DNA from: Alphaproteobacteria bacterium
Lineage (GTDB): Bacteria; Pseudomonadota; Alphaproteobacteria; SP197
Direction: 5' to 3'
Length of the DNA stretch: 64,000 nucleotides
NCBI GenBank assembly: GCA_965228895.1
Contig: OZ245842.1
Coordinates: 2,839,964 to 2,903,963, forward strand
Shown here: positions 1 through 64,000 of the stretch, piece after piece
How the letters are laid out: each line of letters opens with the position of its first letter
How positions within the stretch are numbered: the stretch's first letter is position 1
The notes under the pieces: model-generated
Seen by the model: only the letters and a program-made list of their open reading frames with translations
Databases searched by the model: none
Told to the model about the DNA's origin: nothing
Translations under genes and position numbers: made by a program

Positions 1-242
1 GTCCGGTGCAAAGTCTCTGACCGCGCGGCCATAAGCCAAACGCGACGCCAGGTCGAACGGTCCGCCGAAACGCAGGCCGACGGTTTCGACACCGGCGAGG
101 TTGAGGGCTTCCTGCCGCACATCGTGGCGGCGGATGATCGCCCGCTGCTCGACGCCGGCGTCCGCCAGGGCAGGCACCAACCGCATGAAGAAGGCTTCGG
201 CGCCGCCGACCTCCGCGCCCGCCATGGCTTGGACGAGACGCA
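1..242 (-). CDS. Glycosyltransferase (GT4-like), N-terminal part only; the gene runs off the window start
   Basis: My own translation of the minus strand from the ATG at 242-240 gives MRLVQAMAGAEVGGAEAFFMRLVPALADAGVEQRAIIRRHD..., a typical GT4 N-terminus. This ATG overlaps the TGA of the upstream GT2 gene (ATGA-type coupling). It is missing from the ORF track because there is no stop in the window. Confidence 0.55.
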
Positions 243-998
243 TCAGTCGCGCTCCAGCCGCGCCTTCAAATGCGAGATCAGCGGATAGAGACCGGCAAAC
301 AAGGCGTTCAGGAACCCGTATCCGCCTTCCCGGTAACCCCGGCGCATGACGTAGCACTTGAAGAAGCGGGAGTAGAAACGGCGGATGTTGCCGGCGAGCG
401 TGCCGATATCGCCGCTTTCTCTGAGGTCCCGTGCGCGCGCCTCCGTGTAACGGTCCAGGCGCTGGATCATGTCGGAGATGTTACGGTCGACATAGTGATC
501 AATGCGCTCTTTGAGCCAGCGCTTCTCGCCCTCTAGAGCAAGCGAGGGATGGACACGGTCATCGCCCCAGCGTTTGGCGCCCGGCGAAAACAGACGCACC
601 GCCGCGCTGACGCCCCATGATCCGCCCCAACCGTAACGCACACGGTGTTCGCCGATGTAGTTGTCGAACGGCACGAGGTAGTGGGCAGGCGCGGTGGCGG
701 TTTGGATGACCGACGTGATCTCCTGGGCGAGCGCCGGCGTCACGCGCTCATCGGCGTCGACTTCCACGATCCAATCGCCGGTCGCGGCATCCAGGCCGGT
801 ATTGCGGCGCGGGCCTTCGATCTCCCACGCGCCTTCGATCACCTGGTCGGTATGGCGCCGCGCAATCTCTGCCGAACCGTCGGTGCTGCGGTCGAGCACG
901 ACGACGATCTCGTCGCAGAAGCCGAGACAGGCAAGGCACGCGTCGAGCTGGGCCTCCTCGTTGCGTGCCACGACAACGGCGCTCAGGCGAACGCTCAC
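243..998 (-). CDS. Family 2 glycosyltransferase (LPS/core-type)
   Basis: The ORF 243..1064 carries the GT2 signature: LSAVVVARNEEAQLDACL, VVVLDRSTDGS and a DxD-like EVDADE. The start is uncertain. GTG at 998 avoids the 35-nt overlap with the upstream gene, and the longest ORF starts at 1064. Confidence 0.8.
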   Translation of the reverse strand: MSVRLSAVVVARNEEAQLDACLACLGFCDEIVVVLDRSTDGSAEIARRHTDQVIEGAWEIEGPRRNTGLDAATGDWIVEVDADERVTPALAQEITSVIQTATAPAHYLVPFDNYIGEHRVRYGWGGSWGVSAAVRLFSPGAKRWGDDRVHPSLALEGEKRWLKERIDHYVDRNISDMIQRLDRYTEARARDLRESGDIGTLAGNIRRFYSRFFKCYVMRRGYREGGYGFLNALFAGLYPLISHLKARLERD

Positions 999-1029
999 CG
1001 GCTGTCCGCTGGTGTCGCTGGCCGGCGCA

Positions 1030-2055
1030 TCACGCCGCCATCGCCTCGATCTCGGCGGCGGCATCGTCCCACGTGCGGCCGCGCTGCATCTGGAATGCGT
1101 CCTTGCTGCGCCCGCGGTAGACGATGTCTTCCTTCAGACACAGCACCGCGCAGTTGACGAAGGCCTCGTCGTCGGGTGTCAGGAAACCGCTGCGCCCGTC
1201 GGTGATACGTTCCTGGGCAGCACCCAACCGGCGTGCGACGGCCGGCAGGCCGGTCGCCTGGGATTCGGCAAGCGTCGAGGCATAGACCTCGCGTTCGGTG
1301 CCCGGGTAGAGATGCACGCGGGCGCGGCGGTAGACCTCGGCCATGTCGTGGTCGGCGAGCGGACGCTTCACCTTGACTCCCTGCCCTGCCGCCGCGAGCG
1401 CCTGATCCAGAAGCGGGCGCAGCTCCGCGTCCATCGTCCGCTCCTGGCTGCCGGCGTAAAGCGAGCCGGAATAGATGTGCAGCTCCGATCCCTTGATCAG
1501 CGGTTCGATCTTCTCGGTCCATCGATCGATCAGCCAGTCGAGGTCCATGCGTGGGTGGGTCGTGACAATCGCGCGCGACGGCCAATAGCCGGCCGGCGCT
1601 TCGGATTTGAGATAGGCCGGCGCGACGCCCGGCAGAACCACCTTGGCGCGCTCGTCCGGCCCATCCCAGGTGGCGCGATGGTTCGCTCCCATGAAGATCA
1701 GCGGCGTCGCCGGGTGACGCTCCATAGCAGCCGCCGCGTCGGCGCGTTTCAGGATGCTGGCGGGCGTCACCAGCCACAGCATGCGATGGCGCGCGGCGAC
1801 CGCGTCCAGGAGTTCGGCATGACGCAGCGCGATCAGCAGATCGGCGGTTTCGGGCAGACCGTCATCGATCGGCCGCCAGGCGACATCGGCGCAGGTCACC
1901 GCCTGCTCACACCGGTTATAGACGGTGACCGCGTGGCCGCGGCGCGCCAGCGCTTCGGCCAGATAGACCAGACCTTTTTCGGGTCCGCCCAACGGGTCGT
2001 TGCGCGGGGTATAGCCGTCAAAGGCGAAGGAATCGTCAACGAGAACCACATCCAT
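1030..2055 (-). CDS. Glycosyltransferase (GT1/GT4-like)
   Basis: From the internal ATG at 2055 the product starts MDVVLVDDSFAFDGYTPRNDPLGGPEKGLVYLAEALARRGHAV, a GT-B N-terminal domain. The C-terminal part has an E-x7-E-like region (YPGTEREVYASTLAESQATGLP). It is in line with two other GT genes. Confidence 0.7.
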   Translation of the reverse strand: MDVVLVDDSFAFDGYTPRNDPLGGPEKGLVYLAEALARRGHAVTVYNRCEQAVTCADVAWRPIDDGLPETADLLIALRHAELLDAVAARHRMLWLVTPASILKRADAAAAMERHPATPLIFMGANHRATWDGPDERAKVVLPGVAPAYLKSEAPAGYWPSRAIVTTHPRMDLDWLIDRWTEKIEPLIKGSELHIYSGSLYAGSQERTMDAELRPLLDQALAAAGQGVKVKRPLADHDMAEVYRRARVHLYPGTEREVYASTLAESQATGLPAVARRLGAAQERITDGRSGFLTPDDEAFVNCAVLCLKEDIVYRGRSKDAFQMQRGRTWDDAAAEIEAMAA

Positions 2056-2165
2056 GGCGCGGTTTATAGGGTTTGCGGGCGCGCAAGTCCAAGGCCGACA
2101 AATCCTGGACTTGCCACGGGCGCCCGCTCCGCCCACCTTAGGGGACAGTAAGGAAAAGGACGGCG

Positions 2166-3055
2166 ATGACCGCTATCAAGACAATCGCGCTGCCGGGACG
2201 CGGCGTCCTGGGCGTCACAGGCCCCGAAGCCACGGCCTTTCTGCAGGGTCTGATCACCAACGATATCGAGCTGGTCAACCCGGCGCGCGCCATCTATGCG
2301 GCGCTGTTGACGCCCCAGGGCAAGTTCCTGTTCGACTTCCTGATCGCCGATGACGGCGACGGCGGCTACCTGCTGGAGACCGACCGCGAACGCCTCGCCG
2401 ATCTTGCCAAGCGGCTGACGTTTTACAAGCTGCGCAGCCAGGTCGACATTACCGACAGGTGCGACGACCTCACCGTCTCAGCCCTGATTGGCGACGGCGC
2501 GGCCGCCCGCGCCAAGCTGAACGCCGCCGCCGGCAATGCCTGGCGCTGCGGCACCACGATGATCTATGTCGACCCGCGCCTGGCGATGCTGGGCGTGCGC
2601 ATGATTCACCCGGCGAACGAGGAGCCCGCCATTGCCGGCGACGCCGCCGGCACCGTCGAGGACTACGAGGCGCTCCGCTTGGAGCTTGGTGTGCCGGAAG
2701 CCGGGCGCGATGTGCTGGTCGACAAGTCGTTCATTCTGGAAAGCAACTTCGAGGAATTGAACGCGGTCGATTTCGACAAAGGTTGTTACGTCGGCCAGGA
2801 GTTGACCGCGCGCACGAAACACCGGGGCAAGATCCGCAAGCGACTGTTCCGCATCGACGTCGATGGCGACCTGCCGCCCGCCGGCACGCCGATCATGGCC
2901 GGCGAAGCGGAGATCGGCGAGGTACGGTCGGGCAATGGCCGCACCGGCATCGCGCTCATCCGCACCGACCGTCTGGACGAAGCACGCGACAAGGGCAACG
3001 CCCTGGTCGCCGCCGGCGTCCCGCTCAAACCGGTCAAACCAGATTGGGTAAGTTT

Positions 3056-3059
<4 letters not shown>
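2166..3059 (+). CDS. ygfZ: YgfZ/CAF17-family folate-binding protein (Fe-S cluster related)
   Basis: The product is 297 aa and contains the family signature KGCYVGQELTARTKHRG plus a GcvT-like fold region. Confidence 0.8.
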
Positions 3060-5707
<2,648 letters not shown>

Positions 5708-5711
5708 GCCG

Positions 5712-7808
5712 TTAACCTTCGATCCTGGAGAAGTCGGCCACACGGTCGAGCGCATGGCGAATACCTGATAGCAGACGCAGGCGGTTTTGACGCAAGCCAG
5801 CGTCGTCGCAATTGACAGTCACCTCATCAAAAAACGCATCGACCGGTGCGCGAAGACCGGAAAGCGCCGCCATGGCATCGGCGAAACGTTCTTCGTTCAG
5901 GGCCTCATCAGCCTGACTTGCGGCCTCCGCGAGCCCGGCGACAACGGCCTTTTCTTCGTCCTCTTCAAGCGCGCTCGTGTCGACGTTGCCATCATAGACG
6001 ACGCCGTCCTTCTTTTCCTCGATCTTCACGATGTTGCCGGCACGCCGATAGGCGGTCAGCAGGTTGGCGCCGTCCTCGCTCGCCAGGAACGCGCCCAACG
6101 CTTCGACCTTGGCGAGCAGGCGCACCAGATCGTCTTCACCGCTTTGTGCAAACACCGCATCAATGAGGTCGTGACGCACGCCCTCGCCGCGCAGATGCAC
6201 CTTCAACCGGTCGGCGATGAAGGCGAGTAGCTCGACGTTCTGCGTTATGACACCTTTGTCACGTCCCGGCCAACTGACCATCCCGCGCCCGTCGGGTTTG
6301 TACAGTTCGACCGCCAATTCAAAAGCGTCCATCAATCCAACTCGTAGTCCGTTTTCCACGACAAGTCGGATTAGACCAAGCGCAGCGCGCCGCAGGGCGA
6401 AGGGATCTTTCGAACCAGTTGGTTTCTCTTGGATCAAGAAAAACCCTACCAGCGTATCGATCTTATCCGCCAATGCGACGGCCACGCTTTCCGGTGCGCT
6501 GGGGCAAACATCGCCCGGCCCTTGAGGCGCATAGTGTTCGGCGATGGCCAAGGCGACGGCGTCATCCTCGCCGTCATGGCGGGCGTAGTAGGACCCCATC
6601 AGGCCTTGAAGATCGGGGAACTCGCCGACCATCTCGGTGGTCAGGTCGGCTTTGGCGAGGTTTGCGGCGCGGGCGGCCTTCTCGGCATCGCAATCCGGAA
6701 TCGCCTCGGCCAGCCGTCGCGCGAGCTTGATGAGGCGCGTTGTCTTGTTCGCGACCGTACCAAGCTTGGCGTGAAACACCACGGCACCCAGATCGTCGAC
6801 GCGATCTGCAAGCTCCCGCTTGCGGTCCTGATCCCAGAAATGACGGGCGTCTGCGAGGCGCGCGTTCAGCACCCGCTCGTTGCCGCCGGTGACCGTCTTG
6901 CCGTCGTCGAGGCCCGGCGCGTTGGCGGCAAAGATGAAACGCGGCGCGAGCTTTCCCTGCCTGTCGCGCACCGGCAGATAGCGTTGGTGGGAGGTCATGG
7001 AGCTGACCAGGACTTCCGGCGGCACTTCCATGAAGGCATCGTCGAAGGAGCCCATCAGCACGACCGGCCACTCGACCAGGCCGGCGATCTCGTCGAATAG
7101 GCCCTTCGGCGCGTCGACGGCAAGGCCGGCCTCTGTCGCCAGACGCGCCGCGCCCTCTTCGACCAACGCGCGCCGCTCGCCGCCTTCGAGCACGACCTTG
7201 GCCTCGCGCAGTTTCGTCTCATAGTCGGCGAACCCCGATACCGAAAACGCGCCGGGCGCCAGGAACCGATGCCCCTCGGTCTCGTCGCCCGATGTCACGG
7301 GACCGAAGGCGAACGGCACGACGGCGCCGTCGAACAGGGCGGTGATGCGGTGCATGGGCCGGACCCAGCGTTCGTCATGATCGCCCCAGCGCATGGATTT
7401 CGGCCACGGCAGCGCGGCCATGGTGGCGGGCAGGATCTCGGCCAGCACCTCGCCGGTCGCCCGGCCCTGACGTTCGACCACGGCGAACCAGCAGGGACCC
7501 TTGTCAGTATCGCGTTCGACGAGGTCGCCGGCGGCAATCCCGGCGGAGCGCGCAAACCCTTCGACCGCCTTGTCCGGTGCGCCGACCTTCGGGCCCTTAC
7601 GCTCTTCCTTCAGGTCTGGCTGGCTCGCTGCCAGACCGTCGATCACGAGGGTCAGCCGGCGTGGCGTGGCGAAATGGCGCGCGGGCTCGTGCTCAAGCCG
7701 CGCCTCGCCAAGCGCCTTGGTAACAAGGTCCGCAAGATCGCCCGCGGCGCGTTCCTGCATGCGCGCGGGGATCTCCTCGGAGAAGATTTCAAACAGAAGC
7801 TCAGCCAT
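5712..7808 (-). CDS. glyS: Glycine--tRNA ligase beta subunit
   Basis: The product is 698 aa. The N-terminus [18 protein letters not shown] is classic GlyS. The start overlaps the glyQ stop. Confidence 0.95.
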
Positions 7809-8694
7809 CGGCGGCCTCGTCGAGATGGCCGCGGCTGGTCAACCACTCGGTGGCGCAGGCGCGGCTCAGCGCCCGCACCCGGCCGATATAGGCAGCGCGC
7901 TCGGTGACCGAGATGACGCCGCGCGCATCCAACAGATTGAAGGTGTGGCTGGCCTTGATGCACTGGTCATAAGCAGGCAGCGGCAGATGCGCTTCGACCA
8001 GCGCGTGACACGCCTTTTCCGCGTCCTCGAAATGGCGCGTCAGCGTCTCGGTATCCGCGTATTCAAAGTTGAAGGCGGAGTATTCCTTTTCAGCCTGCAG
8101 GTAGACGTCGCCATAGCTGACGCCGGCGCCGTTCCAGTCGAGATCGTAGACGTTGTCGACGCCCTGCAGATACATGGCGAGCCGCTCGAGGCCATAGGTC
8201 GCTTCACCCGGCACCGGTCGGCAGTCATAGCCGCCGACCTGCTGGAAATAGGTGAACTGGGTGACCTCCATGCCGTCGCACCAGACTTCCCAGCCGAGCC
8301 CCCACGCGCCCAGCGTCGGACTTTCCCAGTCGTCCTCGACAAAGCGGATATCGTGCGCCAGGGGATCGATGCCGATGGCCTTCAGGCTCTCCAGGTAGAT
8401 GTCCTGGAAGTTGTCGGGCGACGGCTTCATCAGCACCTGGAACTGGTAATAGTGCTGGAGGCGGTTGGGGTTCTCGCCATAGCGACCGTCGGTCGGCCGT
8501 CTGGACGGCTGGACATAGGCGACGTTCCAGGGCTCCGGCCCCAGGCTGCGCAAGGTCGTCGCCCAGTGGAAGGTGCCGGCGCCAACCTCCATGTCATAGG
8601 GCTGCAGGATGACGCAGCCCTGCCCGGCCCAGAACTCCTGAAGCCTTAGAATGAGCTGTTGAAACGGGAGGGCGGACCCGTTGGGCGCGGTCAT
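7801..8694 (-). CDS. glyQ: Glycine--tRNA ligase alpha subunit
   Basis: The product is 297 aa and contains [33 protein letters not shown], which is highly characteristic of GlyQ. Confidence 0.95.
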
Positions 8695-8791
8695 CTCGAA
8701 CCGTCTCCGTGAATGTCGTGGGGCATGGCCGCGTGCGGTTCGCCCAACCGGCTGAAATCGCGGCGCAACTTAGGAGTCAGGCCGGGCCGGG

Positions 8792-9079
8792 TCAAGCGGC
8801 GGGCGGCTTCTGACACGTGTGTTTGGTGTCGCCGACCGGCACGTAGGCGCCGCAATGCGGGCACGCCGCCAACTCAACCTCGCTGGCCGCCGAACGGCTG
8901 GCCCCCGGCGCGTCGACCCTGTCACGACGGCCAAATCGGCTGAACCAGGACGAGCGCACCCGTCCGGCCTGCCGCTCCTCAGCCTTGCGTTTCTTGTCCA
9001 TGTTGCTGACCAGCCGGAAACCGAGCCAAAGCGCGGCGATGATGATCGCGAAGACAATCAGCTTCTGGATTGAGAACAT
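8792..9079 (-). CDS. Small membrane protein with a C-terminal Cys/His zinc-ribbon-like motif
   Basis: MFSIQKLIVFAIIIAALWLGFRLV forms one TM helix. A basic linker follows, then CPHCGAYVPVGDTKHTC. I do not recognise the family. Confidence 0.4.
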   Translation of the reverse strand: MFSIQKLIVFAIIIAALWLGFRLVSNMDKKRKAEERQAGRVRSSWFSRFGRRDRVDAPGASRSAASEVELAACPHCGAYVPVGDTKHTCQKPPAA

Positions 9080-9210
9080 GGCAGGCACTTAAGGCGCAGA
9101 CCCGCGGCGGTCAAGGAATTGCTCGGGCTGCAGAGCGATGGCACCGGCAACCCTGACGTGCCGATCGAAGCACCCTGTGTTACGCCAACGCCTGCTCTCG
9201 GGAGGCAATC

Positions 9211-9678
9211 ATGGCACCAGCGCACAATATTGTTGAGGTGACGGACGACCGCGAAGCCGTCTGCCGGCGCATCCTCGCCGACCTGCCCGATTGGTTTGGC
9301 ATTCCCGAGGCGACAGAAAACTACATCAAGGCCGCCGGCCGCATGCCCATGCTGGGCTGGCGCGATGGCGACGAAATCGCCGGTTTTGTCTCGCTGGATA
9401 GAACCAGCGATGCGACGGTCGACATGCATGTCATCGGCGTCCTTGCCAGCCATCACCGCAAGGGTGTGGGCTGCGCCCTGGTCGATGCCGCAGCCAACTG
9501 GGCGCGTGCCCAAGGCGCGTCGCTGCTCGCCGTCAAGACGCTCGGCGCGAGCTATCCCGACCCGTTCTATGAGCGCACCCGGCTGTTCTATGAGGCCATG
9601 GGTTTTCTGCCGGTCGAGGAGTTCAAGAACCTCTGGGGTCCCGACAACCCCTGCCTGCTGATGATCAAACCACTCTGA
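9211..9678 (+). CDS. GNAT family N-acetyltransferase
   Basis: The product is 155 aa. The acetyl-CoA motif HHRKGVGCALVDAAANWA matches the R/Q-x-x-G-x-G/A pattern. Confidence 0.75.
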   Translation: MAPAHNIVEVTDDREAVCRRILADLPDWFGIPEATENYIKAAGRMPMLGWRDGDEIAGFVSLDRTSDATVDMHVIGVLASHHRKGVGCALVDAAANWARAQGASLLAVKTLGASYPDPFYERTRLFYEAMGFLPVEEFKNLWGPDNPCLLMIKPL

Positions 9679-9694
9679 GGCCGCCGAACCGAGG

Positions 9695-10459
9695 CTAGGT
9701 CCGGGTGATCGAGACGCCACCATCGACCGGGATCGACGCGCCGGTGATGAAGCTCGACGCGTCGGAGGCCAGATGCAGCACGGTCTGCGCGATCTCCTCC
9801 GGCGCCGCCGTGCGTTTGAGCGCGTGCAAGTTTTCGACGAAGGCCAGGCTCTCCGGCGTGTTGGCGACCGAGCGGCCCATCGGCGTATCGGTGCCGCCGG
9901 GCAGGACCGCGTTGACCCGGATACCGTCGCCGCCGTGCTCGACGGCCAGCACCTTGGTGAGGCCGTTGAGGCCCGCCTTGCTGGCCGCATAGGCCGCCAT
10001 CCCCGGCATGCCGACCGTGTATCCGACGAAGGTCGAATTGAAGATCAGCGAGCCGCCGCCGCGCTTGATCATCGCGGGGATCTGATACTTCGCGCCAAGA
10101 AAGGCGCTGGTCAGGTTGGTATCCATGGTGTCGTGCCAACCGGCCAGCGATAGGTCGGCCACATCGCCCATCTCGCCCAAAATGCCCGCGTTGTTGAAGG
10201 CGATATCCAGGCCGCCGAACCGATCCACCGCCGTCGCGACCAGCGTCTCGGCAAGGGCCTCGTCCTTGATGTCGCCGGCGATCGCCACCGCATCTCCGCC
10301 ATCGGCCTCGATCTCGCCGACCAGATCGTCCAGCGCACCCTGCCGCCGACCGGTTACCACGACCTCCGCGCCCTCGTCCGCGAAAAGCCGGGCGGTCGCC
10401 CAACCGATGCCCGAACTGGCGCCCGTTACGATCGCCACCTTGCCTTTCAACATACCCAT
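9695..10459 (-). CDS. SDR family oxidoreductase
   Basis: TGASSGIG is the cofactor motif and YAASKAG is the YxxxK catalytic motif. I chose the ATG at 10459 (MGMLKGKVAIVTG) because an AGGAGG lies 5 nt upstream. The longest ORF runs to 10564. Confidence 0.85.
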   Translation of the reverse strand: MGMLKGKVAIVTGASSGIGWATARLFADEGAEVVVTGRRQGALDDLVGEIEADGGDAVAIAGDIKDEALAETLVATAVDRFGGLDIAFNNAGILGEMGDVADLSLAGWHDTMDTNLTSAFLGAKYQIPAMIKRGGGSLIFNSTFVGYTVGMPGMAAYAASKAGLNGLTKVLAVEHGGDGIRVNAVLPGGTDTPMGRSVANTPESLAFVENLHALKRTAAPEEIAQTVLHLASDASSFITGASIPVDGGVSITRT

Positions 10460-10560
10460 GCCTGCCTCCTGCTCTGTCATGCGTTGTCTCTCTGCCGACA
10501 ACAGATGCAGAGGCGGCAGGCGATCCTCCACCCGGATCTTGCTACGCCCTGGAAGAAACA

Positions 10561-10650
10561 ACATAAAGATAAGATATAAAATTGTTATATAATAATGGTT
10601 TATAGTTATATTTTAAACTAATTTCTAACCACCTATTCCATCCAGTTTCC
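10561..10650. promoter_or_regulatory. Strongly AT-rich tract upstream of the SDR gene
   Basis: The sequence acataaagataagatataaaattgttatataataatggtttatagttatattttaaactaatttc is very AT-rich in a genome of otherwise about 65% GC. It lies about 100-190 bp upstream of the SDR start and just after the stop of the hydrolase gene. Confidence 0.4.
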
Positions 10651-10670
10651 AACGGCTCGGACGCAACGGC

Positions 10671-11756
10671 CTAGAGCCATCGCTCCAGAAAACGCCGGAC
10701 ATCGGGACCCCAGACGTGGGGGCCGTTGCGCTCGAAGACGTGGCCCTCGTCCTCGGTCAGGCCCCAGGCGGGAAAGACCTTCTGCTCGGTCGTGATGCCG
10801 GCAGCCCGGGCGGCAGCGGCCAGCTCAACCGTCGGCCGGGTCGAATAGTCGGTCTGGGCCTGGATGAAAAAGATTGGACACGAGAGCTTGCCGGTGGCCT
10901 CCAGCATGGTGCGACGCAGACCGGGCGTGTGCTCCCAGTTGATCGCCGCACCGGCGAACTCGACAGCGCAACGAAAACGGTTGGTCTTGGCGGCCGCGAG
11001 CAGCGTCGTCGTGCCGCCGAAACTGCTCCCCATCACGCCAATATGATCGCTTCGTGCGGTGTCGAGGCTGCAGACATGATCCAGCGCAGCCAGCACATCG
11101 TCGCTCTCGCGATCGAGCCGTGGCGCCAGTTGTTCGTCATAGGCGGGGGTTCCAAATTCGGCCGTGACCTCATCCAGCCAGCCCGCGCCCGGCGAATTGC
11201 CGTAACCCGCGCGGTGCGGCAGGAACGACGCGATGCCCCATTGCATCAGCAGCGCCGCGGTACCCGGCCGACAGATGTCGTCGGTTCCCTGATGGATCTG
11301 GCTGCCGTGGTTGGTGATCATGCAGGGGAAAGGGCCCGGGCCCGGCGGGCGATAGAAGTAACCCTTCAGCAGTTCACCTCGACTGGGAAAGCTGTGTTCT
11401 TCCGGCACGATAGGCCAGTCACCCAACACCGTCGCGTGCATCGCCGACGGTGTCACCGGCTCGTCATCATGGCGCTCGAAGAGGCGTTCGAACCGGTCGA
11501 CCAGTGCCGCCATGCGTTGGCGCGCGGCCGTGAACTCAGGGCTGGCGTCACGCCGGTCGAGGTCATCCTGGTGCGCGGTCTCGTCGGCGAAGGCGCAACA
11601 CCAGGCGACGTCCGGGCCGTCGCCGCCATCGTTGATGTGGATGTCACCCGGCGCCAAGCCCATCGCGACCCGCGCCCGGCTGGCCTCGCGGCGAACCGCC
11701 AAGACGTCGCCCGCCTTGCCCGGTTTGGCGTAGTAGTGCGTTCTCTCGACAATCAT
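10671..11756 (-). CDS. Alpha/beta hydrolase (dienelactone hydrolase-like) with an N-terminal ~100-aa extra domain
   Basis: GVMGSSFGG is a GxSxG nucleophile elbow. A DLH-like C-terminal region ends with a histidine (TEDEGHVF). The N-terminal 100 aa looks like a small alpha+beta (ABM/NIPSNAP-like) domain, which is inference. Confidence 0.6.
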   Translation of the reverse strand: MIVERTHYYAKPGKAGDVLAVRREASRARVAMGLAPGDIHINDGGDGPDVAWCCAFADETAHQDDLDRRDASPEFTAARQRMAALVDRFERLFERHDDEPVTPSAMHATVLGDWPIVPEEHSFPSRGELLKGYFYRPPGPGPFPCMITNHGSQIHQGTDDICRPGTAALLMQWGIASFLPHRAGYGNSPGAGWLDEVTAEFGTPAYDEQLAPRLDRESDDVLAALDHVCSLDTARSDHIGVMGSSFGGTTTLLAAAKTNRFRCAVEFAGAAINWEHTPGLRRTMLEATGKLSCPIFFIQAQTDYSTRPTVELAAAARAAGITTEQKVFPAWGLTEDEGHVFERNGPHVWGPDVRRFLERWL

Positions 11757-11854
11757 AAGGTGAGTCGACCTCTACATCGTACAGGGCTACCATCCCGTCC
11801 TGCGACCGGAGTTACAACAACGACCCCCAATAGTCAGCAAAGGAGAGCCATCCG

Positions 11855-13012
11855 ATGGGTCACGTCAACGACATGCTCGAAAAGCGCCGCGAGTTTCTCG
11901 CGGGCAAGATAAACCGGCGCCAATTCAACCAGGCGCTGGCGGCGGTCGGACTGACGACCACCGCATTCCCGATGCACGCGGCGATGGCGCAAAGCGGCGA
12001 ACACCCGACGGTCTTCACATGGTCGGGATACGAGGAAGAAGCCTTCATCGCGAGCTATGTGAACCTGCACGGCACCGCGCCCGACTTCTCGTTCTTCGCC
12101 GACGAGGAAGAAGCCTATGCCAAGTTGCGGTCGGGCTTCCCGGCGGATGTCTTGATGCCGTGCACCTATAAGGTTCCGCCGTGGTACCGGGCCGGCCTCT
12201 TGGCGCCGATCGATACGTCGAGACTCACCCACTGGAACGATATCGTACCGAGCCTGAAGGAAATTCCGGGTACGGTGTTCGACGGTGAGCACTATTTCGT
12301 GCCGCAGGATTTCGGTTTTACCGCCATCACGTTCCGTCACGACCTGGCACCTGAGTATCTGGAGCCTGAGAACGCAAGCTGGGGTTTCCTTTGGGACACC
12401 AACTATGCCGGTCGCTTGGCAATGATCGACAGTCTGATCGACGGTGTCGCCGTCGCGTCAATCTATGGCGGCTACAACCCGTTCGACATGAACGAGCTTG
12501 AGATCGAAGGGACGAAGAAACTCCTGCAGGAACAGCTGCCTCTGCTGCGCTACTACGCAGGCGGTATGTCAGACGTCGAGCAGTCCTTGGCCGCGGGTGA
12601 ACTGGTCGCCTCGGCAACGTGGAACGGCTCGCGCATCCGTCTGACCGAACAGGGCGTTCCCGTCACCTTCATGAAACCGGACCAACCGGCCCTGAACGGT
12701 GAGCCCCAGGGTCCGATGACCTGGGTCTGCGGCATCTGCCTGTCGGCGACCATGGATCCGTCACTCGAACAACAGGCTTATGACGTGATGGACGCCTATA
12801 TGTCGCCGGAAGCCGGTGTCTATGAAGTCACCGAGTGGGCCGCCGGCCACGCCAACAACAGGGTCTATGAAATGATCGATGAGCAGCAGCTGCTCGATTA
12901 TGGCTTGGCGAAAAACCCCGACGAGGTCCTGGCGAAGGGCATCTTCCAGGAAGAAATGAAACAGGAAGCCCGGCTGCAGGAAATGTTCGAAGAAGTCAAA
13001 GCCGGCATGTAA
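11855..13012 (+). CDS. PotD/PotF-like periplasmic solute-binding protein with a Tat-type signal (paralog 1)
   Basis: AAGGAG lies upstream of the ATG. The N-terminus has KRREFLAGKINRRQF...AAMAQ (twin-arginine signal). The body is homologous to the ORFs at 13198 and 37005 (FTWSGYEEE..., LLAPIDTSRL...). Confidence 0.75.
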   Translation: MGHVNDMLEKRREFLAGKINRRQFNQALAAVGLTTTAFPMHAAMAQSGEHPTVFTWSGYEEEAFIASYVNLHGTAPDFSFFADEEEAYAKLRSGFPADVLMPCTYKVPPWYRAGLLAPIDTSRLTHWNDIVPSLKEIPGTVFDGEHYFVPQDFGFTAITFRHDLAPEYLEPENASWGFLWDTNYAGRLAMIDSLIDGVAVASIYGGYNPFDMNELEIEGTKKLLQEQLPLLRYYAGGMSDVEQSLAAGELVASATWNGSRIRLTEQGVPVTFMKPDQPALNGEPQGPMTWVCGICLSATMDPSLEQQAYDVMDAYMSPEAGVYEVTEWAAGHANNRVYEMIDEQQLLDYGLAKNPDEVLAKGIFQEEMKQEARLQEMFEEVKAGM

Positions 13013-13036
13013 CCGACTTTCTTATCGACGATTTGC

Positions 13037-13071
13037 GGCGCCGGGGCCTTGTGCCCCGGCGCCATTTTTTT
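13037..13071 (+). terminator. Rho-independent terminator after SBP paralog 1
   Basis: The stem ggcgccggggc / gccccggcgcc has a 5-nt loop and is followed by a T7 run. Confidence 0.8.
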
Positions 13072-13197
13072 GCCACCGTGAGAAGTCTTCTTTATGGCTA
13101 CTTGTTGACCTTGATCCTGCCAGGCGCAATGATCCGGGCTGAGGGGATCGGTTTGCACTAACACATAAGCGTACAAAACGCTTAGGGAGACGATTGA

Positions 13198-14367
13198 ATG
13201 AAAAATCTTGATGTTAACCGCATCTGTGACGGTATCCGCGAAGGCAAGATGTCGCGTCGCGAAATCCACACAGTGCTTGGTGCCGTTGGTTTCGGCCTGG
13301 CTGTCGTGCCGCTGACCAAAGGTGCACAAGCCCAAGAGATTGCCGCCGCAAGTTGTGGTGATGGTCATCCGATGACATTTACTTGGTCGGGCTACGACGA
13401 AGTTAACTTCCACAAACAGTACATCGCCGAGTACGGCTGCGCTTCGAACTTCACCTTCTGGGGTGACGAAGAAGAGGCCTTCGCCAAGATGCGGGCGGGC
13501 TTTGAGCCCGACGTCATGGCGCCGTGCACCTACGAGCTGAACCGCTGGTTCAATGCCGGCCTTTTGGCACCGATCGACACGTCGATGCTGTCGAACTGGG
13601 ATCAGATCATCCCGGCACTGAAGGAAGTGGATGGTTCGATTCAGGGCGGCAACCGCGTGTTCGTGCCAATGGATTGGGGCCAAACCTCCGTCACGTTCCG
13701 CACCGATCTGGCGCCGGAGTATGTCGACGTCGAGAACCACACCTGGGGCATCCTGTGGGATCCCAAGTATGCCGGTCGCCTGTCGATGATCGACAGCTTG
13801 ATCGACGGTGTCGCCGTTGCATCGATCTATGCCGGCCTTGAGGACCCTTACGACCTTTCCGACCCCGCCGATATGGAAACGACGGCCAATTTGCTGCGCG
13901 AACAGCTTCCGTTGCTGCGTTACTATTCCAACACCATGTCGGACGTCGAGCAGTCGCTGGCCTCCGGTGAGCTGGTTGCCGCGGCAACGTGGAACAGCTC
14001 GATCGTCGCGCTGCGCGGCCAGGGCCTACCGGTCATGTTCATGCAGCCAAAGGAAGGCGCGATGACATGGGTGTGCGGTCTGGTCCGTCATCCCTCCAAC
14101 GACGGCAGGGGCGAAGAGCAGATCGAGAAGGCGCATCAGATCCTCGACTCCTATCTCAGTGCCGAAGCCGGTGCGTGGGAGATCATCAACTACGGTTACG
14201 GTCACGCCAACCTCGGCGCCTACGAAATGGTGAGCGAAGAAGAGCTCGCCGAGCGTGGTCTGTCGAAGAACCCGGACGACCTGCTGGAAACCGGTATCTT
14301 CCAGGTGGAGATGACACCGCAGCAAGATATCCAAACCATGTTCGAGGAAGTCAAAGCCGGCATGTAA
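13198..14367 (+). CDS. PotD/PotF-like periplasmic solute-binding protein with a Tat-type signal (paralog 2)
   Basis: AGGGAGA lies upstream of the ATG. The signal is SRREIHTVLGAVGFGLAVVPLTKGAQA. The body is clearly paralogous to the ORF at 11855. Confidence 0.75.
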   Translation: MKNLDVNRICDGIREGKMSRREIHTVLGAVGFGLAVVPLTKGAQAQEIAAASCGDGHPMTFTWSGYDEVNFHKQYIAEYGCASNFTFWGDEEEAFAKMRAGFEPDVMAPCTYELNRWFNAGLLAPIDTSMLSNWDQIIPALKEVDGSIQGGNRVFVPMDWGQTSVTFRTDLAPEYVDVENHTWGILWDPKYAGRLSMIDSLIDGVAVASIYAGLEDPYDLSDPADMETTANLLREQLPLLRYYSNTMSDVEQSLASGELVAAATWNSSIVALRGQGLPVMFMQPKEGAMTWVCGLVRHPSNDGRGEEQIEKAHQILDSYLSAEAGAWEIINYGYGHANLGAYEMVSEEELAERGLSKNPDDLLETGIFQVEMTPQQDIQTMFEEVKAGM

Positions 14368-14395
14368 GCCGACCTAACTTCTTGATGGTGATCAA

Positions 14396-14429
14396 GGGCC
14401 GGGGTGGCGACGCCCCGGCCCTTTTCTTT
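14396..14429 (+). terminator. Rho-independent terminator after SBP paralog 2
   Basis: The stem gggccgggg / ccccggccc has an 8-nt loop and is followed by ttttcttt. Confidence 0.75.
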
Positions 14430-14517
14430 GCACCACATCGTCACAACAACGCTTGCCCTGCATGCTATAAGGCCGCGCATCAACCTTGCCTTCGTGCCGT
14501 GGTGAAAGGGGACCGCG

Positions 14518-15726
14518 ATGGCCGATGCCGAAACCCTGCACGTCGACGACTTCGTCGCGTTGACCATCGGGATCGTCGTCTACTTTGTCGGCGTACTGCT
14601 GACTCGCCGCTTTGAGTTGCTGCGCAGCTTCAACATTCCCGAACCGGTAACCGGCGGCCTGATCGCTGCGGGCGCGACCTATGCGGTGTTCGTCATCTTT
14701 GATTTGTCCATCACGTTCGACCTTTCGACGCGGGATGAACTGCTGGTCTACTTCTTTACCGCCATCGGCTTGAACGCGCGGTTTTCCGACCTGTTGCGCG
14801 GCGGGCGAGCGCTCGCCATCCTTCTGGTTCTGACGCTGGGCTACATCGTCATCCAGAATCTTGTCGGCCTGGCCGGCGTATCGATCTTCGACCTGCCTGA
14901 ACCGGTCGCCGTGCTGGCGGGTTCGGCGTCCCTGATTGGCGGACACGGCACGGCGATTGCCTGGGCGCCGGATATTGCCGAGCGTTTCGGCATCGAGAAT
15001 GCCATGGAGATCGGCATCGCCTGCGCCACGTTCGGGTTGATCCTGGCCAGCCTGATCGGCGGACCTCTCGCCAAAATCCTGATCGACCGCAACAACCTGA
15101 AGGCAGACCCTGACGCCGCCAACATTGTCGGCATCGCCTATGACACCGATGGCGGGCGCACGGTCAACCACATCAGCATCATGGCGGCGCTGCTGGCGCT
15201 GAACGTCGCCATCATCATCGGCTACCTGATCAACGTCGAACTGGAAGAGCGCGGTTTTAAACTGCCGCTTTTCGTGACCTGTCTGTTGGTCGCGATTTTG
15301 ATGTCGAACGCCGTGACGTATCTGCTGCCCCGGGTTCCCTGGCCGGCGCGGACCCGCGCGCTGGCCCTGATCTCGGACTATGCCCTCAACATCTTTCTGG
15401 CGATGTCGCTGATGAGCATGCAGCTATGGACGCTTGCCGGTTTGGCCGGCCCGTTGTTCGGCATCCTGATCCTGCAAACGATCGCGGTCATGCTCTTCGT
15501 GCTGTTCCTGTTGTTCCGATTCATGGGCAGTAACTATGAAGCAGCCGTGTTGGGCGCGGGCTTCGGCGGCTTTGCGCTGGGCGCGACGCCGACCGCGGTG
15601 GCCAACATGACGGCAGTGACCAAGGAACACGGTCCCGCCCCTAACGCCTTCATCATCCTGCCGCTGGTCGCAGCCTTCTTCGTCGACCTGGCCAACGCCA
15701 TCGTTATTCGGACATTTGTCGGCTAG
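14518..15726 (+). CDS. gltS: Sodium/glutamate symporter
   Basis: The product is a 402-aa polytopic membrane protein. The N-terminal region (VALTIGIVVYFVGVLLTRRF..LRSFNIPEPVTGGL) matches my memory of the GltS family. Confidence 0.7.
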   Translation: MADAETLHVDDFVALTIGIVVYFVGVLLTRRFELLRSFNIPEPVTGGLIAAGATYAVFVIFDLSITFDLSTRDELLVYFFTAIGLNARFSDLLRGGRALAILLVLTLGYIVIQNLVGLAGVSIFDLPEPVAVLAGSASLIGGHGTAIAWAPDIAERFGIENAMEIGIACATFGLILASLIGGPLAKILIDRNNLKADPDAANIVGIAYDTDGGRTVNHISIMAALLALNVAIIIGYLINVELEERGFKLPLFVTCLLVAILMSNAVTYLLPRVPWPARTRALALISDYALNIFLAMSLMSMQLWTLAGLAGPLFGILILQTIAVMLFVLFLLFRFMGSNYEAAVLGAGFGGFALGATPTAVANMTAVTKEHGPAPNAFIILPLVAAFFVDLANAIVIRTFVG

Positions 15727-16847
15727 GCGAATTCGCTCGCCTGATAGCTGGCCTTGTCCAGCCAGTCGGGGTTGATCGTCACACCCCACCCGGGACCGTC
15801 CGGGATCCGCACCTTGCCGTCCTCGGGCATCAGGGCCGGTTGGTAGAGATCGGTTTGCCAGGGATAGTAGTCGTCATCCGGCTCGATGGAGAACTCGACA
15901 TAAGGCCCGGCGTTGGCGATGGCACCCATCATATGCAGCGAGAAAACCGTGATCATGGAGAGGTTGGCGGAATGGGGCGTGCAGGGCAGCCCGGCTACCT
16001 CCGCCATACGCGCCACCTGTAGCGCGCGGGTCAGGCCGCCGATGTAGCAGATATCGGGTTGGACCACGTCGACCGCGCCGCTGCCGATGATGGTGCGCCA
16101 GACCGGCAGGTAGATGTCCTGTTCGCCGCCGGTGACATCGAGGTCGAGCGCCTGTTTCACCTCCCGCGTCCAGTCGATCTCCCAATACGGACACGGCTCC
16201 TCGAAGTGGACGACGCCGTTGTCCTGCAACATGTGACCGACCTCGATCGCCTTTCTGGGCGAATAGCAGCTGTTGCCATCGACCAGCAGGCGCATGTCAT
16301 CGCCCAGCGCCTTGCGCACCGCCGGCACTACCGCCTCGGTGCGGCCCGGCCATTCGTCGAGGTCATGGCCGCACTCGCGACCGACGCGGAACTTCACCGC
16401 CGTGTAGCCATGGGTTTCGCACAAGCGTTTGAGTCGATCCGCTTCATCATCAGGCGTGATGTCGCGCCGCATGCTGGAACCGTAAACGCGAAACGGCCTT
16501 GGCGTGCCACCCAGCAATTCGCATACGCTCTTGCCCTGGCGCTTGCCGCGCAAGTCCCACAGCGCCGTGTCCAAGCCGCCTAACGCACGGCAGATGTAGG
16601 CGCCCGGAAACTTGTGCTCACGTTCGAGAACCAGTTCGCTCAGACCATCCAGATCCTCGGCATCATGACCCAGCGCATGCGGCGCGACCTGCCGATGCAT
16701 GACAAGGGACGCAATGTCCGAGTGATAGGTGGAGATCTGGCCCCAGCCTTCAGCGCCGTCATCGGCGGTGACGCGCACGAATGCGACGAACTCGTTCGAG
16801 AACGTCTCGACCTTGGCGATGGTTGGTGCGTCAGAAGATGATGACAT
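15723..16847 (-). CDS. Enolase-superfamily enzyme (mandelate racemase/muconate lactonising family; probable acid-sugar dehydratase)
   Basis: The metal-ligand pattern is LLVDGNSCY / FEEPCP / GGEQD. I chose the ATG at 16847 (MSSSSDAPTIAKVE), which overlaps the end of the upstream ADH gene by 17 nt. Confidence 0.75.
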   Translation of the reverse strand: MSSSSDAPTIAKVETFSNEFVAFVRVTADDGAEGWGQISTYHSDIASLVMHRQVAPHALGHDAEDLDGLSELVLEREHKFPGAYICRALGGLDTALWDLRGKRQGKSVCELLGGTPRPFRVYGSSMRRDITPDDEADRLKRLCETHGYTAVKFRVGRECGHDLDEWPGRTEAVVPAVRKALGDDMRLLVDGNSCYSPRKAIEVGHMLQDNGVVHFEEPCPYWEIDWTREVKQALDLDVTGGEQDIYLPVWRTIIGSGAVDVVQPDICYIGGLTRALQVARMAEVAGLPCTPHSANLSMITVFSLHMMGAIANAGPYVEFSIEPDDDYYPWQTDLYQPALMPEDGKVRIPDGPGWGVTINPDWLDKASYQASEFA

Positions 16848-17910
16848 TGCGCAACGCCTCACCGCGCCTGACTGAGGCAATGGCCTCATTGATCTGGTCG
16901 AGGGGATAGCGCCCCGAAATCAACTCATCGAGCTTGAGCTGGCCATCTTGGTAGAGCGCCACGAGCTTGGGAATGTCGACGGCCAGACGGGTCGAGCCCA
17001 TCTTGCTGCCCAGGATGGTCTGGGCGTTGTTGGCGACATCGCCGATTTCGATTTCCGCCATCTCGCCATTGGCCGGCATGCCGACCATCACCATGGTACC
17101 GCCCTTGCGCATCAGACCGACAGCCTGCTCGGCCGCCTTGGTCGAACCGACGGTGACAAAGACGTAGTCGGCGCCGCGGCCGTCCGTCAGTTGCTTGACG
17201 TCAGCGACGACGTCGTTGCTTTTGGGATTGATGCCATGTGTCGCGCCGAACGTCTTCGCAGCCTCGATCTTGGCATCATCGAGATCCATGGCGATCACGG
17301 GATAGGCGCCGGAAATAGCAGCGCCCTGCACACTGTTCAGGCCGACGCCGCCGGTCCCGATGACCACGACACTGGCACCCTGCGGAACCTTGGCCGTGTT
17401 GACGACGGCGCCGAGCCCGGTGATAACGCCGCACGACAAAAGCGAGGCGCTATCAAGCGGGACGTCGTCGGGGATCGCAGCGACCTGCGATCGGTCGACA
17501 ACGACTTCTTCGGCGAAAGCGCCGGTGCGCAGCCCCTGCACCAACGGCTTGCTGTCGCTGTCCTGCAAAGGGCCGTGGCGGTCGAGGGGAAACTCGGCAT
17601 CGCAGATATGCCGGTCGCCTTGTGCACAATGGTAGCAATGCCCGCATGAGCGGATCAACGTGACGAGCACACGGTCACCAGGCTTAATGTCGTCGACACC
17701 AGGCCCGACTTTCTCGACAAGCCCTGACGCCTCATGGCCATAGACAGCAGGCAGCGTCCCGCCCCAGCCGCCATCCATATAGATGATGTCGCTGTGGCAG
17801 ATCGCGCAGGCGGCGAGCTTGACATGCACCTCGCCTGGACCAGGCGGTTCAAGCGTCACCTCCTCGATGACAAGGGGTGCACCAAACTCACGACAGACTG
17901 CGGCCTTCAT
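16831..17910 (-). CDS. Zinc-dependent alcohol dehydrogenase family protein
   Basis: CHSD and GHEASGLVEKVG are catalytic-zinc motifs. CGHCYHCAQGDRHIC is the structural-zinc motif. GTGGVGLN is the Rossmann motif. The start is the ATG at 17910 (MKAAVCREFG). Confidence 0.85.
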   Translation of the reverse strand: MKAAVCREFGAPLVIEEVTLEPPGPGEVHVKLAACAICHSDIIYMDGGWGGTLPAVYGHEASGLVEKVGPGVDDIKPGDRVLVTLIRSCGHCYHCAQGDRHICDAEFPLDRHGPLQDSDSKPLVQGLRTGAFAEEVVVDRSQVAAIPDDVPLDSASLLSCGVITGLGAVVNTAKVPQGASVVVIGTGGVGLNSVQGAAISGAYPVIAMDLDDAKIEAAKTFGATHGINPKSNDVVADVKQLTDGRGADYVFVTVGSTKAAEQAVGLMRKGGTMVMVGMPANGEMAEIEIGDVANNAQTILGSKMGSTRLAVDIPKLVALYQDGQLKLDELISGRYPLDQINEAIASVRRGEALRNVIIF

Positions 17911-18001
17911 GGCAAAACTCCGGGCAGAAAACGGCGGCACAATCTAGCGGTTTCGCCGTTCAGCGCATCAGCAAAGTGCAGGCCCGACAGCAAAAAAACG
18001 A

Positions 18002-19867
18002 TCACGTCTCCAGGCGGTAGACCTCAATCGACGCCGACCGGCCCTTCACCTCGTGGTGGCCGACCGCATGGACCACCGTCGAACCGTCGAGGGCCCGCCA
18101 TGTGGTATCGCTGATCAGCACGATGACATCACCGCTGGCCTGATCATCGAATGACTTGCCGAGCTGCTCCAGCCGCTGGCAGGTGTTCACGGTGTCGCCG
18201 ACGATGGTGTAGTTGACCCGGTCGGGCGCACCAATGTTGCCGACGATCACCGGGCCTGTGTGCAATCCGATGCGCACGCGCACGGCCTCTTCGCCACGTG
18301 CCCGCCGCTCGGCGTTGAGCGTCGCCATAGCCTCGGCAATGGCCTTGGCCGCACGGCAAGCGCGCATGGCGTGGTCGGGTTGATGTTCTGGCGCGCCCCA
18401 GAAGGCCATGACGGCATCGCCAATGTACTTGTCGACCGTGCCGCCCTCGGCCTCGACGCAGCTCGTGATAAGGGCGAAGTGTTCGTTCAGAAAGCGCGCC
18501 GTCTCAGCAGCCGGCAGGCGTTCGGCAAACGGCGTGAAACCGATGATATCGGTGAACATCACGGTGACCTCGCGCTCTTCGGACACGAAGTCGCGGTCCT
18601 CGATCATCAGGCGATGCACCAGCTTGCGCGGCACATAGTTCTCGAACCAGCGCAAGCCCGTCAGCATCAGATTGAAGGCGCCGTTGGCTTCGTCCAACTC
18701 GCGCATACGGCTTCGCGCGAGCGGGTCAACCTTGTCGAACTCGAGCGCGCCGATGCGCTGCGCCGAAATTGCGAGGTTGTGCACGGGTCCCGCGATGCGA
18801 TGGCCGATGAAGAACGCCGCCGCGACGCCCAACGCCAGCACAATCAGGCCCGCGATGATTGCCATGTTCAACCGCTCGAACTCGTCTTCGAAATCACTGC
18901 CGCGGTAGTAGCTGCCTAACAACCACGATACGTTCCCGAACGTGTCGATACGGTGATAGACGTAAAACCACTCCTCGCCGTCTATCTCAGTCATATGCGA
19001 TAAGACGCCGGAGCCCGAGATGTCCTCCGCCGGAAAAGTAGGCTCTTCCCATATTGCCGCAAGGATAGGGTCATCGACTTCGTCGATCAGCGGCACCGGT
19101 TTTTCCGGTGACAGGCCGCGTTCAATCGCGCCGACATCATCGGCCAGCGATGGATGGGCGAGGATCATGTCTTCACCCTGAAGAATGAAGACGCGGCTTC
19201 CGAAATCCTCTTCCAGTTCCGCAGCAAGACGGGAGAGCTTCTGGATTGAAACGCCGGCGCCTAAAACGCCGATGACGTCGCCATTGACGGACACAGGCCG
19301 ACGGATGGTCTGAACCGCGATCTCCAGGCCCGGCGACCAGACGACATCCCCCCAGCCGCCGCCCCGCATGTTGTCCATATCGTCGGTCAATGCATCGATG
19401 TCAGGTCCGCCAGCGTAGTCGTCGCTGATCCAATAGGCACCGCCGCCAACACGGCCGACGCCGCGAAGGCGTCCGTTCGTGTCGACGAAGATGATACCGT
19501 CAACCTGCGGCGTCGCCGCCAGCGCACCGGTCAGGACATCCTCCATCTGTTGATCATCATTGGGATCAAGCCGGCCGGCCGTGATCAGGTCATTGATAAA
19601 GTCGAGCTGGTCCTCCGCCGGTACCAGATGTTCTTCCAGCCGTGCCTCGACCGTGTCGATCGCGAAGACAGCTTGGTCCTGCAGCAGATCAATGGTCGAT
19701 TGGATGCCGCTCCAGATACTGATGACCAACACGCTCGCGGCCGCCAACAACACCAGCGCGCCCAGGCTCAGGCCCAGCAACATCGCAATGGGAATGCGCC
19801 AGGGCTTGCGCGCGTGCTGTGCCGCTGGCCCAGCATCAAGCCGTTCTGAAGATGTCCTTACCGCCAT
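18002..19867 (-). CDS. Membrane adenylate/guanylate cyclase with a periplasmic Cache-like sensor and HAMP domain
   Basis: An N-terminal TM helix is followed by a ~280-aa extracytoplasmic domain, a second TM helix, a HAMP-like segment and a class III cyclase core (VTVMFTDIIGFTPFAE, KYIGDAVMAFWGAP). Confidence 0.8.
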   Translation of the reverse strand: MAVRTSSERLDAGPAAQHARKPWRIPIAMLLGLSLGALVLLAAASVLVISIWSGIQSTIDLLQDQAVFAIDTVEARLEEHLVPAEDQLDFINDLITAGRLDPNDDQQMEDVLTGALAATPQVDGIIFVDTNGRLRGVGRVGGGAYWISDDYAGGPDIDALTDDMDNMRGGGWGDVVWSPGLEIAVQTIRRPVSVNGDVIGVLGAGVSIQKLSRLAAELEEDFGSRVFILQGEDMILAHPSLADDVGAIERGLSPEKPVPLIDEVDDPILAAIWEEPTFPAEDISGSGVLSHMTEIDGEEWFYVYHRIDTFGNVSWLLGSYYRGSDFEDEFERLNMAIIAGLIVLALGVAAAFFIGHRIAGPVHNLAISAQRIGALEFDKVDPLARSRMRELDEANGAFNLMLTGLRWFENYVPRKLVHRLMIEDRDFVSEEREVTVMFTDIIGFTPFAERLPAAETARFLNEHFALITSCVEAEGGTVDKYIGDAVMAFWGAPEHQPDHAMRACRAAKAIAEAMATLNAERRARGEEAVRVRIGLHTGPVIVGNIGAPDRVNYTIVGDTVNTCQRLEQLGKSFDDQASGDVIVLISDTTWRALDGSTVVHAVGHHEVKGRSASIEVYRLET

Positions 19868-19958
19868 GGGTCCTTCGTTTGCGCTGCTCTGGCGTGAACG
19901 TCAAGTCTGGGACGGCGTGAACGGCCGACCCACCGCGCCTACGCGGCCGATCACCCAA

Positions 19959-20549
19959 TCAACGTTCTTCGACCCCTTTGATCGCGATATCGATGAGTTC
20001 AAGCCTCCGTGCTGGCGGGAATCGGCGCGGCCGAGCGATGACGCACGAATAGATTCCGTCGGCCGCCGCGATCAGGCTGTCCGTGGCGTCCCGCAAACTC
20101 AGGCTCAGCGCCAATGAGCCGTCCGCCACCGCGCTTTCGATCCGGGATTGCACGATCTGGTCAAAGTGCTTGTACATGCGCCGAGAACGCTCGCCCATGG
20201 CGCCACTTTTCGGTGCAGCAGCCAGCCGGAGGAAGAAGACGCTGCCCGACACCGCGTCGGCGAAAAGACACAGGCGCTGAAGCGTGCGGCGAAGGGCGTC
20301 GCGTCCGTCGACAGCGCCCTTGGCGACCGCCGACAGATCGTCGAACAACCGGCGATCTTGAAGATCGAGCGCATGAGCGATCAATGCCTCTCGGTCGCCG
20401 AAGTAATGGGTCAGCAGTCCGGTCGTCGAACCCAGCTCCGCCGCGATCTTACGCATCGTGACCTGCTCCAGCCCATCACGCGCCATAACCGTCAGAACGG
20501 CCTCGGCAATCTGCGCCCTCTGGGCTCCGTGATCGACGTGTCTGGGCAT
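19959..20549 (-). CDS. TetR family transcriptional regulator
   Basis: The HTH is VTMRKIAAELGSTTGLLTHYF. The ATG at 20549 is preferred over the TTG at 20564. Confidence 0.85.
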   Translation of the reverse strand: MPRHVDHGAQRAQIAEAVLTVMARDGLEQVTMRKIAAELGSTTGLLTHYFGDREALIAHALDLQDRRLFDDLSAVAKGAVDGRDALRRTLQRLCLFADAVSGSVFFLRLAAAPKSGAMGERSRRMYKHFDQIVQSRIESAVADGSLALSLSLRDATDSLIAAADGIYSCVIARPRRFPPARRLELIDIAIKGVEER

Positions 20550-20558
20550 GTTATTTCG

Positions 20559-20594
20559 TAACAAAACAATTGTTGCGCAACAACTGTTTTGTTA
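20559..20594. promoter_or_regulatory. 36-bp near-perfect palindrome; candidate TetR operator
   Basis: The sequence taacaaaacaattgttgcg/cgcaacaactgttttgtta has one mismatch between its two overlapping 19-nt arms. It sits 10 bp from the TetR start, in the divergent intergenic region with the ureohydrolase gene. Confidence 0.6.
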
Positions 20595-20670
20595 TGAGTC
20601 ACTGCCATCATGGCCAGAGCACCGGCGGCATCATTCACGCCGACGCGCGTCATCGAAGAGGAACCGAAGC

Positions 20671-21672
20671 ATGACCGAGTTCGATATCGAGAAAGCCAAG
20701 AAAGAGATGGAGGCCTGGTATTGGTGGGGCATTCAGACGTTCTTCAAGTGCCCGTGGAACGAGGACCCCAACGACTGCGATATCGCGCTGATCGGCGTGC
20801 CCCACAGTTCCGGCAACGGTTCAACCGAGCGCGACCAACATCTGGGCCCACGCGCCGTGCGTAACGTCTCCGGCTGGCACCGGCGCGGCCATCAGGCGTT
20901 CGGCATGGTGCCGTGGGACGTCTGCCGCATCCACGACCTCGGTGACGTGCCGCTGCCCCAGGCCATGGTCAACGACATCAGCGTCGAGCATATCGAAGCC
21001 TATTACAAAACGGTCGACGAAGCCGGCGCGCGCCCGGTCTCAATCGGTGGCGACCATGCGATCACCGGACCTATTTTGAAGGCGATCGCCGGCGCCAACG
21101 CCAAGACCACGGGGGGCGAGAAAGCCGCCCTGCTCCACTTCGACGCGCACCGCGACGACTACATGCACATCCCCCACTGGCTCGGCAACATACGTTCGGC
21201 GGCCCACTGGGCGGCCTATACGGTGGTCGAGGAACATGTCGACCCGTCGAAAAGCATTCAGGTCGGCATGCGGGGCAACCCGATCAAGCCGCGACCGGAC
21301 ATCTACGAGAGCAAGCTGGGCTATCAACTGTTGCCGGCTGAGGATTTTCACAAGATCGGCGTCGAGGAAACCATCAAGATCATTCGCGAACGGGTCGGCG
21401 ACGCGCCGCTTTACATCACCTTCGATCTCGACGTGCTGGATGCCACCGAAGCGCCGGGCGTCGCGAACCTGGAGCCGGTCCATCGCGGCATGCGCGGTTG
21501 GCAGATCGTCGAGATCTTCCATGGCCTGCGCGGCATGAACATCATCGGCGCCGACATCGTCTGCCTGATCCCGTCAAAGGACACCGCCGCCAAGATCACC
21601 TCGATGACGGCGATGGTCCTGATGTTCGAGATGGTCGCCCTGATCGCCGACAGCATCCAGACGACACGGTAG
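20671..21672 (+). CDS. Agmatinase/arginase-family ureohydrolase (guanidino-compound hydrolase)
   Basis: The Mn-ligand motifs are GGDHAITGPILKA, LHFDAHRD and ITFDLDVLD. The start is the ATG at 20671 (MTEFDIEKAKKE). Confidence 0.85.
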   Translation: MTEFDIEKAKKEMEAWYWWGIQTFFKCPWNEDPNDCDIALIGVPHSSGNGSTERDQHLGPRAVRNVSGWHRRGHQAFGMVPWDVCRIHDLGDVPLPQAMVNDISVEHIEAYYKTVDEAGARPVSIGGDHAITGPILKAIAGANAKTTGGEKAALLHFDAHRDDYMHIPHWLGNIRSAAHWAAYTVVEEHVDPSKSIQVGMRGNPIKPRPDIYESKLGYQLLPAEDFHKIGVEETIKIIRERVGDAPLYITFDLDVLDATEAPGVANLEPVHRGMRGWQIVEIFHGLRGMNIIGADIVCLIPSKDTAAKITSMTAMVLMFEMVALIADSIQTTR

Positions 21673-21694
21673 GCGAAGCAGTATAGCGACCAGG

Positions 21695-22588
21695 TCAGGC
21701 CGCCTTTTCCGCCAGCACCTTCGCCATGGTTGAGCCAAGCTCGGCCGGGCTTGGCGCCACGGCAATGCCGGCTTCCTTCAGGATCTCGACCTTTTCAGCG
21801 GCGCTTTCGCCGAATGCCGAGATGATCGCGCCAGCATGGCCCATCTTGCGGCCCTTCGGCGCGGTCAGGCCGGCGACATAAGCCACCACCGGCTTCGACA
21901 TGTTCTCCTTGGCGAACTGGGCGGCCTCGGCTTCCTGGGGACCGCCGATCTCGCCGATCATCATGACCGCGTGGGTTTCCGGATCCTGCTCGAACAGCTC
22001 CAGGATGTCGCGGAACGAGCTGCCGTTGATCGGATCGCCGCCGATGCCGACGCTGGTCGAAATACCGATGCCGAGATCCTGCATCTGCGACGCCGCTTCA
22101 TAACCCAGCGTGCCCGAGCGGCCGACAATACCGATATTGCCCTGGGCATAGATGTGGCCGGGCATGATGCCCATCATCGCCTTGCCCGGGCTAATGACGC
22201 CGGCGCAGTTGGGTCCGATCAGACGCATGCGCTTCTCGTAGCGGTAGCGACGCATATAGCGCTTCACATGCATCATGTCCTGGGCCGGGATGCCGTCGGT
22301 GATGGAGACGCAGAAGCTGATGCCGGCGTCCGCGGCCTCCATGATCGAGTCCGCGGCAAACGGCGGCGGCACCAGCACCAGACTGGCTTGCGCGCCGGTC
22401 TCACGCACCGCGTCCTTGACCGTGTTGAAGACCGGCTTGCCCAGATGGGTGGTGCCGCCTTTGCCCGGCGTCACCCCGCCGACCACGTTGGTGCCGTAGT
22501 CGATGGCTTCCTGGGCATGGAAGGTGCCGGTCTTGCCGGTGAAACCCTGCACGATGACCGGTGTCGTTTCGTTGAGAAGAATGCTCAT
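21695..22588 (-). CDS. mtkB: Malate--CoA ligase (malate thiokinase) beta/small subunit; SucD paralog
   Basis: The SucD fold is present (GFTGKTGTFH, SRSGTLGYEA-type, GHAGAII). It also carries SITDGIPAQDMMHVKRYMRRYRYEKR, which I recall as MtkB-like rather than SucD-like. It is adjacent to mtkA-like and sga-like genes. Confidence 0.6.
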   Translation of the reverse strand: MSILLNETTPVIVQGFTGKTGTFHAQEAIDYGTNVVGGVTPGKGGTTHLGKPVFNTVKDAVRETGAQASLVLVPPPFAADSIMEAADAGISFCVSITDGIPAQDMMHVKRYMRRYRYEKRMRLIGPNCAGVISPGKAMMGIMPGHIYAQGNIGIVGRSGTLGYEAASQMQDLGIGISTSVGIGGDPINGSSFRDILELFEQDPETHAVMMIGEIGGPQEAEAAQFAKENMSKPVVAYVAGLTAPKGRKMGHAGAIISAFGESAAEKVEILKEAGIAVAPSPAELGSTMAKVLAEKAA

Positions 22589-22592
22589 CGCC

Positions 22593-23771
22593 TCACCCCT
22601 TCCCCGTCGCTTGTTTCCACGCGGCGACCGCCTTGTCGGCGGCATCGGCCAGCGTGTCGGCGGTGATGATATCCAGGCCGCTGTCGTCGAGAATCTTGCG
22701 GCCCTGCTCCACGTTGGTGCCGGCCAGACGCACGACCAGCGGCACGTCGATCTTGGTCGTCGTCACCGCCTGCACAACACCCTCGGCGACCCAGTCGCAC
22801 CGGTTGATGCCGGCGAAGATATTCACAAGGATCGCCTCGACGCCGTCGTCAGACAGCACAAGGTTGAACGCCTTGGTGACGCGCTCGGGCGAGGCGCCGC
22901 CGCCGATATCCAGGAAGTTCGCGGGCTCGCCCCCGGCATGCTTGATCATGTCCATGGTCGCCATGGCAAGACCGGCGCCGTTGATGATGCAGCCGATATT
23001 GCCGTCCAAGCCGACATAGCTGAGACCGCGGTCGGCGGCATCGCGCTCGCGGATATCCTCCTGCGACTTGTCGCGCAGCTCCGAGACGTTGGGACGGCGG
23101 AACAGCGCGTTGTCGTCGAAGGTCATCTTGGCGTCGAGTGCCAAGAGGTGTCCGTCGACAGTCACGACCAACGGATTGATCTCGACCATCGTCGCGTCGA
23201 GATCGGTGAAGGCGCGGTAGCAACCCTGCAGGATCTGCGTCATCTGCGCCACCTGCGCGGTGTCGAGCCCAAGCCCAAAGGCCATCTCGCGCGCCTGGAA
23301 CGCCTCCATACCGATGGCCGGATCGACGCTTGCGCGGATAATCGAGTCGGGTTTCTCTTCCGCGATTTCTTCGATCTCCATGCCGCCGGCGGCCGAGGCC
23401 ACGACCATGATGCGTTCGGATTTGCGGTCGAGCACGAGACCCAGATAGATCTCGCGGTCGAACGGCGTCGCTTCCTCGACATAGAGCCGGTGGATCAATT
23501 TGCCGCGCGGTCCCGTCTGGATCGTCTCCAGGCGTTTGCCGAGCAACGCGTCGGCGGCGTCCCAGACTTCGTGCTGGTCGCCGCACATCAAGACGCCACC
23601 GGCTTTGCCGCGCGCGCCGCTGTGGATCTGTGCCTTGACGACCCAGCGTTCGCCGCCCAGTTCCTGCGAACGATAGGCAGCCTGTTCAGGGCTGTAGGCA
23701 AGCCCGCCTCGCGGCACGGGCACACCGAAGTCGGCCAAGAGTTCCTTGGCCTGATACTCGTGAATGTCCAT
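22593..23771 (-). CDS. mtkA: Malate--CoA ligase (malate thiokinase) alpha/large subunit; SucC paralog
   Basis: [17 protein letters not shown] marks the ATP-grasp N-terminus. [17 protein letters not shown] replaces the SucC-type GGIVRCD motif, which from memory matches Methylobacterium MtkA. No mdh or sucAB gene is nearby. Confidence 0.6.
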
Positions 23772-23823
23772 CTGTCCCCTCCCCGGACCCGCCATAAAGG
23801 CGGGCGATGTTTAACCGGGCTTT

Positions 23824-25014
23824 TTACTCGGCAGCTTGCGCTAGCACCTCGCTGCCTTCCCGGTACCACGATTGGGCGGCGGCGACACCCGATCCCAATT
23901 CTACGGCAATGCCCGCATCGCGCATCGCCATTTCAGCACCGGCGATAGCACTGATCAGCATCAACTCGGTGACACTGCCCAAGTGGCCGATGCGAAATAC
24001 CTTACCTGAAAGCTGCGCCAGGCCGGTGCCCAGCGACAGACCGTAACGGTGGTAGGCGCCGGTGATGACCGCGGTCGCATCCCCGCCTTCGGGGACACGG
24101 ATGGCGCTGACCGTGTCAGACCGCCACTGCGGTCCGGCCGAAACCAGCTCCATATCCCAGGCCTGGACGGCACGACGCACGCCTTCGGCCATGCGGTAGT
24201 GGCGGGCGAAGACGTTGTCGAGCCCTTCTTCCAGCAACAGGTCGAGCGAGGCGCGCAGACCGCGCATCAGGCCGACGGCGGGCGTATAGGGGAAGAAGCC
24301 GCTGCGATTGAGCGTCAGCATGGCGTCGAAATCGAAATAGCACCGCGGCAGTTGCGCCGACTTTGCGGCTTCCAGACCACGCTGGCTGACGGCGATCAGC
24401 GCCAGGCCTGGCGGCAGCATGAAACCTTTCTGCGAACCGCTGACCGCGCAATCGACACCCCACTCGTCCATGCGGAAATCGATACTGGCGATCGAGCTGA
24501 CGCCGTCGACGAACAGCAGGGCCGGATGACCGGCGTCGTCGAGTACGCGGCGCACGCCGGGAATGTCGCTGGTGACACCGGTCGCCGTCTCGTTGTGACA
24601 GGCGAGCACCGCCTTGATCTCGTGGCCTTTGTCGGCGCCAAGGATGTCGGCGAACTGATCGAGCGGCACGCCTTCGCCCCACGGCACGTCAGCGGTGACG
24701 ACCTCAAGCCCCAGGCGCTCACACATCTCCGCCCATAGCATGGAGAACTGGCCGAAGCGGCTGGTCAGCACCTTGTCGCCCGGCGACAGCATGTTGGTCA
24801 GCGCGGCTTCCCAGCCGCCGGTGCCGGATGCCGGAAAGATCAGGGCTTCGCCGGTCTCGGTCTTGAAGACGCGTTTCAGGTCTGCAAACAGCGGCAGCGT
24901 GAAATCGGGGAAGTCGGGCGCCCGCTGGTCCTCCATGGGAACATCCAGCGCGCGGCGCACCGCTTCGGGAAGGTTGGTCGGGCCCGGAATAAAAATCGGG
25001 TTCTGGGTCGGCAT
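23824..25014 (-). CDS. sga: Class-V aminotransferase, serine--glyoxylate aminotransferase-like
   Basis: IFIPGPTNLPEAV, NETATGVTSDI, LLFVDGVSSIASIDFRMDEWGVDCAVSGSQKGFMLPPGL (PLP lysine in SGSQK) and KVFRIGHLG are all present. It strongly resembles the Sga/AGXT family as I remember it. Confidence 0.75.
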   Translation of the reverse strand: MPTQNPIFIPGPTNLPEAVRRALDVPMEDQRAPDFPDFTLPLFADLKRVFKTETGEALIFPASGTGGWEAALTNMLSPGDKVLTSRFGQFSMLWAEMCERLGLEVVTADVPWGEGVPLDQFADILGADKGHEIKAVLACHNETATGVTSDIPGVRRVLDDAGHPALLFVDGVSSIASIDFRMDEWGVDCAVSGSQKGFMLPPGLALIAVSQRGLEAAKSAQLPRCYFDFDAMLTLNRSGFFPYTPAVGLMRGLRASLDLLLEEGLDNVFARHYRMAEGVRRAVQAWDMELVSAGPQWRSDTVSAIRVPEGGDATAVITGAYHRYGLSLGTGLAQLSGKVFRIGHLGSVTELMLISAIAGAEMAMRDAGIAVELGSGVAAAQSWYREGSEVLAQAAE

Positions 25015-25288
25015 GGCCAGCACTCCCATCGCGAGTCGTCAAGGGAATCGCCCTATAACGACTCGCGTGACTTCCTACTAGGCAAACCAATTTACAAGTA
25101 GGAAACAGGCAGATTCGGGCGCGTTTTGGATTGAAACAGACCAATTTCGTGGTGATCTGGGCCGAAAACCGCACTTCTCGGATCGCGCCAGACACCAACT
25201 AGACCAAACATGCGAATCGGATTCGTTTGCCGACCAATTTAGACCGAGCCCTAAGGTGGCCATTGGCTGGCAGGCCGGTTGGCGGGTT

Positions 25289-25428
25289 CTAGAGCAGATC
25301 CCGTTTTGATGGAATCGCTTCGCGATGCCGTCAAGACGGGTGAATCCGCTCTATTCATCGATAGAGAGCGGATTCACGCCGTTAGGGGGAACCGTCAAAC
25401 GGTTCCCCCTAACGACGATCCGCTCTAG
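25289..25428. repeat. 140-bp TA-flanked mosaic palindromic element (MITE/RIME-like), copy 1
   Basis: The terminal inverted repeats are ctagagcagatc / gatccgctctag. Three internal hairpins lie between them. A near-identical copy is at 38598-38737 in the same orientation. Confidence 0.8.
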
Positions 25429-25646
25429 CCCTTGGAATCGCTGGAGAACATGCGTTCGATCCGAACGGCAACGGCATCCAAGACGGAGAGCACCAGGAAG
25501 AAGACAAGAATGATGGGCAGGTATTTGAAATCGCTGACAAAGGTGCCCTTGATCTCGTCCTCCATCAACGGCCAGGCCTCGTACCCGCCATAGGCGAGAC
25601 CCGCGGTAACAATCGCGGCGAGGACGACGCGCAGCATCCAGGTCAT
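25425..25646 (-). CDS. Small membrane protein (73 aa), last gene of the Rieske/FRD operon
   Basis: From the ATG at 25646 the product is MTWMLRVVLAAIVTAGLAYGG...YLPIILVFFLVLSVLDAV, which gives two predicted TM helices. A 2-nt gap separates it from the upstream gene stop. Its stop codon lies inside the terminal repeat of the mosaic element. Confidence 0.5.
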   Translation of the reverse strand: MTWMLRVVLAAIVTAGLAYGGYEAWPLMEDEIKGTFVSDFKYLPIILVFFLVLSVLDAVAVRIERMFSSDSKG

Positions 25647-25648
25647 CG

Positions 25649-26434
25649 TCAAAAGACCTCGGCCGACGACAGGTCGACCTTGAAGACGAGAATATCGTCG
25701 CGGCGCTCGACCTCGCCTTCCAAGCTCACGCGAAGCGCAACGAGGTCGTAGTAGGCGTCCGGCAACGGTCCGCCGTCGGCATTGGCGAGCCACATGAAGT
25801 TCATGCCCTCGATCTCGCCGGTCGTGACGAACACGGGCGGCACGCCTCCCAAGAGACAGAGATCCGCGCAGGCCAGATGCGCCAGACCGTTGCCTGGGCG
25901 CATCGCGCCGGCGTAGCACTTGCCGTCGCAGATCTCGCCTTCCAGGCGCCAGTAGCCGAGCGATTCAGCGGCGGCCGGCGTGAAGTTCTGCTGGTCGGCG
26001 GTGAGCGTCGCCGCCGTCGGCGTCAGCTTCATGTTGTTGACGCCGCCGCGCACCACCAGCATGTCGAGTTCGCCGCGCCTGAGGAAGAAACCTTCGATAT
26101 CGACGATCTGGCCATCGAGCGGTTCGGCCGCGTTCATGACGCCCCACTTGCCCTGTCCGGTCAGCGGAATGGCGCGGGCTTCCTGATCACCGTCCGGCAT
26201 GACACGCAGGATCGGATAGGGCTGCAGTTCCACAATGCCGGTCAATGTCTTCAAGTTCGCCGCGCCGCCGATGAAACGGCCGTTGCCCGGGTCTGCGGTA
26301 CCGGCGCCAAGCGCAAATGCGACCACGGCGGCGATAACCAGAAGCGAGCCGGCGACAGCCGCCAGAAAAGCCATCAGGCGCGGCGGCACCTTGCGGGAAT
26401 ATCCGATGAAAAAGTCGTCATGCGAACTGGCCAT
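25649..26434 (-). CDS. Membrane-anchored protein of unknown function with two CxxxC motifs
   Basis: An N-terminal TM helix (LMAFLAAVAGSLLVIAAVVAFALGAG) is followed by a ~220-aa domain containing CDGKC and CADLC. The GGAGAGG Shine-Dalgarno sequence lies inside the end of the upstream gene, with a 2-nt gap. Confidence 0.55.
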   Translation of the reverse strand: MASSHDDFFIGYSRKVPPRLMAFLAAVAGSLLVIAAVVAFALGAGTADPGNGRFIGGAANLKTLTGIVELQPYPILRVMPDGDQEARAIPLTGQGKWGVMNAAEPLDGQIVDIEGFFLRRGELDMLVVRGGVNNMKLTPTAATLTADQQNFTPAAAESLGYWRLEGEICDGKCYAGAMRPGNGLAHLACADLCLLGGVPPVFVTTGEIEGMNFMWLANADGGPLPDAYYDLVALRVSLEGEVERRDDILVFKVDLSSAEVF

Positions 26435-26436
26435 GG

Positions 26437-27495
26437 TTAGGCCTCTCCAATCGTCACCGGCTCGATAAAGGTGCCGGGCGCCAATGGGTTGGGATCAAGC
26501 AGGATGCGCGACCCGTCCAGTTTCAAACGATAGGTCGGGATCTTCTCGGTGAACGGTGCGGGCGCGCAGCCATCGGCCGGGTTGTATTGGAAACCGTGCC
26601 AGGGACACGTGACGCAGCCGCCGATGATGCGGCCCTCGCCCAGCGGCCCGTTCTGATGCGCGCAAACATTGCCGACCGCCGAGAGTTTGCCGTCATAGCG
26701 GAACACGGCGACACGCTCGCCGTCTGTCAACGGCACGACGATCGCCTGGTTGTTGGGGATGTCGTCGACCTGGCCGGCTACCAGCCATGAACCGTCGCCC
26801 GCGCTTGTCGCAGCCCGGCGGTCGCGCCGTCTCTCCGCCAACGCGGCAGCCAGATGAAGTCCGACGACAGCGGTCACGCCGACGGCGACGATCAGCGGCA
26901 GCACCGGCCCGGTCTCCGCCTGCAACGCGCCGAACGCGATGTGCAGCACGATCGCGAGATAGGCCGCATAGACCAGCATGTGGATCGCCTTCCACACCGG
27001 CGGCGTCAGGAAACTCAGCCAGAAGTCATGACTGGTCACCGCCATGATGACGAGGATCAACAGAGCGAAGATGCCGAACGCCTCGAACGGGAATCCGAGA
27101 AGCTGATCATAGTTGGTGTTGGTGCCCAGCACCGCGACGTACTTGTCGAAGAACGGGCTGAACGAAAAGTAAATGCCGATGACGAAGCTGGCATGGATCA
27201 GCGCGACGATGCAGGTGATGACGCCGAAGTGGCGTCGATTGTAGACGAGCGGCAGGAAACGCCGATCGAGGCGCGCCAATGGACCGAGACACAAGATCAG
27301 ACTGAGCATCAGGAAGGCGCACGACCCGAACGCGCGCGCCTTGTAGATATTCCCGCTGACCGGCCGCGTCGTCGATTGATAGGCCGGCGCGATTTCCAGG
27401 AACATCCAGATGTAAACGAAGACACCAACCAACAAGACGGCGTCATAGATGATCTTGTTGCTGTTCCAGAGAACCGGCTGATAGCGCGCGCTCAT
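26437..27495 (-). CDS. Ferric-reductase-like transmembrane domain fused to a C-terminal Rieske [2Fe-2S] domain
   Basis: The protein has six predicted TM helices with paired histidines (HFGVITCIVALIH; HMLVYAAYLAIVLH), typical of dihaem FRD/YedZ-type domains. The C-terminal Rieske motif is CAHQNGPL...CPWHGFQY. The start is the ATG at 27495 (MSARYQPVLW). Confidence 0.75.
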   Translation of the reverse strand: MSARYQPVLWNSNKIIYDAVLLVGVFVYIWMFLEIAPAYQSTTRPVSGNIYKARAFGSCAFLMLSLILCLGPLARLDRRFLPLVYNRRHFGVITCIVALIHASFVIGIYFSFSPFFDKYVAVLGTNTNYDQLLGFPFEAFGIFALLILVIMAVTSHDFWLSFLTPPVWKAIHMLVYAAYLAIVLHIAFGALQAETGPVLPLIVAVGVTAVVGLHLAAALAERRRDRRAATSAGDGSWLVAGQVDDIPNNQAIVVPLTDGERVAVFRYDGKLSAVGNVCAHQNGPLGEGRIIGGCVTCPWHGFQYNPADGCAPAPFTEKIPTYRLKLDGSRILLDPNPLAPGTFIEPVTIGEA

Positions 27496-27653
27496 GGTGT
27501 GGATGCCTCCGCAGACGGCGCTTCGATTCGTTCGGCGCGGGTCTCCAGCGGCCCTTGCTGGCGGACCACCATGGCAACAAAAATGACAAGCGGCAGCAGA
27601 ACCGCAAGCGTCATCCAGATACGGGCATGGGTTCTTCGATGACCACGCTTCAT
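27492..27653 (-). CDS. Small membrane protein (53 aa), not in the supplied ORF track
   Basis: My translation is MKRGHRRTHARIWMTLAVLLPLVIFVAMVVRQQGPLETRAERIEAPSAEASTP. It has ATGA overlaps with both the upstream (27650) and downstream (27495) genes. It falls below the track's 60-aa cut-off. Confidence 0.45.
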   Translation of the reverse strand: MKRGHRRTHARIWMTLAVLLPLVIFVAMVVRQQGPLETRAERIEAPSAEASTP

Positions 27654-27865
27654 GACGGCCTCGCGCGTTCAAGCGCCATCCAGCGCAACAAAACGAGCGG
27701 CCACAAGACGATGCAGCCGGGTATCAACAGCGCGCGAAACACATACGAGCCGCGCGCACCCGGTTCGACACGATCAACGCCAATAATCAGAAATAGGGCC
27801 GCAACCCCAAGACCGACCCAGAAATAGATCTGGACGATCTGGATGATAAGGCTCGCCGTTTCCAC
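27650..27865 (-). CDS. Small membrane protein (71 aa), first gene of the Rieske/FRD operon
   Basis: It has a GTG start preceded by AAGGGGG. Two TM helices are predicted (IYFWVGLGVAALFLIIG; ALLIPGCIVLWPLVLL). Confidence 0.5.
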   Translation of the reverse strand: METASLIIQIVQIYFWVGLGVAALFLIIGVDRVEPGARGSYVFRALLIPGCIVLWPLVLLRWMALERARPS

Positions 27866-27961
27866 GACTACCCCCTTCGCTGCGATCCCAGGCCCTTATA
27901 TCGCGAGAGCGCGCGAGAACCAACCGGCTGGGCGATCAACCTTTGTTACGCGTGGCGTTCG

Positions 27962-28807
27962 CTAGAGGCCGTAGCGGTTCCAGGTCAGGCGGTGTTCGGT
28001 CTCGTCGGCGAGCGCTTCGGCGAAACCTTCGCCCACTTTGCTCGATCCCAGCCCCAGACGGGCGAGCAGCGGTTTGGAAACGTGCACCGCCTTGAACTTC
28101 ACTTTGTCGCCGAACTTCTCACGCATGATGGTGCGCACATCGCCCATGCCGTCGACGAGACCAAGATCCAGGCTGCGTTGGCCGCTCCAGAATGCGCCGC
28201 TGAAGCGTTCCTCCTCGTCGCCCTTCAAGCGGCCGCCACGCCGGTTGCGCACGTGCTGCTTAAAGACCTCGTGCAATTCATCCTGCAGTTCTTTCAGGCG
28301 CACGACGTCGTCGGGGTCTTCCGGGCGAAACGGATCGAGCATGCTCTTGCGCGTGCCCGCCGTGTGCATTCGGCGCTCGACACCGAGCTTGGCCATGGCA
28401 TCGACAAAACCGAAACCGGCCGAGATGACGCCGATCGAGCCGATGATCGAACTGGGTTGCGCGTAGATCTCATCACCCGCGCAGGCGAGCCAATAGCCGC
28501 CGGACGCCGCGACGTCCTCGCAGAAGACATAGACCGGCAGTTTCTTTTCGTCCGCCAACGCGCGGATACGGTCGTGCACCAGCGCCGATTGCGTCGGCGA
28601 GCCGCCTGGCGAATTGATCACCACCGCGACAGCCTTGGCCCGCGACACGCCGAACGCCTGCTCGATCGCGCTGGCATGGCTTTCGATGGAAATGCCCTTG
28701 CCCATACGCCCGCGCGGCGCGATGACGCCGTCCAATCGCAGCACGGCGATCTGAGGACGCCGGCGCAGGAACTTGGGCAGCGGGATAAGGGAAAAGAGTT
28801 TTTTCAT
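27962..28807 (-). CDS. sppA: Signal peptide peptidase SppA, 36K type (S49 peptidase)
   Basis: INSPGGSPTQS and DVAASGGYWLACAGD (serine nucleophile) are typical S49 motifs. The product is 281 aa. Confidence 0.85.
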   Translation of the reverse strand: MKKLFSLIPLPKFLRRRPQIAVLRLDGVIAPRGRMGKGISIESHASAIEQAFGVSRAKAVAVVINSPGGSPTQSALVHDRIRALADEKKLPVYVFCEDVAASGGYWLACAGDEIYAQPSSIIGSIGVISAGFGFVDAMAKLGVERRMHTAGTRKSMLDPFRPEDPDDVVRLKELQDELHEVFKQHVRNRRGGRLKGDEEERFSGAFWSGQRSLDLGLVDGMGDVRTIMREKFGDKVKFKAVHVSKPLLARLGLGSSKVGEGFAEALADETEHRLTWNRYGL

Positions 28808-28879
28808 GCGAAAACCAGTCTGTGAATTTCGATCCTAAGACATGGGCTCGCCCGCTCCTGACTCAAGGTCATCAGCACC

Positions 28880-29623
28880 TCAAGACCACAACAAAGGTTT
28901 GCCGTCGCGCAGAATGGCCTCGGCCGCCTCAGAAAAACCACCACCTGGGCCATGCATCACGAGACCCGGCAGCAGGCGAAGCGGCGCCTTGACGCCCTTG
29001 CGCGCGCGCACCAGGACCCGGCGCGCCGGTTTGTCGCGGTCATCGTTCGACCACAGCGGATAGATCGCGATGTCCCCGGCCGGCCCCGACAGCACGTCCA
29101 GCAGATCATCCAGTCGATCGGCGCGATGCACGACGGTGAGCGACCCACGCGGCCGCAGCTTTTCGAGCGCGAAGCCGAGCCAGGTCGCGAGATCGACGCT
29201 TTCGACGGTCGCCCTATCACGCGCCGTATCGTCGCTGCGCCGTGTGCGCCCGACCGGCAGATAGGGCGGGTTGGTCATGACGTGATCGAACGGCCCGTCG
29301 AGCGCCGTCGATGTCGTCTCCGGCAGCGTATCCGTCACGATATCGACACGCACCTCGACCTCGTTCAGCGCGGCGTTGGTGGCGGCCAGCGCGGCCAGGG
29401 ACTTATCGTGCTCCAGACCGGTTACCCGGCAGCCGCCGACGCGCGCGGTCAAACAGAACGTCGCCGCACCTGTACCGCAGCCCATGTCGAGCACGTGATC
29501 GACCGGCCCGGCGCGAACGGCGGCGGCCAGCAGCACAGCATCGGTGGTCGCACGCAGGCCCGAAGCGGGCTGGCGCAGCACCACCCGGCCATCCAGGAGG
29601 CTATCGCGCGTCGGCTCAGCCAC
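28880..29623 (-). CDS. SAM-dependent N6-adenine methyltransferase (TrmN6/YfiC-like)
   Basis: VLDMGCGTGAAT is SAM motif I and MTNPPY is the catalytic motif. I chose the GTG at 29623, which overlaps the stop of the upstream small gene. The longest ORF extends to 29764. Confidence 0.7.
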   Translation of the reverse strand: MAEPTRDSLLDGRVVLRQPASGLRATTDAVLLAAAVRAGPVDHVLDMGCGTGAATFCLTARVGGCRVTGLEHDKSLAALAATNAALNEVEVRVDIVTDTLPETTSTALDGPFDHVMTNPPYLPVGRTRRSDDTARDRATVESVDLATWLGFALEKLRPRGSLTVVHRADRLDDLLDVLSGPAGDIAIYPLWSNDDRDKPARRVLVRARKGVKAPLRLLPGLVMHGPGGGFSEAAEAILRDGKPLLWS

Positions 29624-29843
29624 CGGGCTTGTCGGGAACGTCGAGGCCGGCGTCGCGCAGGATCGCGCGCGCCTCGTCGAGATCCTCGTCAAGCACGACC
29701 ACACGCCGCTGAATGGCCAATACGCTGCCTTCCAGGCTGCTGGTATGGCCATCAAACACATCAAATGCGATAGCCGCCTCCTTCAAGAGCGCGCTGGCAA
29801 AGGAGATCTGAACGGGGTCGTTGGTGCGTAACAGTTCTTTCAA
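29616..29843 (-). CDS. DUF2007-like small protein
   Basis: From the TTG at 29843 the product is (M)KELLRTNDPVQISFASALLKEAAIAFDVFDGHTSSLEG...VLDEDLDEARAILRDAGL. The pattern matches my memory of the DUF2007 family, which is commonly paired with this methyltransferase and lies divergent from ispB. Confidence 0.5.
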   Translation of the reverse strand: MKELLRTNDPVQISFASALLKEAAIAFDVFDGHTSSLEGSVLAIQRRVVVLDEDLDEARAILRDAGLDVPDKPGG

Positions 29844-30001
29844 GGGTGTTGTTCTCTCAAACCAGTAAAACGGTTCTGCTTTTGCCGGACTTCGTGGGAG
29901 TGCTAAAGTGGTAGACGAGACAGCGGCCTCGCGATGCTGTCGATTGGGGGCCGTCGGGTCAAGCCGGCGGTCCAACGCGTGATTCAACGGGAGACCACGG
30001 T

Positions 30002-31024
30002 TTGAGCCTTGCCCTCAACGTCGCCGGGCAGAATGCCAGCGCCGCTCGCCAGTCCTATGAGCTGCTGCGTGATCTTGTCGCCGACGACTTGAACCAGGTC
30101 AATCAGGTGATTGTCGAGCACATGCAAAGCTCGGTCACCTTGATCCCGCAGCTTGCCGGTCACCTCGTCGCGTCGGGCGGCAAGCGGCTGCGCCCGATCC
30201 TGACGCTGACCACAGCGCGCATGTGCGGTTATGCCGGGCGCCGTCATGTCGACTTGGCGGCCTGTGTCGAATTCATCCATACGGCGACCTTGTTGCACGA
30301 CGATGTCGTTGATGACAGCGACTTGCGGCGCGGCAGCGCGACGGCCAACGCGGTCTGGGGCAACAAGCCAAGCGTGCTGGTCGGCGATTTTCTGTTCAGC
30401 CGCGCCTTCCAATTGATGGTCGCCGACGGCTCGCTGCAGGTTTTGAAGATCCTCTCCGATGCGTCCGCCGTGATCGCCGAGGGCGAGGTCGATCAGTTGA
30501 TGATCTCCAACGACATCGCGACCGATGAAGCCGCCTATATGCAGGTGATCGGCGCCAAGACCGCCGCCCTGTTTGCCGCGGCGAGCGAGATCGGCGCCGT
30601 CGTCGCCGACGAGACCGATGCCAACCAGGCGGCACTCAGGACCTACGGCATGTCACTCGGCATCGCCTTCCAGCTTGTCGACGACGTGCTCGACTATTCC
30701 GCGCGCGAGGCCGACCTCGGCAAATCGGTCGGCGACGATTTCCGCGACGGCAAGATCACGCTGCCGGTGGTCTACGCCATCGCGCGCGGCAACGACGCCG
30801 AACGCTCGTTCTGGAAACGCACCCTGGAAGACGAGGATCAGCAGGACGGCGACCTCGACCAGGCGATGATGCTGATGCAGCGCCACAACGCGCTGGCCGA
30901 CGCCATGGCGCGCGCCAGGGAACACGGCGCCCGCGCTAGCGAGGCGCTCGCCGGCTTCCCCCCGAACCCCTACCGCGACGCGCTGCTGGAGCTGGTCGCC
31001 TTCTGCGTCGACCGCGAGTTCTAG
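30002..31024 (+). CDS. ispB: Polyprenyl (octaprenyl) diphosphate synthase
   Basis: The two aspartate-rich motifs are LLHDDVVDDSDLRRG and FQLVDDVLDY. The start is a TTG per the ORF track, so it is uncertain. Confidence 0.9.
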   Translation: MSLALNVAGQNASAARQSYELLRDLVADDLNQVNQVIVEHMQSSVTLIPQLAGHLVASGGKRLRPILTLTTARMCGYAGRRHVDLAACVEFIHTATLLHDDVVDDSDLRRGSATANAVWGNKPSVLVGDFLFSRAFQLMVADGSLQVLKILSDASAVIAEGEVDQLMISNDIATDEAAYMQVIGAKTAALFAAASEIGAVVADETDANQAALRTYGMSLGIAFQLVDDVLDYSAREADLGKSVGDDFRDGKITLPVVYAIARGNDAERSFWKRTLEDEDQQDGDLDQAMMLMQRHNALADAMARAREHGARASEALAGFPPNPYRDALLELVAFCVDREF

Positions 31025-31116
31025 ACCGCTTTAGCCCGACCAACACGCCGCCTAAACCGACCCCGTCACACCTGTTGCGGGCCAAGGACCTTGGCGCTAT
31101 AAGCCCGGCTCTGGTT

Positions 31117-31193
31117 CGGAGTGTAGCTCAGCCTGGTAGAGCACCGTCTTCGGGAGGCGGGGGCCGGAGGTTCGAATCCTCCCACTCCGACCA
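31117..31193 (+). tRNA. tRNA-Pro (anticodon CGG)
   Basis: I parsed the cloverleaf by hand. The acceptor stem is CGGAGTG/CACTCCG. The D arm is GCTC-AGCCTGGTA-GAGC. The anticodon stem is CCGTC/GGCGG with loop TTCGGGA. The T arm is GGAGG-TTCGAAT-CCTCC. The 3' ACCA is encoded. Confidence 0.9.
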
Positions 31194-31374
31194 TGATCTC
31201 AGCACACAACAAGCGTTTGTGGGCCTTGGACAGCCGACGGGTTTGCCGTCCGGCTCGACGATCGGTTGCTGTGCAGCGCATCCCGGACAGGAACACCAGA
31301 CTTGCCACGCACCTTGCGGTAGTGGTTAGGTCGTCGGCACGTCTCGGGTAGGTTGCCATCCAAGGCACCATTTT

Positions 31375-32274
31375 ATGCGTCAGTTTGGGTTCCTGGTTCT
31401 GATTGTGATCATGGGGGTTGCTTGGGGCGCCGAGTTCTCGATGCTGAAGCTCGCGCTACAGGGCGGCTATGACGAGATCACCGTCCTCACGGTTTCCCTG
31501 GGCCTGATCGCGATCGCCTACTTCGTCGTGCTGGTCGTGCGCGGCAAGGTGTTCTGGGTGACCTGGGACACCGTGGTGTTCCTGATCATCACGGCGCTCA
31601 TGGGTTATCTGATACCGCTGTTGGCGGTGCTCTATGCGGCACCCCATTTACCGGTCGGCATCATGACGTTGATCGCGTCGCTCTCGCCGGTGGTCACGGT
31701 CAGTACCGCGTTGCTGCTGCGCACCGAACTGGTCTCAGCACGCCGCGTCGCCGCCATCGCGTTGGGCACACTGGCGGCACTCCTGGTCCTGGCGCCCGAA
31801 GCCAGCCTGCCCGGCTTCGGCACCCTGCCCTGGATGTTGCTGGTCTGCCTGGTGCCGCTCAGCTACGGCGTCGAATCCATCTATGTCGCCGCGCGTTGGC
31901 CGCGCCGTCTCGACGCGTGGCAGGTCAGCTTCGGCGAAGCGCTCATGGCCTTTCTCCTGATCCTGCCGGTTTGCGTGATCTTTGGCGACACGGCGTATGA
32001 CGGCTTCACGTGGTCGATCGCGGAGACCGGCATCGTCTTGTTCGTCGTCGCCGGGTTGATCAACATCGTGCTCTATTTCTACATTATCCAGCACACCGGC
32101 GGCGTGCTCGTCTCGTTCGGCAGCTTCGTTTCGCTCTTCGCCGGCATTGCGTGGGGCATGGTGCTGTTCTCCGAAAGCCACGGGATCATGGTTTGGATCG
32201 CGGTCGCGGTTTTGATTCTGGCGTTGGTGGTCGTGGCGATGGACAGCGCCGACAAACAACGCAAAAAAGATTGA
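31375..32274 (+). CDS. DMT-superfamily (EamA-like) transporter
   Basis: The product is 299 aa with about 10 hydrophobic helices and internal duplication typical of EamA domains. Confidence 0.6.
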   Translation: MRQFGFLVLIVIMGVAWGAEFSMLKLALQGGYDEITVLTVSLGLIAIAYFVVLVVRGKVFWVTWDTVVFLIITALMGYLIPLLAVLYAAPHLPVGIMTLIASLSPVVTVSTALLLRTELVSARRVAAIALGTLAALLVLAPEASLPGFGTLPWMLLVCLVPLSYGVESIYVAARWPRRLDAWQVSFGEALMAFLLILPVCVIFGDTAYDGFTWSIAETGIVLFVVAGLINIVLYFYIIQHTGGVLVSFGSFVSLFAGIAWGMVLFSESHGIMVWIAVAVLILALVVVAMDSADKQRKKD

Positions 32275-32322
32275 GAGCCTAGACCGGACTGGCAAGAGGA
32301 CGCGGCTCGGCGCGGCGAGATC

Positions 32323-33630
32323 CTAACGCGGCGCCGCAGCCTCACCTGTTATCGGCGCGCGATAGGCCAGCGCCGGCACCAGGCGACCAATCCAGCGGAA
32401 GAGGCCATGACGTTCGATCCACTCGGCATAGGCGACATAGGTCAGGTCCTCGGAGAGGTGGCGTTCCTCGGTGCGCGCGCGCGCGACATAGATCGCGTTG
32501 ACGACGAGCAACAGGAGACAGTTGCGCAGCGCGTCCTCCCAGCTTGTCAGCGAGATGAAGGGCACGCTTAAGAGCCACCAGTAGATGTTCTTGGCGATGT
32601 AGGACGGGTGTTTGGTCCAGCGGTAGGGCCCGTTGGTCAATATGCCGCGGTGTGTCAGGTTGGAGAAGCGCAGGCCGAACGTCATGTTGGCCCAGACCCA
32701 CAGAATGTTGGCGAGCACCATGAGGCCGGCCCATGCATAGAGCAGGACGCTGTCGTCCTTCAGCCAATCCCACCAGCCGAAACCGTCGTTGTAGCTGAGG
32801 TACTGATTGGCGATGACCGACCAAAACGGTTGATAGCAAATCAGGGCGACCAGCCAGCCGATAACCAGCGGATTGACCGAGCGGATGTGGTTATCGAGCA
32901 GGCGCAGGGTCACCACATAGCCGATCGAGACAAACGCAAGATCGGCGAAGACTGCGACCTTGAAGAACCAGGCGACGGTCCCGAACGCGTTGTCGAACCC
33001 GCCGCCGACAGGATTGGTCATGACCCAGCCGATGACGTCATAGAACCCCGAGACCATCAGCGGCAGAAAGAAGGCACGAATGACCCAGCCGAGCAGAAAG
33101 GTCTTGAGCGTCTGGCCGTCACGGCCGCGCCAACGACCGAGACAAAGCCGGCCCCAGTGCCAGGCGCCGTCCTTTGGCGCCGTCATGCGCCGGTCGATCC
33201 ACACGACGTAAGGCACGGTGAGGACGACGACAAGCGGCAGGCTCCAGGTGGCGAGCGTGATGAAGGGCGCATAGAAGTCGCGGCCATAGATCGGCATCGC
33301 CCAATAGAACAGCGCGAGAAGCGCGATCATCACGCCGAGCCCAAGCAGCTTCGTCGCGACACGTGCGGTGTCTATCGGGTCTAGCGGATCGCCTGGGCTT
33401 TTGAGCCCGGCCGTTGGACGCCGGTGGACCTTGAGCACGATGAGATCGCCAAGCGCCATGGGCAGCGCGACAAGCACGAGCGCGATGGCCGTCGCCCACA
33501 GCGTCGCGACCTCCAGCCACGCCATCATCACCAGACCGGCGCTGACGGCGCCGAGCCCCGCAAGGCAGATCCAACCGTTGGTGACCGAGGCCGGCGGCGC
33601 CGCCCTACCCGTGCTGTGCTCACTGGCCAT
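32323..33630 (-). CDS. Polytopic membrane protein with a C-terminal ICMT/PEMT-like methyltransferase domain
   Basis: The C-terminus has GILTNGPYRWTKHPSYIAKNIYWW...ARARTEERHL, the isoprenylcysteine carboxyl / phospholipid methyltransferase signature. It is preceded by about 250 aa of additional TM helices. Confidence 0.55.
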   Translation of the reverse strand: MASEHSTGRAAPPASVTNGWICLAGLGAVSAGLVMMAWLEVATLWATAIALVLVALPMALGDLIVLKVHRRPTAGLKSPGDPLDPIDTARVATKLLGLGVMIALLALFYWAMPIYGRDFYAPFITLATWSLPLVVVLTVPYVVWIDRRMTAPKDGAWHWGRLCLGRWRGRDGQTLKTFLLGWVIRAFFLPLMVSGFYDVIGWVMTNPVGGGFDNAFGTVAWFFKVAVFADLAFVSIGYVVTLRLLDNHIRSVNPLVIGWLVALICYQPFWSVIANQYLSYNDGFGWWDWLKDDSVLLYAWAGLMVLANILWVWANMTFGLRFSNLTHRGILTNGPYRWTKHPSYIAKNIYWWLLSVPFISLTSWEDALRNCLLLLVVNAIYVARARTEERHLSEDLTYVAYAEWIERHGLFRWIGRLVPALAYRAPITGEAAAPR

Positions 33631-34457
33631 GGGAGGCGCACTATCGGCAAATCGCGCAAGGCCGGAAACGCAGCGCGACGCGTGATTGGGGCGTGCAGCA
33701 CCAAGACTGGTTGTTTACTTCCGCTTTTGGCGATCATTCGGTGCAGCGCCGGAAGGTCACTCGCGCGGCGGCTTGATGTTGCTTCCGCGCCGAATCTACC
33801 CGGTCAAACGCGACAGACGCAGCCGTCGGCTTGCCGCGTCATCCCTAGCGCTCTCATCTCAACGCAAGAACGTCTTGGTGGCCTATACTTTCGAGATAAT
33901 AAACGGTGTTTACCCTCAATAGTGGTAGATTGCTTCAAAGGGTGGGCCCCATGGCCGATCGCTCCATGTCGAGGGCTGTCAGCGTTGTATGTCAACGCCT
34001 TGGAGCCATCGGCCAGTGCTCAATTGAGCGCCGAGGCTGCGCTCACGGTGAGAGCGATGGCATCGCAAATCGATAGCCTGCGAGCACGGCAGAAACGATT
34101 TGGTGGCAGAACGACCGCCGAATGCGGCCAGACTCGCGCACGACGACGTCATGACGGCATGTGATGCAATCGTGAACGTGGTTCACGACATAACGTGACG
34201 GCAATCACCATCAAAAGTGGTAGTCAATAAGTGCATAATATGTAATGAATTCGGAGAGGAAGTTACCAAAACGTCGAGCGCATGACGGTAGAAGGTAGTA
34301 CCTCATTCGTGGAAGCAATTTACAAAGTTCTTAACGCATCATTCCCTAAACGATTGCCGCTGTTTGCCAAGCCCGGCGCCTGTCGACGGGCAGGCGGAAC
34401 ACCGCTGATGGGTCTACACGAGTCGGCGGCCGCCATGTCGAAGGCGGAGGTGGCGTC

Positions 34458-35378
34458 ATGTTGACCGACGATGCCGCCACGCGGCCTCAGATGCGCGCAG
34501 CACTCGACATCACCATCCTGCGCACGCTGGTCATGATCGTCGACAGCGGCGGATTCACGCGCGCGGCCGAACGCCTGGGCATTACCCAGTCGGCGGTCAG
34601 CCTGCAGATCAAACGGCTGGAAGAAGCCACCGGCCAAAGCATGTTCGTACGCGAGGGACGCCAGGTTCACCTGACGTCGGACGGCGAGATGCTGCTGGAT
34701 TACGCGCGCGAGATCGTCCGGCTGGAGGAAGAAGCGCGGCTGCGTCTGGTTGAACCGGGCGAGCGCCGCAGCGTCAGCCTGTGGGCGACCGAGGACATCG
34801 CGACCGCGTATCTCAACAACCTGCAGGCCGCGAGCCAGCGGATCGCGCTCAACGTGCGCTCCGACAACCCGGCCAGCGTCGTCAACCAGATGGCCCAAGG
34901 CGCTTTTGACCTGGCGCTCATCAGGCGCGAGCCCGGCGCGACCCGTGGCGGCGCGTGGCGCCATGACCTCGCCTGGATCGAGCCGCTGGCCTGGATCGGT
35001 CCGGTCGGCACCAAAACCGAGGAGTTCTCCGGCCGGGTGCCGCTGATCCTGCCGTCGCCGCCCAGCATCGCGCGCCAGCGCATGCTGGACCTTGTCGAAC
35101 GCGAGCGTCCGGCCTGGCGCATCGTGTTGTCGACAACCAGCCTGTCGATGCGCCTGGAAGCGGTTCGCCGCGGCCTCGGTGTCAGCATCGCGCCGCGCCA
35201 CACGGTGCCCGCCGACCTTTCCGTGCTGGAGGATATGCCGCCGATCACGGTGCCGGCGCTGCTCGCCATGGCACGTTCGCGCAATTCGATCAGCAACGAA
35301 GCGCGGCGCATCGAGGAGATGATCGTTGCCCTGCTCGATCAGCGGCTGATGCGCGACCGCCGGCTAAAAGAAAGCTGA
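34458..35378 (+). CDS. LysR family transcriptional regulator
   Basis: The wHTH is LRTLVMIVDSGGFTRAAERLGITQSAVSLQIKRLEE. GGAGG lies upstream of the ATG. Confidence 0.9.
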   Translation: MLTDDAATRPQMRAALDITILRTLVMIVDSGGFTRAAERLGITQSAVSLQIKRLEEATGQSMFVREGRQVHLTSDGEMLLDYAREIVRLEEEARLRLVEPGERRSVSLWATEDIATAYLNNLQAASQRIALNVRSDNPASVVNQMAQGAFDLALIRREPGATRGGAWRHDLAWIEPLAWIGPVGTKTEEFSGRVPLILPSPPSIARQRMLDLVERERPAWRIVLSTTSLSMRLEAVRRGLGVSIAPRHTVPADLSVLEDMPPITVPALLAMARSRNSISNEARRIEEMIVALLDQRLMRDRRLKES

Positions 35379-35391
35379 GCGCACCAATCCA

Positions 35392-36840
35392 CTAGTCGCC
35401 CATGGGGATGGCCGGCGGTGCGATATCCAACGCGCCGCCGCCGCTCCAATGGCGCTCACCGACGCCGGCATCGCTACGGATCTGCGCGGCTTCAAGGCCG
35501 GTGAGCGCGCCTTCGTAGTCCAGACCCAGCACCCTTCCCTCCTCGACCACCTTTTGGCCGTCGACATAGACCGCCGAGATCGGGCGTTCGAGCGCATGGA
35601 ACAACAGGCAGCGCAGCGGATCGCGCGCCGGTCGCATCGACGGATGGTCGAGGTTCACCGTCACCAAGTCAGCGCGGGCGCCGGGTGCCAGCCGGCCAAT
35701 ATCATCGCGGCCAAGCGCACGGGCGCCACCGATCGTCGCGGCCTCGAACACATCCGCGGTCACGGTGGCGTCCAGATTGGCGTCGGCTGCCTTGGCCAGA
35801 ACACAGGCCCAGCGCATCTCATCCAGCATGTTGTGGGGCGTCGTATCGGTACCGATTACCATGTTTACCCCGGCGCGCCGGTAGGCCCCGAAGCTTTCCA
35901 GGATGGCGCCGTAGCGCGCGAACGGCGTCGGACAATGGGCGACGGTGACGCCGGCATCTGCCATCAGGTCCAGGTCCTCGCGGGTGTGCCAGCGCACCCA
36001 GCTATGGGTGTCGATGTAGATCGCGTGCGCCAGGATGGTGCGCGGACCCAACAGCTCGAGATCGGCCAGGAATCGCACCGGCGACACGCCATGGCGGCGC
36101 CGGATCTCCTGCACTTCCTGAACGCTCTCCGAGATATGCATATGAAAGCGCCAGTCGCGCGCCTGACATAGGTCCATGGTTTCGCGCAGCAAGTCGGGCG
36201 AACAGGTGTCGCTGGTCGCCGGTGACGGCATGCCGCCCAACCGGCCGCACGGATGCGCCTCGGCCGCTTCGATCACCGCGATCGCGGCCGCCATATCGGC
36301 GGCGCCATCGTCGGTCCTCCAGTCATAGATGACCTCGCGGCCATTCTCCGAATGCCAACCGGCCGAGCCATACATCGGCGCGGCATAGGCACGCGCGCCG
36401 CTTGCGGCCATCAAATCGACCCAGCCGTCAAACGGGTGGCTCAGGTCGACAAAGGTGGTAACGCCCGACAGCAGCATCTCGGTATAGGCGACGGCGGCGG
36501 AATGCGGTTCGCCTTCCGCGTCCGTGGTGAACACGGCCTTGGCGTCATAGAGACCGCTCCACCAGAGCTCGGGGTTGCCGAGCTCCTCGACGATGCCTTT
36601 GTAGAGCGGCTGGGACGTCGGGTGACTATGCAGGTCGACCAGTCCGGGCATGACAAAAAGGTTACGGCCATCGACCTGGTGCGCGACATCGCCCTCGTAG
36701 CGGCCGCCGACCTGGATGAGTTCGCCACCGCGGAACGCGACATCGCCGCCGCGCAGATAGGTGTGCCGCCGATGATCGACGTCCCACGCGGCGATCCAGG
36801 CCGCATTCTTGATGACCGTGACCTCGTCGAGCTCATTCAT
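35392..36840 (-). CDS. Amidohydrolase-superfamily deaminase/chlorohydrolase-like enzyme
   Basis: VDLHSHP is the HxH motif. HMHISES, ILAHAIY and VIGTDT are further metal and catalytic motifs of the ATZ/TRZ-guanine deaminase-like group. The start is the ATG at 36840 (MNELDEVTVIKNAAW). Confidence 0.75.
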   Translation of the reverse strand: MNELDEVTVIKNAAWIAAWDVDHRRHTYLRGGDVAFRGGELIQVGGRYEGDVAHQVDGRNLFVMPGLVDLHSHPTSQPLYKGIVEELGNPELWWSGLYDAKAVFTTDAEGEPHSAAVAYTEMLLSGVTTFVDLSHPFDGWVDLMAASGARAYAAPMYGSAGWHSENGREVIYDWRTDDGAADMAAAIAVIEAAEAHPCGRLGGMPSPATSDTCSPDLLRETMDLCQARDWRFHMHISESVQEVQEIRRRHGVSPVRFLADLELLGPRTILAHAIYIDTHSWVRWHTREDLDLMADAGVTVAHCPTPFARYGAILESFGAYRRAGVNMVIGTDTTPHNMLDEMRWACVLAKAADANLDATVTADVFEAATIGGARALGRDDIGRLAPGARADLVTVNLDHPSMRPARDPLRCLLFHALERPISAVYVDGQKVVEEGRVLGLDYEGALTGLEAAQIRSDAGVGERHWSGGGALDIAPPAIPMGD

Positions 36841-37004
36841 GACGGCGGCACTCCCGCAGTTCGGCGTTTTCAACAGGCTAGGATCTTTTTGACAGTCTTG
36901 GAAACGCCAGCGCCGCTGCCCACAGGGAAATGCGTTGGTGCGGCGCACTTGGCGGCCTAGGATCAAGTGACTGAAGACCGATAGACCGCCAGGATCCGGC
37001 AGGC

Positions 37005-38141
37005 ATGGCAACAGTGAGACACTTCTCCCGCATCATCGACCGCATGGCAGGCGGTCGCGCCGTCGACCGCCGCGACCTCATGCAGGCGATGACCGCACTC
37101 GGGCTTGGCGTTGCCGCCATGCCGCTGGTTCCAAGACGCGCCGATGCCCAGAACGTCGTGGCTTACTTCACCTGGTCCGGTTACGAGGTACGCGAGCTTC
37201 ACCCAGGCTTCATCGAGACCTATGGCGAGGGCAGTGTCGCCGCGACGTTTTTCGGCAGCGAGGAAGAAGCACTCTCCAAACTGCGGCGCGACTACCGGGC
37301 CGACATCGCTCACCCGTGCAGTTACTCCATGCCGCATTGGATCGACGCCGGTGTTGCCGGCCCGGTCGACGTGACCCGTCTCAGCAATTGGCCGGACTTG
37401 TTCGCGCACCTGCGCGAGTTACCCGATACCATGCGCGACGGCGAACATTACCTGGTGCCGTTCGACTGGGGCACCTCGTCGGTGCTCTACCGGTCCGACC
37501 TGGTCGACCCGAAATATGTCGACGATCCGACCTGGGGCATTCTGTTCGACGAGACCTATGCCGGGCGCCTGGCGATGTACGACACGTCGGTCATGGTTGA
37601 TGTCGCGATGCTGGTGAACGGCCACCATGACATCGCCTCGTTCACCGATGCGCAACTGGAAGAGGCCCGGCCCTTACTCGAAAAAGGCGACAGCCTGTTT
37701 CGCTTCTATTGGACCGACCCGACGGAGGTCACGCGCGATCTGGCCTCAGGCGACCTGGTCGCCGCCTATGCCTGGAACGGCATGACCAAACCGCTCGTCG
37801 AACAAGGCGTGCCGGTCACCTACATGAACCCGAAAGAAGGTCAGTTCACGTGGGTCTGCGGTTTGACCATCGACCCACGCAGCCAGGCCGACCCGGCGAT
37901 GGTCTATGCGTTCATCGACGCCATGATCTCGCCGGAAGCCGGGGTCTACGAAATCGAGGTCTATGATTACGGCCACGCCAACATGAAGGCGTTCGAGCTG
38001 GCCTCGCCTGACGCCTTGACGCGCCTCGGCTTCACCGATCCCAAGGCGGTCATCGACCAGGGCAACTTCATCCCTGCCCTGCCCGCCGATCTCGAAGCGA
38101 AGATCAACACGCTGGCCGACGAGATCAAAGCCGGCCTTTAA
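37005..38141 (+). CDS. PotD/PotF-like periplasmic solute-binding protein with a Tat-type signal (paralog 3)
   Basis: The signal is VDRRDLMQAMTALGLGVAAMPLVPRRADA. The body is homologous to the ORFs at 11855 and 13198 (FTWSGYE..., DTSVMVD...). Confidence 0.7.
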   Translation: MATVRHFSRIIDRMAGGRAVDRRDLMQAMTALGLGVAAMPLVPRRADAQNVVAYFTWSGYEVRELHPGFIETYGEGSVAATFFGSEEEALSKLRRDYRADIAHPCSYSMPHWIDAGVAGPVDVTRLSNWPDLFAHLRELPDTMRDGEHYLVPFDWGTSSVLYRSDLVDPKYVDDPTWGILFDETYAGRLAMYDTSVMVDVAMLVNGHHDIASFTDAQLEEARPLLEKGDSLFRFYWTDPTEVTRDLASGDLVAAYAWNGMTKPLVEQGVPVTYMNPKEGQFTWVCGLTIDPRSQADPAMVYAFIDAMISPEAGVYEIEVYDYGHANMKAFELASPDALTRLGFTDPKAVIDQGNFIPALPADLEAKINTLADEIKAGL

Positions 38142-38158
38142 CGTTCTGAGAGGGTTTC

Positions 38159-38554
38159 ATGATGTTGAAGGGGACTTGCCTTTGCGGCGCGGTGCGCCTT
38201 GAGGTCAGCGGACAGCTGGAACGCCTGCCCGAAGCGTGCCACTGCTCCCAATGCCGCAAGCAGTCAGGTCACTTTCTTGCAGCCGTCAACGTGCGGCGCA
38301 CGGAACTGTCGATTCTCGGCGGCGACAAGGTCACCTGGTATCGGTCGTCCGACAAGGTGCAACGTGGATTCTGCTCCGTCTGCGGATCGTCCCTGTTCTG
38401 GAACCCCACGATTGAGGGCTACGAATACACGGCTGTGGCAATGGGATTGTTCGATTCGCCAACCGGCAGCCGTATCGCCAAGCACACTTTTGTCGCTGAC
38501 AAAGGCGACTACTACGACCTCGATGACGACATCCCCCAAAGCGAGAGCTACTGA
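38159..38554 (+). CDS. GFA (glutathione-dependent formaldehyde-activating / CENP-V) family protein
   Basis: The cysteine pattern CLCGAV...CHCSQCRKQSG...CSVCGSSLF is typical of the GFA zinc sites. Confidence 0.8.
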   Translation: MMLKGTCLCGAVRLEVSGQLERLPEACHCSQCRKQSGHFLAAVNVRRTELSILGGDKVTWYRSSDKVQRGFCSVCGSSLFWNPTIEGYEYTAVAMGLFDSPTGSRIAKHTFVADKGDYYDLDDDIPQSESY

Positions 38555-38597
38555 GTCGATCATCATTGGACATTCGCCCCGAGCCCGGCTATCCGGG

Positions 38598-38737
38598 TTA
38601 GAGCAGATCCTGTTTTGATGAAATCGCTTCGCGATGCCAGCAAAGCAGGTGAATCTGCTCTACTCATAGATAGAGAGCGGATTCACATGGTTAGGTGGAA
38701 CCGCCAAACGGTTCCACCTAACCATGATCCGCTCTAG
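38598..38737. repeat. 140-bp TA-flanked mosaic palindromic element, copy 2
   Basis: It is collinear with copy 1 (25289-25428) in the same orientation. The differences within stems are compensatory or create T:G pairs. Confidence 0.8.
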
Positions 38738-38764
38738 GCCGCATTCTTGCAGGAGCACAAACCC

Positions 38765-40078
38765 ATGGCTGCGTTAGCGATCGACCTGTTGCCCAAGGTT
38801 GCCTGGGGCAAGGGCATGTACATCTACGACACCGACGGCAAGCGTTACCTCGACGGATCCGGCGGGCCGGCGACTTTCTGTCTGGGCCATGGCAACGAAG
38901 AGGTCAACGCAGCGATCAAGGAACAGCTTGACCGCATCGCGTTTGGCTACCGCCATCACTTCCGCAGCGATGCCGCCGAGGAACTGCAAGACATCATTAC
39001 CGAACGCGGCGGCGGCAACCTGAAGCACTGCATCTTCACCACCGGCGGCTCGGAATCGACGGAGTCGTGTCTGAAACTGGCGCTGCAGTATCACGCGGCG
39101 CGCGGCGACATGTCACGCCGCCGCTTCATTTCGCGGCAGCGAAGCTGGCACGGCAACACGCTGGGCGCGCTCTCGGTCTCCGGCTTCCTTGCGCGTCAGG
39201 AACCTTACTTCGGCTCGTTGCTGGAAGTGAGCCACCTGTCGCCGGTCAACACCTATCGCCCGCCCGAGGGTGTCGCGCCGGAAGACGTAGCCGAATACTG
39301 TGCCAATGAGTTGGAAGATGAGATCCTGCGGCTCGGCGCCGACAAGGTTGCGGCCTTCATCTTCGAGCCGGTGGTCGGTGCCGCCGGCGGTGCTGTGCCG
39401 GCGCCTGACGGTTATGCCAAGCGTATCCGCGAGATCTGCGATCGCCATGGCGTCTTAATGATCTCCGATGAAGTGATGTGCGGCGTCGGACGCTGCGGCA
39501 CGTGGCGCGCCTTGGAGCATGACGGGGTCGAGCCGGACATCATGGCGATTGCCAAGGGCCTGGGCGGCGGTTATCTGCCCCTGGGTGCAGCGGTCTATAC
39601 CGACAAGGTCGCCGAGCCGATCAACCGGGTGCACGGCATGCCGATCACCGGCCATACCTTCACCGCCCACACGACGGCGTGCGCGGCCGGCGTCGCGGTG
39701 CAGAAGATCATGATTCGCGACGGTCTGGTCGACCGTGTCGCCGAAGAAGGTCAATACCTGCGAGACCAACTGGAGTCGGCGCTCGGGCAGAACCCCCATG
39801 TCGGCAACATTCGCGGCCGTGGATTTTTCCAGGGCGTTGAATTGGTCGAAGACCGCGAAACCAAAGAGCCGTTCGCGCCGGAGCATAAGATGTTCTTCCG
39901 CGTCATGCAGGAATCGGTCGAAGGCGGTTTGATCTGTTATCCGACCGGTGGCAACGTGGACGGTGTCAAAGGCGACCAGATCATCATCGCGCCGGCTTAT
40001 AACGCCACCCGTGACGAACTGGACGAGATCGTGAGCCTGCTGGTTCCGGCCATCGACCGGGCCGTCGCCTCGATTTAG
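38765..40078 (+). CDS. Class-III (omega) aminotransferase
   Basis: GSGGPATFCLGHGNEEV, ISDEVMCGVGRCGT and IAKGLGGGYLPLG (PLP lysine) are present. I chose the ATG at 38765 with AGGAG 9 nt upstream. The track ORF starts at TTG 38747. Confidence 0.85.
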   Translation: MAALAIDLLPKVAWGKGMYIYDTDGKRYLDGSGGPATFCLGHGNEEVNAAIKEQLDRIAFGYRHHFRSDAAEELQDIITERGGGNLKHCIFTTGGSESTESCLKLALQYHAARGDMSRRRFISRQRSWHGNTLGALSVSGFLARQEPYFGSLLEVSHLSPVNTYRPPEGVAPEDVAEYCANELEDEILRLGADKVAAFIFEPVVGAAGGAVPAPDGYAKRIREICDRHGVLMISDEVMCGVGRCGTWRALEHDGVEPDIMAIAKGLGGGYLPLGAAVYTDKVAEPINRVHGMPITGHTFTAHTTACAAGVAVQKIMIRDGLVDRVAEEGQYLRDQLESALGQNPHVGNIRGRGFFQGVELVEDRETKEPFAPEHKMFFRVMQESVEGGLICYPTGGNVDGVKGDQIIIAPAYNATRDELDEIVSLLVPAIDRAVASI

Positions 40079-40186
40079 GCGGTATGGCGTATCGTCGACA
40101 TCACCGGTAACGCGTAAACAAATCAAACACACGCTCTCACGAAGCCTTGACTGGACGGTGTTCGGCTAAGTTTTCACCCTATTGCC

Positions 40187-41179
40187 ATGCGGGATTGGTG
40201 GCCACGTCGACGACTTGAACTAGCCGCGCTGTGTTTGGCCGGCCTGCTTCTGACCGGCACGGTCCAGGCGCAGCCGTCCGACTGGCTGTGGGAGTGGACG
40301 GAGACGGACTTCGACACCACGTCGATCTCGTTCGACGAGATCCTCTCCGGTGGCCCGCCCAAGGACGGCATTCCATCGATCGACGACCCGGTGTTTGAAC
40401 CGGTCGCCGACGCTGACCTGCCCGACAACGAACCCATGCTGACGGTCGAGGTCGACGGTCAAGCACGCGCCTATCCGCTGCGCATCTTGATGTGGCATGA
40501 AATCGTCAACGACGAGATCGCTGGCACGCCGCTGACCATCACGTTCTGTCCGCTGTGCAACACCGGCATCGTGTTTCACCGCGATGTCGATGGTCAGATG
40601 CTGGACTTCGGCACCACGGGCAAGCTGCGCAATTCCGACCTCGTCATGTACGACCGCCAGACCGAGAGCTGGTGGCAACAGTTCACCGGCGAGGCAATCG
40701 TGGGGGCCATGACGGGAACGCGCCTGGTGCCCTACCCGTCGCGCCTGGAATCACTCGCGCTGTTCAAAGAACGTTTTCCGTCCGGCGAGATTCTGGTGCC
40801 GTCGAACGACGGGTCACGCCGCTATGGCCAGAACCCCTATGTCGGTTATGACAGTCGATCGGAACCTTACGGTTTCTTTGACGGCGATTTGCCGGAAGGC
40901 ATCGCGCCACTGGCGCGCGTGATCCGGGTTGGCGACAAGGCATGGTCACTCGATTTGCTACGCCAGGAAAAGCGCCTGGAGGATGGCGACATCGTGATCA
41001 CCTGGGAACCCGGCCAGGCGTCCGCGCTCGATAGCGCAACAATCGCGTCGGGTTTCGATGTCGGCAACGTGGTGGTGCAGCGCCAGACGGAGAATGGCTG
41101 GGTCGACGAGGTCTACACGGTCGACTTCGCCTTTGCCTTTCACGCCTTCTATCCGGACTCCGTCATCACGACGCAGTAG
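40187..41179 (+). CDS. DUF3179 domain-containing exported protein
   Basis: A signal-like N-terminus is followed by DGIPSIDDPVFEP, YPLRILMWHEIVND, TFCPLCNTG and FGTTGKLRNSDLVMYDRQTESWWQQ, which match my memory of DUF3179. Confidence 0.65.
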   Translation: MRDWWPRRRLELAALCLAGLLLTGTVQAQPSDWLWEWTETDFDTTSISFDEILSGGPPKDGIPSIDDPVFEPVADADLPDNEPMLTVEVDGQARAYPLRILMWHEIVNDEIAGTPLTITFCPLCNTGIVFHRDVDGQMLDFGTTGKLRNSDLVMYDRQTESWWQQFTGEAIVGAMTGTRLVPYPSRLESLALFKERFPSGEILVPSNDGSRRYGQNPYVGYDSRSEPYGFFDGDLPEGIAPLARVIRVGDKAWSLDLLRQEKRLEDGDIVITWEPGQASALDSATIASGFDVGNVVVQRQTENGWVDEVYTVDFAFAFHAFYPDSVITTQ

Positions 41180-41271
41180 TCGGCGTGCCTCCCTGTCAAA
41201 CAACACTCGATTGCCGGTGGCTGGCGATCTAGTCTTTGGTGGTTCGACTGCCGCCAAGAACCGAGACTGCC

Positions 41272-42141
41272 ATGTCCGTCAACCGAGAACACCAGACCAT
41301 CGCGCATCGTCTGATTGAGCTGCCGGCCTTTGAGCTGGAAGACGGCTTGCCTGGCGAGGCTGCTATTCAGGCCTACGAACGCGATGGTGTCGTATGTCTG
41401 CGCAAGGCCTTCGACGCCGATTGGATCGCCACGCTGGCGGAGGGTATGGAGATTGCCATCGCGGAAGGCCACCGCGAGAGCAAGTTCCACATCGCCGAGC
41501 CCGGCGAACCCGGTTTCTTTTTCTATGACACCTTCATGTGGAAACGCATCGAACAGTTCCAGCGTTTCGCGATGGAGTCACCGGCCGCCGATCTGGCGCG
41601 CCAAATCATGCGCTCTCAGTCGCTCATCTATTACTTCGACTTCATGCTGGTGAAAGAGCCGGGGACCAGCCGCAAGACGCCGTGGCACTACGACGAGGCT
41701 TATTGGCCAATCAGCGGCAGCCAGATCTGCAATCTCTGGACCGCGCTTGACCGCATTCCGGTCGAGACCAGCCTGCGCTTCGTCAGGGGCTCGCACCGCT
41801 GGACCAAGAACTATCGCGCCGTCCACTTCGACCCGAACGACGCGTATGCGGACCTGCCTGACGATCCGGAGCCGCCGGACTGGGACCTCGAGCCGGGCGA
41901 TTACGAGATCGTCTTTGCCGCGCTTGAACCGGGCGACTGTCTGATCTTTCACAACCGCTGCCATCACAGCGCGCCCGGCAACTCGTTGGAGTCAACGCGG
42001 CGCCGAGCGCTCGCGACCCACTGGATCGGTGATGACATCACCTATTACGACAAACCACAGGAAACCGACCCGCCCTATCGCGGCGAAGGTCTGGTCCATG
42101 GCGGCTCCATGGAATGCGAGAGCTTCCCAAGGGTACGTTAG
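41272..42141 (+). CDS. Phytanoyl-CoA dioxygenase (PhyH) family Fe(II)/2-oxoglutarate oxygenase
   Basis: WHYDEAYW is the HxD facial-triad motif. A distal histidine lies in HNRCHHSAP. Size and pattern fit the PhyH family. Confidence 0.7.
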   Translation: MSVNREHQTIAHRLIELPAFELEDGLPGEAAIQAYERDGVVCLRKAFDADWIATLAEGMEIAIAEGHRESKFHIAEPGEPGFFFYDTFMWKRIEQFQRFAMESPAADLARQIMRSQSLIYYFDFMLVKEPGTSRKTPWHYDEAYWPISGSQICNLWTALDRIPVETSLRFVRGSHRWTKNYRAVHFDPNDAYADLPDDPEPPDWDLEPGDYEIVFAALEPGDCLIFHNRCHHSAPGNSLESTRRRALATHWIGDDITYYDKPQETDPPYRGEGLVHGGSMECESFPRVR

Positions 42142-42148
42142 AGCCGAT

Positions 42149-42913
42149 TCAGATCCCGAGCAGGCTCGGCAGATCGGCAATCGATGTAACGCGGTAAGAC
42201 GGTTGCACCGGGGCCTTGGAATCGTCCTTGGTGAACTTGCCGGTCATGACCTGGACGGTCATCAGGCCGGCCTCGGCGCCGCCGCCGATGTCGCTGTCGA
42301 TATCGTCGCCGACCATCATCGTCGTCTCCGGCTGCGCGCCCATGTCACGCAGGGCCATGTCGAAGAATGCCGGTGACGGTTTGCCGACGACGATGGCTTT
42401 TGTTCGTGTCGCATACTCCAGCGCGGCGACGAAAGGGCCGAGATCTAGACCCAGGTCGTCGCCCCGGCGACAGTAACGGTTCTTGTGGAGTGCAATCAGC
42501 AGGGCGCCGGCGCGCATCATGGCGAAGAGATCGTTCAGCCGCTGCCAGGTGAAGTCCTGCTCGAGATCGCCGAGCACGATCGCTTCGACATCGCGTTCAC
42601 ACAGGGTGAAGCCGTCGAGGTCGTCGGCCAGCGTCGAATCGGCGGCCAGATGCACCCGGGTCAAGCCGTGATCATGCAGCACGCCGCGCGCAGCCATGAC
42701 GGGTGTAAAGAGCTGGGTGTCGTCCACGACGAACCCCATGTCGCGCATCCGCGCGGCGATAGCGTGGGCCGGGCGGGTCGTCGTGTTGGTCAGGAAGCGA
42801 AGGGACAGGCCGGCGGCGACCATCTGTTGCACCACCTCGCGCGCGGCGGGATACGGCGCGCCGGCTTCATAGAGAACGCCCTGCAGGTCGAGAAGCACCG
42901 CCCGGACATTCAT
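42149..42913 (-). CDS. HAD-IIA family hydrolase
   Basis: VLLDLQGVL is motif I, LTNTTT is motif II and MVGDDIDSDIGGG is motif IV. Confidence 0.75.
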   Translation of the reverse strand: MNVRAVLLDLQGVLYEAGAPYPAAREVVQQMVAAGLSLRFLTNTTTRPAHAIAARMRDMGFVVDDTQLFTPVMAARGVLHDHGLTRVHLAADSTLADDLDGFTLCERDVEAIVLGDLEQDFTWQRLNDLFAMMRAGALLIALHKNRYCRRGDDLGLDLGPFVAALEYATRTKAIVVGKPSPAFFDMALRDMGAQPETTMMVGDDIDSDIGGGAEAGLMTVQVMTGKFTKDDSKAPVQPSYRVTSIADLPSLLGI

Positions 42914-42922
42914 CGCGAAACG

Positions 42923-44062
42923 CTACCCGTCGGTTGTCTCGAACAGGGTGAGCACGCCGGTATAGGCATAGAGGCGGTCGAACGAGATCTCGCCGTTGCC
43001 GAAGAAACCAACCATCGGCACGTCGCCCAACACCTCGCGCACGATCGCCATCTCGCTCTGGGCGCCATCAAACATGTTGGGGCCGCGCGCCAGGCAGCTG
43101 AAGTAGAGACCTCCGGCCACGTTACCGGCGCGCTTGCGAACGTCGCCGACCATTCGCTTCAGATCGGCTTCCGCGGCCGCGCGGTCGCGGCGGCAGAACA
43201 TCAGGGCATCGCCCATGCCGACACGCTCGCCGATCACCACCGCGCCACTGTTGGGTTCGATGCCGACCAGATTGCGCACCAGATAATCACCGGTATCGGA
43301 TCCGGACACCGGCAGACCAACGTGAAGGGATCCCGACAATTGGCGCGGGTCCGAAATACCCTCAGTCGCCAGTTCCTCGACGAACACATCCATCGCCGGG
43401 CGGTCATTCAAACAATGAACGACGTTCTCATCGACCTTGGTCACCTGATGAATACCGCCCAGCGGCACGCAGCCCTGCGTTAAACCGGTGCTGACGCGCA
43501 CAGAGCTGTCGAAAAGAACACCAGAGATCTCTCGCTCGACCGGGCGCCCCGCCATCTGCATGGTTGCGCCGCGCGACGAACTTAAGCCACCGACCAGATA
43601 GCCGTCGGTATCGCGCGCCAGACCGGCGATCGCCTCGACCAGATTGGGCATACGCGGATCACCATGGACGACGGCGAAACTACCCTGCCCCATCGCGCCG
43701 CCGCGCCGGTCGTCGTAACTGCGGACCGCCTCCTCCGCGCTGGTGAAAAGGCTCAAGGCGTCTTCGGGAAACCTGCCGGTCATCGCCGCAACCGCCGGCC
43801 GGTCAAAGTACTCGCTGCCGGCTGCGCAGATTCCGATGCCGACCGTGCCGCACCAGCTCGTCACACCGGTCGCGGCGGCCAGGAACCCCGCGATTTCACC
43901 GAGGGCGTCGGCGAAATGATCGGTGACATAGACAAAGCCCAGCGTGTCGTCGTCGCGGTCGCCCAAAACCTCGGCAACCGATCGGGCGGCCTGCTGCCAT
44001 GTTTCCGCGCTGGCATGGGCAACGTGAAACTGGCCGGTCACAACGTCAGATGTTTCGTTCAT
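42923..44062 (-). CDS. FIST-domain sensory protein
   Basis: The product is 379 aa. The overall FIST_N/FIST_C pattern is present (…LGFVYVTDHFADALGEI…, …GFFGNGEI… near the C-terminus). This recognition is from memory. Confidence 0.55.
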   Translation of the reverse strand: MNETSDVVTGQFHVAHASAETWQQAARSVAEVLGDRDDDTLGFVYVTDHFADALGEIAGFLAAATGVTSWCGTVGIGICAAGSEYFDRPAVAAMTGRFPEDALSLFTSAEEAVRSYDDRRGGAMGQGSFAVVHGDPRMPNLVEAIAGLARDTDGYLVGGLSSSRGATMQMAGRPVEREISGVLFDSSVRVSTGLTQGCVPLGGIHQVTKVDENVVHCLNDRPAMDVFVEELATEGISDPRQLSGSLHVGLPVSGSDTGDYLVRNLVGIEPNSGAVVIGERVGMGDALMFCRRDRAAAEADLKRMVGDVRKRAGNVAGGLYFSCLARGPNMFDGAQSEMAIVREVLGDVPMVGFFGNGEISFDRLYAYTGVLTLFETTDG

Positions 44063-44182
44063 ATAACCAGAATAGGCTCGCCAACTGACGGGTCAACAGG
44101 ATCACGTCCTTCGCCTATAATGTGACCATGAGAGACCACATCACTTGCCGGCCGTGACCGCGCGATCAACGGCGGCATCACC

Positions 44183-44800
44183 GTGACAGCGAGATGCGGT
44201 TGGTTTCTGGGGTTCGCGTTGTCATGCCTGGTCATCGCACCGGCCACCGCCGAATCGATCACGGTCAAAGGACTGACCTTCACCGATGAGCTCGGCGGGT
44301 TTCGCCTGTTGGCGGCATGGGGCAGCGGTTCGCTCGAAGACCCGATCACGGTGGTCGAAGAAATCACCAGCACCAGGGGCGCCGTCTTGATGATCCGAGG
44401 CGTTGGCCCGCATACCGGCAACGCCATTCCGACCAACCATCCCGCCGGCTTCGCACTGCGCAAGATCGTCACCAACGCGACCAACCAGACCTGGACGTTC
44501 TTTGATATCGAGTTGCAGAAGTTGCTGGGTACACCAAGCGACATCTACGACGGGCTGTCGTTCGGCCAGGATGCGCAGGCCGGGCGGCCGTTTACCTCCA
44601 ATCGATTCGGCCAAAGCGTGTCGCAGGACGAGCCGCGCGATCACGTCACGTTTTTTGATGGCGTGGTCGAACCGGGCGAAACCGTCAGCATGGACTTCGT
44701 CATCACCGCAACCGGTTACGTCACAGAACTGATGCTGCTGCAAAAACCGAACCGCCCGGTCGCATCGATCGACGGCGGCGCCACGGACCACGGCGGATGA
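44183..44800 (+). CDS. Exported protein of unknown function, translationally coupled to the cyclase
   Basis: It has a GTG start and the signal peptide WFLGFALSCLVIAPATAES. The stop TGA overlaps the ATG of the next gene (ATGA at 44797-44800). Confidence 0.5.
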   Translation: MTARCGWFLGFALSCLVIAPATAESITVKGLTFTDELGGFRLLAAWGSGSLEDPITVVEEITSTRGAVLMIRGVGPHTGNAIPTNHPAGFALRKIVTNATNQTWTFFDIELQKLLGTPSDIYDGLSFGQDAQAGRPFTSNRFGQSVSQDEPRDHVTFFDGVVEPGETVSMDFVITATGYVTELMLLQKPNRPVASIDGGATDHGG

Positions 44801-46464
44801 TCGCGCGCATCAGACTGGGCTCCGGGCTGGTGCTTATGGTCTTTCTTGCCAGCCACCTGATCAACCACGCGCTGGGCATCCATTCTCTGGCCTGGATGGA
44901 GGCTGGCCGGCGTGTCTTCGATGGGGTTTGGCGCAGTACGCCGGGCACGGTCGTGCTGTGCGCGGCACTGGTCCTCCATCTGGGCCTGGTCTTCTGGGCG
45001 CTCTACCGGCGCAACAGCCTGGCCATGCCGCCACGCGAGTGGGCCCAGCTCTTGCTGGGGCTCACCATACCGCTGCTGGTCGCAGAACACGTGGCCGGCA
45101 CAAGGGGCGCCAACGAACTGTTCGGCGTCAACGACACTTATCCCTACGTTATCTATGCGCTATGGGTGGACGCGCCGTGGAAAGGCGTTCTGCAGTCGGT
45201 CCTGATCATCACCGCCTGGCTGCACGGCTGCTTGGGGATACACTTCTGGCTGCGCCTGAAACCCTGGTATCGGCGCTGGCAATGGTGCGCCTTCAGCTTG
45301 GCAATCCTGGTCCCCATCCTTGCCCTTGGCGGTTTTGTCGGCGCCGGCATTGACGTCGCGCGCTTGGCCAGTGACCCCGACTGGCTGCCCGAGTTTCTCG
45401 CCTCGACCGGCGTCGGGCGCGTCTTCGAACAGCTCTCAGCCTTCATGGCCCAAGCGCAACTCTGGACGATCGCCGTGGTCGTGGCCTTGGTCGCCACCGT
45501 TCTGCTTCTCAGATGGCTTCGCATGGCATTTGCCGCCCGGCGAAAAGCCCCTCGCCTGACCTACCCCAACGGTCAGGTGGTCGAGATCGCGCCGGGCTCG
45601 ACCGTGCTGGAGACCAGCCGCGCCGCCGACATTCCCCACGCCTCGGTTTGCGGCGGGCGCGGCCGTTGCTCGACCTGCCGCGTCCGGCTGGGCCACGGTC
45701 GAGATGATCTGGAACCGCCCGACGCCGATGAGCGCAAGGTCTTGGAGCGCATCGGCGATCCACCCCATGTCCGCTTGGCGTGTCAGCTTCGCCCGACCGC
45801 GGACCTTGCAGTCACCCCCTTGCTGCCCGCGCACGCCGGCCCCGCCGACGCGGTCATGCGCCAACGACCCGCCGGCGCCGGACGGGAACAGGAGATCGCC
45901 GTATTGTTTGCCGACCTCCGGGGCTTCACCACGCTGTCGGAAGCCAACCTTCCCTATGACACCGTCTTTGTCCTGAACCGCTATTTCGAAGCCATGGGCC
46001 ATGCCATCGAGGGCGCCGGCGGGCAGATCGACAAGTTTATCGGTGACGGCGTCATGGCGCTGTTTGGCGTCGACGGCACGATCGATAATGGATGCCGCCA
46101 GGCACTCGACGCGACGGAGGCCATGAGCCACGCGCTTGCCGCGCTCAACCGTTCGCTCGCCAAGGAGATTGAACAGCCGCTTCGACTCGGCATCGGCCTG
46201 CATGTCGGGCCGGCGGTGATCGGCGAAATGGGGTACGGCGAAACCATGCACATGACGGCAATCGGCGACGTCGTGAACACGGCGAGCCGGCTGGAGGGTG
46301 CGACGAAAGATCTGCGCTGCGATCTCGTTGTCTCAGAGCGTGTCGTGGAGCTGGCCGGCGTGCCCGAGATGCCCGGGTTGCCTCACGATCTGACGGTTCG
46401 CGGCAAGCGGGAAACCCTTCGGGTACGCGCCATCAGCAACCTCGCCGGCACACCAAAGTTATAA
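44797..46464 (+). CDS. Membrane [2Fe-2S]-ferredoxin-domain adenylate/guanylate cyclase
   Basis: About 240 aa of TM helices with conserved histidines (SHLINHALGIH, AEHVAG, WLHGCLGIHFW) come first. A plant-type ferredoxin domain follows (CGGRGRCSTCRV...LACQ). The protein ends in a class III cyclase core (IAVLFADLRGFT, KFIGDGVMALFG). Confidence 0.8.
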   Translation: MIARIRLGSGLVLMVFLASHLINHALGIHSLAWMEAGRRVFDGVWRSTPGTVVLCAALVLHLGLVFWALYRRNSLAMPPREWAQLLLGLTIPLLVAEHVAGTRGANELFGVNDTYPYVIYALWVDAPWKGVLQSVLIITAWLHGCLGIHFWLRLKPWYRRWQWCAFSLAILVPILALGGFVGAGIDVARLASDPDWLPEFLASTGVGRVFEQLSAFMAQAQLWTIAVVVALVATVLLLRWLRMAFAARRKAPRLTYPNGQVVEIAPGSTVLETSRAADIPHASVCGGRGRCSTCRVRLGHGRDDLEPPDADERKVLERIGDPPHVRLACQLRPTADLAVTPLLPAHAGPADAVMRQRPAGAGREQEIAVLFADLRGFTTLSEANLPYDTVFVLNRYFEAMGHAIEGAGGQIDKFIGDGVMALFGVDGTIDNGCRQALDATEAMSHALAALNRSLAKEIEQPLRLGIGLHVGPAVIGEMGYGETMHMTAIGDVVNTASRLEGATKDLRCDLVVSERVVELAGVPEMPGLPHDLTVRGKRETLRVRAISNLAGTPKL

Positions 46465-46533
46465 ACACCCTACCGAAGTCTCGTTGGCCAAGGACCATCC
46501 CTGGGGTAGTTTAAAGCCTGGGGTGACACACAG

Positions 46534-47733
46534 GTGGGTTTAAGATCGGTGCAGAAACGATCCGGTATTTTGGTGTCCGTGGTCTTGGCCAGTGCGCTTG
46601 TGCTGTCGCCGGCCTATGCCGACTTCGAAGCCGGCATGCAGGCCTATGACGCCGGTGACTACGCGGCCGCCATCTCGGAATGGCAGCCGCTGGCCGAACA
46701 AGGCAATCTGGAAGCCCAATTCGGCATGGGCATCATCTATGAGAACGGCCGCGGCATTGGCCGTGATTATACCGAAGCAGCCAAGTGGTATGCCGCCGCA
46801 GCCGAGGGCGGCCATCCCGGCGCCCAGTTCAATCTTGGAAACATCTACCAACAGGGCCTGGGTGTACCCAAGGACCCCTCGCGGGCGGTCTACTGGTGGA
46901 CGTTGTCGGCGGCTCAGGGCTTGTCGGATGCCCAACTGAACCTGGGAATCGCCTATCACCGCGGCGACGGCGTCGCGCGTGACCAGGACTTGGCGTTCTC
47001 GTGGTTCGAGCGGGCGGCCGAAGCGGGCAACCCTATGGGCCAGTTCTCCGCCGGTTACGCCTATGAAACCGGCCTGGGGACCGAGGTCAATTTGAATGAA
47101 GCACGCCGCCTCTACGCGGCGGCTGCCGAAGCCGGTATCCAGCAGGCTGCAAATCGGCTGGCCGTTCTGGGTCCGCCCGATGACGTGGCCGCCACCGAAC
47201 TCGTCCCCGAACCGGTCATGGAGACCGAGCCCGTCGAGTCGATTGAGTCGGCCGAGGTGATTCTGGAAGACGCGCCAAGCGAGGACATCACGGAGACCGA
47301 GCCCGTCGAGACAGACGAGGTCGCGGAAACCGTGCCGGAGCCGACCGTTGGCGACAGCGGTACGGAGCCGACAACCGATAGTTCGGCGATCGACTACAGC
47401 GCGGTCGAAGCGACCGAGACGGTCGAAACTGTCGAAACAGCCGCTGTCGAGACCGAGACGACCGTTGCCCCCGCGCAAGGCGGCGGCCCCTATATCCAGA
47501 TCGCCGCATACCTGAGCGAAGACCGTGCCGAGGCCGCGTGGCAGGACATTACCGGGCGGTTTCCCGATCTGCTGGGCGGCCTGCCCCACCGTGTCTTGAT
47601 GGTCGATCTTGGTGGTGAATTGGGCACGGTCTATCGCCTGCAGGCCGGACCGATGCCGGCCCAGGCTGAAGCGCAGGCTATCTGTAACGAGCTAAAGGCC
47701 AAGAACGCCGATTGTTTCCTGGTTGGACCTTAG
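46534..47733 (+). CDS. Sel1-repeat protein with an acidic linker and a C-terminal SPOR (peptidoglycan-binding) domain
   Basis: A signal-like N-terminus is followed by repeated Sel1 units (AQFGMGIIYENGRGIGRDYTEAAKWY...), a Glu/Thr/Pro-rich linker and a SPOR-like end (YIQIAAYLSEDRAEAAW...YRLQAGPM). Confidence 0.7.
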   Translation: MGLRSVQKRSGILVSVVLASALVLSPAYADFEAGMQAYDAGDYAAAISEWQPLAEQGNLEAQFGMGIIYENGRGIGRDYTEAAKWYAAAAEGGHPGAQFNLGNIYQQGLGVPKDPSRAVYWWTLSAAQGLSDAQLNLGIAYHRGDGVARDQDLAFSWFERAAEAGNPMGQFSAGYAYETGLGTEVNLNEARRLYAAAAEAGIQQAANRLAVLGPPDDVAATELVPEPVMETEPVESIESAEVILEDAPSEDITETEPVETDEVAETVPEPTVGDSGTEPTTDSSAIDYSAVEATETVETVETAAVETETTVAPAQGGGPYIQIAAYLSEDRAEAAWQDITGRFPDLLGGLPHRVLMVDLGGELGTVYRLQAGPMPAQAEAQAICNELKAKNADCFLVGP

Positions 47734-47736
47734 ATC

Positions 47737-48129
47737 CTACTGAGCGTCCGGGCTGTTGGCTTTCAGATAGGCAATGACGTTGGCGATGTCGTCCTCCTTG
47801 GTCAGGCGGAACGTCATTTTGACGCCAGAGATGTATTTGGTCGGCCCGGCCAACCATTCGGTCAGTGTTGCTTCGTCCCAAACGATGCCGGATTCGGGCA
47901 GCTTGCCGGAATCGAGCGATCCCGCTTCGTTTGAACCCGCCGCGCTGCCGTAGACCCCAAACAAATTTGGACCTTGCTTCGGTGCGCCGCCTTGTTCGAT
48001 CGTGTGGCAGACCTTGCAGCGGTTGAACACCTTCTCACCTTGGGCAACATCGCCTTCGGCCCAAGCCGATTGCGCGGTGAGCCCAAGAGCGAGCGTGAGC
48101 AAAGATCCGAAAGCGGCAACACGTTTCAT
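47737..48129 (-). CDS. Periplasmic class I cytochrome c (c2-like)
   Basis: There is a signal peptide. CKVCHTIE is the haem-binding motif. The distal methionine lies in GVKMTFRLTKEDDIANVIAYL. Confidence 0.85.
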   Translation of the reverse strand: MKRVAAFGSLLTLALGLTAQSAWAEGDVAQGEKVFNRCKVCHTIEQGGAPKQGPNLFGVYGSAAGSNEAGSLDSGKLPESGIVWDEATLTEWLAGPTKYISGVKMTFRLTKEDDIANVIAYLKANSPDAQ

Positions 48130-48227
48130 CGAAACACTCCGTTAAGAAAGAACTGAAAAACCGTGCAGGTCAATACGATCGTCAGGCGGGATGTTACAAA
48201 TCAAATAACACTGTTCTTACGATCCTC

Positions 48228-48716
48228 TTACGATCCCGTGCACTCACCGCAGTTTTCGACCGGCAGATCCCTGGCCAACCATCCCGGACCGTCGCCGCTG
48301 CCGACCATGCCCTCGCCAATATCGTAGATCTGTTCAAACCCCTCGCCCTCCAGAAGGACATGCGCGATCGCGGAACGAACGCCGGCGGCGCAAATCAACG
48401 CGATCGGGCGTGACCTGTCGCCACCGGCAAGAGCCGTGACCTCTTCGACAAAATCCAGGTTCGGCAGACCATAGGCCAGAAACAGACTTGCCCTGCCAGC
48501 GCCCTCAGGAATACCGGTTTCGCGCCACTCCGATTCCGTCCGGATGTCGACAATCAGAAGCTCGCCCTGGCCAGACTGCTGCCATGCGTCCGGTGCCGAG
48601 AGCAGACCGTCGCCCTCCGCATAAGCCGGCGCAATAACAAAGAACACGAGCGCAAAAGCAAGGGATGGGCCGCGAACGGCCCATCCCCAGATCATCAAGC
48701 AGACGTTGGTTGTCAT
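48228..48716 (-). CDS. Exported single-domain rhodanese (sulfurtransferase)
   Basis: The start is the ATG at 48716. The signal peptide is ...LAFALVFFVIAPAYAEG. The active-site loop is CAAGVRS. LIVDIRTESEW is typical of the rhodanese fold. Confidence 0.75.
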   Translation of the reverse strand: MTTNVCLMIWGWAVRGPSLAFALVFFVIAPAYAEGDGLLSAPDAWQQSGQGELLIVDIRTESEWRETGIPEGAGRASLFLAYGLPNLDFVEEVTALAGGDRSRPIALICAAGVRSAIAHVLLEGEGFEQIYDIGEGMVGSGDGPGWLARDLPVENCGECTGS

Positions 48717-48729
48717 CGGTTGATGATGA

Positions 48730-51282
48730 TCAGTTTCGATACTCCTCGGGGATGAAGAGCAGCGAATCCACCTCGGCGCCAATATGACAGTCGATGCAGA
48801 ACGCCACCTTTTCTGTACCCTCCCCGTTTGTGGTGCCGACAGTCTTGCCGTTGGGCATGATCAGGGTGTAGCGCCAGTCATCGGAGTCGGCGTTAAATCC
48901 CGAAGCCATCTTCTCCATGACAAACAACGGTCCGGGCACCACCGTGCCCTTTGCCGTCACCGCGAAGCTGTCCTTGGCCAGCACGGCACCAGCAGGCATG
49001 GTGCCGCCGTTTTCGTACTCGCCATATGACTGCGCCGCTGCGGCGTCAGCGTAATTGTTCACGAAGCGTCCGCCGTGGGTGTACGACTTGTAGGGCACGG
49101 AGTTGTACTTTTCCCATCCGCTGTAGGCGGACGAGATGTCAAGACCGGTGCTGGACATCAAATTGGCCTTGGCATAGCCGACTTCCATCTGCGCCTTGAT
49201 GCAGTCGTAAGCCGCCACAGCCTCGTCATTGGTCAGTTCGATGTCGACGCCGGCACCGCAGCCGCCGCACGCACCACAGCCGCCACACGCACCGCAACCG
49301 CCGCACGCACCACAGGCTCCACAAGCACCACAAGCACCACAGCCGCCACACGCACCGCAGCCACCGCAAGCGCCACAGGCTCCGCAAGCGCCGCAGGCCG
49401 AGCAGGCATCGCAGGCACTGCAGCCCGCCGCCATGCCGGCCGCAGGAACCGCCTCCGGATTCTCCTGCAAGCTCGCGCCGCAACCGCCGCACGCGCCACA
49501 GGCACCGCACGCGCCGCAGCCGCCACAGGCTCCGCAATCGGCCCAAGCGATGCTCGGCACCACGCAACCGGTGTCGGCTTCTGCCGCACAACCGCCGCAT
49601 GCACCACAACCACCGCACGCGCCACACGCTCCGCAAGCACCACACGCGCCGCAGCCACCACAGGCTCCGCATGCACCGCATGCACCGCATGCACCGCATG
49701 CACCGCATGCGTCACAAGCAGAACATGCGCCGCAAGCAGAACATGCGCCGCAGCCTGCCGCCATGCCGCTTGGCAACGCTTCCGGGTTCTCATGGCTGGC
49801 GCCATCTTCGTCGTCGGACCCGTCGGATTTCTCACCGCGCGGTTCCCACCAGTCCTCGCCGTCGCGTTTGGCACGCACTGCAAACTTCATGGCGCCATTC
49901 GAGTCTTCCAGGCTGGCGCCGCAACATCCACCACACGCACCGCAGGCATCACAGGCCGCGCAACACGCCGAGCACGCATCACACGCGCCGCAAGCCGAGC
50001 ACGCATCGCAGGCACCGCAGCCCGCCGCCATGCCAGTCGGCAGGGCGTCCGGATTGTCGAGGCTGGCGCCGCAGCATCCACCACACGCACCGCAGGCATC
50101 ACAAGCCGCACAACATGCCGAACACGCATCACACGCGCCGCAAGCCGAGCACGCATCGCACGCACCGCAGCCCGCCGCCATGCCGGTCGGCAGGGCGTCC
50201 GGATTGTCGAGGCTGGCGCCGCAGCATCCACCGCACGCACCGCAGGCATCACAGGCCGCACAACATGCCGAACACGCATCGCACGCGCCGCAAGCCGAGC
50301 ACGCATCGCACGCACCGCAGCCCGCCGCCATGCCGGTCGGCAGGGCGTCCGGATTGTCGAGGCTTGCGCCGCAACATCCACCGCACGCTCCGCAGGCATC
50401 ACAAGCCGCGCAACACGCCGAGCACGCATCACACGCGCCGCAAGCCGAGCACGCATCGCAGGCACCGCAGCCCGCCGCCATGCCAGTCGGCAGGGCGTCC
50501 GGATTGTCGAGGCTGGCGCCGCAACATCCACCGCAAGCTCCGCAGGCATCACAGGCCGCGCAACACGCCGAGCACGCATCACACGCGCCGCAAGCCGAGC
50601 ACGCATCGCACGCACCGCAGCCAGCCGCCATGCCGGTCGGCAGGGCGTCCGGATTGTCGAGGCTGGCGCCGCAACATCCACCGCAAGCTCCGCAGGCATC
50701 ACAAGCCGCGCAACATGCCGAACACGCATCACACGCGCCGCAAGCCGAGCACGCATCGCACGCACCGCAGCCCGCCGCCATGCCAGTCGGCAGGGCGTCC
50801 GGATTGTCGAGGCTTGCGCCGCAACATCCACCACACGCACCGCAGGCATCACAAGCCGCGCAACATGCCGAACACGCATCACACGCGCCGCAAGCCGAGC
50901 ACGCATCGCACGCACCGCAGCCCGCCGCCATGCCAGTCGGCAGGGCGTCCGGATTGTCGAGGCTTGCGCCGCAACATCCACCACACGCACCGCAGGCATC
51001 ACAGGCCGCGCAACACGCCGAACACGCATCGCACGCGCCGCAAGCCGAGCACGCATCGCACGCACCGCAGCCCGCCGCCATGCCGGTCAAAGCACGATCG
51101 GCGATGGACAAGGAGGCGGGCATGGGAACGGCGGCCGGATTTTCGACCGCGCGTGGATTGACAAGGCGACAGCTGGCGCGACCACAAGGCGCTGCCGCAA
51201 CGCTGACGGCAAGCGCAACGCCGGCGCCCATAAAGGCCGGCAGCATCGTGCTCGACAGCAGATTACGTTTGAGTTCACTCAT
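48730..51282 (-). CDS. Sec-signal hyper-cysteine (Cys-x-x)n tandem-repeat protein with a C-terminal cytochrome P460-family haem-c domain
   Basis: GGGAGG lies upstream of the ATG at 51282. The N-terminal signal is LPAFMGAGVALAVSVAAA. Eight 50-aa units (MAAGCGACDACSACGACDACSACCAACDACGACGGCCGASLDNPDALPTG) are followed by two degenerate Cys modules. The C-terminal ~190 aa has DDWRYTLI and FCIDCHIGAEVDSLLFIPEEY, resembling P460 (NWAFYIF...CAACHKENAKTDMVFTQFYP, from memory). Confidence 0.75.
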   Translation of the reverse strand: MSELKRNLLSSTMLPAFMGAGVALAVSVAAAPCGRASCRLVNPRAVENPAAVPMPASLSIADRALTGMAAGCGACDACSACGACDACSACCAACDACGACGGCCGASLDNPDALPTGMAAGCGACDACSACGACDACSACCAACDACGACGGCCGASLDNPDALPTGMAAGCGACDACSACGACDACSACCAACDACGACGGCCGASLDNPDALPTGMAAGCGACDACSACGACDACSACCAACDACGACGGCCGASLDNPDALPTGMAAGCGACDACSACGACDACSACCAACDACGACGGCCGASLDNPDALPTGMAAGCGACDACSACGACDACSACCAACDACGACGGCCGASLDNPDALPTGMAAGCGACDACSACGACDACSACCAACDACGACGGCCGASLDNPDALPTGMAAGCGACDACSACGACDACSACCAACDACGACGGCCGASLEDSNGAMKFAVRAKRDGEDWWEPRGEKSDGSDDEDGASHENPEALPSGMAAGCGACSACGACSACDACGACGACGACGACGACGGCGACGACGACGACGGCGACGGCAAEADTGCVVPSIAWADCGACGGCGACGACGACGGCGASLQENPEAVPAAGMAAGCSACDACSACGACGACGACGGCGACGGCGACGACGACGACGGCGACGGCGACGGCGAGVDIELTNDEAVAAYDCIKAQMEVGYAKANLMSSTGLDISSAYSGWEKYNSVPYKSYTHGGRFVNNYADAAAAQSYGEYENGGTMPAGAVLAKDSFAVTAKGTVVPGPLFVMEKMASGFNADSDDWRYTLIMPNGKTVGTTNGEGTEKVAFCIDCHIGAEVDSLLFIPEEYRN
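49911..51081. repeat. Tandem direct repeat, 150-bp unit x ~7.8, inside the Cys-rich gene
   Basis: The anchor gcccgccgccatgcc recurs at about 50020, 50170, 50320, 50470, 50620, 50770, 50920 and 51070. In the one adjacent pair I compared, the units are about 95% identical at the DNA level. Confidence 0.95.
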
Positions 51283-51457
51283 AACCGAAGAAACCTCCCA
51301 AATATCCCAGTTGCCCTGCCCTCACGACAACGTGTCGACCGCTGCCTTTGAAAGTCGGCGAAACTATCGCCCCATAGCTCGAGGGTGCAGGGCGATGATA
51401 TCGACTGACTTCGACATGGAACCAGTGATTTCCCTTTCACGTTAGCGTGAGAATGTA

Positions 51458-52336
51458 GTGGTGAAAAAGCCAGGGCTAGTGCGGCTTTCCGGCCTAACAC
51501 TTGTAATCTTTGCAGGCATAGTGATGACGCCGGCATGGGCCCAGGACCCACCCCTGCCCGGCATGGACGTCATCGAGATTCCGGCCGGATCGTTTCTTGC
51601 CGGATCAACATCGGAAGAACGCGAGCGCGCCTATCAGCTCGACGAAGCTGCTTACGGCCACAGCCGCACCCGCGAACGCGGCTGGTACGAAGACGATGAC
51701 GACCTGCACGAGGTCTATCTCGACACCTATTGGATCACCAAGAATCTGATCACCAACGCCCAGTATCAGGTCTTTGTCGAGGCTACGGGCCATCGAGTCC
51801 CGGACATCGACAAGGAGACCTGGGACGGCTTCGGCCTGATCCACCCTTACGAAAGAACGCGTCAATTCGCCTGGACAGATGGTGTGCCGCCGACCGGCCG
51901 CGAGGATCATCCGGTGGTCATGGTCAACCATGCCGATGCAACAGCGTTCGCCGTATGGCTATCTGAGGAAACCGGTCAGACCTGGCGGTTGCCGAGCGAA
52001 ATGGAGTGGCAAAAGGCGGCGCGCGGCACGGACGGGCGGATGTTCCCGTGGGGCGACGAATGGGATCCCAACCTGGCGAACACGCACGATGCCGGCCCGT
52101 TTCGAACCGTGCCGGTGGGCTCTTTTCCCGAAGCCGCAAGTCCTTATGGCATGTTGGATGCCGCGGGCCAGGTGTTTGAATGGACGACGACCTTGAAACG
52201 CCCCGGCCGTTACTGGGTCAAGGGCGGGTCCTGGGATGACCGCGGGTGCGGCGTGTGCCGGCCAGCCGACCGGCACAGCCGCCCCGAGGACATTCAGCAC
52301 ATACTTGTCGGATTCAGGCTCGTGCTGGAACCCTGA
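51458..52336 (+). CDS. Exported formylglycine-generating-enzyme (FGE/SUMF1) family protein
   Basis: The signal peptide is LTLVIFAGIVMTPAWAQ. The FGE-sulfatase domain pattern is HPVVMVNHADATAFAVWLSE..WRLPSEMEWQKAARG...VKGGSWDD. The start is a GTG. Confidence 0.75.
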   Translation: MVKKPGLVRLSGLTLVIFAGIVMTPAWAQDPPLPGMDVIEIPAGSFLAGSTSEERERAYQLDEAAYGHSRTRERGWYEDDDDLHEVYLDTYWITKNLITNAQYQVFVEATGHRVPDIDKETWDGFGLIHPYERTRQFAWTDGVPPTGREDHPVVMVNHADATAFAVWLSEETGQTWRLPSEMEWQKAARGTDGRMFPWGDEWDPNLANTHDAGPFRTVPVGSFPEAASPYGMLDAAGQVFEWTTTLKRPGRYWVKGGSWDDRGCGVCRPADRHSRPEDIQHILVGFRLVLEP

Positions 52337-52647
52337 GCCAGGCGCATGGGACCGGCCGGCGGCGCCTCAAGCGCCAGAAGGTTCCGCTCCTCGGCCGCCT
52401 CATAGGACGTTGTCCCTCGATCGGCGTGACCCGGCAGACCGGCCAGATGCGCTTCCGGCTGCCAACCACCGCGCGGCACTTCAACGCCGTGCAAGGCGAT
52501 GTCCGCTTTGTGTGAGTTCTGATCAACACAGGCTATGGCCTGACTGGCCACCGACGTCGAGTCGCGCCATCCCCAAACAGCGATGATGGCGAAGGCCAGC
52601 GCGGCTACGACGAGCCAAGCGCCTAAGACTTCACGTATCGACTGCAT
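52294..52647 (-). CDS. Possible small membrane-anchored protein
   Basis: From the ATG at 52647 the product starts MQSIREVLGAWLVVAALAFAIIAVWGW..., which gives one TM helix. The 3' end overlaps the FGE gene by about 43 nt (convergent). There are no recognisable motifs, so it may be spurious. Confidence 0.25.
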   Translation of the reverse strand: MQSIREVLGAWLVVAALAFAIIAVWGWRDSTSVASQAIACVDQNSHKADIALHGVEVPRGGWQPEAHLAGLPGHADRGTTSYEAAEERNLLALEAPPAGPMRLAQGSSTSLNPTSMC

Positions 52648-52836
52648 ACCCTTGATCTCCAATGTAAAAGCGGCCTTACCTGGCCGCGTGGGCCTCACCT
52701 GGCCTCGTGCGTTGCCACCATATGGTCATGAGGAATACGCAAGAAAAGGCACAAACGATCATCGCCCAGTCACATATGCTTCACGTAATCGATCACAATC
52801 TTGAAAGGTGGTGGCGCTGACGCCATCCTCACGCCC

Positions 52837-53592
52837 ATGGCAATGACAGAAACCGCGACACCGGGCCTGGACGTCGATCTACCGCGACGGGTCCAGCTCG
52901 ATGATTTGGACCGCAGCGACCTCGAAGAGATGCTCGAGGCCGGGCGTGATGTGCTCGAATGCTACCGGGTGCTGCGCAAAAACAACGACAACGTGGTCGG
53001 CGAACTGCTGCGCGACGTCGAAACCTTCTACCAGTGGCAGCACTATCCAAAGGGTGACATCTTCGACCGGGAGACCGGCAGCCAGTTCTATTATCACGCC
53101 CACCCTAAGGCCAGCCGGCCGGGTGAGCATGGCCATTTCCACACCTTCATGCGCGCCAAAGGGATGCCCAAGGGCACCGAACCCGTCCCTTACGACGGCG
53201 ACAAGGTGTGGCCCTTGGGTCCCGATGCGCTGAGCCATCTGATCGCGATATCGATGGATCCAAAGGGGTATCCCATCGGCTTGTTCACGGTGAACCGGTG
53301 GGTCACCGGGGACACGTGGTATGCCGCCGAGGATGTGGTGAAGATGGTCGACCTGTTCGACATCGATCACGCCCGCCCCTCCTGGCCGGTCAACCGCTGG
53401 GTCACGGCGATGATGCGCCTGTTCCGTCCGCTGGTGCATGACCTCGTAAGGGAACGCGATCTGGTCATGGCGGCATGGCGCGACAGTCATCCGGGAACCG
53501 ATGTCTATGCCGACCACGGTCTTGAGATCACGTCGGCCAGCACGATTTCCGTCGAGAAGCAGATCACGCGCATCCGCAGTCTTCTCGCCTAG
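52837..53592 (+). CDS. Hypothetical protein with a His-rich HAHP...GEHGHFH motif
   Basis: The coding look is good, with no signal peptide. The motif YYHAHPKASRPGEHGHFHTF suggests a metal site (cupin-like?). I do not recognise the family. The start is the ATG at 52837. Confidence 0.5.
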   Translation: MAMTETATPGLDVDLPRRVQLDDLDRSDLEEMLEAGRDVLECYRVLRKNNDNVVGELLRDVETFYQWQHYPKGDIFDRETGSQFYYHAHPKASRPGEHGHFHTFMRAKGMPKGTEPVPYDGDKVWPLGPDALSHLIAISMDPKGYPIGLFTVNRWVTGDTWYAAEDVVKMVDLFDIDHARPSWPVNRWVTAMMRLFRPLVHDLVRERDLVMAAWRDSHPGTDVYADHGLEITSASTISVEKQITRIRSLLA

Positions 53593-53643
53593 AACAGATC
53601 CCGTATTGCCGATCTGCCCGCTCCTGCGGTGCCTCAAACAAGT

Positions 53644-53680
53644 GGCGCCGTCTCCGGGAGGGGGGATCGGAGACGGCGCC
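53644..53680. terminator. 13-bp perfect hairpin downstream of the 52837-53592 gene
   Basis: The stem ggcgccgtctccg / cggagacggcgcc has an 11-nt G-rich loop. The T-tract is weak (tattac), so its function as an intrinsic terminator is uncertain. Confidence 0.45.
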
Positions 53681-54053
53681 TATTACAAAGACCGAAATGA
53701 ACTGGCGAAAACCCTATTGGGGGACGGGGTGGGTTTCACCAAACCGGAGAGAATCCAGGGGAGTACATTCCCCCCGGCCTACGACGCTGCGAGTCGTCTT
53801 CCGGCCTTCCTTGCCCCAGATATGTCGATCCGAAGCCCCTTGTACAAGACCATGAATGACGCCTCGCACCGATGTGATGGAACATTGAGCGAGTTTTTGC
53901 ACAGATCACAAATTTGCCCGCTAAATCATCAGCTTCGGGCGTCTGTTCGCGTTGTTAACTGCCACGTTTTTGCCGGATTTAATGGGGCTAGAAAACCGCC
54001 GGGACTACAACCGCTTGCACAGCGCGCCATTGCGCCGGGGGAATCGGAAACGA

Positions 54054-54572
54054 TCATTCGGCAAAGCCTATCCATGGCGAATCGGGCTTACGGCTGAATG
54101 CCGCCGAGCCATCCGCGACCTGCGCCTGAACGGTCTTCCAGTTATCGGCGCCGCGCGTGATGCGCGAACGCATGTCGGAGGTCCATTGGCCTTTAACCTG
54201 TTCATCCCAATTCAGATAGAGCTTGTCGTCGACAACGCTCCACGCCGTCGCGGGATCGACTTCGGCGGCATACGCGCCAACCGACAGCGCATAGGCACAC
54301 CAACCGCCGAACTGCGGCGCGTAGGCTTCGGGATCGCCGGCAAAGAGGTCACGGTTTTCGGCGCTGGCGAAATGCCACGTCGCGCCGTTCCAAGCATGGC
54401 TCAGTGTGGGATCGCCTTGCACGGCTTCACCTTGGGTGAAGTAAGCGACCGTGTCATAGCCACCAATCGCGACGCCATCGGGCGTCACATTCACTGAGCT
54501 GTCGGCATGCGCCCAATGGGTGAAGAGCGCCGACGCCAGCATCACACACAGCACGAAAGCGATTCGTCGCAT
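54054..54572 (-). CDS. YHS domain-containing exported protein (Cys form of the YHS (seleno)protein family)
   Basis: From the ATG at 54572 the signal peptide is MRRIAFVLCVMLASALFTHWAHA. GYDTVAYF, WHFASAENRDLF and FGGWCAYAL follow. Confidence 0.6.
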   Translation of the reverse strand: MRRIAFVLCVMLASALFTHWAHADSSVNVTPDGVAIGGYDTVAYFTQGEAVQGDPTLSHAWNGATWHFASAENRDLFAGDPEAYAPQFGGWCAYALSVGAYAAEVDPATAWSVVDDKLYLNWDEQVKGQWTSDMRSRITRGADNWKTVQAQVADGSAAFSRKPDSPWIGFAE

Positions 54573-54719
54573 AGCCCGATCCTCTCCGGTCGTTTCGCGC
54601 AACATCATCGGCCAAAGTGACCTCGACGCGCCAATCGCCGTTGGCCACCATGTCGATAGCCTGGTGCTATGGTCCGACCATCGCATCACCGGCGCCAACC
54701 CGCTGCAGGAATCCTGCCG

Positions 54720-55403
54720 ATGACGAATACTCTCTTAGGGGTTCTCGCCTTCACGCTGATCCCCTGTATCGGCATTCTTGCCGGCAGCGCAGCCGCCCTG
54801 GCACGTGCGCCAGGGCCGAGACTGATCAGCGCGTTTCAGCACTTTGCCGCCGGTGTGGTGTTTGCCGCGGTGGCGGTGGAACTACTGCCGCAACTCCACA
54901 CTCTGGATTCACCAGTCGCCATGATCGTCGGCTTTGTGCTGGGGATCGGGGCGATGCTGATGTTCAAGGCCCTGTTCGAAGATGCCGGTATCGTTGTTCC
55001 CATGACCGTGGACCTTTTCGTCGACGGCTTACTGATCGCCGTCGGTTTTGCTGCCGGCGTGATGGGCGGGACGGTTCTGTTGATTGGCCTGACGCTGGAA
55101 ACGCTGTCGCTGGGACTGTCGACGGCCCCCGCGCTGGTAAAGCGCGGCATGACACGGTCGCGGGCTGTTGTGATGTTGGTCGCGATCAGCCTGGCCATCC
55201 TTGTCGGCGCGGCGGCCGGTCATCTCATTGCCGGCATGTCGGGCGCCTTTCTGGCCGGTATTCTTGGTTTCGGTGTCGCGGCGCTGCTCTATCTGGTGAC
55301 CGAAGAATTGTTGAGCGAAGCGCACGAGGTGCCGGATACGCCGATCGTCACCGCGACCTTCTTCGCCGGTTTCCTGGTGCCTATCGTGATAGCGGCCGCC
55401 TGA
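54720..55403 (+). CDS. ZIP-family-like divalent metal transporter
   Basis: The product is 227 aa with about 8 TM helices. Conserved acidic and histidine positions lie in the helices (FQHFAAGVVF, DLFVDGLLIAVGF, LVTEELLSEAHE). The family assignment is from memory only. Confidence 0.45.
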   Translation: MTNTLLGVLAFTLIPCIGILAGSAAALARAPGPRLISAFQHFAAGVVFAAVAVELLPQLHTLDSPVAMIVGFVLGIGAMLMFKALFEDAGIVVPMTVDLFVDGLLIAVGFAAGVMGGTVLLIGLTLETLSLGLSTAPALVKRGMTRSRAVVMLVAISLAILVGAAAGHLIAGMSGAFLAGILGFGVAALLYLVTEELLSEAHEVPDTPIVTATFFAGFLVPIVIAAA

Positions 55404-55532
55404 GACACTCTCCGATCAATCTTCACCACCGGCCCACTCCCCCGCCCGGCCACGCCGAGGATGCTGCAATGGCTGGCCGGGCGCGGGAGTGGGCCGGCTA
55501 CGATGCGAAGGCAAATGCTCAAACACCGCTCG

Positions 55533-56786
55533 CTAGCGATCGACCACCACCTGACCCTGACGCACGGCTCGGTAGAGTGGGTTACGTCCGACCCAATAGG
55601 CGAGATCGCCCGGGCGCTCGATGTTCCAGATCGCCAGATCGGCCGCCTTGCCCACCTCCAGTGTGCCATGCGTCGCGCCCATGCCGAGCGCAAGGGCGGC
55701 ATTGCGCGTCACGCCAGCCAGTGCCTCCTGGGGCGTCAACCGGAACAAGGTGGCCGCCATGCTGAGCATCAACAACAGCGACAACACCGGTGAGCTGCCC
55801 GGGTTGGCATCGGTCGCGACGGCAATCGGCACGCCCCGTTCGCGCAACAGGTCGACGGGCGGGAGCTTGGTTTCGCGCAGGACATAGAACGCACCGGGCA
55901 GCAGCACCGCCACCGTACCGGCCTTTGCCATCGCCTCGACACCGTCGGCTGAGAGATACTCCAGATGATCGGCCGAGAGCGCACCGTAGTCCGCGGCAAG
56001 CGCGGCGCCTCCCATGTCGGAAAGCTGTTCGGCGTGGATCTTGGTCGGCAGTCCAAGGTCGCGCGCCTTCATAAGGACACGTTCGGTGTTGGCCAGGTCA
56101 AAGCCGATGGTTTCACAGAAGACGTCGACGGCATCGGCCAATCCCGCGCGTGCCGCCGCCGGCATCATCTCGTCGACGACAAGGTCGATATAGGCATCTT
56201 CGCGGTCCTTAAAGTCTTCCGGCAAAGCATGCGCACCAAGGAAAGTTGTCTTGATCGTCACCGGCCGCATCTCCGCAAGCCGACGTGCCACCGATAACAT
56301 CTTCAGTTCGCTCTCGGTCTCCAGACCGTAACCAGATTTGATCTCAATCGTCGTCACGCCTTCCGCGCGCAACACATCGAGACGCGGTAACGCCAGGTCG
56401 ACAAGTTGATCGTCACTGGCGCTGCGTGTCGCACGCACGGTCGAGAGGATGCCGCCGCCTGCTTGTTGCAGCTCGGCATAGCTGGCGCCGTTGAGCCGCA
56501 TCTCGAACTCCTGCGAACGGTCACCGCCGAATACGAGATGGGTATGACAGTCGATCAACCCGGGCGTCACCCAGCGTCCGTCGCCATACCATACGTCGTG
56601 CGCCAACGACGACGGCTGGCCAGGCAAGTCCGAAGCCGGACCGGCAAAGACGATCTCGCCGTCGGCAATAGCCAAGGCGCCGTGGTCGATGGCGCCATAC
56701 CCGTCCTCCCCTGGCAGCATGGTCGCCAGGCGCACGTCCAGCCACAGCGTATCCCACATGGTTGCCACGCTTTCCTTTTCGATCAT
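55533..56786 (-). CDS. hutI: Imidazolonepropionase
   Basis: [12 protein letters not shown] is present, along with the downstream HutI pattern ([34 protein letters not shown]). The start is either 56786 or the ATG at 56759. Confidence 0.9.
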
Positions 56787-56892
56787 GAAGTGGCACGCTT
56801 ATGCGGCTTTGCGCCGCTGTGCAAGGTGTCGACTGACAAGATGGTGGTGGTTCTGCGCTGCGTGGCGAGTGTCGGCGCGAGATTGGGGAGCC

Positions 56893-58266
56893 ATGGATTT
56901 TTTTGCCAAGTCCGCCCTTTTATCCAGGGGTTGGGCGCAGGACGTGTTGTTGCGAACCGACGACGACGGTCTGCTGAGCGAGGTTCGCAGCAACGCTCGA
57001 CCGACACGCTCGTCCCTGCGTTTGGCCGGCCCGGTTATGCCCGGCATGCCAAACCTCCACAGTCACGCGTTTCAGCGCGCCATGGCCGGCCTTGCCGAAA
57101 GCGCCGGTAAGGAGCCCGACAGTTTCTGGACATGGCGTGAGGTCATGTACCGGTTCGTGAGTCGGCTTGACCCCGAGCAACTGGGTGCCATCGCCGCGCA
57201 GCTCTATCTGGAAATGCTGAAGGCCGGCTATACGTCGGTCGCTGAGTTTCATTACTTGCACCACCAGCCGGGTGGTCGCCCGTATGACGACTTGGCGGAG
57301 ATGGCGAACCGCATTGTGCGTGCCGCCCAGCAGACCGGCATCGGTCTGACCTTGCTGCCGGTGCTCTACGCCTATGGCGGGTTCGGCGGCAAACAGCCGG
57401 CGCGCGGCCAGGCGCGGTTTATCAACGGCGCCGACCGGTTCTTGAGACTGGTGCAGGAGTTGAAGGCGCGTCACGACAACAAACTCAACATGCGGATCGG
57501 CATCGCGCCGCATTCGCTGCGCGCCGTCACCAAGGGACTTCTTTCGGAAACACTGACCGGCCTGAACCGGATGGACGACACCGCGCCGGTGCACATTCAT
57601 ATCGCCGAACAAACGCGCGAAGTCGAAGACTGCCAAGAGTGGTCGGGCATGCGACCTGTGACGTGGCTCTATAACCACTTCAACGTCGGGCCGCGCTGGT
57701 GCCTGGTGCATGCCACCCATATCAACCGGATGGAAGCCTGGATGGTCGCAAACAGCCAGGCGGTCGTCGGTTTGTGCCCGACAACGGAAGCCAACCTGGG
57801 CGACGGCATCTTTCCGCTTGGCCTATATCTGCGCGGCGAAGGTTCGTTCGGCATCGGGTCGGACAGTCACATCTCCGTCAGTCCGATCGAGGAACTGCGC
57901 TGGCTTGAATACGTGCAGCGGCTGCGTCGCGAGATTCGCAATGTCGCGGTCACCGACCGCCAGCGCCATGTCGGCATGCGGCTGTGGCACGATACCGTCG
58001 CCGGCGGCGCCCAAGCGCTTGGCCAGCCGGTTGGCGGGCTGAAGATCGGCAACCGCGCAGATTTTATTGTCGTCGATCCCAACCATCCGCTGCTGATTGG
58101 TCGCGAAGGTGCGACGTTGGTCGACTCGCTGGTTTTCTCCGGCAACCAGAATCCGATAACCGATGTTTTCGTCGGCGGCGAACAGGTGATCACCGACGGT
58201 TTCCACGAACGCGAAGAGTCGATCAACCGGCGGTTCCGCCGCGCCATCAACCAACTTCACGCCTAG
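56893..58266 (+). CDS. hutF: Formimidoylglutamate deiminase
   Basis: The product starts MDFFAKSALLSRGWAQDV. PGMPNLHSHAFQRAMAG and VHIHIAEQTREVEDC are present. It is divergent from hutI. Confidence 0.85.
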   Translation: MDFFAKSALLSRGWAQDVLLRTDDDGLLSEVRSNARPTRSSLRLAGPVMPGMPNLHSHAFQRAMAGLAESAGKEPDSFWTWREVMYRFVSRLDPEQLGAIAAQLYLEMLKAGYTSVAEFHYLHHQPGGRPYDDLAEMANRIVRAAQQTGIGLTLLPVLYAYGGFGGKQPARGQARFINGADRFLRLVQELKARHDNKLNMRIGIAPHSLRAVTKGLLSETLTGLNRMDDTAPVHIHIAEQTREVEDCQEWSGMRPVTWLYNHFNVGPRWCLVHATHINRMEAWMVANSQAVVGLCPTTEANLGDGIFPLGLYLRGEGSFGIGSDSHISVSPIEELRWLEYVQRLRREIRNVAVTDRQRHVGMRLWHDTVAGGAQALGQPVGGLKIGNRADFIVVDPNHPLLIGREGATLVDSLVFSGNQNPITDVFVGGEQVITDGFHEREESINRRFRRAINQLHA

Positions 58267-58512
58267 AACGGACCAAACATTGTAGTCGGTCAGCGTTTGC
58301 CGGCACTTCGGGCAAAACCCAGCAACATTCAACATGTAAGCAATATTCGCAAACTATGACAGCCGTCACACCGTTCTTTCTCGCGTAGGTTGCGACTCAT
58401 TAGTATTGTCAATCCCGCCAACTGCTCTATCGCGGGTTGTGGTCGGCTGTTTCCCCGGCATACGCCCCGGCTGAGCGACTTGATTAAGACAAAATCTGGA
58501 GGGACTTGGATT

Positions 58513-58992
58513 ATGTCTTTTGGACGCCGAGACGTTTACGACCGACGGAGCGAGCCACGCACCGATATCCTGCAACGGGTCAGCCTAGTCTTCGGAGAAA
58601 AAGATGCGACGGCGACTGGGTTAATCCGCAACATCTCGATGAGCGGCCTAAGGTTTGTCGCCGACACGCCGCTCAACCTGCCGCGCCACGTAACCTTGGT
58701 CTTCGGCAACGGCGAGCGCTTCGACTGCGATGTCGTGCGCGAGGAAAACGGTACGGAGTTCGGTTTGAAGTTCGCCGACCTCGGCGCCTTCGGCCGCTCC
58801 GAGGCTAAGGAGAGCATCGACGCAGTCTATCAAATCACCAAAAGCCGCTCGCCCATGGACATCTACAACATGATGGAGCGGGTCGAATTTTTTGGTGACG
58901 AGGAACTCGAGTCGGCAACGCGCGACTATGCCGCCGCCTATGATCACATGATCGGCCTTTACCGAAAGCGGGTCTTTGCGCAGCAAACGTAG
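58513..58992 (+). CDS. PilZ domain protein (putative c-di-GMP receptor)
   Basis: TGGAGGG lies upstream of the ATG. RRSEPRTDIL is an RxxxR-like motif and IRNISMSGLRF is an N/DxSxxG motif. Confidence 0.65.
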   Translation: MSFGRRDVYDRRSEPRTDILQRVSLVFGEKDATATGLIRNISMSGLRFVADTPLNLPRHVTLVFGNGERFDCDVVREENGTEFGLKFADLGAFGRSEAKESIDAVYQITKSRSPMDIYNMMERVEFFGDEELESATRDYAAAYDHMIGLYRKRVFAQQT

Positions 58993-59081
58993 TGCACACC
59001 GGGCTCATTGCCCGCCGGACCGCAACCAACCCGGGCACGAGCGCCACAGCGGCGAAAGCGGGTTCTCTCGATGTCATGCGG

Positions 59082-60644
59082 TCAGACGTTCATCGCAAAC
59101 AGATCCGCGGGCATAAATCGACGGAACCCGCCATCGCGCACCAACGTGGCGATGGTTTCGATGTCGGGCGCGAAAAATCGGTCTTCGTCATAAAAGGGCA
59201 CGCGTTCGCGTACCAGGTTCATCGCGCCGGCAAGCTTTGCCGAGGTGTGAAGCGGCTTTCTGAAATCGATACCTTGGGCGGCGGCCAACAGCTCGATCGC
59301 GGTAATCGCGGCTGCGCTATCGGCCATGGCGAGCAGCCGGAATGCGCCGTGGGTCGCCATCGAGACGTGGTCTTCCTGGTTGGCTGATGTCGGCAGGCTG
59401 TCGATGCTGGCCGGTGCTGCCTTCTGTTTGTTCTCGGCGGCAAGCGCGGCAGCCGTCACCTGGGCGATCATGAAACCGGAGTTGACGCCGCTGTCGTCGA
59501 CCAGGAACGGCGGCAGGTTACTCATCCGGGCATCGGTCAGAAGCGCGATGCGGCGCTCACTGAGCGAACCGATCTCGGCCAGCGCGAGCGCCAGGTTGTC
59601 GGCGGCAAGCGCAATCGGCTCGGCGTGAAAGTTTCCGCCAGAGAGCACATCACCGTCGGCGGCAAACACAAGTGGATTGTCGGTAACACCGTTCGCTTCG
59701 CGCGTGATGATATCACCGGCAAAGCGCAGATGGTCGAGGCACGCGCCCATCACCTGGGGCTGGCAGCGCAGCGAATACGGATCCTGCACACGATCGCAAT
59801 CGACATGGGACTTGCGGATCTCGCTGCCGTCGAGCAGATCGCGGTAGAGTGCCGCGATGTCCTGCTGACCTCGTTGCCGGCGTACGGCGTTGATGCGCTC
59901 GTCAAACGGGGCGTCGCTACCGAGCGAGGCGTCGATACTCATGGTGCCGGCGATGACGGCGGCGGCGAAGACGTCGTGGATGGCCAGCAGGCCACCCGCC
60001 GCAAGCGCGGTCGACACCTGGGTGCCGTTCAGCAGCGCCAGACCTTCTTTGGCATCGAGTTGAAGCGGCGCCATGCCGAGCGCTTCAAGGCCCTCCTCCG
60101 CCGGCATCGATTTGCCGGCGACCTTGATCGACCCGACGCCGATCAACGCGGCCGAGAGATGGGCCAGCGGCGCCAGATCACCGGACGCGCCGACCGACCC
60201 TTGCTGCGGCATCCGCGGCAGGGCGTCCGCATTGTAAAATGCCAGAAGCGCTTCGATGACCTCGCGCCGACACCCGGAGAAACCCTGGCTGAGCGCGTTG
60301 ATTTTGAGAGCCAGCGTCCGGCGCACGACGGCATCGGGCAGCTCGGCACCGACACCCGCCGCGTGGCTCAAGACGATACGGCGCTGCAGGTCGCGCAGAC
60401 GGTCATGCGGGATCGAGGTGTTGGCCAGGCTGCCGAAACCCGTGTTGATGCCATAAACCCGCTCGGTCCCGTTGGCGACCGCCTGGACCAGATCGGATGC
60501 CCGTTCGATCGCAGGCCACGCGTCGTCGTCTATCGTCAGGCGGTTTCCCGCGTCACCAAGCACGGCAATATTGCTGAGCGTGAGCTGGCCGGGCACCAGC
60601 CGAAAGTCATTGGTCATCGTTTCGATCTGCACCACCAGGGGCAT
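59082..60644 (-). CDS. hutH: Histidine ammonia-lyase
   Basis: GSVGASGDLAPLAHL is the MIO-forming ASG triad. The product is full length at about 510-520 aa. The start is either 60644 or the ATG at 60617. Confidence 0.95.
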   Translation of the reverse strand: MPLVVQIETMTNDFRLVPGQLTLSNIAVLGDAGNRLTIDDDAWPAIERASDLVQAVANGTERVYGINTGFGSLANTSIPHDRLRDLQRRIVLSHAAGVGAELPDAVVRRTLALKINALSQGFSGCRREVIEALLAFYNADALPRMPQQGSVGASGDLAPLAHLSAALIGVGSIKVAGKSMPAEEGLEALGMAPLQLDAKEGLALLNGTQVSTALAAGGLLAIHDVFAAAVIAGTMSIDASLGSDAPFDERINAVRRQRGQQDIAALYRDLLDGSEIRKSHVDCDRVQDPYSLRCQPQVMGACLDHLRFAGDIITREANGVTDNPLVFAADGDVLSGGNFHAEPIALAADNLALALAEIGSLSERRIALLTDARMSNLPPFLVDDSGVNSGFMIAQVTAAALAAENKQKAAPASIDSLPTSANQEDHVSMATHGAFRLLAMADSAAAITAIELLAAAQGIDFRKPLHTSAKLAGAMNLVRERVPFYDEDRFFAPDIETIATLVRDGGFRRFMPADLFAMNV

Positions 60645-60770
60645 CGCACGATCTGCGACGCCGGAACTCCTCGATTAAACCCGTGATTGCGCCAGCGCAA
60701 GCTTGTTTACATGGCTCGATTGCGGCCTTAGCGTCATCGTCTAAAGGGTTCTGCTCAAAGGATAACATCC

Positions 60771-62297
60771 ATGACAAGGGAGCGGGCGCGCCGGCGCGAG
60801 AGGCGCAGCAAGGGGCAACGCTTTCATCAACTGCCGTGGCGGCGGGTGACCAACCCGTTCCCGCCGCTTGAGGCCGTTTCCGCCGACGAACTGCAGATGA
60901 TCCAGGATCGTTCGCTGGAGGTCCTGGAAGATATCGGCATCGAGTTCCTGGACGACCGCGCGCTCGACATTCTTCAAAAGGCCGGCGCCGATGTCGATCG
61001 CGGCAACCGGCGCGTTCGCTTTGACCGCAATCTCGTCGCCGAGGCCGTCGCCAAGGCGCCGGCCCGTTTCACACTTCATGCCCGTAACCCCGAACGCAAT
61101 CTGGAGATTGGCGGCAACGCGATCGCATTTTCGCCAGTCGCCAGTCCGCCGTTTGCTTCCGACCTGGACAACGGCCGGCGCGAGGGCAACTTCGCCGATT
61201 ACCAGAATTTCTTGAGGCTCGCGCAAAGCCTCAACATCCTGCATCTGGTGTGCGGTTATCCGGTCGAACCGACGGACCTACCGGCACCGACCCGACATCT
61301 CGATTGTTACGCGGCCTTCGCACGGCTGACCGATCGCGCTTGGCACGCCTATTCGCTGGGCCGCGACCGTGTCGAAGACGCGCTCGACATTATCTGTATG
61401 GTGCGCGGCATCGATCGCGAGCAATTGATGCACGAGCCAAGCGTCGTTACGGTCGTCAATGCCAACTCGCCGCTTCGCTATGACGGCCCGATGCTGGATG
61501 GGCTTCTGCGTATGGCCGATCATCACCAGCCGGTCATCGTGACGCCGTTCACGTTGTGCGGTGCCATGGCGCCGGCGACGGTGGTCGGCGCGTTGACGCA
61601 GCAGAACGCGGAAGCGCTGGCCGGCATGACGTTGATCCAACTCGCCAATCCCGGCGCGCCGGTGATGTATGGCGGCTTTACCAGCAATGTCGACATGAAG
61701 TCCGGCGCGCCGGCCTTCGGCACGCCGGAATACACCCGCGCCGCCTTGATCGGCGGTCAGCTTGCCCGGTTGAACGGCGTGCCCTATCGCTCCAGCAACA
61801 CCAACGCGTCGAACGCGCCCGATGCCCAAGCGGCGTACGAATCCCAGATGTCGATCTGGGGCGCCGTAATGGGCCACGTGAACCTGATGATGCACGGCGC
61901 CGGTTGGCTGGAGGGCGGCCTGGTGGCGAGTTTTGAAAAGATGATCATCGACGTCGAGATGCTGCAGATGATTGCCGAAGTCCTGGAGCCGATCACGGTC
62001 ACGGACGCGGAGATCGGCATCGAAGCCATGGCCGATGTCGGCCCTGGCGGTCACTTCTTCGGGACCCAGCACACACTGGATCGCTACGAGCACGCCTTCT
62101 ACGAACCCGTCGTCTCGGACTGGCGCAACTTCGAAAGCTGGGTCGAGGCCGGCAGTCCCGATGCCGCCCAGCGCGCCAACGTCATCTGGAAACAATTGCT
62201 GGATGACTACACGCCACCACCAATGGACCCGGCGATCGAAGAAGAACTTGAGGCGTTCGTGAGCCGGCGCAAGGCTGAGACCAAAGACGCCGCCTGA
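60771..62297 (+). CDS. MttB-superfamily (non-pyrrolysine) methyltransferase, paralog 1
   Basis: The product is 508 aa. The N-terminus carries ...HQLPWRRVTNPFPPLEAVSADELQMIQDRSLEVLEDIGIEF. The C-terminal motifs GPGGHFFGTQHTL and SDWRNFESW are typical of the trimethylamine methyltransferase family. There is no in-frame TAG. Confidence 0.85.
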   Translation: MTRERARRRERRSKGQRFHQLPWRRVTNPFPPLEAVSADELQMIQDRSLEVLEDIGIEFLDDRALDILQKAGADVDRGNRRVRFDRNLVAEAVAKAPARFTLHARNPERNLEIGGNAIAFSPVASPPFASDLDNGRREGNFADYQNFLRLAQSLNILHLVCGYPVEPTDLPAPTRHLDCYAAFARLTDRAWHAYSLGRDRVEDALDIICMVRGIDREQLMHEPSVVTVVNANSPLRYDGPMLDGLLRMADHHQPVIVTPFTLCGAMAPATVVGALTQQNAEALAGMTLIQLANPGAPVMYGGFTSNVDMKSGAPAFGTPEYTRAALIGGQLARLNGVPYRSSNTNASNAPDAQAAYESQMSIWGAVMGHVNLMMHGAGWLEGGLVASFEKMIIDVEMLQMIAEVLEPITVTDAEIGIEAMADVGPGGHFFGTQHTLDRYEHAFYEPVVSDWRNFESWVEAGSPDAAQRANVIWKQLLDDYTPPPMDPAIEEELEAFVSRRKAETKDAA

Positions 62298-62423
62298 TCG
62301 TCACCGCAGTCTCGGCTTTGGCGTTTTCGTGACCAAAGGTGACGCCCTGGTGCTTTCCAGCGGCATGAGGCGCTCCCTAGCCTTTCGCCGACCCTCATAG
62401 AGAACAGTTCAGGCGGATTCCTC

Positions 62424-63953
62424 ATGGCCCGACGCACATCTAGACGCCAAGCCGGCGGCCGGGCCAAAGGCGCCCTTCATCAGTTGCCCTGGCGGCAGGT
62501 CAGAAACCGGTTCCCGCCGGTCGATATCCTGAGCGCCGATCAGATCGAGCACATCCACAACAGCTCGCTTCAGGTGCTCGAAGAATTGGGCATGGAAGTC
62601 ATGGGCGAGAGTGCGCGGCGTCTTCTGAAAGACGCCGGCGCCGATGTCGACGACGCGACCATGCGCGTGCGCTTCGACCGCACCATGGTGATGGAACAGA
62701 TTGAGAAGGCGCCGGCGGAGTTCACCATCCACAGCCGCAACCCCGACCGCGACGTTGTCTTTGGCGGCAACCACGTGGTCGTCACGCCGGTCAGCAGCAC
62801 ACCGAACTGTTCGGATCTCGACCGCGGCCGCCGCCCCGGCAGCTACGACGACTTCTGCGATCTCCTGCGTCTCTCCCAAAGCCTCAATGTCGTCCACTAC
62901 TACGGCGGCTATCCGGTCGAACCGCAGGACCTGCCGGTGCCGACCCGTCACCTGGATTGTTACATCGCGTTCATCACCTTGACCGACCGCGCGTGGCGCA
63001 CCTATTCGCTGGGCGGCGACCGGTGCCGTGACGGCATCGCGATGAACAAGATCGCGCGCCAGATCGGCGACGATGAGATGCGCGCCAAACCCGGCCTGAT
63101 GACCATGATCAACACCAACTCGCCGCTGCGCCTGGACGGGCCGATGAGCGAGGGTTTGATGGAGATGGCGCGCGCCGGTCAGGGCGTTGCCATCACGCCC
63201 TTCACCCTGTGCGGGGCGATGGCGCCGGCGACGCTTGCCGGCGCCCTGGTGCAGCAGAATGCCGAGGCGTTGGCAGCGCTCGCCCTGGTGCAGTTGGCCA
63301 ACCCCGGCAATCCCGTGATGTATGGCGGCTTTACCAGCAATGTCGACATGAAGTCGGGCGCGCCGGCCTTCGGCACGCCGGAATACGTCAAAGCGACGCT
63401 GGCCGGCGGTCAGTTGGCGCGCCATTACGGCATTCCCTTCCGCACCAGCAACGTCAACGCCTCGAACGCGCCGGACGCGCAAGGCGCGTACGAGTCCGGC
63501 ATGTCGTTATGGGCCGCGTTCCTGGCGCACGGCAACATGATCCACCATGGCGCAGGCTGGCTGGAAGGCGGCCTGGTCTCCAGCTTCGAAAAGATGATCA
63601 TCGATGCGGAGATGCTGCAGATGATGTTCGAGACGCTGGAGCCGCTCGAGGTCACCGATGACGCCATCGGCCTCGACGCCATGCGCGAGGTCGGGCCGGG
63701 CGGCCACTTCTTCGGTGCTCAGCACACGCTCGAACGTTATGAGACCGCATTCTATGCGCCCATGCTGAGCGACTGGCGCAACTTCGAGACCTGGGCCGAA
63801 GCCGGCAGCCCGGACGCGGCGCAACGCGCCAACCGGATCTGGAAGCAGCTTCTGGAGAGTTACGAGGAACCGGCGCTTGATCCGGCAATTCGCGAAGAAC
63901 TCGACGCCTATGTCGCGCGGCGCAAGGAAGAAGGCGGCGCCGAAGACAGCTAG
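62424..63953 (+). CDS. MttB-superfamily (non-pyrrolysine) methyltransferase, paralog 2
   Basis: The product is 509 aa. It is collinear with and about two-thirds identical (by eye) to the upstream paralog, with the same motifs (GPGGHFFGAQHTL, SDWRNFETW). Confidence 0.85.
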   Translation: MARRTSRRQAGGRAKGALHQLPWRQVRNRFPPVDILSADQIEHIHNSSLQVLEELGMEVMGESARRLLKDAGADVDDATMRVRFDRTMVMEQIEKAPAEFTIHSRNPDRDVVFGGNHVVVTPVSSTPNCSDLDRGRRPGSYDDFCDLLRLSQSLNVVHYYGGYPVEPQDLPVPTRHLDCYIAFITLTDRAWRTYSLGGDRCRDGIAMNKIARQIGDDEMRAKPGLMTMINTNSPLRLDGPMSEGLMEMARAGQGVAITPFTLCGAMAPATLAGALVQQNAEALAALALVQLANPGNPVMYGGFTSNVDMKSGAPAFGTPEYVKATLAGGQLARHYGIPFRTSNVNASNAPDAQGAYESGMSLWAAFLAHGNMIHHGAGWLEGGLVSSFEKMIIDAEMLQMMFETLEPLEVTDDAIGLDAMREVGPGGHFFGAQHTLERYETAFYAPMLSDWRNFETWAEAGSPDAAQRANRIWKQLLESYEEPALDPAIREELDAYVARRKEEGGAEDS

Positions 63954-64000
63954 GGCGCGCCGCCGCCTTTCGTGTCAAGGCCGCTTTCATCCGGTTTAAG

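Follow-up and report, generated by a model that had tools for sequence, protein, structure and literature searches.

An exported protein with 155 cysteines and a P460-fold haem domain, and the genes that accompany it

What purpose is served by an exported protein of 850 amino acids in which 155 residues are Cys, and do the genes beside it act together with it? The protein is encoded in the 64-kb stretch of DNA of a marine alphaproteobacterium analyzed here (64,000 nucleotides, referred to as the window), in a locus that an earlier note had described as four genes for exported proteins that may form one functional module. Re-derivation of the ORF positions gave the same four genes. On the minus strand lie the Cys-repeat/P460 haem protein (48730..51282), an exported single-domain rhodanese (48228..48716, 162 aa, ATG at 48716; Pfam PF00581, 8e-8) and an exported class I (c2/c550-like) cytochrome c (47737..48129, 130 aa, with an N-terminal CKVCH haem motif; Pfam PF00034, 1e-9), and an exported FGE-fold protein (51458..52336, plus strand, 292 aa; Pfam PF03781, 1.1e-41, positions 4–254 of 255) is divergent from the Cys-repeat gene. 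The 13-nt gap that separates the stop of the Cys-rich gene from the start of the rhodanese (48717–48729) and the divergent spacer of 175 bp between the Cys-rich and FGE-like genes (51283–51457) agree with the earlier description. In a heuristic hydrophobicity check, all four N-termini were hydrophobic and three of them, those of the cytochrome c, the rhodanese and the FGE-like protein, were followed by an AxA-type site, which supports the signal peptides that had been proposed for all four.

The 850-aa ORF proved to be one real exported protein, its frame staying open all the way from a signal peptide typical of the family to the P460 domain. Its N-terminus KRNLLSSTMLPAFMGAGVA agrees with the conserved N-terminus of the family (e.g. 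P0088, L078), and a GGGAGG Shine-Dalgarno sequence lies 5' of its ATG. In public gene calls, this gene is shortened to 152 aa and a 725-aa antisense ORF is called over the repeats. The signal peptide or signal anchor (aa 1–31; 51190..51282, minus strand; best 12-aa window 2.17 on the Kyte-Doolittle scale) contains an LLS[ST]T..P motif kept across the Cys-repeat family. The poly-cysteine arm (aa 67–676; 49255..51084, minus strand) consists of eight 50-aa units (GMAAGCGACDACSACGACDACSACCAACDACGACGGCCGASLDNPDALPT), seven of which are identical in protein, and two looser CGAC/CGGC blocks, with an ENPxA(L/V)P motif ahead of each arm block; at the DNA level, Tandem Repeats Finder reported a period of 150 with 7.9 copies and 96% matches at 49910–51088. 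Cys makes up 18% of the protein, which bears 123 overlapping CxxC, nine internal GGCG motifs and one CxxCH (CIDCH, aa 829). With 49 D and 10 E against 3 K and 3 R, the arm is acidic; aromatic residues are few in it. Neither CxPxR nor CxPx occurs in the 850 residues (zero for both); the arm is thus devoid of CxPC, and the absence of a sulfatase motif claimed in the earlier note was confirmed. No family model matched the arm, nor did it have sequence similarity to metallothioneins or copper storage proteins.

The repeat arm is truly coding and under selection. Seven of the 150-nt tandem units encode the same protein and differ at 13 nucleotide sites, all of them third-position and all synonymous; given that only 24% of all single changes that could occur would be synonymous, the probability of this pattern arising by chance is 0.24^13, or about 1e-8. 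A second, independent assembly, 99.3% identical, contains the repeats as well. Their number shifts fast among close relatives (850, 745, 616 and 466 aa), and short-read assemblies break inside them (L001).

The C-terminal part of the protein (aa 677–850; 48733..49254, minus strand) is a haem c domain of the P460/cytochrome c'-beta fold, with a single c-type site near the C-terminus (aa 829–833; 48784–48798, minus strand). Pfam Cytochrome_P460 (PF16694) matched aa 735–839 with E=1.3e-6 (29.3 bits vs a cutoff of 27), homologs are already classed in PF16694, and the family profile matched PDB 7s5o with E=7.6e-4. For the AlphaFold2 model of the haem domain (pLDDT 89.4), the top 8 Foldseek hits were all cytochrome c'-beta or P460 (probability 1.0, TM 0.45–0.63), the best being M. 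capsulatus cytochrome c'-beta, N. europaea c'-beta-Met and N. europaea P460. Residues C152, C155, H156 and K93 of the domain were invariant in 20 sequences. The invariant Lys770 (48973–48975, minus strand) appears to occupy the position of the P460 cross-link lysine, as judged by an indirect, transitive mapping in which K770 (VLAKDSF) aligns with a Met of 7s5o (IVIMEIY) and that Met with Lys106 of 6amg (VIVKELA), the cross-linking residue of this AL212 P460.

Regarding the neighbors on the same strand, the rhodanese carries the active-site loop CAAGVRS reported previously, and the CxxGxR[ST] loop was kept in 11/11 full-length orthologs. It is probably co-transcribed with the Cys-repeat gene because of the 13-nt gap, the sole indication for this pair; for the cytochrome c gene, the 98-nt gap to the rhodanese gene is the corresponding indication. 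The cytochrome c scored 71 bits against NCBIfam CycA c-550 (cutoff 240), and is c2/c550-like with no named ortholog.

The closest solved structures to the FGE-like protein were ToxD (7spq, 1.8e-27) and CalU17, followed by OvsA, FGE and PvdO. No NCBIfam equivalog reached its cutoff, EgtB/OvoA/SenA and PvdO scoring 47–61 bits vs cutoffs of 360–500. Its C-terminal motif KGGSWDDRGCGVCRPADR, kept in at least 80% of 27 orthologs, contains a CGVC pair in the segment equivalent to that of the FGE Cys pair, and the HMMER alignments to solved FGEs end before CGVC. The Cu-binding pair of human FGE, C336/C341, has CxxxxC spacing. No sulfatase was present among the genes called within 10 kb, and the CxPC repeats of relatives are without Arg. 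In some relatives, the FGE partner bears an N-terminal haem extension.

Downstream of the FGE-like gene we found a protein absent from the earlier note, DUF6969 (52837..53592, plus strand; 251 aa from the ATG at 52837, the ORF opening at 52801), which matched the PF22308 profile with 283 bits (cutoff 27) over positions 2–201 of 201. It has an invariant His/Glu cluster (YYHAH...GEHGHFHTF) and is probably cytoplasmic, as it lacks a signal peptide. DUF6969 had no solved relative, and no enzymatic fold could be assigned to it; a literature search turned up nothing on either DUF6969 or these Cys repeats. Between the FGE-like gene and DUF6969 lies a small membrane-anchored ORF (52294..52698, minus strand), whose hydrophobic segment reaches 3.1 (Kyte-Doolittle) and which the source assembly annotates as a gene of 117 aa. 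By tblastn, an ORF was detected at the same position in L165 (48% over 118 aa), L003 (41%) and L005 (32%); it is likely a genuine gene, confined to the window's clade.

In order to evaluate the conservation of the gene set, we examined 80 genome loci of relatives with the Cys-rich gene, 46 of which have full flanks, using raw counts in which phylogeny is ignored. Among the 46, the FGE-like gene was present in 19 (51–67% identity), confirming it as a real recurrent partner; DUF6969 in 21; and a c2-type cytochrome c in 18, either downstream or about 1.7 kb upstream in two arrangements. The rhodanese was found in six of the 46, in 11/80 genome loci and in the metagenome locus L111, mostly in the window's own clade, and it was retained through one rearrangement (L032, L039). 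The full four-gene set occurred in just 5/46, and about half of the P460-type loci lacked both the FGE-like gene and DUF6969 over a span of 10 kb. Conservation of the gene set, whose absence would by the earlier note's own criterion refute the module, was therefore partial: the FGE-like gene and the cytochrome c recur, the rhodanese is confined to a minority, and DUF6969 had been overlooked. The neighborhood is only partly the proposed module, because the family travels mainly with DUF6969 and the FGE-like enzyme. Partner gene orders vary, e.g. FGE-P460-DUF6969 and P460-cytochrome c-DUF6969.

In the reverse test, 28 of 31 DUF6969 loci contained an exported Cys-repeat ORF within 5 kb, 26 of the 28 with CxxCH, so that DUF6969 is the most faithful partner of exported Cys-repeat proteins. 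Because of this association, the core of the system consists of DUF6969 and the Cys-repeat haem protein, FGE being optional, and the cytochrome c and rhodanese are clade-level accessories. The DUF6969 loci include stand-alone signal-peptide-plus-repeat peptides of 90–140 aa, and uncalled Cys-repeat peptide ORFs lie beside DUF6969 in L082–L084. In many operons, DUF6969 is followed by DUF302 (24 loci) and a YeeE/YedE sulfur-transport permease (16 loci), and some of these DUF302/YeeE operons encode P460-type haem proteins (L054, L060, L072, L077). The FGE-like gene tracks CxPC repeats (8/12 loci vs 1/16 with NPCAA-type repeats, Fisher p=0.001, phylogeny ignored): the FGE-fold protein joins in members with CxPC-type repeats, and the rhodanese and c2-type cytochrome were added downstream in the window's clade.

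Taken together, the window protein is very probably an extreme, hyper-expanded member of a large, widespread and unnamed family, whose architecture and partners are those described here. The P460 domain was matched by 316 protein clusters, and there are more than 538 loci in species-representative genomes. Each member combines a signal peptide with a low-complexity Cys-repeat arm bearing 12 to 162 Cys and a single haem c domain. Most arms are built of CNPC or NPCAAK repeats, the one in the window of C[GDS]AC, and the haem domain is P460-fold in the window and a SoxA/TsdA- or peroxidase-like cytochrome c in others. This sister domain passed the Pfam SoxA/TsdA threshold (33 bits vs 27), but it fits di-haem peroxidase/MauG about as well as SoxA, and therefore does not point exclusively to sulfur.

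As to what the arm does, we tentatively favor a periplasmic polythiol arm that carries sulfane sulfur, while rating this reading as possible rather than probable. The flexible arm would be the working part, a periplasmic carrier or reservoir of sulfane or thiosulfate-derived sulfur held as persulfides, polysulfides or thiosulfonates, comparable to a SoxY with many arms and a haem of its own. At the open-site P460-type haem, S-S bonds on the arm could be formed or broken oxidatively, with electrons exchanged with the adjoining c2-type cytochrome and thence the respiratory chain; the rhodanese would bring sulfane sulfur on or off the arm, and preparing or recycling the arm cysteines may fall to DUF6969 prior to export and to the FGE-like enzyme thereafter. 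For DUF6969 to take part in periplasmic sulfur chemistry, pre-export action or an indirect role is needed, since it has no signal peptide. The leads towards sulfur are the conserved rhodanese loop, the SoxA/TsdA-type sister domain and the DUF302 and YeeE genes after DUF6969, a pair also found within sox clusters of Sulfitobacter (PMC11034169). Counting against a sulfur carrier, none of soxB, soxYZ, DUF302 and YeeE was found in the 64-kb window, and the arm in the window lacks CxPC although the FGE-like gene is present. The absence of the rhodanese from most relatives likewise counts against it.

The main rival to the sulfur carrier, which we consider somewhat doubtful, is a periplasmic buffer for a soft metal, most likely Cu(I), resembling bufferins and oxazolins. 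The arm would chelate or store thiophilic metal, DUF6969 would stand in MNIO's place, the FGE-like protein, having a copper-enzyme fold, would be a copper-dependent tailoring enzyme or chaperone, and the c2-fed haem would be a peroxidase or redox keeper guarding the Cu-thiolate arm. The abundance of CxxC motifs in an acidic arm is consistent with this; however, most family arms are Lys-rich (NPCAAK) with one Cys per repeat. Sec-exported proteins with repeated Cys (up to 58) are known Cu(I) binders, and Buf1|Cytochrom_C|FGE-sulfatase fusions exist (PMC12452194; PMC11626156). Genes resembling bufABC (DUF2282, DUF692, DUF2063) adjoin the DUF6969 module in L122, L155 and L160, but around the window's locus no DUF692 (MNIO) or DUF2063 was seen among the genes called within 10 kb. 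CcdA-like and thioredoxin-like genes were present in 4–5 loci. The sister domain's match to CCP/MauG and the closeness of the P460 domain to c'-beta-Met (PDB 7s5o), which has been described as a peroxidase mimic, would suit the guarding role. The earlier note had also invoked a YHS gene (54054–54572, minus strand) and a ZIP-like gene (54669–55403, plus strand), which are indeed present 2–4 kb from the locus, but as support for a metal role they fell away, neither being a conserved neighbor (0/80 loci). A single YHS gene was seen in L155. A metal role may still hold on other grounds. Further against it, in a Pfam census of 150 further neighbors, the 25 commonest families listed, of 97 matched, included neither cop or cus genes nor a multicopper oxidase or P-type ATPase, and the rhodanese and DUF302/YeeE fit sulfur better.

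Cargo may also be secondary: in another account, which we regard as unlikely but which could be combined with either cargo, the arm is mainly a substrate whose Cys residues are turned into e.g. formylglycine, heterocycles or cross-links by DUF6969, as a metalloenzyme with a His cluster that works ahead of Sec export, and by the FGE-like oxidase of the periplasm, the modified arm rather than free thiols being functional. The coupling of DUF6969 to Cys-repeat ORFs, stand-alone peptides included, a single case of a 4-nt overlap between the FGE and DUF6969 genes among these loci, and a conserved ENPAA...L(R/L)LAA motif ahead of the repeats, which in the window recurs ahead of each block, would suit an enzyme and its substrate, and bufferins provide a precedent for modification before Sec export (PMC11626156). 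Yet DUF6969 has no assignable enzymatic fold and many members are large haem proteins, not peptides. The correlation of the FGE-like gene with CxPC repeats, similar to the CxPxR site of true FGE, is set against the lack of any CxPx in the window's arm and a canonical FGE Cys pair that, by comparison with the human motif, is not clearly kept. Detoxification of nitrogen oxides, in which the P460 haem would oxidize hydroxylamine or bind NO as in nitrifiers and methanotrophs, the thiol arm would trap NO+ as S-nitrosothiols and the cytochrome c would take electrons, appears improbable. P460 oxidizes NH2OH and cytochrome c'-beta binds NO, and the fold and the Lys at the cross-link position are in its favor; but no nitrogen-cycle genes were seen within 10 kb, and sister loci fill the same operon slot with an unrelated SoxA/peroxidase-like haem domain, so the constant element is the arm, not P460 chemistry. 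Finally, there might be no module: chance or common descent would have placed the genes side by side, and the Cys-rich stretch would be either a low-complexity expansion devoid of function or an artefact of assembly. The rarity of the full four-gene set, the fast change in repeat number and the assembly break in the repeats speak for this account, whereas the purely synonymous repeat variation, the second assembly and the linkage of DUF6969 and the FGE-like gene across several gene orders and two haem-domain types make it highly improbable.

Extending the modification idea, we speculate, with little confidence, that DUF6969 is a metalloenzyme of a new kind, novel in fold and bearing an invariant multi-His site, which would act before export on the Asn-Pro-Cys/CxxC repeats of Sec-targeted proteins, a periplasmic FGE-fold oxidase finishing the process in part of the family. 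Together they would produce a new class of modified polythiol peptides and haem proteins, a second, MNIO-independent route to periplasmic binders of thiophilic cargo (copper or sulfur), of which the 155-Cys P460 fusion would be the most extreme product.

Should the module function as proposed, periplasmic polythiol proteins would form a large family, covering thousands of DUF6969 protein clusters and, at species level, at least several hundred genomes of marine Alphaproteobacteria. Current annotation largely misses this family, since automated gene calling shortens the genes or picks the antisense strand instead. The link to exported Cys-repeat proteins gives DUF6969 its first testable context; the P460 superfamily would, if this is true, gain a role outside the nitrogen cycle; and the same poly-Cys arm on two unrelated open-site haem domains is a natural experiment. 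Whether a many-armed sulfur carrier or an MNIO-free bufferin-like metal buffer, the system would be a further component of sulfur or copper handling in the sea, and either outcome provides protein chemists with a repeat scaffold of 155 Cys maintained by selection.

Compared with known systems, the FGE-like protein shares a full-length FGE-sulfatase domain with FGE, PvdO, ToxD, CalU17 and EgtB/OvoA. Like PvdO, which performs periplasmic tailoring of a peptide-derived metallophore, it is exported, and its best solved relatives, ToxD and CalU17, are natural-product enzymes. It appears to differ from copper FGE in the spacing of its C-terminal Cys pair (CxxC, CGVC, not CxxxxC), and it differs from FGE in having neither a sulfatase nor a CxPxR substrate nearby and from EgtB in lacking a DinB domain. 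The C-terminal 170 aa of the Cys-repeat protein resemble the P460/c'-beta superfamily (N. europaea and Nitrosomonas sp. AL212 P460, M. capsulatus c'-beta, N. europaea c'-beta-Met) in passing the Pfam threshold, in having one CxxCH near the C-terminus, in predicted fold and, as the alignments suggest, in the Lys at the haem cross-link position. However, identity is only about 17–25%, the fused poly-cysteine arm of 610 residues occurs in no described P460, and the context is FGE-like, DUF6969, rhodanese and cytochrome c genes rather than those of nitrification or methanotrophy. With metallothioneins and copper storage proteins (SmtA, PmtA, Csp1), the arm shares a very high Cys content, CxxC and CC motifs and few aromatics, whereas here 850 aa are Sec-exported, arranged in tandem 50-aa units and fused to a haem domain.

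Bufferins and oxazolins, Sec-exported metallophore RiPPs or proteins with Cys motifs that are matured by MNIO together with DUF2063, have in common with the present family a Sec-type signal peptide in the leader's stead, repeated Cys motifs (up to 58 Cys in the oxazolin type), a dedicated partner without a signal peptide and links to cytochrome c and FGE-sulfatase domains (PMC12452194), and bufABC lies beside the DUF6969 module in some distant relatives; a bufferin precursor (DUF2282) query gave no tblastn match in the 64-kb window. The differences are that the partner is DUF6969, MNIO (DUF692) and DUF2063 not being among the genes called within 10 kb, that the repeats are C[GDS]AC, CNPC and NPCAAK vs EGKCG and others, and that the haem domain is fused in cis. 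As for Sox (the SoxYZ arm, the SoxXA haem enzyme and TsdA), the arm here is internal with 155 Cys whereas SoxY has one C-terminal GGCGG, the haem domain is P460-fold rather than SoxA, and SoxB, SoxZ and SoxCD are not in the window. By analogy, the two systems would nevertheless share a flexible arm with carrier Cys in a Gly/Ala context, an S-S-forming haem enzyme and an electron exit through a small cytochrome c, and they further resemble each other in the SoxA/TsdA-threshold domain of the sister proteins, in the DUF302/YeeE partners shared with sox clusters and in the periplasmic rhodanese found here.

ORF positions put the four genes described in the earlier note exactly where it had placed them, and Pfam supported all four assignments: on the minus strand a class I cytochrome c (47737–48129, Cytochrom_C, 1e-9), a rhodanese (48228–48716, Rhodanese, 8e-8) and the Cys-repeat/P460 protein of 850 aa (48730–51282, Cytochrome_P460, 1.3e-6, barely over threshold), and divergently on the plus strand an FGE-like gene (51458–52336, FGE-sulfatase, 1.1e-41). 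The spacings of 13 nt between the Cys-repeat gene and the rhodanese gene and of 175 bp up to the FGE-like gene were also exact. By heuristic reading, all four proteins have the signal-peptide-like starts attributed to them, with one or two basic residues followed by a hydrophobic stretch, and, by similar inspection, three of them (cytochrome c, rhodanese, FGE-like) have an AxA-type site after it. The Cys-repeat protein contains 155 Cys residues, 123 overlapping CxxC motifs and one CxxCH (CIDCH), and a motif count over its whole sequence found no CxPxR. The gene after the FGE-like one, at 52837–53592 (+), encodes a DUF6969 protein (PF22308, 1.2e-84), which was not among the genes of the earlier note.

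Shortly past the Cys-repeat gene, within codons 1–20 of the rhodanese gene, a strong stem-loop (48661–48688, minus strand) of 12 pairs, 9 being G-C, precedes a T-rich run; it may serve as a partial terminator or attenuator separating the Cys-repeat and rhodanese genes, or be mere signal-peptide coding sequence. A promoter scan gave zero matches and terminator-like sites were no commoner than in shuffled sequence; these scans have no bearing on operon structure. The gap of about 465 nt between the FGE-like and DUF6969 genes holds a small ORF (52294–52698) that, like the Cys-repeat gene, is on the minus strand and has one hydrophobic segment and no family match; it is kept at the same position in loci L165 (48%), L003 (41%) and L005 (32%), and is missing from relatives in which the FGE and DUF6969 genes are closely spaced.

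The source assembly (ENA ERZ26167852, L081) is 99.3% identical to the window but annotated differently: over the repeats it has an antisense ORF of 725 aa, and next to this a 152-aa P460 gene (7771–9948 and 10001–10459 of that locus), and many database homologs are likewise shortened to about 150 aa, beginning at an internal Met. Three observations point to the long minus-strand frame as the translated one. The 850-aa ORF is unbroken from a ribosome-binding site (GGGAGG) through to the P460 domain; it begins with KRNLLSSTMLPAFMGAGVA, an N-terminus conserved in homologs sharing its architecture; and the 50-aa peptide is the same in seven units of 150 nt, whose 13 variable nucleotide sites are all third-position and synonymous, where synonymous changes make up only 24% of the possible substitutions. 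Since all 13 differences among the seven units are synonymous, strong purifying selection acts on the repeat peptide, and such variation rules out a non-coding repeat and also an assembly artefact. The strong strand skew over 48000–52000 (GC skew −0.16 and −0.12, AT skew +0.16 and +0.27) arises because the coding repeats are TGC/GCN-rich, and the opposite strand of the gene is open in three long ORFs (520–758 aa), a by-product of the same composition.

A query consisting of the C-terminal 173 aa of the Cys-repeat protein matched 316 protein clusters, and the family occupies more than 538 loci on one-genome-per-species contigs, its hosts being nearly all marine Alphaproteobacteria (Kiloniellales, Pelagibius, Rhodospirillales, Sneathiella and Aestuariispira); Pelagibius litoralis DSM 21314 and Aestuariispira insulae CECT 8488 (L058, L016) are hosts that can be cultured. 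After re-extension of the ORFs, a single architecture was found across 80 genome loci: a signal peptide with LLS[ST]T..P, often ENPAA, a Cys-repeat arm of 12 to 162 Cys built mostly from CNPCNPCAA(K), and the haem domain. The nearest relatives of the window combine CNPC with CGAC/CDAC units (L002, 745 aa and 162 Cys; L003, 616 aa and 104 Cys), Pro is wholly lost from the arm repeats of the window's own protein, and arm length shifts fast among close relatives. The arm matched no family model, and NCBIfam lacks models for the arm, DUF6969 and the small repeat peptides described below. When a 153-aa query taken from the arm (encoded at 49255–51084) was run against 5.8 billion clustered proteins, none of 116 word-sharing candidates reached E ≤ 0.001, as would be expected if gene callers overlook such arms or composition filters strip them. 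Literature searches found nothing relevant on DUF6969, CNPC/NPCNPC repeats, Cys-rich P460, P460 in connection with formylglycine, FGE-sulfatase alongside Cys-rich repeats in the periplasm, or periplasmic metallothionein.

As a single sequence, the P460 domain matched nothing among PDB sequences; the family profile, unlike the single sequence, matched Nitrosomonas europaea cytochrome c′-beta-Met (PDB 7s5o, E = 7.6e-4). An AlphaFold2 model of the haem domain (pLDDT 89.4) was matched by Foldseek to Methylococcus capsulatus cytochrome c′-beta, 7s5o and N. europaea P460, each with probability 1.0. The invariant Lys K770 (VLAKDSF) aligns to the Met of 7s5o, which in turn aligns to Lys106, the cross-linking lysine, of the AL212 P460 structure 6amg. 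By this indirect, transitive alignment, the family would retain the residue that separates P460 from cytochrome c′-beta.

Conservation of the neighbours was evaluated by tblastn of the window proteins against the 80 genome loci, with counts limited to the 46 loci having at least 5 kb upstream and at least 3 kb downstream. In raw counts that ignore kinship, DUF6969 was present in 21/46 loci, the FGE-like gene in 19/46, cytochrome c in 18/46, the Sel1-repeat protein in 14/46 and the rhodanese in 6/46, and the four genes that the earlier note had joined into one module occurred all together in 5/46; recurrence was thus borne out for the FGE-like gene and cytochrome c, and the rhodanese is confined to a minority. 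The same ranking was reproduced by de novo clustering of all neighbouring ORFs. Several gene orders were seen (DUF6969–FGE divergent from P460; FGE–P460–DUF6969; P460–cytochrome c–DUF6969), and in L032 and L039 the rhodanese and cytochrome c genes are relocated upstream. That linkage persists through these orders argues against mere inherited synteny, with kinship again ignored in the counts.

The YHS and ZIP-like genes 2–4 kb off, to which the earlier note had tied a possible metal role, were rejected as module members (0/80 genome loci; one YHS in 80 metagenome loci). The exported YHS protein (54054–54572, minus strand) matches NCBIfam NF041384, 'YHS domain-containing (seleno)protein' (1e-42, 145 bits vs a cutoff of 70), and a copy 34% identical to it lies 1.3 kb from the module in metagenome locus L155. 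An exported Sel1-repeat protein is a neighbour in 27/80 loci and lies directly downstream of the P460 gene in L014, L021, L022, L035, L038 and others; the Kiloniellaceae form has 170 aa and is encoded on the same strand 20–160 nt past the Cys-repeat gene, and the window's Sel1+SPOR protein (399 aa, 46534–47733, plus strand) is convergent with the cytochrome c gene. The block at 42923–46464, which encodes a FIST-domain protein, an exported protein resembling DUF6423 and a membrane adenylate/guanylate cyclase that includes a 2Fe-2S ferredoxin domain, the final two genes overlapping by 4 nt, is kept beside the module in the closest relatives (L001, L002, L025). In the window (55533–58266), L004, L005 and L082–L084, genes for histidine utilisation (imidazolonepropionase, formimidoylglutamate deiminase, and in the last three loci also urocanase) are found no more than a few kb from DUF6969; they span several unrelated loci, with no established link to the module.

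Reciprocally, a DUF6969 search gave 5435 protein clusters, and 80 metagenome loci were taken, 31 of them with adequate flanks. An exported Cys-repeat ORF was found within 5 kb of DUF6969 in 28/31 loci, in 26 of those 28 with CxxCH. These repeat proteins take three forms: peptides of 90–140 aa consisting of a signal peptide and NPCAAK/CNPC repeats only, proteins of 230–450 aa in which repeats flank a mono-haem domain scoring above both the SoxA/TsdA and the CCP/MauG Pfam thresholds, and the P460 type. In L082–L084 an uncalled repeat-peptide ORF lies beside DUF6969 where gene callers show nothing. The FGE-like gene was present in 11/31 loci, some partners having an N-terminal CxxCH or multihaem extension, and it tracked CxPC-type repeats (8/12 loci vs 1/16 with NPCAA-type repeats; Fisher p = 0.001, kinship ignored). 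Other recurrent neighbours were two exported proteins seen in 24 loci each, one of them DUF302 and the other 160 aa long, and a sulphur-transport permease of the YeeE/YedE type seen in 16 loci. A Pfam census of 150 further DUF6969 neighbours revealed no dominant copper or sulfur family beyond these among the 25 most frequent of 97 matched families. The order haem-repeat protein, DUF6969, DUF302, YeeE was also seen with P460-type proteins (L054, L060, L072, L077), indicating that the two haem domains occupy one slot and that the repeat arm is the constant element.

One locus, L085 (1998–8342; JGI 3300023283 Ga0255745_1000058), has an operon of six co-directional genes, encoding a 92-aa pure NPCNPC-repeat peptide, a mono-haem cytochrome flanked by repeats, an FGE-like protein whose N-terminal extension bears CGSCH, DUF6969 (4-nt overlap), a 160-aa exported cupredoxin-like protein and a second FGE fusion of 828 aa.

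DUF6969, which by heuristic N-terminus inspection has no signal peptide, is without a characterised or solved relative; its invariant cluster (H81/H99/H101/E109/H110/H112/H114) lies on two adjacent strands. The FGE-like protein is closest to ToxD and CalU17 and distant from every NCBIfam equivalog (FGE relatives, EgtB, OvoA, SenA and PvdO). In its C-terminal segment it keeps a CGVC pair, a possible counterpart of the CxxxxC pair that copper FGE (human sequence) carries there. The genes called within 10 kb include no sulfatase and the Cys-repeat protein has no CxPxR, so by every criterion tested the FGE-like protein is not a sulfatase maturase, and a role as P460-cofactor maturase was rejected because the gene also accompanies repeat proteins with a non-P460 haem domain.

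The conserved module is therefore an exported Cys-repeat (haem) protein with DUF6969, with or without FGE, to which the window's clade adds the tightly spaced rhodanese and c2-type cytochrome. The arm may act as a flexible periplasmic polythiol, and the fused open-site haem would form or cleave bonds to its sulfur atoms and exchange electrons with the small cytochrome. As cargo we tentatively favour sulfane or thiosulfate sulfur, because the rhodanese catalytic loop is always conserved, sister proteins carry a SoxA/TsdA-type domain, and Sulfitobacter sox clusters likewise contain the DUF302 and YeeE pair (PMC11034169). The main rival, buffering of Cu(I) or another soft metal by the arm, seems to us doubtful; in its favour, the bufferins/oxazolins are copper-binding Sec-exported proteins with repeated Cys motifs and up to 58 Cys, Buf1|Cytochrom_C|FGE-sulfatase fusions are known (PMC12452194; PMC11626156), and bufABC adjoins the module in L122, L155 and L160. 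This bufferin-type cluster comprises a DUF2282 precursor gene with DUF692/MNIO-like and DUF2063-like genes (10884–13018 in L122); it was seen in a minimum of three metagenome loci, a few kb away from the operon of DUF6969, repeat cytochrome, DUF302 and YeeE. A maturation role for DUF6969 and the FGE-like protein is compatible with sulfur and metal alike. A pure nitrogen-oxide role of the P460 domain is unlikely, as this domain is replaceable by an unrelated haem domain.

Every recognisable domain is a member of a known superfamily. We consider it improbable that the module is a new post-translational modification system; on a conservative view it is a set of exported proteins that bear a cysteine arm and are accompanied by dedicated partners for redox and maturation. 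Although the defining enzyme of neither system is present, its logic is like that of the Sox carriers and the bufferin-type metallophores.

Follow-up and report, generated by a model that had tools for sequence, protein, structure and literature searches.

A cysteine-rich (CxxC)n arm joined to a predicted cytochrome P460-type haem domain in a subfamily of marine alphaproteobacterial proteins

Introduction

Cytochromes P460 have been studied for the production and consumption of NH2OH, NO and N2O. In the NH2OH-oxidising enzymes the distal carboxylate is Glu96 in N. europaea P460 (NeP460) and Asp102 in M. capsulatus P460 (McP460), and the {FeNO}6 intermediate of P460 is open to attack by nucleophiles. 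The haem cross-linking Lys is Lys70 in NeP460, Lys78 in McP460 and Lys106 in NsP460, and Met or Phe is found instead in cytochromes c'-beta (PMC11928373, Table 2). Cytochromes P460 (CytL; N. europaea 2JE2/2JE3, M. capsulatus 6HIU, Nitrosomonas sp. AL212 6AMG) and c'-beta (6HIH, 7S5O, 8BRK) are the closest known systems to the protein described here, which is encoded in a window of 64,000 nucleotides of alphaproteobacterial DNA, meaning the whole stretch analysed.

Several other periplasmic systems are relevant for comparison. Covalent attachment of haem by the Ccm system takes place in the periplasm, where CxxC pairs are good substrates of DsbA. By oxidation, SoxAX joins thiosulfate to a carrier Cys that lies in the GGCGG arm of SoxY. 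Genuine FGE uses Cu(I), which is bound by a Cys pair.

The protein in the window resembles P460 in its C-terminal CxxCH, an invariant Lys at the cross-link position, a candidate distal carboxylate and a predicted periplasmic location, and has a cytochrome c gene next door, as would be expected for an NH2OH/NO-oxidising P460. Unlike P460 and c'-beta, to which its sequence identity is only 15-25%, the domain of its family has an extra N-terminal helix with a conserved Cys, and a poly-CxxC arm of 30-900 residues sets the family apart from the characterised enzymes. Its hosts are marine heterotrophic Alphaproteobacteria, and not the nitrifiers or methanotrophs of P460.

Results

Organization of the gene and its product

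An 850-aa minus-strand ORF starting with ATG and preceded by GGGAGG was found, as described in the first-pass annotation of this DNA (Table 1). The same annotation reported a Sec-type signal without twin arginine, about 155 Cys placed mostly at every third residue, and an acidic spacer followed by two modules of GAC/GGC/SAC/DAC triplets, all of which were recovered. By inspection, the N-terminus MSELKRNLLSSTMLPAFMGAGVALAVSVAAA is built of K/R followed by a hydrophobic stretch, with no RR motif, and aa 1-31 bear the motif [KR]xxLL[ST][ST]Tx[IVL]P..G.G, conserved in the N-termini of 36 relatives. The number of Cys is exactly 155; of the 154 intervals between successive Cys, 123 are of 3 residues and make CxxC spacings. 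Residues 68-677 (610 aa) are 25% Cys and include 4 aromatics and 1 His.

The arm is dominated by the 50-aa unit MAAGCGACDACSACGACDACSACCAACDACGACGGCCGASLDNPDALPTG, which opens with GMAAGC, closes with GASLDNPDALPT and occurs seven times in exact form. Thirteen Cys per unit, as first counted, proved correct, while the eight units originally proposed are seven full ones and one truncated. Tandem repeat analysis (TRF) of the array DNA gave a period of 150 in 7.9 copies with 96% DNA identity. A motif NPxA..P precedes every unit of the window array (10 copies), and CxP is absent from the window arrays altogether. The mid-array element Cx[VI]PR[LI], whose local form interrupts module 2, was found in 38 of 56 relatives.

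A bacterial collagen-like (Gly-X-Y)n reading was rejected: GAC/GGC runs are short and occur in modules 2 and 3 only, the main units have G/D/S/A at the third position, and relatives carry CNPC. When the arm (aa 1-676) served as query in an exhaustive phmmer search, most matches were collagen-like and represent Gly-X-Y periodicity noise, and true relatives were few.

Table 1. Features of the locus, with positions in the window
Feature	Residues	Position	Strand	Remarks
Complete ORF	850 aa + stop	48730..51282	(-)	signal/anchor, poly-Cys arrays, cytochrome P460 domain
Ribosome-binding site GGGAGG		51294..51299	(-)	ATG 11 nt further downstream
Predicted Sec-type signal peptide or signal anchor	1-31	51190..51282	(-)	by inspection; N-termini of 36 relatives
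Seven identical 50-aa units	68-417	50032..51081	(-)	13 Cys each; synonymous DNA variation only
Truncated eighth unit	418-459	49906..50031	(-)	departs from consensus after ...GGCCGASL
Acidic Cys-free spacer	457-506	49765..49914	(-)	ends in further NPEALPSG leader-like motif
Array module 2	506-604	49471..49767	(-)	GAC/GGC/SAC/DAC triplets, broken by CVVPSI
CVVPSI element		49549..49566	(-)	local form of family-conserved mid-array Cx[VI]PR[LI]
Array module 3	605-677	49252..49470	(-)	GAC/GGC/SAC/DAC triplets
Cytochrome P460-type haem domain	678-850 (173 aa)	48733..49251	(-)	
CIDCH haem c attachment motif	829-833	48784..48798	(-)	predicted from sequence
Lys770 in VLAKDSF	770	48973..48975	(-)	family-invariant; aligned with Lys70 of N. 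europaea P460
Rhodanese, periplasmic, single-domain		48228..48716	(-)	same operon, downstream; probable start MTTNV; active-site CAAGVRS
Class I cytochrome c, periplasmic, CycA/c550-like		47737..48129	(-)	downstream; 24/76 related loci
FGE-sulfatase-fold protein, periplasmic		51458..52336	(+)	divergent; motif GGSWDDxGCG[VI]CRPA; 32/76 loci
DUF6969 protein		52801..53592	(+)	cytoplasmic by inspection; His-rich YYHAHP..GEHGHFH; 33/76 loci

Reading frame of the array

In public gene calls the locus is represented by a P460 of 152 aa and an ORF of 725 aa on the antisense strand. They agree with a reading in which the array is a non-coding repeat or an antisense ORF of 738 aa (PQPPHAPQ frame) and the 152-aa P460 is the sole product. 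Among the units, all 13 variable DNA columns fall at codon position 3 and are synonymous, so that variation in the Cys frame is 30 synonymous to 0 non-synonymous, with a random expectation of ~24% synonymous. A sister strain, 99.08% identical and independently assembled, has the same organization, and the array is not an assembly artefact. Its ORF differs by 54 substitutions, all synonymous, and by one in-frame 27-nt indel within array module 2 (49684-49710). Most of the 54 are reshuffled variants of the units, with no more than 6 outside the eight-unit array (aa 68-459), and the 54:0 ratio therefore does not count as evidence independent of the comparison among units.

The best rival frame, antisense, is also mostly synonymous (27:3 among units, 45:8 against the strain). 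It shares its third codon positions with the Cys frame and hence inherits the synonymous bias, and the synonymous/non-synonymous test alone is insufficient to fix the frame. A 5-nt deletion that breaks the frame in one relative (L002) also speaks for the separation of array and domain. Against it, more than 60 relatives have signal peptide, Cys array and domain in a single ORF, the Cys frame has a ribosome-binding site and ATG in front, and its 0 non-synonymous changes compare with 3 and 8 in the antisense frame. Moreover, the 152-aa product has no signal peptide and would therefore not receive covalent haem in the periplasm. Family architecture and the requirement for a signal peptide led to rejection of the antisense frame. 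The Cys frame is the selected frame, in accordance with the initial reading; a non-coding or antisense array is largely refuted, and the chance that the locus is not one gene is minute.

The haem domain

The P460/c'-beta pattern ending in CxxCH, assigned initially to a globular domain of about 190 C-terminal residues, was confirmed for a domain of 173 aa. PF16694 is matched with 29.3 bits, a narrow margin over the cutoff of 27, and aligns aa 735-839 with HMM positions 19-120 of 125; a precomputed PF16694 assignment is present on most relatives. Neither the sequence of the C-terminal domain nor a profile of it gave a match in searches of PDB sequences, and a fold comparison was therefore needed for the P460 assignment. 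The domain has the characteristic beta-sheet fold of the P460/c'-beta superfamily.

F-C-x-x-C-H is invariant in 26 of 26 family sequences and aligns with CAACH of NeP460. Lys770 (VLAKDSF) is aligned with Lys70 (TVTVKELV) at an hhalign probability of only 38%. According to this alignment it is the putative haem cross-linking Lys, which would place the domain with P460 proper rather than with c'-beta. Near-invariant Glu790 (MEKM) stands opposite Glu96 of NeP460, where the alignment is gapped and of low confidence, and is a candidate for the distal carboxylate.

Distribution of the arm

The subfamily is encoded in more than 552 species-level genomes, all of them of marine Alphaproteobacteria. Cultured hosts exist (Aestuariispira insulae, Pelagibius). 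At least 10 Cys stand before the P460 domain in 61 of 65 complete loci (median 35, maximum 159), in (CxxC)n arrays of about 9-160 Cys, mostly CNPC. A poly-CxxC arm before the P460 domain is thus the norm in a large uncharacterised subfamily, of which the window protein is an extreme member. No relevant description was found in a literature search on the poly-Cys/P460 architecture, the repeat strings, periplasmic metallothionein and DUF6969, and the 2025 review of the superfamily does not mention such an arm. The first impression that no family combining poly-Cys with P460 had been described therefore stands. The fusion itself is not singular and recurs among relatives with varying array length, down to the in-frame indel between strains. 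Upstream of 36 family genes, no conserved FNR/NnrR-type box (TTG-N8-CAA) was detected.

CNPC-type arrays are carried by ~1184 proteins, the majority of them P460 proteins. Outside the alphaproteobacterial family, in other phyla, arrays flank a SoxA/TsdA/CCP-like domain with a single haem on either side, and the Cys in the MINFC of this domain is aligned with residue 114 of the SoxA chain 1h31_A. The poly-Cys arm is a mobile module, present also on another haem-c fold, and its occurrence on P460 and SoxA/TsdA-like proteins means that it follows reactive haems of the periplasm across two or more folds.

Combined, these data make it highly probable that the locus is a genuine gene whose product, predicted to be Sec-exported and either cleaved or N-terminally anchored, couples a P460-type mono-haem c domain to a poly-thiol arm, as an extreme member of its subfamily.

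Neighbouring genes

Enrichment of neighbours was assessed by clustering ORFs around 76 related loci. The rhodanese is kept directly downstream in the closest relatives, and in only 7 of 68 loci having enough downstream sequence. The cytochrome c encoded downstream is a likely redox partner of the P460 protein. A YHS-domain protein and a ZIP transporter are also encoded near the P460 gene. No enrichment of Dsb/TlpA, copper or sox genes was observed around the 76 loci.

The most enriched neighbours are the FGE-like and DUF6969 genes, the former almost always divergent from the P460 gene. They are missing within 10 kb at half of the loci, and are found as a pair in the absence of P460, too. The FGE-like protein matches PF03781 with 143.6 bits, without reaching any NCBIfam equivalog, and its nearest solved structures are ToxD and CalU17, not FGE. 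The motif GGSWDDxGCG[VI]CRPA is present in 32 of 32 sequences, with CG[VI]C (CxxC) as the Cys pair, while the L095 FGE-like protein is without this pair. No sulfatase gene was found in the neighbourhood. By its sequence the protein is assigned to the FGE-sulfatase fold, without the catalytic Cx4C pair and CxPxR sulfatase substrate of FGE. Fold comparison of the DUF6969 protein gave no match.

In other phyla, genes of TlpA-like redoxins adjoin those of array proteins, and one of them reads W-U(TGA)-PHC. One array protein adjoins Cox11 and cytochrome c, and an FGE-fold gene lies near an array protein of Nitrospinota type.

Discussion

Metal buffering, sulfane-sulfur carriage and an NO sink, the roles first suggested for the protein, may each be its function. 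The genomic neighbourhood speaks to some extent for redox chemistry of thiols or sulfur coupled to the haem, and is compatible with metal binding as well. As the most likely of the readings considered, we tentatively propose that the arm is a poly-thiol reaction partner coupled to the haem, a mechanism which, taken as a whole, we regard as possible though somewhat doubtful. Its dense and flexible CxxC thiols would be a built-in partner of an open-site haem, which would bind or oxidise small N- or S-species: NH2OH or NO by homology with P460, sulfide or thiosulfate by analogy with SoxAX/SoxY. Thiolates of the arm could trap the oxidised intermediate as S-nitrosothiol or persulfide/thiosulfonate, and a neighbouring Cys could resolve the adduct to a CxxC disulfide. 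Electrons would leave through the co-operonic cytochrome c. In this organism the arm may be unloaded or reset by the rhodanese together with the FGE-like protein and its CxxC, and in other phyla by TlpA-like (seleno)redoxins.

Such a mechanism is supported by the association of the CNPC module with reactive haems of at least two folds, by cytochrome c and periplasmic rhodanese as operon partners in the window's clade, by the invariant CxxC of the FGE-like neighbour, and by the TlpA-like redoxins beside array proteins elsewhere, including the one with W-U(TGA)-PHC. A parallel is SoxAX with SoxYZ, where a periplasmic haem c enzyme acts on a flexible, Gly/Ala-flanked carrier Cys and passes electrons to cytochrome c; rhodanese-like genes are frequent in sox clusters, and CNPC arrays are fused to SoxA/TsdA-like domains in other phyla. 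Unlike in SoxAX/SoxYZ, the carrier would here be part of the enzyme itself and present in ~150 copies, the haem domain is P460, and soxB, soxCD and soxYZ are absent nearby.

Other observations weigh against this mechanism. The rhodanese is confined to few loci, the FGE-like/DUF6969 pair to about half of them and is found also without P460, and the alignment with Lys70 has low probability. In the oxidising periplasm, CxxC pairs should be oxidised by DsbA, and no Dsb/TlpA-type reductase that could recycle an oxidised arm is enriched near the alphaproteobacterial genes. Strict conservation of non-Cys positions (N-P of CNPC; 0 non-synonymous changes) suggests a defined structure or recognition by an enzyme, and not a loose brush of thiols. 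Finally, composition (25% Cys, small residues, no aromatics) is equally metallothionein-like.

The last point leads to the main alternative, a periplasmic metallothionein-like arm that buffers or stores soft metals (most likely Cu(I), also Zn, Cd or Hg) as thiolate clusters, with the haem separate or gating their release by redox. We consider it rather unlikely. The arm shares with metallothioneins and copper storage proteins (SmtA, MymT, Csp1, fungal Cu-MTs) its high Cys content, which falls within the 15-35% of metallothioneins, its CxxC/CxC motifs, a matrix of small residues (G/A/S/D/N/P), the scarcity of aromatics and His, and plasticity in copy number, the fast change of the array resembling amplified metallothionein genes; Csp1 is exported, as is predicted for the window protein. 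The FGE-like neighbour retains a Cys pair at the position of the Cu site of FGE, the YHS-domain protein and ZIP transporter are close by, and Cox11 and cytochrome c stand beside one array protein of another phylum. Unlike metallothioneins, the window arm is 5-20 times larger, predicted to be Sec-exported, strictly periodic (period-3 CxxC/CNPC) and fused to a haem enzyme. Its steady attachment to reactive haem-c domains of two folds would be unexplained, non-Cys positions are far stricter than metallothioneins normally require, and copper/zinc resistance, chaperone and efflux genes are not enriched in the 76 loci. Export by Sec would bring the arm into an oxidising compartment, where free thiolates are disfavoured unless they are loaded with metal at once. 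Neither Pfam nor NCBIfam gave a match to a metallothionein family, and metallothioneins were absent from the inspected phmmer matches of the arm.

Fe-S "wires" or rubredoxin-like poly-Fe(Cys)4 were also considered; Sec export speaks against them, as does the lack of supporting genes.

Position and variability of the arm bear on a structural role without chemistry of its own, either as a disulfide-stapled stalk that spaces the haem domain from the inner membrane or as a cross-linker that polymerises the protein through intermolecular disulfides. The arm lies between the conserved N-terminal hydrophobic segment and the enzyme domain, its length is as variable (9-160 Cys, in-frame indels between strains) as that of a linker, periplasmic CxxC pairs suit DsbA, and CNPC might form regular Asx-Pro turns. 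Still, linkers are normally rich in P/A/T/S/E/K, and a linker with 25% Cys is, to our knowledge, unprecedented and would be costly. In the window the number of Cys per unit, 13, is odd, SoxA/TsdA-like proteins bear arrays at both termini and not just between anchor and domain, and the association with rhodanese, redoxin and FGE-like proteins suggests thiols that are chemically serviced. A purely structural arm therefore appears improbable.

Enrichment of the FGE-like and DUF6969 genes (32 and 33 of 76 loci), the former nearly always divergent, raises the question of whether the arm is a substrate in which the periplasmic FGE-like enzyme, possibly with DUF6969, converts Cys, for example to formylglycine or cross-links. 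If so, the mature arm would not be a plain poly-thiol. Recognition elements might be the NPxAxP...G(M/L)AAGC leader-like motif, CNPC (a partial CxPxR) and CxVPR[LI]. The neighbour is like FGE in its fold and in having a Cys pair after GGS[WFY], with GCG[VI]C invariant at the site of the catalytic pair, and the arms of most relatives are rich in C-x-P (CNPC). NPxA..P precedes every window unit, 12 of 13 relative loci with this motif are FGE/DUF6969-linked, an FGE-fold gene is near the Nitrospinota-type array protein as well, and zero non-synonymous change at non-Cys positions fits recognition by an enzyme. Unlike in FGE, however, the Cys pair is CxxC and not Cx4C, it is lacking in the L095 protein, and no sulfatase is nearby; unlike CxPxR substrates, the CNPC motif has no Arg, and the window arrays have no Pro and no CxP, and nevertheless keep the FGE-like neighbour. 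DUF6969 is apparently cytoplasmic, whereas the FGE-like protein and the arm are periplasmic, and the pair is absent within 10 kb at half of the loci and present in others without P460. We assign a low probability to such modification.

Returning to the haem-coupled poly-thiol, its broader form is also offered tentatively: the (CxxC)n/CNPC array may be a widespread periplasmic poly-thiol "battery" or carrier arm, serviced by enzymes and grafted onto haem-c domains of different folds. Each polypeptide could hold dozens to more than 100 persulfide or S-nitroso adducts or metal-thiolate sites, maintained by the CxxC FGE-fold protein, rhodanese and Sec-containing TlpA-like redoxins.

The locus also exposes a systematic failure of annotation, in which a signal-less 152-aa P460 and an antisense ORF are called and short-read assemblies break within the array. 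If true, the poly-thiol battery would be a new kind of redox or sulfur store built of protein, overlooked so far owing to gene calls that shorten it or fall on the antisense strand. With the module on ~1200 protein clusters in several phyla and on at least two haem folds, an understanding of it would bring annotation to an entire class of genes. The usual view of the oxidising periplasm as hostile to free thiols is challenged by a protein with 25% Cys in this compartment, which points to new thiol, sulfur or metal chemistry there. The most widespread P460 branch of marine Alphaproteobacteria bears a large module that is absent from the characterised enzymes, so that the physiology of this branch may not follow the nitrifier paradigm.

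Organization of the poly-Cys P460 gene

The minus-strand gene that the first-pass annotation had assigned to a poly-Cys protein was recovered as one ORF of 850 aa with 155 Cys, and the proposed ribosome-binding site, GGGAGG, is located 11 nt 5' of its ATG. Consecutive Cys residues are exactly 3 positions apart in 123 of 154 distances. By inspection, K/R residues at the N-terminus precede a long hydrophobic segment, and the twin arginine is absent. Eight 50-aa units with 13 Cys each had been claimed; the Cys number holds, but only seven copies are full, without any amino-acid change among them, while the eighth departs from the rest after GGCCGASL. Tandem Repeats Finder describes this array by a period of 150 nt, 7.9 copies and 96% identity. 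A leader-like motif, NPxA..P...G(M/L)AAGC, is found ahead of every unit (10 copies).

Features of the window gene, its neighbours and two related loci
Feature	Location	Strand	Remark
Poly-Cys P460 gene	48730-51282	-	850 aa
Hydrophobic N-terminus	aa 1-31 (51190-51282)	-	
Full repeat units	aa 68-417	-	seven copies of 50 aa
Acidic spacer	aa 457-506	-	Cys-free, downstream of repeat units
GAC/GGC/SAC/DAC triplet module, first	aa 506-604	-	
GAC/GGC/SAC/DAC triplet module, second	aa 605-677	-	
Globular C-terminal domain		-	173 aa, after second triplet module
27-nt indel relative to L001	49684-49710		in-frame
Antisense shadow ORF	49229-51445	+	738 aa, PQPPHAPQ... repeats over array
Rhodanese			periplasmic, downstream of P460 gene
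c550-like cytochrome c			downstream of P460 gene, after rhodanese, at 47737-48129
FGE-sulfatase-fold (FGE-like) gene	51458-52336	+	periplasmic, upstream of P460 gene, divergent
DUF6969 gene	52801-53592	+	upstream of P460 gene, divergent
YHS-domain ORF	54054-54698	-	
Window flanks	42923-46464 and 55533-60644		
TlpA-like redoxin, locus L091	6133-6699		periplasmic, called as two fragments
5-nt deletion, locus L002	near 4206-4230		splits ORF

Reading frame and integrity of the array

Variation among units, comparison of strains and the one-ORF architecture of relatives all indicate that the Cys frame, as initially read, is the conserved one. The seven full units differ in 13 DNA columns, every one of them a third codon position at which the Cys frame encodes the same residue; relative to the consensus, the units together show 30 synonymous and 0 non-synonymous changes, where about 24% synonymous would be expected at random. 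The antisense frame over the array also seems constrained (27:3 among units) because the two frames have their third codon positions in common.

Array organization as in the window was found in L001, an independent ENA assembly of a strain 99.08% identical, which argues against the assembly artefact considered earlier. Within the ORF, the two differ by one in-frame indel and by 54 substitutions, none of which alters a residue in the Cys frame (the antisense ORF has a synonymous to non-synonymous ratio of 45:8). Only six of these substitutions fall outside the eight-unit array (aa 68-459), and the strain comparison is partly dependent on the comparison of units, since most differences are reshuffled unit variants. 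Furthermore, signal peptide, Cys array and haem domain are comprised in one continuous ORF in more than 60 related loci.

Public assembly annotation places a 725-aa antisense ORF, the counterpart of the 738-aa shadow ORF, beside a truncated 152-aa P460. Covalent haem attachment by cytochrome c maturation takes place in the periplasm and hence needs a signal peptide; a 152-aa product without one could thus not acquire covalent haem there. This gene model was rejected on the absent signal peptide, the exclusively synonymous L001 differences and the one-ORF relatives, and it is extremely improbable that the arm, i.e. the poly-Cys region preceding the domain, is a mis-called non-gene.

In a short-read MAG at 97% identity (L005), the contig ends inside the array, 293 nt upstream of the domain. 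A 74% relative, represented by L002 and L006, has a longer array and, with signal peptide and domain counted, reaches about 985 aa. Its ORF is split by a single 5-nt deletion with respect to sister units, which may reflect an error of long-read assembly, a pseudogene or switching by slippage.

The C-terminal domain

The earlier proposal of a P460/c'-beta domain at the C-terminus was confirmed. The match to Pfam PF16694 (Cytochrome_P460) is narrowly above the gathering score (29.3 bits vs 27), and PDB searches with the domain, by plain sequence and by profile, gave no match. AlphaFold2, supplied with 26 sequences of the family, gave a confident model (pLDDT 90.6), and Foldseek against PDB disclosed eight significant matches, every one a cytochrome c'-beta or P460. 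We therefore assign the domain to the P460/c'-beta superfamily.

Cytochromes P460 proper are defined by a haem-Lys cross-link (Lys70/78/106), the residue being Met or Phe in c'-beta, and their catalytic competence by a distal carboxylate, Glu96/Asp102 (PMC11928373). In a profile-sequence alignment with N. europaea P460 (reference identical to 2je2_A), which has a probability of only 38%, the invariant family Lys (VLAKDSF, aa 770) falls on Lys70 and CIDCH of the window protein on CAACH. The Glu of MEKM is placed on Glu96, but in a gapped stretch of the same alignment. By this alignment, the domain belongs to the Lys-bearing P460 class, with a putative cross-link.

A family of arm-bearing P460 proteins

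The fusion is not singular; it represents a large family. The P460 domain of the window protein has 316 close cluster representatives, and a scan covering one genome for each species revealed relatives in more than 552 genomes. Hosts are nearly all marine Alphaproteobacteria (Rhodospirillales, Kiloniellales, Sneathiellales, Thalassospiraceae), with Aestuariispira insulae (CECT 8488, L018) and Pelagibius (sp. Alg239-R121, L053) as cultured carriers. The array precedes the domain, with at least 10 Cys, in 61 of 65 complete loci, where the pre-domain region has a median of 35 Cys in 218 aa and a maximum of 159 Cys. Among the short members is P0016, with 254 aa. The C-x-x-C spacing is overwhelmingly prevalent, most often in the form CNPC (1096 of about 1500). 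In front of the exported haem domain of P460 type lies a poly-CxxC arm under strong selection.

The common architecture is comprised of a conserved N-terminus ([KR]xxLL[ST][ST]Tx[IVL]P..G.G), array A, the element Cx[VI]PR[LI] (present in 38 of 56 loci), array B, the helix ELTxAEAxAAYxC and the P460 domain. In the clade of the window (L002, L007, L009), hybrid GAC/CNPC units occur and boundaries are unchanged (GASLD...TG(M/L)AAGC), which makes the Pro-free arrays of the window homologous to CNPC arrays. The hydrophobic N-terminus shows conservation unusual for a signal peptide, though domains of relatives are about 50% identical; this sequence feature hints at a retained membrane anchor or at a specific sorting or recognition role. 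No conserved FNR/NnrR-type box was found upstream of family genes.

Two metagenomic proteins, P0154 and P0198, carry the N-terminus of the family together with its ENP leader motif and Cys arrays, but the C-terminal region that follows is a different one, which has no Pfam match, ends in ...WRYTLS and lacks CxxCH. Either truncated calls or a haem-less offshoot may account for them.

Arrays on other haem proteins

Exhaustive phmmer with the window arm returned few true relatives, namely fragments of family members, one protein of KCGAC type and a pair in which this N-terminus and array are joined to a different C-terminus; all other matches were collagen-like noise. When a natural CNPC array served as query in a word-indexed search, 1184 clusters were found, most with PF16694. 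A separate set carries a mono-haem cytochrome c domain of the SoxA/TsdA/CCP-like type (PF21342, up to 47 bits) between arrays, and in further proteins the arrays surround a small uncharacterised domain; source names there include Myxococcota and Nitrospinota. Alignment of the SoxA-like domain with Rhodovulum SoxA is weak, and it places the conserved Cys of MINFC on residue 114 of the chain, which we take to be the Cys ligand of SoxA haem 1. The arm is thus a mobile module that travels with reactive periplasmic haem-c domains.

One array-flanked SoxA-like protein, P0403, terminates with a hydrophobic segment rich in Gly and then RRRNK. The resemblance to a sorting or anchor signal suggests display on the cell surface in that lineage.

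Around non-P460 array proteins, the following neighbours occur: a TlpA-like redoxin, an FGE-fold gene and cytochromes in L094 and L095, Cox11 and cytochrome c in L093, and a TlpA-like redoxin together with a chlorite-dismutase-like gene in L091, L096 and L098. In the last three loci, the redoxin lies directly 5' of the array-flanked SoxA/TsdA-like cytochromes, and the chlorite-dismutase-like gene comes after the array protein. The continuous redoxin frame reads FWATW-TGA-PHC, and the product is probably a UxxC selenoprotein thiol-disulfide oxidoreductase.

Gene neighbourhood

Unbiased ORF clustering around 76 loci located DUF6969 near the P460 gene in 33, FGE-like genes in 32, cytochrome c in 24, a Sel1 protein in at least 12 and rhodanese in 9. 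The commonest companions of the module are thiol/sulfur-handling genes and a cytochrome c. Searching from the DUF6969 side, the full gene set was found again in L088, and the FGE-like/DUF6969 pair also exists without P460. All 32 FGE-like partners contain GGSWDDxGCG[VI]CRPA; in contrast to true FGE, they have a CxxC pair at the site of its Cu-binding Cx4C pair. Among relatives with the NPxA..P leader motif, 12 of 13 loci are linked to FGE/DUF6969, a count uncorrected for kinship, which is suggestive of a tie between the motif and this gene pair.

The same clustering showed no enrichment of Dsb/TlpA, copper or sox genes. The lack of metal-gene enrichment weighs against the arm being a periplasmic metallothionein-like metal buffer, a reading that its composition fits excellently but that leaves the linkage to haem unexplained. 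Neither Pfam/NCBIfam models nor, among the sequences inspected, phmmer with the arm revealed homology to any metallothionein family, and we consider a metal buffer rather unlikely.

The DUF6969 family is very large and highly conserved (5354 matches); it has an invariant His-rich motif, YYHAH...GEHGHFH, and no signal peptide. Its AF2 model is confident, yet has no structural neighbour in PDB. The gene is often translationally coupled to an FGE-fold gene, including in loci without P460 (L089).

The YHS-domain ORF of the window matches NCBIfam NF041384, 'YHS domain-containing (seleno)protein' (144 bits), and in L001 a ZIP transporter lies just past it. The window flanks code for a FIST-domain protein, an adenylate/guanylate cyclase with a 2Fe-2S ferredoxin domain, two amidohydrolases and an aromatic amino-acid (histidine) ammonia-lyase; in L085-L088, urocanase and hut genes adjoin DUF6969. 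Flank genes and hut neighbours are probably background synteny, unrelated to the arm protein.

Possible roles of the arm

Residues other than Cys are strictly conserved, as N-P in CNPC and as the absence of non-synonymous change among units. A loose thiol brush explains this poorly, and structural and post-translational readings therefore stay alive. The arm as a disulfide-stapled stalk is improbable in our estimate, and about as improbable is that it serves as a target which the FGE-like enzyme modifies.

We tentatively prefer a haem-coupled poly-thiol arm, while holding it to be somewhat doubtful itself. The arm would be a reaction partner of the P460 haem, its thiolates trapping oxidised N- or S-intermediates that arise at the open haem site. 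By homology with P460, the trapped species may be S-nitrosothiols; by analogy with SoxAX/SoxY, and considering rhodanese, they may be persulfides or thiosulfonates. Electrons would exit through cytochrome c, and partner proteins would reset the arm.

No mention of the arm, the CNPC repeat or DUF6969 was found in the literature searched, including the superfamily review. The window protein is classified here as a P460 carrying an undescribed, widespread poly-thiol module. If this module is indeed an enzyme-serviced store of redox equivalents, sulfur or metal common to haem proteins, it would come near to a new category.

Follow-up and report, generated by a model that had tools for sequence, protein, structure and literature searches.

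The window, that is, the whole stretch of 64,000 nucleotides analysed here, contains on its minus strand a full open reading frame of 850 aa (48730..51282). Its architecture is common to its homologs and comprises, in order, a signal peptide, eight cysteine modules, an acidic spacer, three degenerate cysteine blocks and a cytochrome P460-type domain. The protein contains 155 cysteines, 123 CxxC and 16 CC motifs, and no CxC motif. A Shine-Dalgarno-like GGGAGG was located by sequence inspection at 51294..51299 of the minus strand, 11 nt upstream of the ATG at 51282. The Sec-type signal peptide MSELKRNLLSSTMLPAFMGAGVALAVSVAAA (51190..51282, minus strand), also identified by inspection, is homologous to the N-termini of the relatives ('LLS(S/T)T..P').

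The modules form a tandem array with a 150-bp period (49909..51087, minus strand), delimited with Tandem Repeats Finder and by sequence inspection. Between this regular array and the degenerate blocks lies the acidic non-repeat spacer EDSNGAMKFAVRAKRDGEDWWEPRGEKSDGSDDEDGASHENPEALPSG (49765..49908, minus strand), partly conserved in the sister species L043. The three degenerate Cys/Gly/Ala blocks, of type (GAC/GGC)n (49249..49764, minus strand), contain sub-repeats of 9, 18 and 27 bp (Tandem Repeats Finder), the family-wide central motif GCVVPSIAWADC (49534..49569, minus strand), equivalent to C[AV][VI]P[RS][IL] in homologs, and a 27-bp in-frame indel polymorphism of nine codons of the GAC tract (49667..49693, minus strand), present in the window and absent from strain L001. 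The sense ORF is unbroken in L001, L038, L039 and L043, and in each relative compared it runs from a signal peptide to a P460 domain, both homologous to those of the window. Homologs from Kiloniellales and Pelagibius have the same architecture with shorter (CNP)n tracts. The gene encodes a putative Sec-exported protein whose N-terminal two thirds are a Cys-dense low-complexity polymer and whose C-terminus is a heme c domain. Public gene calls shorten it to 130-162 aa in relatives. The Cys region gave no Pfam or NCBIfam match even at E <= 1, metallothionein families included, and the Cys-module protein is covered by neither the literature nor a curated family.

The C-terminal 172 aa (48733..49248, minus strand) were assigned to the cytochrome P460 / c'-beta fold with Pfam, AlphaFold2 and Foldseek. 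Pfam PF16694 was matched at aa 735-839 with 29.3 bits (cutoff 27; E 1.3e-6), a profile of 38 homologs matched 7s5o (E 0.0015), and the AlphaFold2 model of the domain reached a pLDDT of 92.8 and a pTM of 0.88. Foldseek gave probability 1.0 to 9hqt, 6hih, 7s5o, 2je2 and 8gar; its nine PDB matches with E <= 0.001 were all c'-beta or P460 proteins, with target-normalised TM-scores of 0.44-0.64. The profile match, a single C-terminal CxxCH and a beta-rich fold were all found, as in members of PF16694. The heme c attachment motif is CIDCH (aa 829-833; 48784..48798, minus strand), whose C152, C155 and H156, in domain numbering, are invariant in the alignment of the 38 homologs. Also invariant there is the Lys of LAKDSF (K770 of the protein, K93 of the domain; 48973..48975, minus strand), which aligns with the Met in 'IVIMEIY' of Nitrosomonas europaea cytochrome c'-beta, a column that we take to be where true P460s, as distinct from c'-beta proteins, carry the Lys cross-linked to their heme. 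Functional hallmarks of the family are NH2OH oxidation or NO binding and a Soret band at 460 nm. The protein resembles N. europaea CytL (2je2), M. capsulatus c'-beta (6hih) and N. europaea c'-beta (7s5o) in being exported, as judged from its signal peptide, and in having an adjoining cytochrome c gene. It differs in that identity to solved members is 15-24% and in that, unlike in every characterised member, about 650 Cys-dense repeat residues precede the domain.

Downstream and co-oriented are a rhodanese-domain gene (48228..48716, minus strand), with a hydrophobic signal-like N-terminus and a C-terminal CGEC, syntenic throughout the expanded-array clade, and a class I cytochrome c gene (47737..48129, minus strand); the wider family, too, has a cytochrome c gene beside the P460-like one. 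Both genes follow co-oriented in all eight loci that reach them (the window, L001, L002, L005, L038, L040, L041 and L043). Rhodanese also follows in L039 and L003, where cytochrome c is beyond the contig end, and in L044, where it falls outside the comparison. Divergently oriented upstream are a gene for an FGE-sulfatase-family protein (51458..52336, plus strand), with a signal peptide and a C-terminal GGSW..CGVC, whose adjacency is kept only in the expanded-array clade, and a DUF6969 gene (52801..53592, plus strand), which lies beside it in the window and in all five of the clade loci reaching that far. These two genes both adjoin in the window, L001, L002, L038, L040 and L043, and in L039 only the FGE-like one does. 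The closest solved relatives of the FGE-like protein are ToxD and CalU17, not FGE proper, and its CGVC pair presumably differs from the spacing of canonical FGE. Other neighbours in the window are a Sel1/SPOR gene and, nearby, YHS-family and ZIP genes, and a NicO-like gene is present in L038; those related to metals match Pfam weakly and are not conserved across the family. The adjacency of rhodanese, FGE-like and DUF6969 genes is confined to one clade. In the Pelagibius loci, which have no rhodanese or FGE-like neighbour, the only genes alongside encode cytochrome c, a Cys-less P460 paralog and a Sel1 protein.

Composition and silent variation of the array

Tandem Repeats Finder reported a single array (49910-51088) with period 150, 7.9 copies, 96% matches and no indels. 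The units are head to tail, their period is a multiple of three and they lie inside the single ORF 48730..51282. Each unit comprises a 17-aa linker, GASLDNPDALPTGMAAG, and a 33-aa core formed by two copies of CGACDACSA and CCAACDACGACGGCC, with 13 cysteines and neither His nor aromatic residues. The eight-unit region (401 aa) contains 104 cysteines (26%) and no F, W, Y or H; the cysteines are spaced as CxxC or CC and the residues in between are only small or acidic. The first-pass annotation had counted eight identical peptides. This is accurate for the 43-aa segment TGMAAGCGACDACSACGACDACSACCAACDACGACGGCCGASL (TGMAAGC...GGCCGASL), of which there are eight identical copies, whereas the full 50-aa unit is identical in seven; in the phase used by that annotation the eighth and N-terminal-most unit (50971-51120) matches at 38 of 50 residues.

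The seven full units (49921-50970) differ pairwise by 3-10 nt, equivalent to 93-98% identity. When the units 49921-50070 and 50071-50220 were compared again, mismatches were found solely at the seven places reported earlier (49924, 49954, 49960, 49966, 49972, 50011 and 50035), all congruent with 48730 mod 3 and so third codon positions of the minus-strand ORF (48730..51282). When all seven full units are aligned, 13 columns vary, or 15 with strain L001 added, every one of them at position 3 and synonymous. With 36 synonymous and 114 non-synonymous sites per unit, 15 silent columns out of 15 has P ~5e-10, assuming uniform neutral mutation and 15 independent variable columns. The dN/dS comparison proposed in that annotation gave pN 0 and pS 0.18 among the units of the window, with a 95% upper bound on omega of ~0.06. 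Between the window and L001 the whole gene shows 54 substitutions, 54/54 at position 3 and without amino-acid changes, and within the arrays of the two strains at least 15 silent changes stand against no replacement.

The comparison with relatives, also suggested there, showed that unit number and sequence both differ by lineage and that the selection pattern is repeated in the sister species L043. Its independent array of 18-19 units has pS 0.58, pN 0.027 and pN/pS 0.046; the units differ by 16% at the DNA level while their peptides are nearly identical. Omega in L043 is 0.011 in the Cys core and 0.125 in the linker, and none of the 18-19 units shows a replacement in a Cys column. The earlier proposal that every Cys position is under constraint agrees with the absence of Cys replacements in the arrays of the window, L001 and L043. 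The related claim of purifying selection on the exact peptide holds for the Cys core, which is silent-only in the two strains and is strictly kept in L043. For the linker such selection is less certain: at the overall omega of L043 (0.046) about two replacements would be expected in the window, the zero observed having P ~0.1, and the L043 linker tolerates replacements.

When the aligned units were translated in six frames, the only frame without amino-acid variation in the window was the sense frame (0 variable columns), followed by the antisense frame that has the same wobble positions (2) and the remaining frames (11-13); in L043 the values were 9, 17 and 36-39 of 42 columns, respectively. 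The kind of substitution follows the sense code as well. In two-fold codons (Cys, Asp and Asn) transversions were 0/5 in the window and 0/15 in L043, all changes being transitions, whereas in four-fold codons they were 7/10 and 16/22 (Fisher P 0.019 in the window and 5.8e-6 in L043). The antisense frame with common wobble positions is nearly as conserved (2 columns in the window and 8/49 changes between strains), therefore codon phase alone is weaker evidence than had been assumed. The identification of the minus-strand Cys frame as the coding one is nevertheless upheld by its zero amino-acid variation, the transition rule, the signal peptide and the P460 end. Both conclusions of the first-pass annotation, on selection and on the frame, are supported, on firmer grounds than it could offer. 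It is very probable that the 150-bp units are in-frame coding modules and that their silent-only variation is due to purifying selection.

Recombination among units and rival readings of the pattern

The first-pass annotation had set slippage or gene conversion against selection as exclusive options, which is too simple: recombination runs alongside purifying selection. The four-gamete test was failed by 22 of 55 column pairs and the silent variants are mosaic. The divergence between the window and L001 is ~4% in the array, purely synonymous, and ~0.35% in the flanks. The order of the units is scrambled: the fourth unit of the window is identical to L001 unit 3, and the closest L001 counterparts of window units 5, 3 and 2 are units 4, 7, and 6 or 8, respectively. 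L001 units 6 and 8 are identical to each other across the compared stretch (unit positions 46-150). The copy number is eight in both strains although the units are reshuffled, and at unit positions 12 and 45, which do not vary in the window, L001 carries private alleles. The higher divergence of the array than of its flanks, together with the scrambled positional orthologs, therefore points to ongoing recombination among units. Exact identity runs between units span 51-164 bp and thus offer ample substrate for their rearrangement. The scrambling rests on two metagenome-derived assemblies, and mis-polishing in the repeat could inflate it, not create the codon-phase pattern.

The number and length of modules vary by lineage: eight of 50 aa in the window and L001, 18-19 of 39-43 aa in L043, at least 12 of ~46 aa in L040, units of 87 aa in L002 and three to four modules in L038. 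Within a genome the units resemble one another more than they resemble those of other genomes, and this homogeneity is concerted evolution at the peptide level. The silent-only pattern results from three processes combined. Tandem duplication gave rise to the modules, which unequal recombination or gene conversion continues to rearrange; point mutations build up between these events; and selection purges virtually all replacements, with the greatest stringency in the Cys core, so that only changes permitted at the wobble positions of Cys, Ala, Gly and Asp codons survive. A similar case is the NANP repeat of the circumsporozoite protein of Plasmodium falciparum, where the same peptide is encoded by differing synonymous codons, the silent variants are mosaic through recombination within the array and the copy number varies by lineage. 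The array described here differs in its 150-bp units (12 bp in NANP), in its host, a free-living or symbiotic marine alphaproteobacterium, and in that selection presumably acts on cysteine chemistry and not on an immune-exposed epitope.

The plus strand contains a His/Pro/Ala/Gln-rich ORF of 738 aa (QHPPHAPQ...; 49229..51445), which has its wobble positions in common with the sense frame and is considered spurious. That it is the real gene, the P460 gene being only ~152 aa long, is highly improbable. The frame is open for 738 codons, an antisense ORF is called over the intact Cys-rich region in five of six related public assemblies (L001, L038, L039, L040 and L043) and only two of its amino-acid columns vary among the window units; however, the TGY, GCN, GGN and GAY codon composition itself predicts open antisense frames. 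The antisense product changes at 8/49 sites between strains, against none in the sense frame, and at 17/42 columns in L043, against 9, and only the sense code accounts for the wobble sites of Cys, Asp and Asn being free of transversions. It has no significant Pfam family (the sole match listed is PF15180, E 0.59), it crosses the start codon, ribosome-binding site and upstream region of the sense gene, and it is the sense ORF that joins the homologous signal peptide and P460 domain in every relative. A recently expanded and neutrally drifting array, or a non-coding satellite, silent-only by chance or mutational bias, would fit units that are 93-98% identical and free of indels. This reading was refuted by the codon-phase and transition/transversion tests and has next to no probability: 15 of 15 columns are synonymous (P ~5e-10), the pattern recurs in a second strain and in the independent array of L043 (pS 0.58, pN 0.027), and the pS of 0.18 among units is far above the 0.35% divergence of the flanks between strains.

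The silent diversity could itself be selected, if recoding lowers the DNA identity of the units and stabilises the array against RecA-mediated deletion or slippage. The shift in the wobble composition of the array relative to neighbouring genes (for example TGT 38% vs 25%, GAT 63% vs 39%, GCG 57% vs 31%), the eight copies kept in both strains despite reshuffling and the 16% DNA divergence of the near-identical L043 peptides are in its favour. Homologous recombination needs roughly 25-30 bp of identity, a threshold exceeded by the exact runs of 51-164 bp that remain, and the array did rearrange between strains; drift with purifying selection suffices without the extra assumption, and selected recoding is regarded as improbable. 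Assembly artefacts, by repeat mis-polishing or collapse in metagenome assemblies, are a doubtful source of the unit scrambling and of some silent variants. The window source, L001 and L043 all seem to be metagenome-derived and short-read contigs break here (L005 and L041 start inside the region), but errors ignore both codon phase and the transition/transversion rule of two-fold and four-fold codons, the copy number is equal and the ORF intact in the two assemblies, and L001 has its private alleles at unit positions 12 and 45. Mis-polishing could shuffle real variants between units, the order of units being less certain than the existence of the variants.

Possible functions of the cysteine modules

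The role tentatively proposed for the modules, from their composition, is that of a metallothionein-like thiolate array for soft metals. The complete explanation, in which coding modules are subject to selection and recombination and may have this thiolate role, is considered likely. Each module would be an autonomous thiolate cluster binding soft metal ions or, less likely, carrying sulfane sulfur. If the number of modules sets the capacity, this would explain that each copy is individually kept intact, and the P460 heme, together with a co-transcribed periplasmic rhodanese and the cytochrome c, would give redox or sulfur-transfer coupling. The proposal is favoured by units with 26% Cys and no His or aromatic residue, by the 123 CxxC motifs and by the YHS-family, ZIP and NicO-like genes in the vicinity. 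It is also favoured by the comparison of lineages, in which the residues between cysteines differ, being Asp or Ser in the window, Asn-Pro in Pelagibius and Lys in P0132, and Cys density is what is conserved. Against it, no curated family ties the Cys region to metal binding, and an AlphaFold2 model of three modules was uninformative (pLDDT 45). The periplasmic location favours disulfides over free thiolates. Compared with metallothioneins (multi-domain tandem-repeat forms of molluscs and ciliates, bacterial SmtA/BmtA and MymT), the array is similar in its ~26% Cys in CxxC and CC spacing, its small inter-Cys residues, its modules without aromatics or His and the lack of a confidently predicted fold without ligand, and tandem amplification would scale its capacity. 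The differences are that there is no homology to curated families and no C-x-C motif, that metal binding is here putative, and that the protein is secreted to the periplasm and not cytosolic, has 850-1220 aa instead of a stand-alone mass below 10 kDa and is fused to a heme domain.

A sulfur role, in which the modules carry sulfane sulfur or buffer redox as SoxY-like 'GGCGG' arms loaded or unloaded by the rhodanese, with electrons passing via the P460 heme to cytochrome c, is unlikely. The tracts contain many CGGC and GGCGA motifs, rhodanese and cytochrome c are co-oriented behind the gene in all eight expanded-clade loci reaching both, and the combination of heme, carrier cysteine and cytochrome c resembles the SoxAX/SoxY logic. 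The modules and the C-terminal GGCGG swinging arm of SoxY both present Gly-flanked cysteines in a flexible periplasmic segment with heme protein and cytochrome c partners, and a sulfurtransferase gene adjoins the P460 gene here. However, no SoxY-fold domain was found with Pfam, no sox genes lie among the neighbours, Sox, Dsr and SQR genes were not seen in the conserved block, Pelagibius-type loci have Cys tracts and no rhodanese, and the cysteines are internal and number hundreds, against a single C-terminal one in SoxY. Alternatively, the array could serve as a multi-core precursor, with the divergent FGE-like enzyme, perhaps together with DUF6969, modifying its cysteines after translation and with possible cleavage at the linkers. 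FGE-family enzymes (FGE, EgtB, OvoA and OvsA) act on cysteine, the FGE-like and DUF6969 genes adjoin in every locus that extends far enough (the window and five others of the clade), and a conserved linker, ...ALPTGMAAGC, opens every module. The 850-aa protein nevertheless contains no CxPxR recognition motif of FGE, the enzyme has ToxD and CalU17 as its nearest relatives of solved structure, Pelagibius members have no FGE-like neighbour, and the block contains no radical-SAM, YcaO, MNIO or LanM-type maturase, protease or exporter. RiPP precursors are short and adjacent to such genes, no known maturase family was found among the neighbours, and a fused folded heme domain is atypical of them, so that a precursor of this kind is scarcely probable.

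Beyond the thiolate array, a more speculative and quite unlikely reading is that the modules form a cysteine polymer of a new class, located in the periplasm and connected to the P460 heme, each chain providing 150 to ~290 thiols. Its loading or modification, for instance by persulfidation, polysulfide bridges or another Cys modification, would fall to the rhodanese and to the conserved FGE-like/DUF6969 pair, and the polymer would act as a sulfur, metal or electron store of high capacity, discharged via the heme to cytochrome c. Such a polymer would have gone unnoticed because gene callers systematically annotate the wrong strand, and it would be a new functional class beyond a metallothionein look-alike.

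Silent variation and the coding frame of the array

A single tandem array was reported by Tandem Repeats Finder at 49910-51088 (period 150, 7.9 copies, 96% matches, no indels) and is contained in the minus-strand ORF of 850 codons at 48730..51282, the Cys-rich P460 gene. The seven differences that the first-pass annotation had claimed between two adjacent units were found at the same seven coordinates, with none other, and all fall in codon position 3 of the ORF. The seven full units differ from one another by 3 to 10 nt and their 13 variable columns are all at position 3 and all synonymous, with 36 synonymous and 114 non-synonymous sites per unit. The eight identical peptides described earlier are seven in this phase (50 aa each), the N-terminal-most unit having only its last 38 residues in common; in a different phase a 43-aa segment is present as eight identical copies.

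Pooling the window with L001, a second strain of the same species (ERZ26167852), gives 15 independent variable columns, 15 of them synonymous (neutrality test, P about 5e-10). The tabulation by codon position and the dN/dS estimate that had been proposed as a check thus place every substitution among units at position 3 and bound omega at ~0.06 (95% upper bound). Purifying selection on the peptide, as first proposed, is supported by the silent-only columns of the two strains and again by L043, the locus of a sister species (pN 0.027 vs pS 0.58). At the omega of L043 about 2 replacements would be expected in the younger array of the window and seeing none has a P of ~0.1, so the perfect peptide identity is compatible with a constraint like that in L043, strong yet not absolute. 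An Rfam scan of the window identified only a tRNA at 31117-31190, the array being without a match. Coding sequence under selection is very probably the correct account of the array.

The minus-strand Cys frame had been named as the real one on the basis of codon phase. In a six-frame test the sense frame presents no variable amino-acid column, the wobble-sharing antisense frame two and the remaining four frames 11-13, and no frame is better conserved than the sense one. Codon phase does favour the sense frame, but the wobble-sharing antisense frame is nearly as conserved, which had not been foreseen. Between the window and L001 the first 1588 nt contain 49 substitutions, none of which changes an amino acid in the sense frame, against 8 changes in that antisense frame and 41-49 in the remaining ones. 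Transversions were found at none of the five variable two-fold (Cys) wobble sites and at seven of the ten four-fold sites (P 0.019), a transition-only pattern predicted by the sense code alone which, with the between-strain counts and the gene features, settles the frame. These features are a GGGAGG located 11 nt before the ATG, a signal peptide with homologs at the N-termini of relatives and, at the far end of the ORF, a homologous heme domain. The linker peptide SLDNPDALPTGMAAGC is diagnostic for the sense frame, and peptides such as QHPPHAPQ for the antisense ORF.

Reshuffling of units and independent arrays in relatives

The silent variants are mosaic, 22 of 55 column pairs failing the four-gamete test. 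L001 is 99.3% identical to the window over 20.5 kb and its array also has 8 copies; flanks differ by ~0.35% and the array by 48 substitutions in 1.18 kb (~4%), all silent. Nearest units are not positional: unit 4 of the window equals unit 3 of L001 exactly, and units 5, 3 and 2 are closest to units 4, 7 and 6 or 8, respectively, both sequences being apparently metagenome assemblies in which unit order is less secure than the variants. The codon-phase pattern cannot be an assembly artefact. Identical unit pairs were identified within L001, and the exact runs shared between units (51-164 bp) are ample substrate for recombination. The two strains are also separated by a 27-bp in-frame indel at 49667-49693 (9 codons, in a GAC/GGC tract of a degenerate block). 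From the mosaics, the scrambled order and the divergence of array against flanks it follows that duplication or conversion, silent mutation and purifying selection keep the array in a dynamic equilibrium. The earlier reading of long-standing purifying selection rather than recent gene conversion holds as to selection, but these are not old, independently drifting copies, since reshuffling is active.

The comparison with related genomes that had been proposed is provided by L043, whose flanking DNA is ~82% identical to the window and whose C-terminal domain is ~96% identical (by our own count of differences). Its uninterrupted ORF of 1220 aa comprises 18-19 modules of 39-43 aa and independently repeats the signal of selection. 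Nearly all wobble positions are polymorphic among its units (mean nucleotide difference 15.7%), pN/pS falls from 0.125 in the linker to 0.011 in the Cys core, and no Cys column is replaced. Of 42 columns, 9 vary in the sense frame, 17 in the antisense frame with shared wobble positions and 36-39 in the remaining frames; a transversion was seen at 0 of 15 polymorphic two-fold columns and at 16 of 22 four-fold ones (P 5.8e-6).

In the Pelagibius orthologs (L009, L011, L012, L015, L016 and L017) every pairwise comparison gave a higher pS for the Cys tract than for the P460 domain of that gene, e.g. 0.31 vs 0.11; pN is low, but the alignment was protein-guided, which biases pN downwards. The pS excess in this (CNP)n tract suggests reshuffling of repeats throughout the family. 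Two samples of one relative (L038 and L039) differ in this gene by a single 9-bp in-frame indel, located in the tract. The arrays of L002 and L040, two further clade loci, carry frameshifts and coverage of L040 is 2.3x; both were used for architecture only and excluded from rates, and a count of silent variation in L002 on sub-units picked for an identical peptide was dropped as circular. The ~985-aa ortholog of L002 is frameshifted at ~8212 within a module ~5 nt short against its sister units, and could be a real pseudogene or a repeat assembly error.

Low-complexity regions are commonly assumed to be weakly constrained. The array is a clean natural case of many low-complexity tandem copies being held identical by selection while their DNA recombines and drifts towards silent-site saturation, as the pS of the sister species indicates. 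The same evolutionary signature is known elsewhere, e.g. in the Plasmodium CSP repeats, and the P460 fold is known too. Neither the searchable literature nor curated family libraries describe the two in combination, with a heme P460-type domain joined to a tandemly amplified array under selection that numbers 150-290 Cys.

Protein architecture and possible roles of the modules

After the signal peptide of the protein (aa 1-31) come eight modules, an acidic spacer of 48 aa, three degenerate (GAC/GGC)n blocks surrounding the motif GCVVPSIAWADC, and the heme domain. Each module is formed by a 17-aa linker (GASLDNPDALPTGMAAG) and a 33-aa core (two CGACDACSA plus CCAACDACGACGGCC) and contains 13 Cys and no His or aromatic residue; the whole protein has 155 Cys and 123 CxxC and lacks CxC. 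No family in Pfam or NCBIfam matched the Cys region, and an AlphaFold2 model of three modules gave no confident fold (pLDDT 45). The last 172 residues contain CIDCH and match Pfam Cytochrome_P460 over the curated cutoff. The model of this domain (pLDDT 92.8) matches cytochrome c'-beta of M. capsulatus and N. europaea and cytochrome P460 of N. europaea with a Foldseek probability of 1.0; a PDB sequence search with the domain as single query returned no true match, the relation being detected only via profile. An invariant Lys is aligned with a Met of N. europaea c'-beta, in the column where P460s carry their cross-link; the domain may be of the true P460 sub-type.

A lipobox in 'MAAGC' or 'LAAGC' was discarded for its wrong -3 residue and internal position, and Tat export for the absence of a twin arginine. 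A promoter scan upstream of the gene identified no sigma-70-like site. About 40 nt past the stop at 48730, at 48661-48688 (-), lies a strong hairpin resembling a terminator, with a 12-bp stem that includes 9 G-C pairs and with a T-rich tail. It falls among the codons for the predicted signal peptide of the rhodanese gene that follows, and may attenuate or partly terminate transcription between the two genes. The non-repetitive motif C[AV][VI]P[RS][IL], here at 49534-49569 (-), occupies the centre of the Cys tract in nearly all family members, whatever their repeat type.

The composition of the modules has the operational hallmarks of metallothioneins, although sequence homology to known ones is absent. 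Each module would be a cluster-forming unit and tandem multiplication would scale capacity, which would explain selection on every copy. Such a metal thiolate array is a tentative reading, weakly supported by metal-related neighbours (a YHS-family gene and a ZIP gene in the window, a NicO-like gene in L038), and the periplasm, an oxidising compartment, argues against it. Its main functional rival, judged unlikely, is a sulfane-sulfur carrier or redox buffer, which the co-transcribed rhodanese (48228..48716, minus strand) would service and whose heme would be coupled to the cytochrome c encoded at 47737..48129 (-). Post-translational modification of the modules by the conserved FGE-like enzyme is quite improbable: the closest solved relatives of the enzyme are ToxD and CalU17, and the Cys-rich protein was rejected as an FGE substrate because it lacks the CxPxR motif. 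If the thiolate array is true, it bears on periplasmic metal, sulfur or NO handling.

Annotation, relatives and gene neighbourhood

In every ENA clade assembly examined the gene caller shortened the P460 gene to 130-162 aa, and in five of six an antisense ORF was called over the intact Cys-rich region: L001 (7771-9948), L038 (4887-5882), L039 (1597-2583), L040 (3057-5078, two adjacent ORFs) and L043 (1876-4803), the exception being L002. These ORFs have 291-975 aa; in L001 the wobble-sharing antisense frame is annotated as a 725-aa 'protein' and the true gene is cut to 152 aa. The corresponding ORF in the window is 49229-51445 (+). The failure is systematic, and because the genes are mis-called the true proteins are largely missing from protein databases. 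For the same reason an exact look-up of the 850-aa product returned no record. The full-length protein against an index of 5.8 billion proteins gave 8000 low-complexity candidates, none significant. HMMER with the Cys region against 1.84 billion representatives found nothing close (best match 83 bits); its matches included two true relatives (P0132 and P0182), the others inspected being unrelated Cys/Gly/Ala low-complexity proteins. Two metagenome DNA scans, with the invariant linker DNA and with a degenerate back-translation of MAAGCGACDACSACG, gave 0 matches each. In the searchable literature no P460 joined to Cys-rich repeats, CNP tracts or metallothionein was found, nor anything relevant on bacterial periplasmic tandem-repeat metallothionein.

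A search with the C-terminal domain (173 aa) in the 5.8-billion-protein index identified 316 proteins. Many are relatives of 240-300 aa with a signal peptide, a CNPC/CNPCAA tract with a central C[AV][VI]PR[LI] and then the P460 domain; homologs at <=52% identity lack the Cys tract. A genome scan placed the sub-family in Kiloniellales, Pelagibius and related marine alphaproteobacteria, including the cultured Pelagibius litoralis DSM 21314, which has the shorter (CNP)n form. The architecture with 150-290 Cys belongs to a clade of marine alphaproteobacteria. P0132 is a Lys-rich CGAC variant; only Cys density and small intervening residues are conserved across lineages, charge and exact spacing being variable.

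The clade of the window (with L001, L002, L038, L039, L040, L043 and L044) combines greatly expanded arrays with a conserved gene block: DUF6969 and FGE-like genes and, divergently, the Cys-rich P460, rhodanese and cytochrome c genes. DUF6969 (52801-53592, plus strand) and the FGE-sulfatase-family gene (51458-52336, plus strand; signal peptide, C-terminal GGSW..CGVC) adjoin the Cys-rich gene both in the window and in the five clade loci reaching that far, and are absent at Pelagibius-type loci. There, a Cys-less P460 paralog and the (CNP)n-P460 gene are accompanied by two cytochrome c genes and by a gene for a Sel1 protein. In Pelagibius litoralis (L016) the Cys-less paralog, of 'RHF' type, lies directly upstream of the (CNP)n-P460 gene (4367-5146 and 5359-6510); the two cytochrome c genes precede this pair, with genes for SufB and an Rrf2-family regulator transcribed divergently farther upstream.

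At 54054-54698 (-) and 54669-55403 (+) of the window a member of the YHS-domain '(seleno)protein' family (NCBIfam NF041384, E 1.9e-42) lies beside a weak ZIP-transporter match. On the other side, 44797-46464 (+) encodes an unusual fusion in which a membrane N-terminus is combined with a 2Fe-2S ferredoxin domain and with an adenylate/guanylate cyclase domain. The fusion is kept beside the cluster in L001, L005 and L038; L044 has a gene with both domains, and in L043 the gene in that position encodes 298 aa with a cyclase domain.
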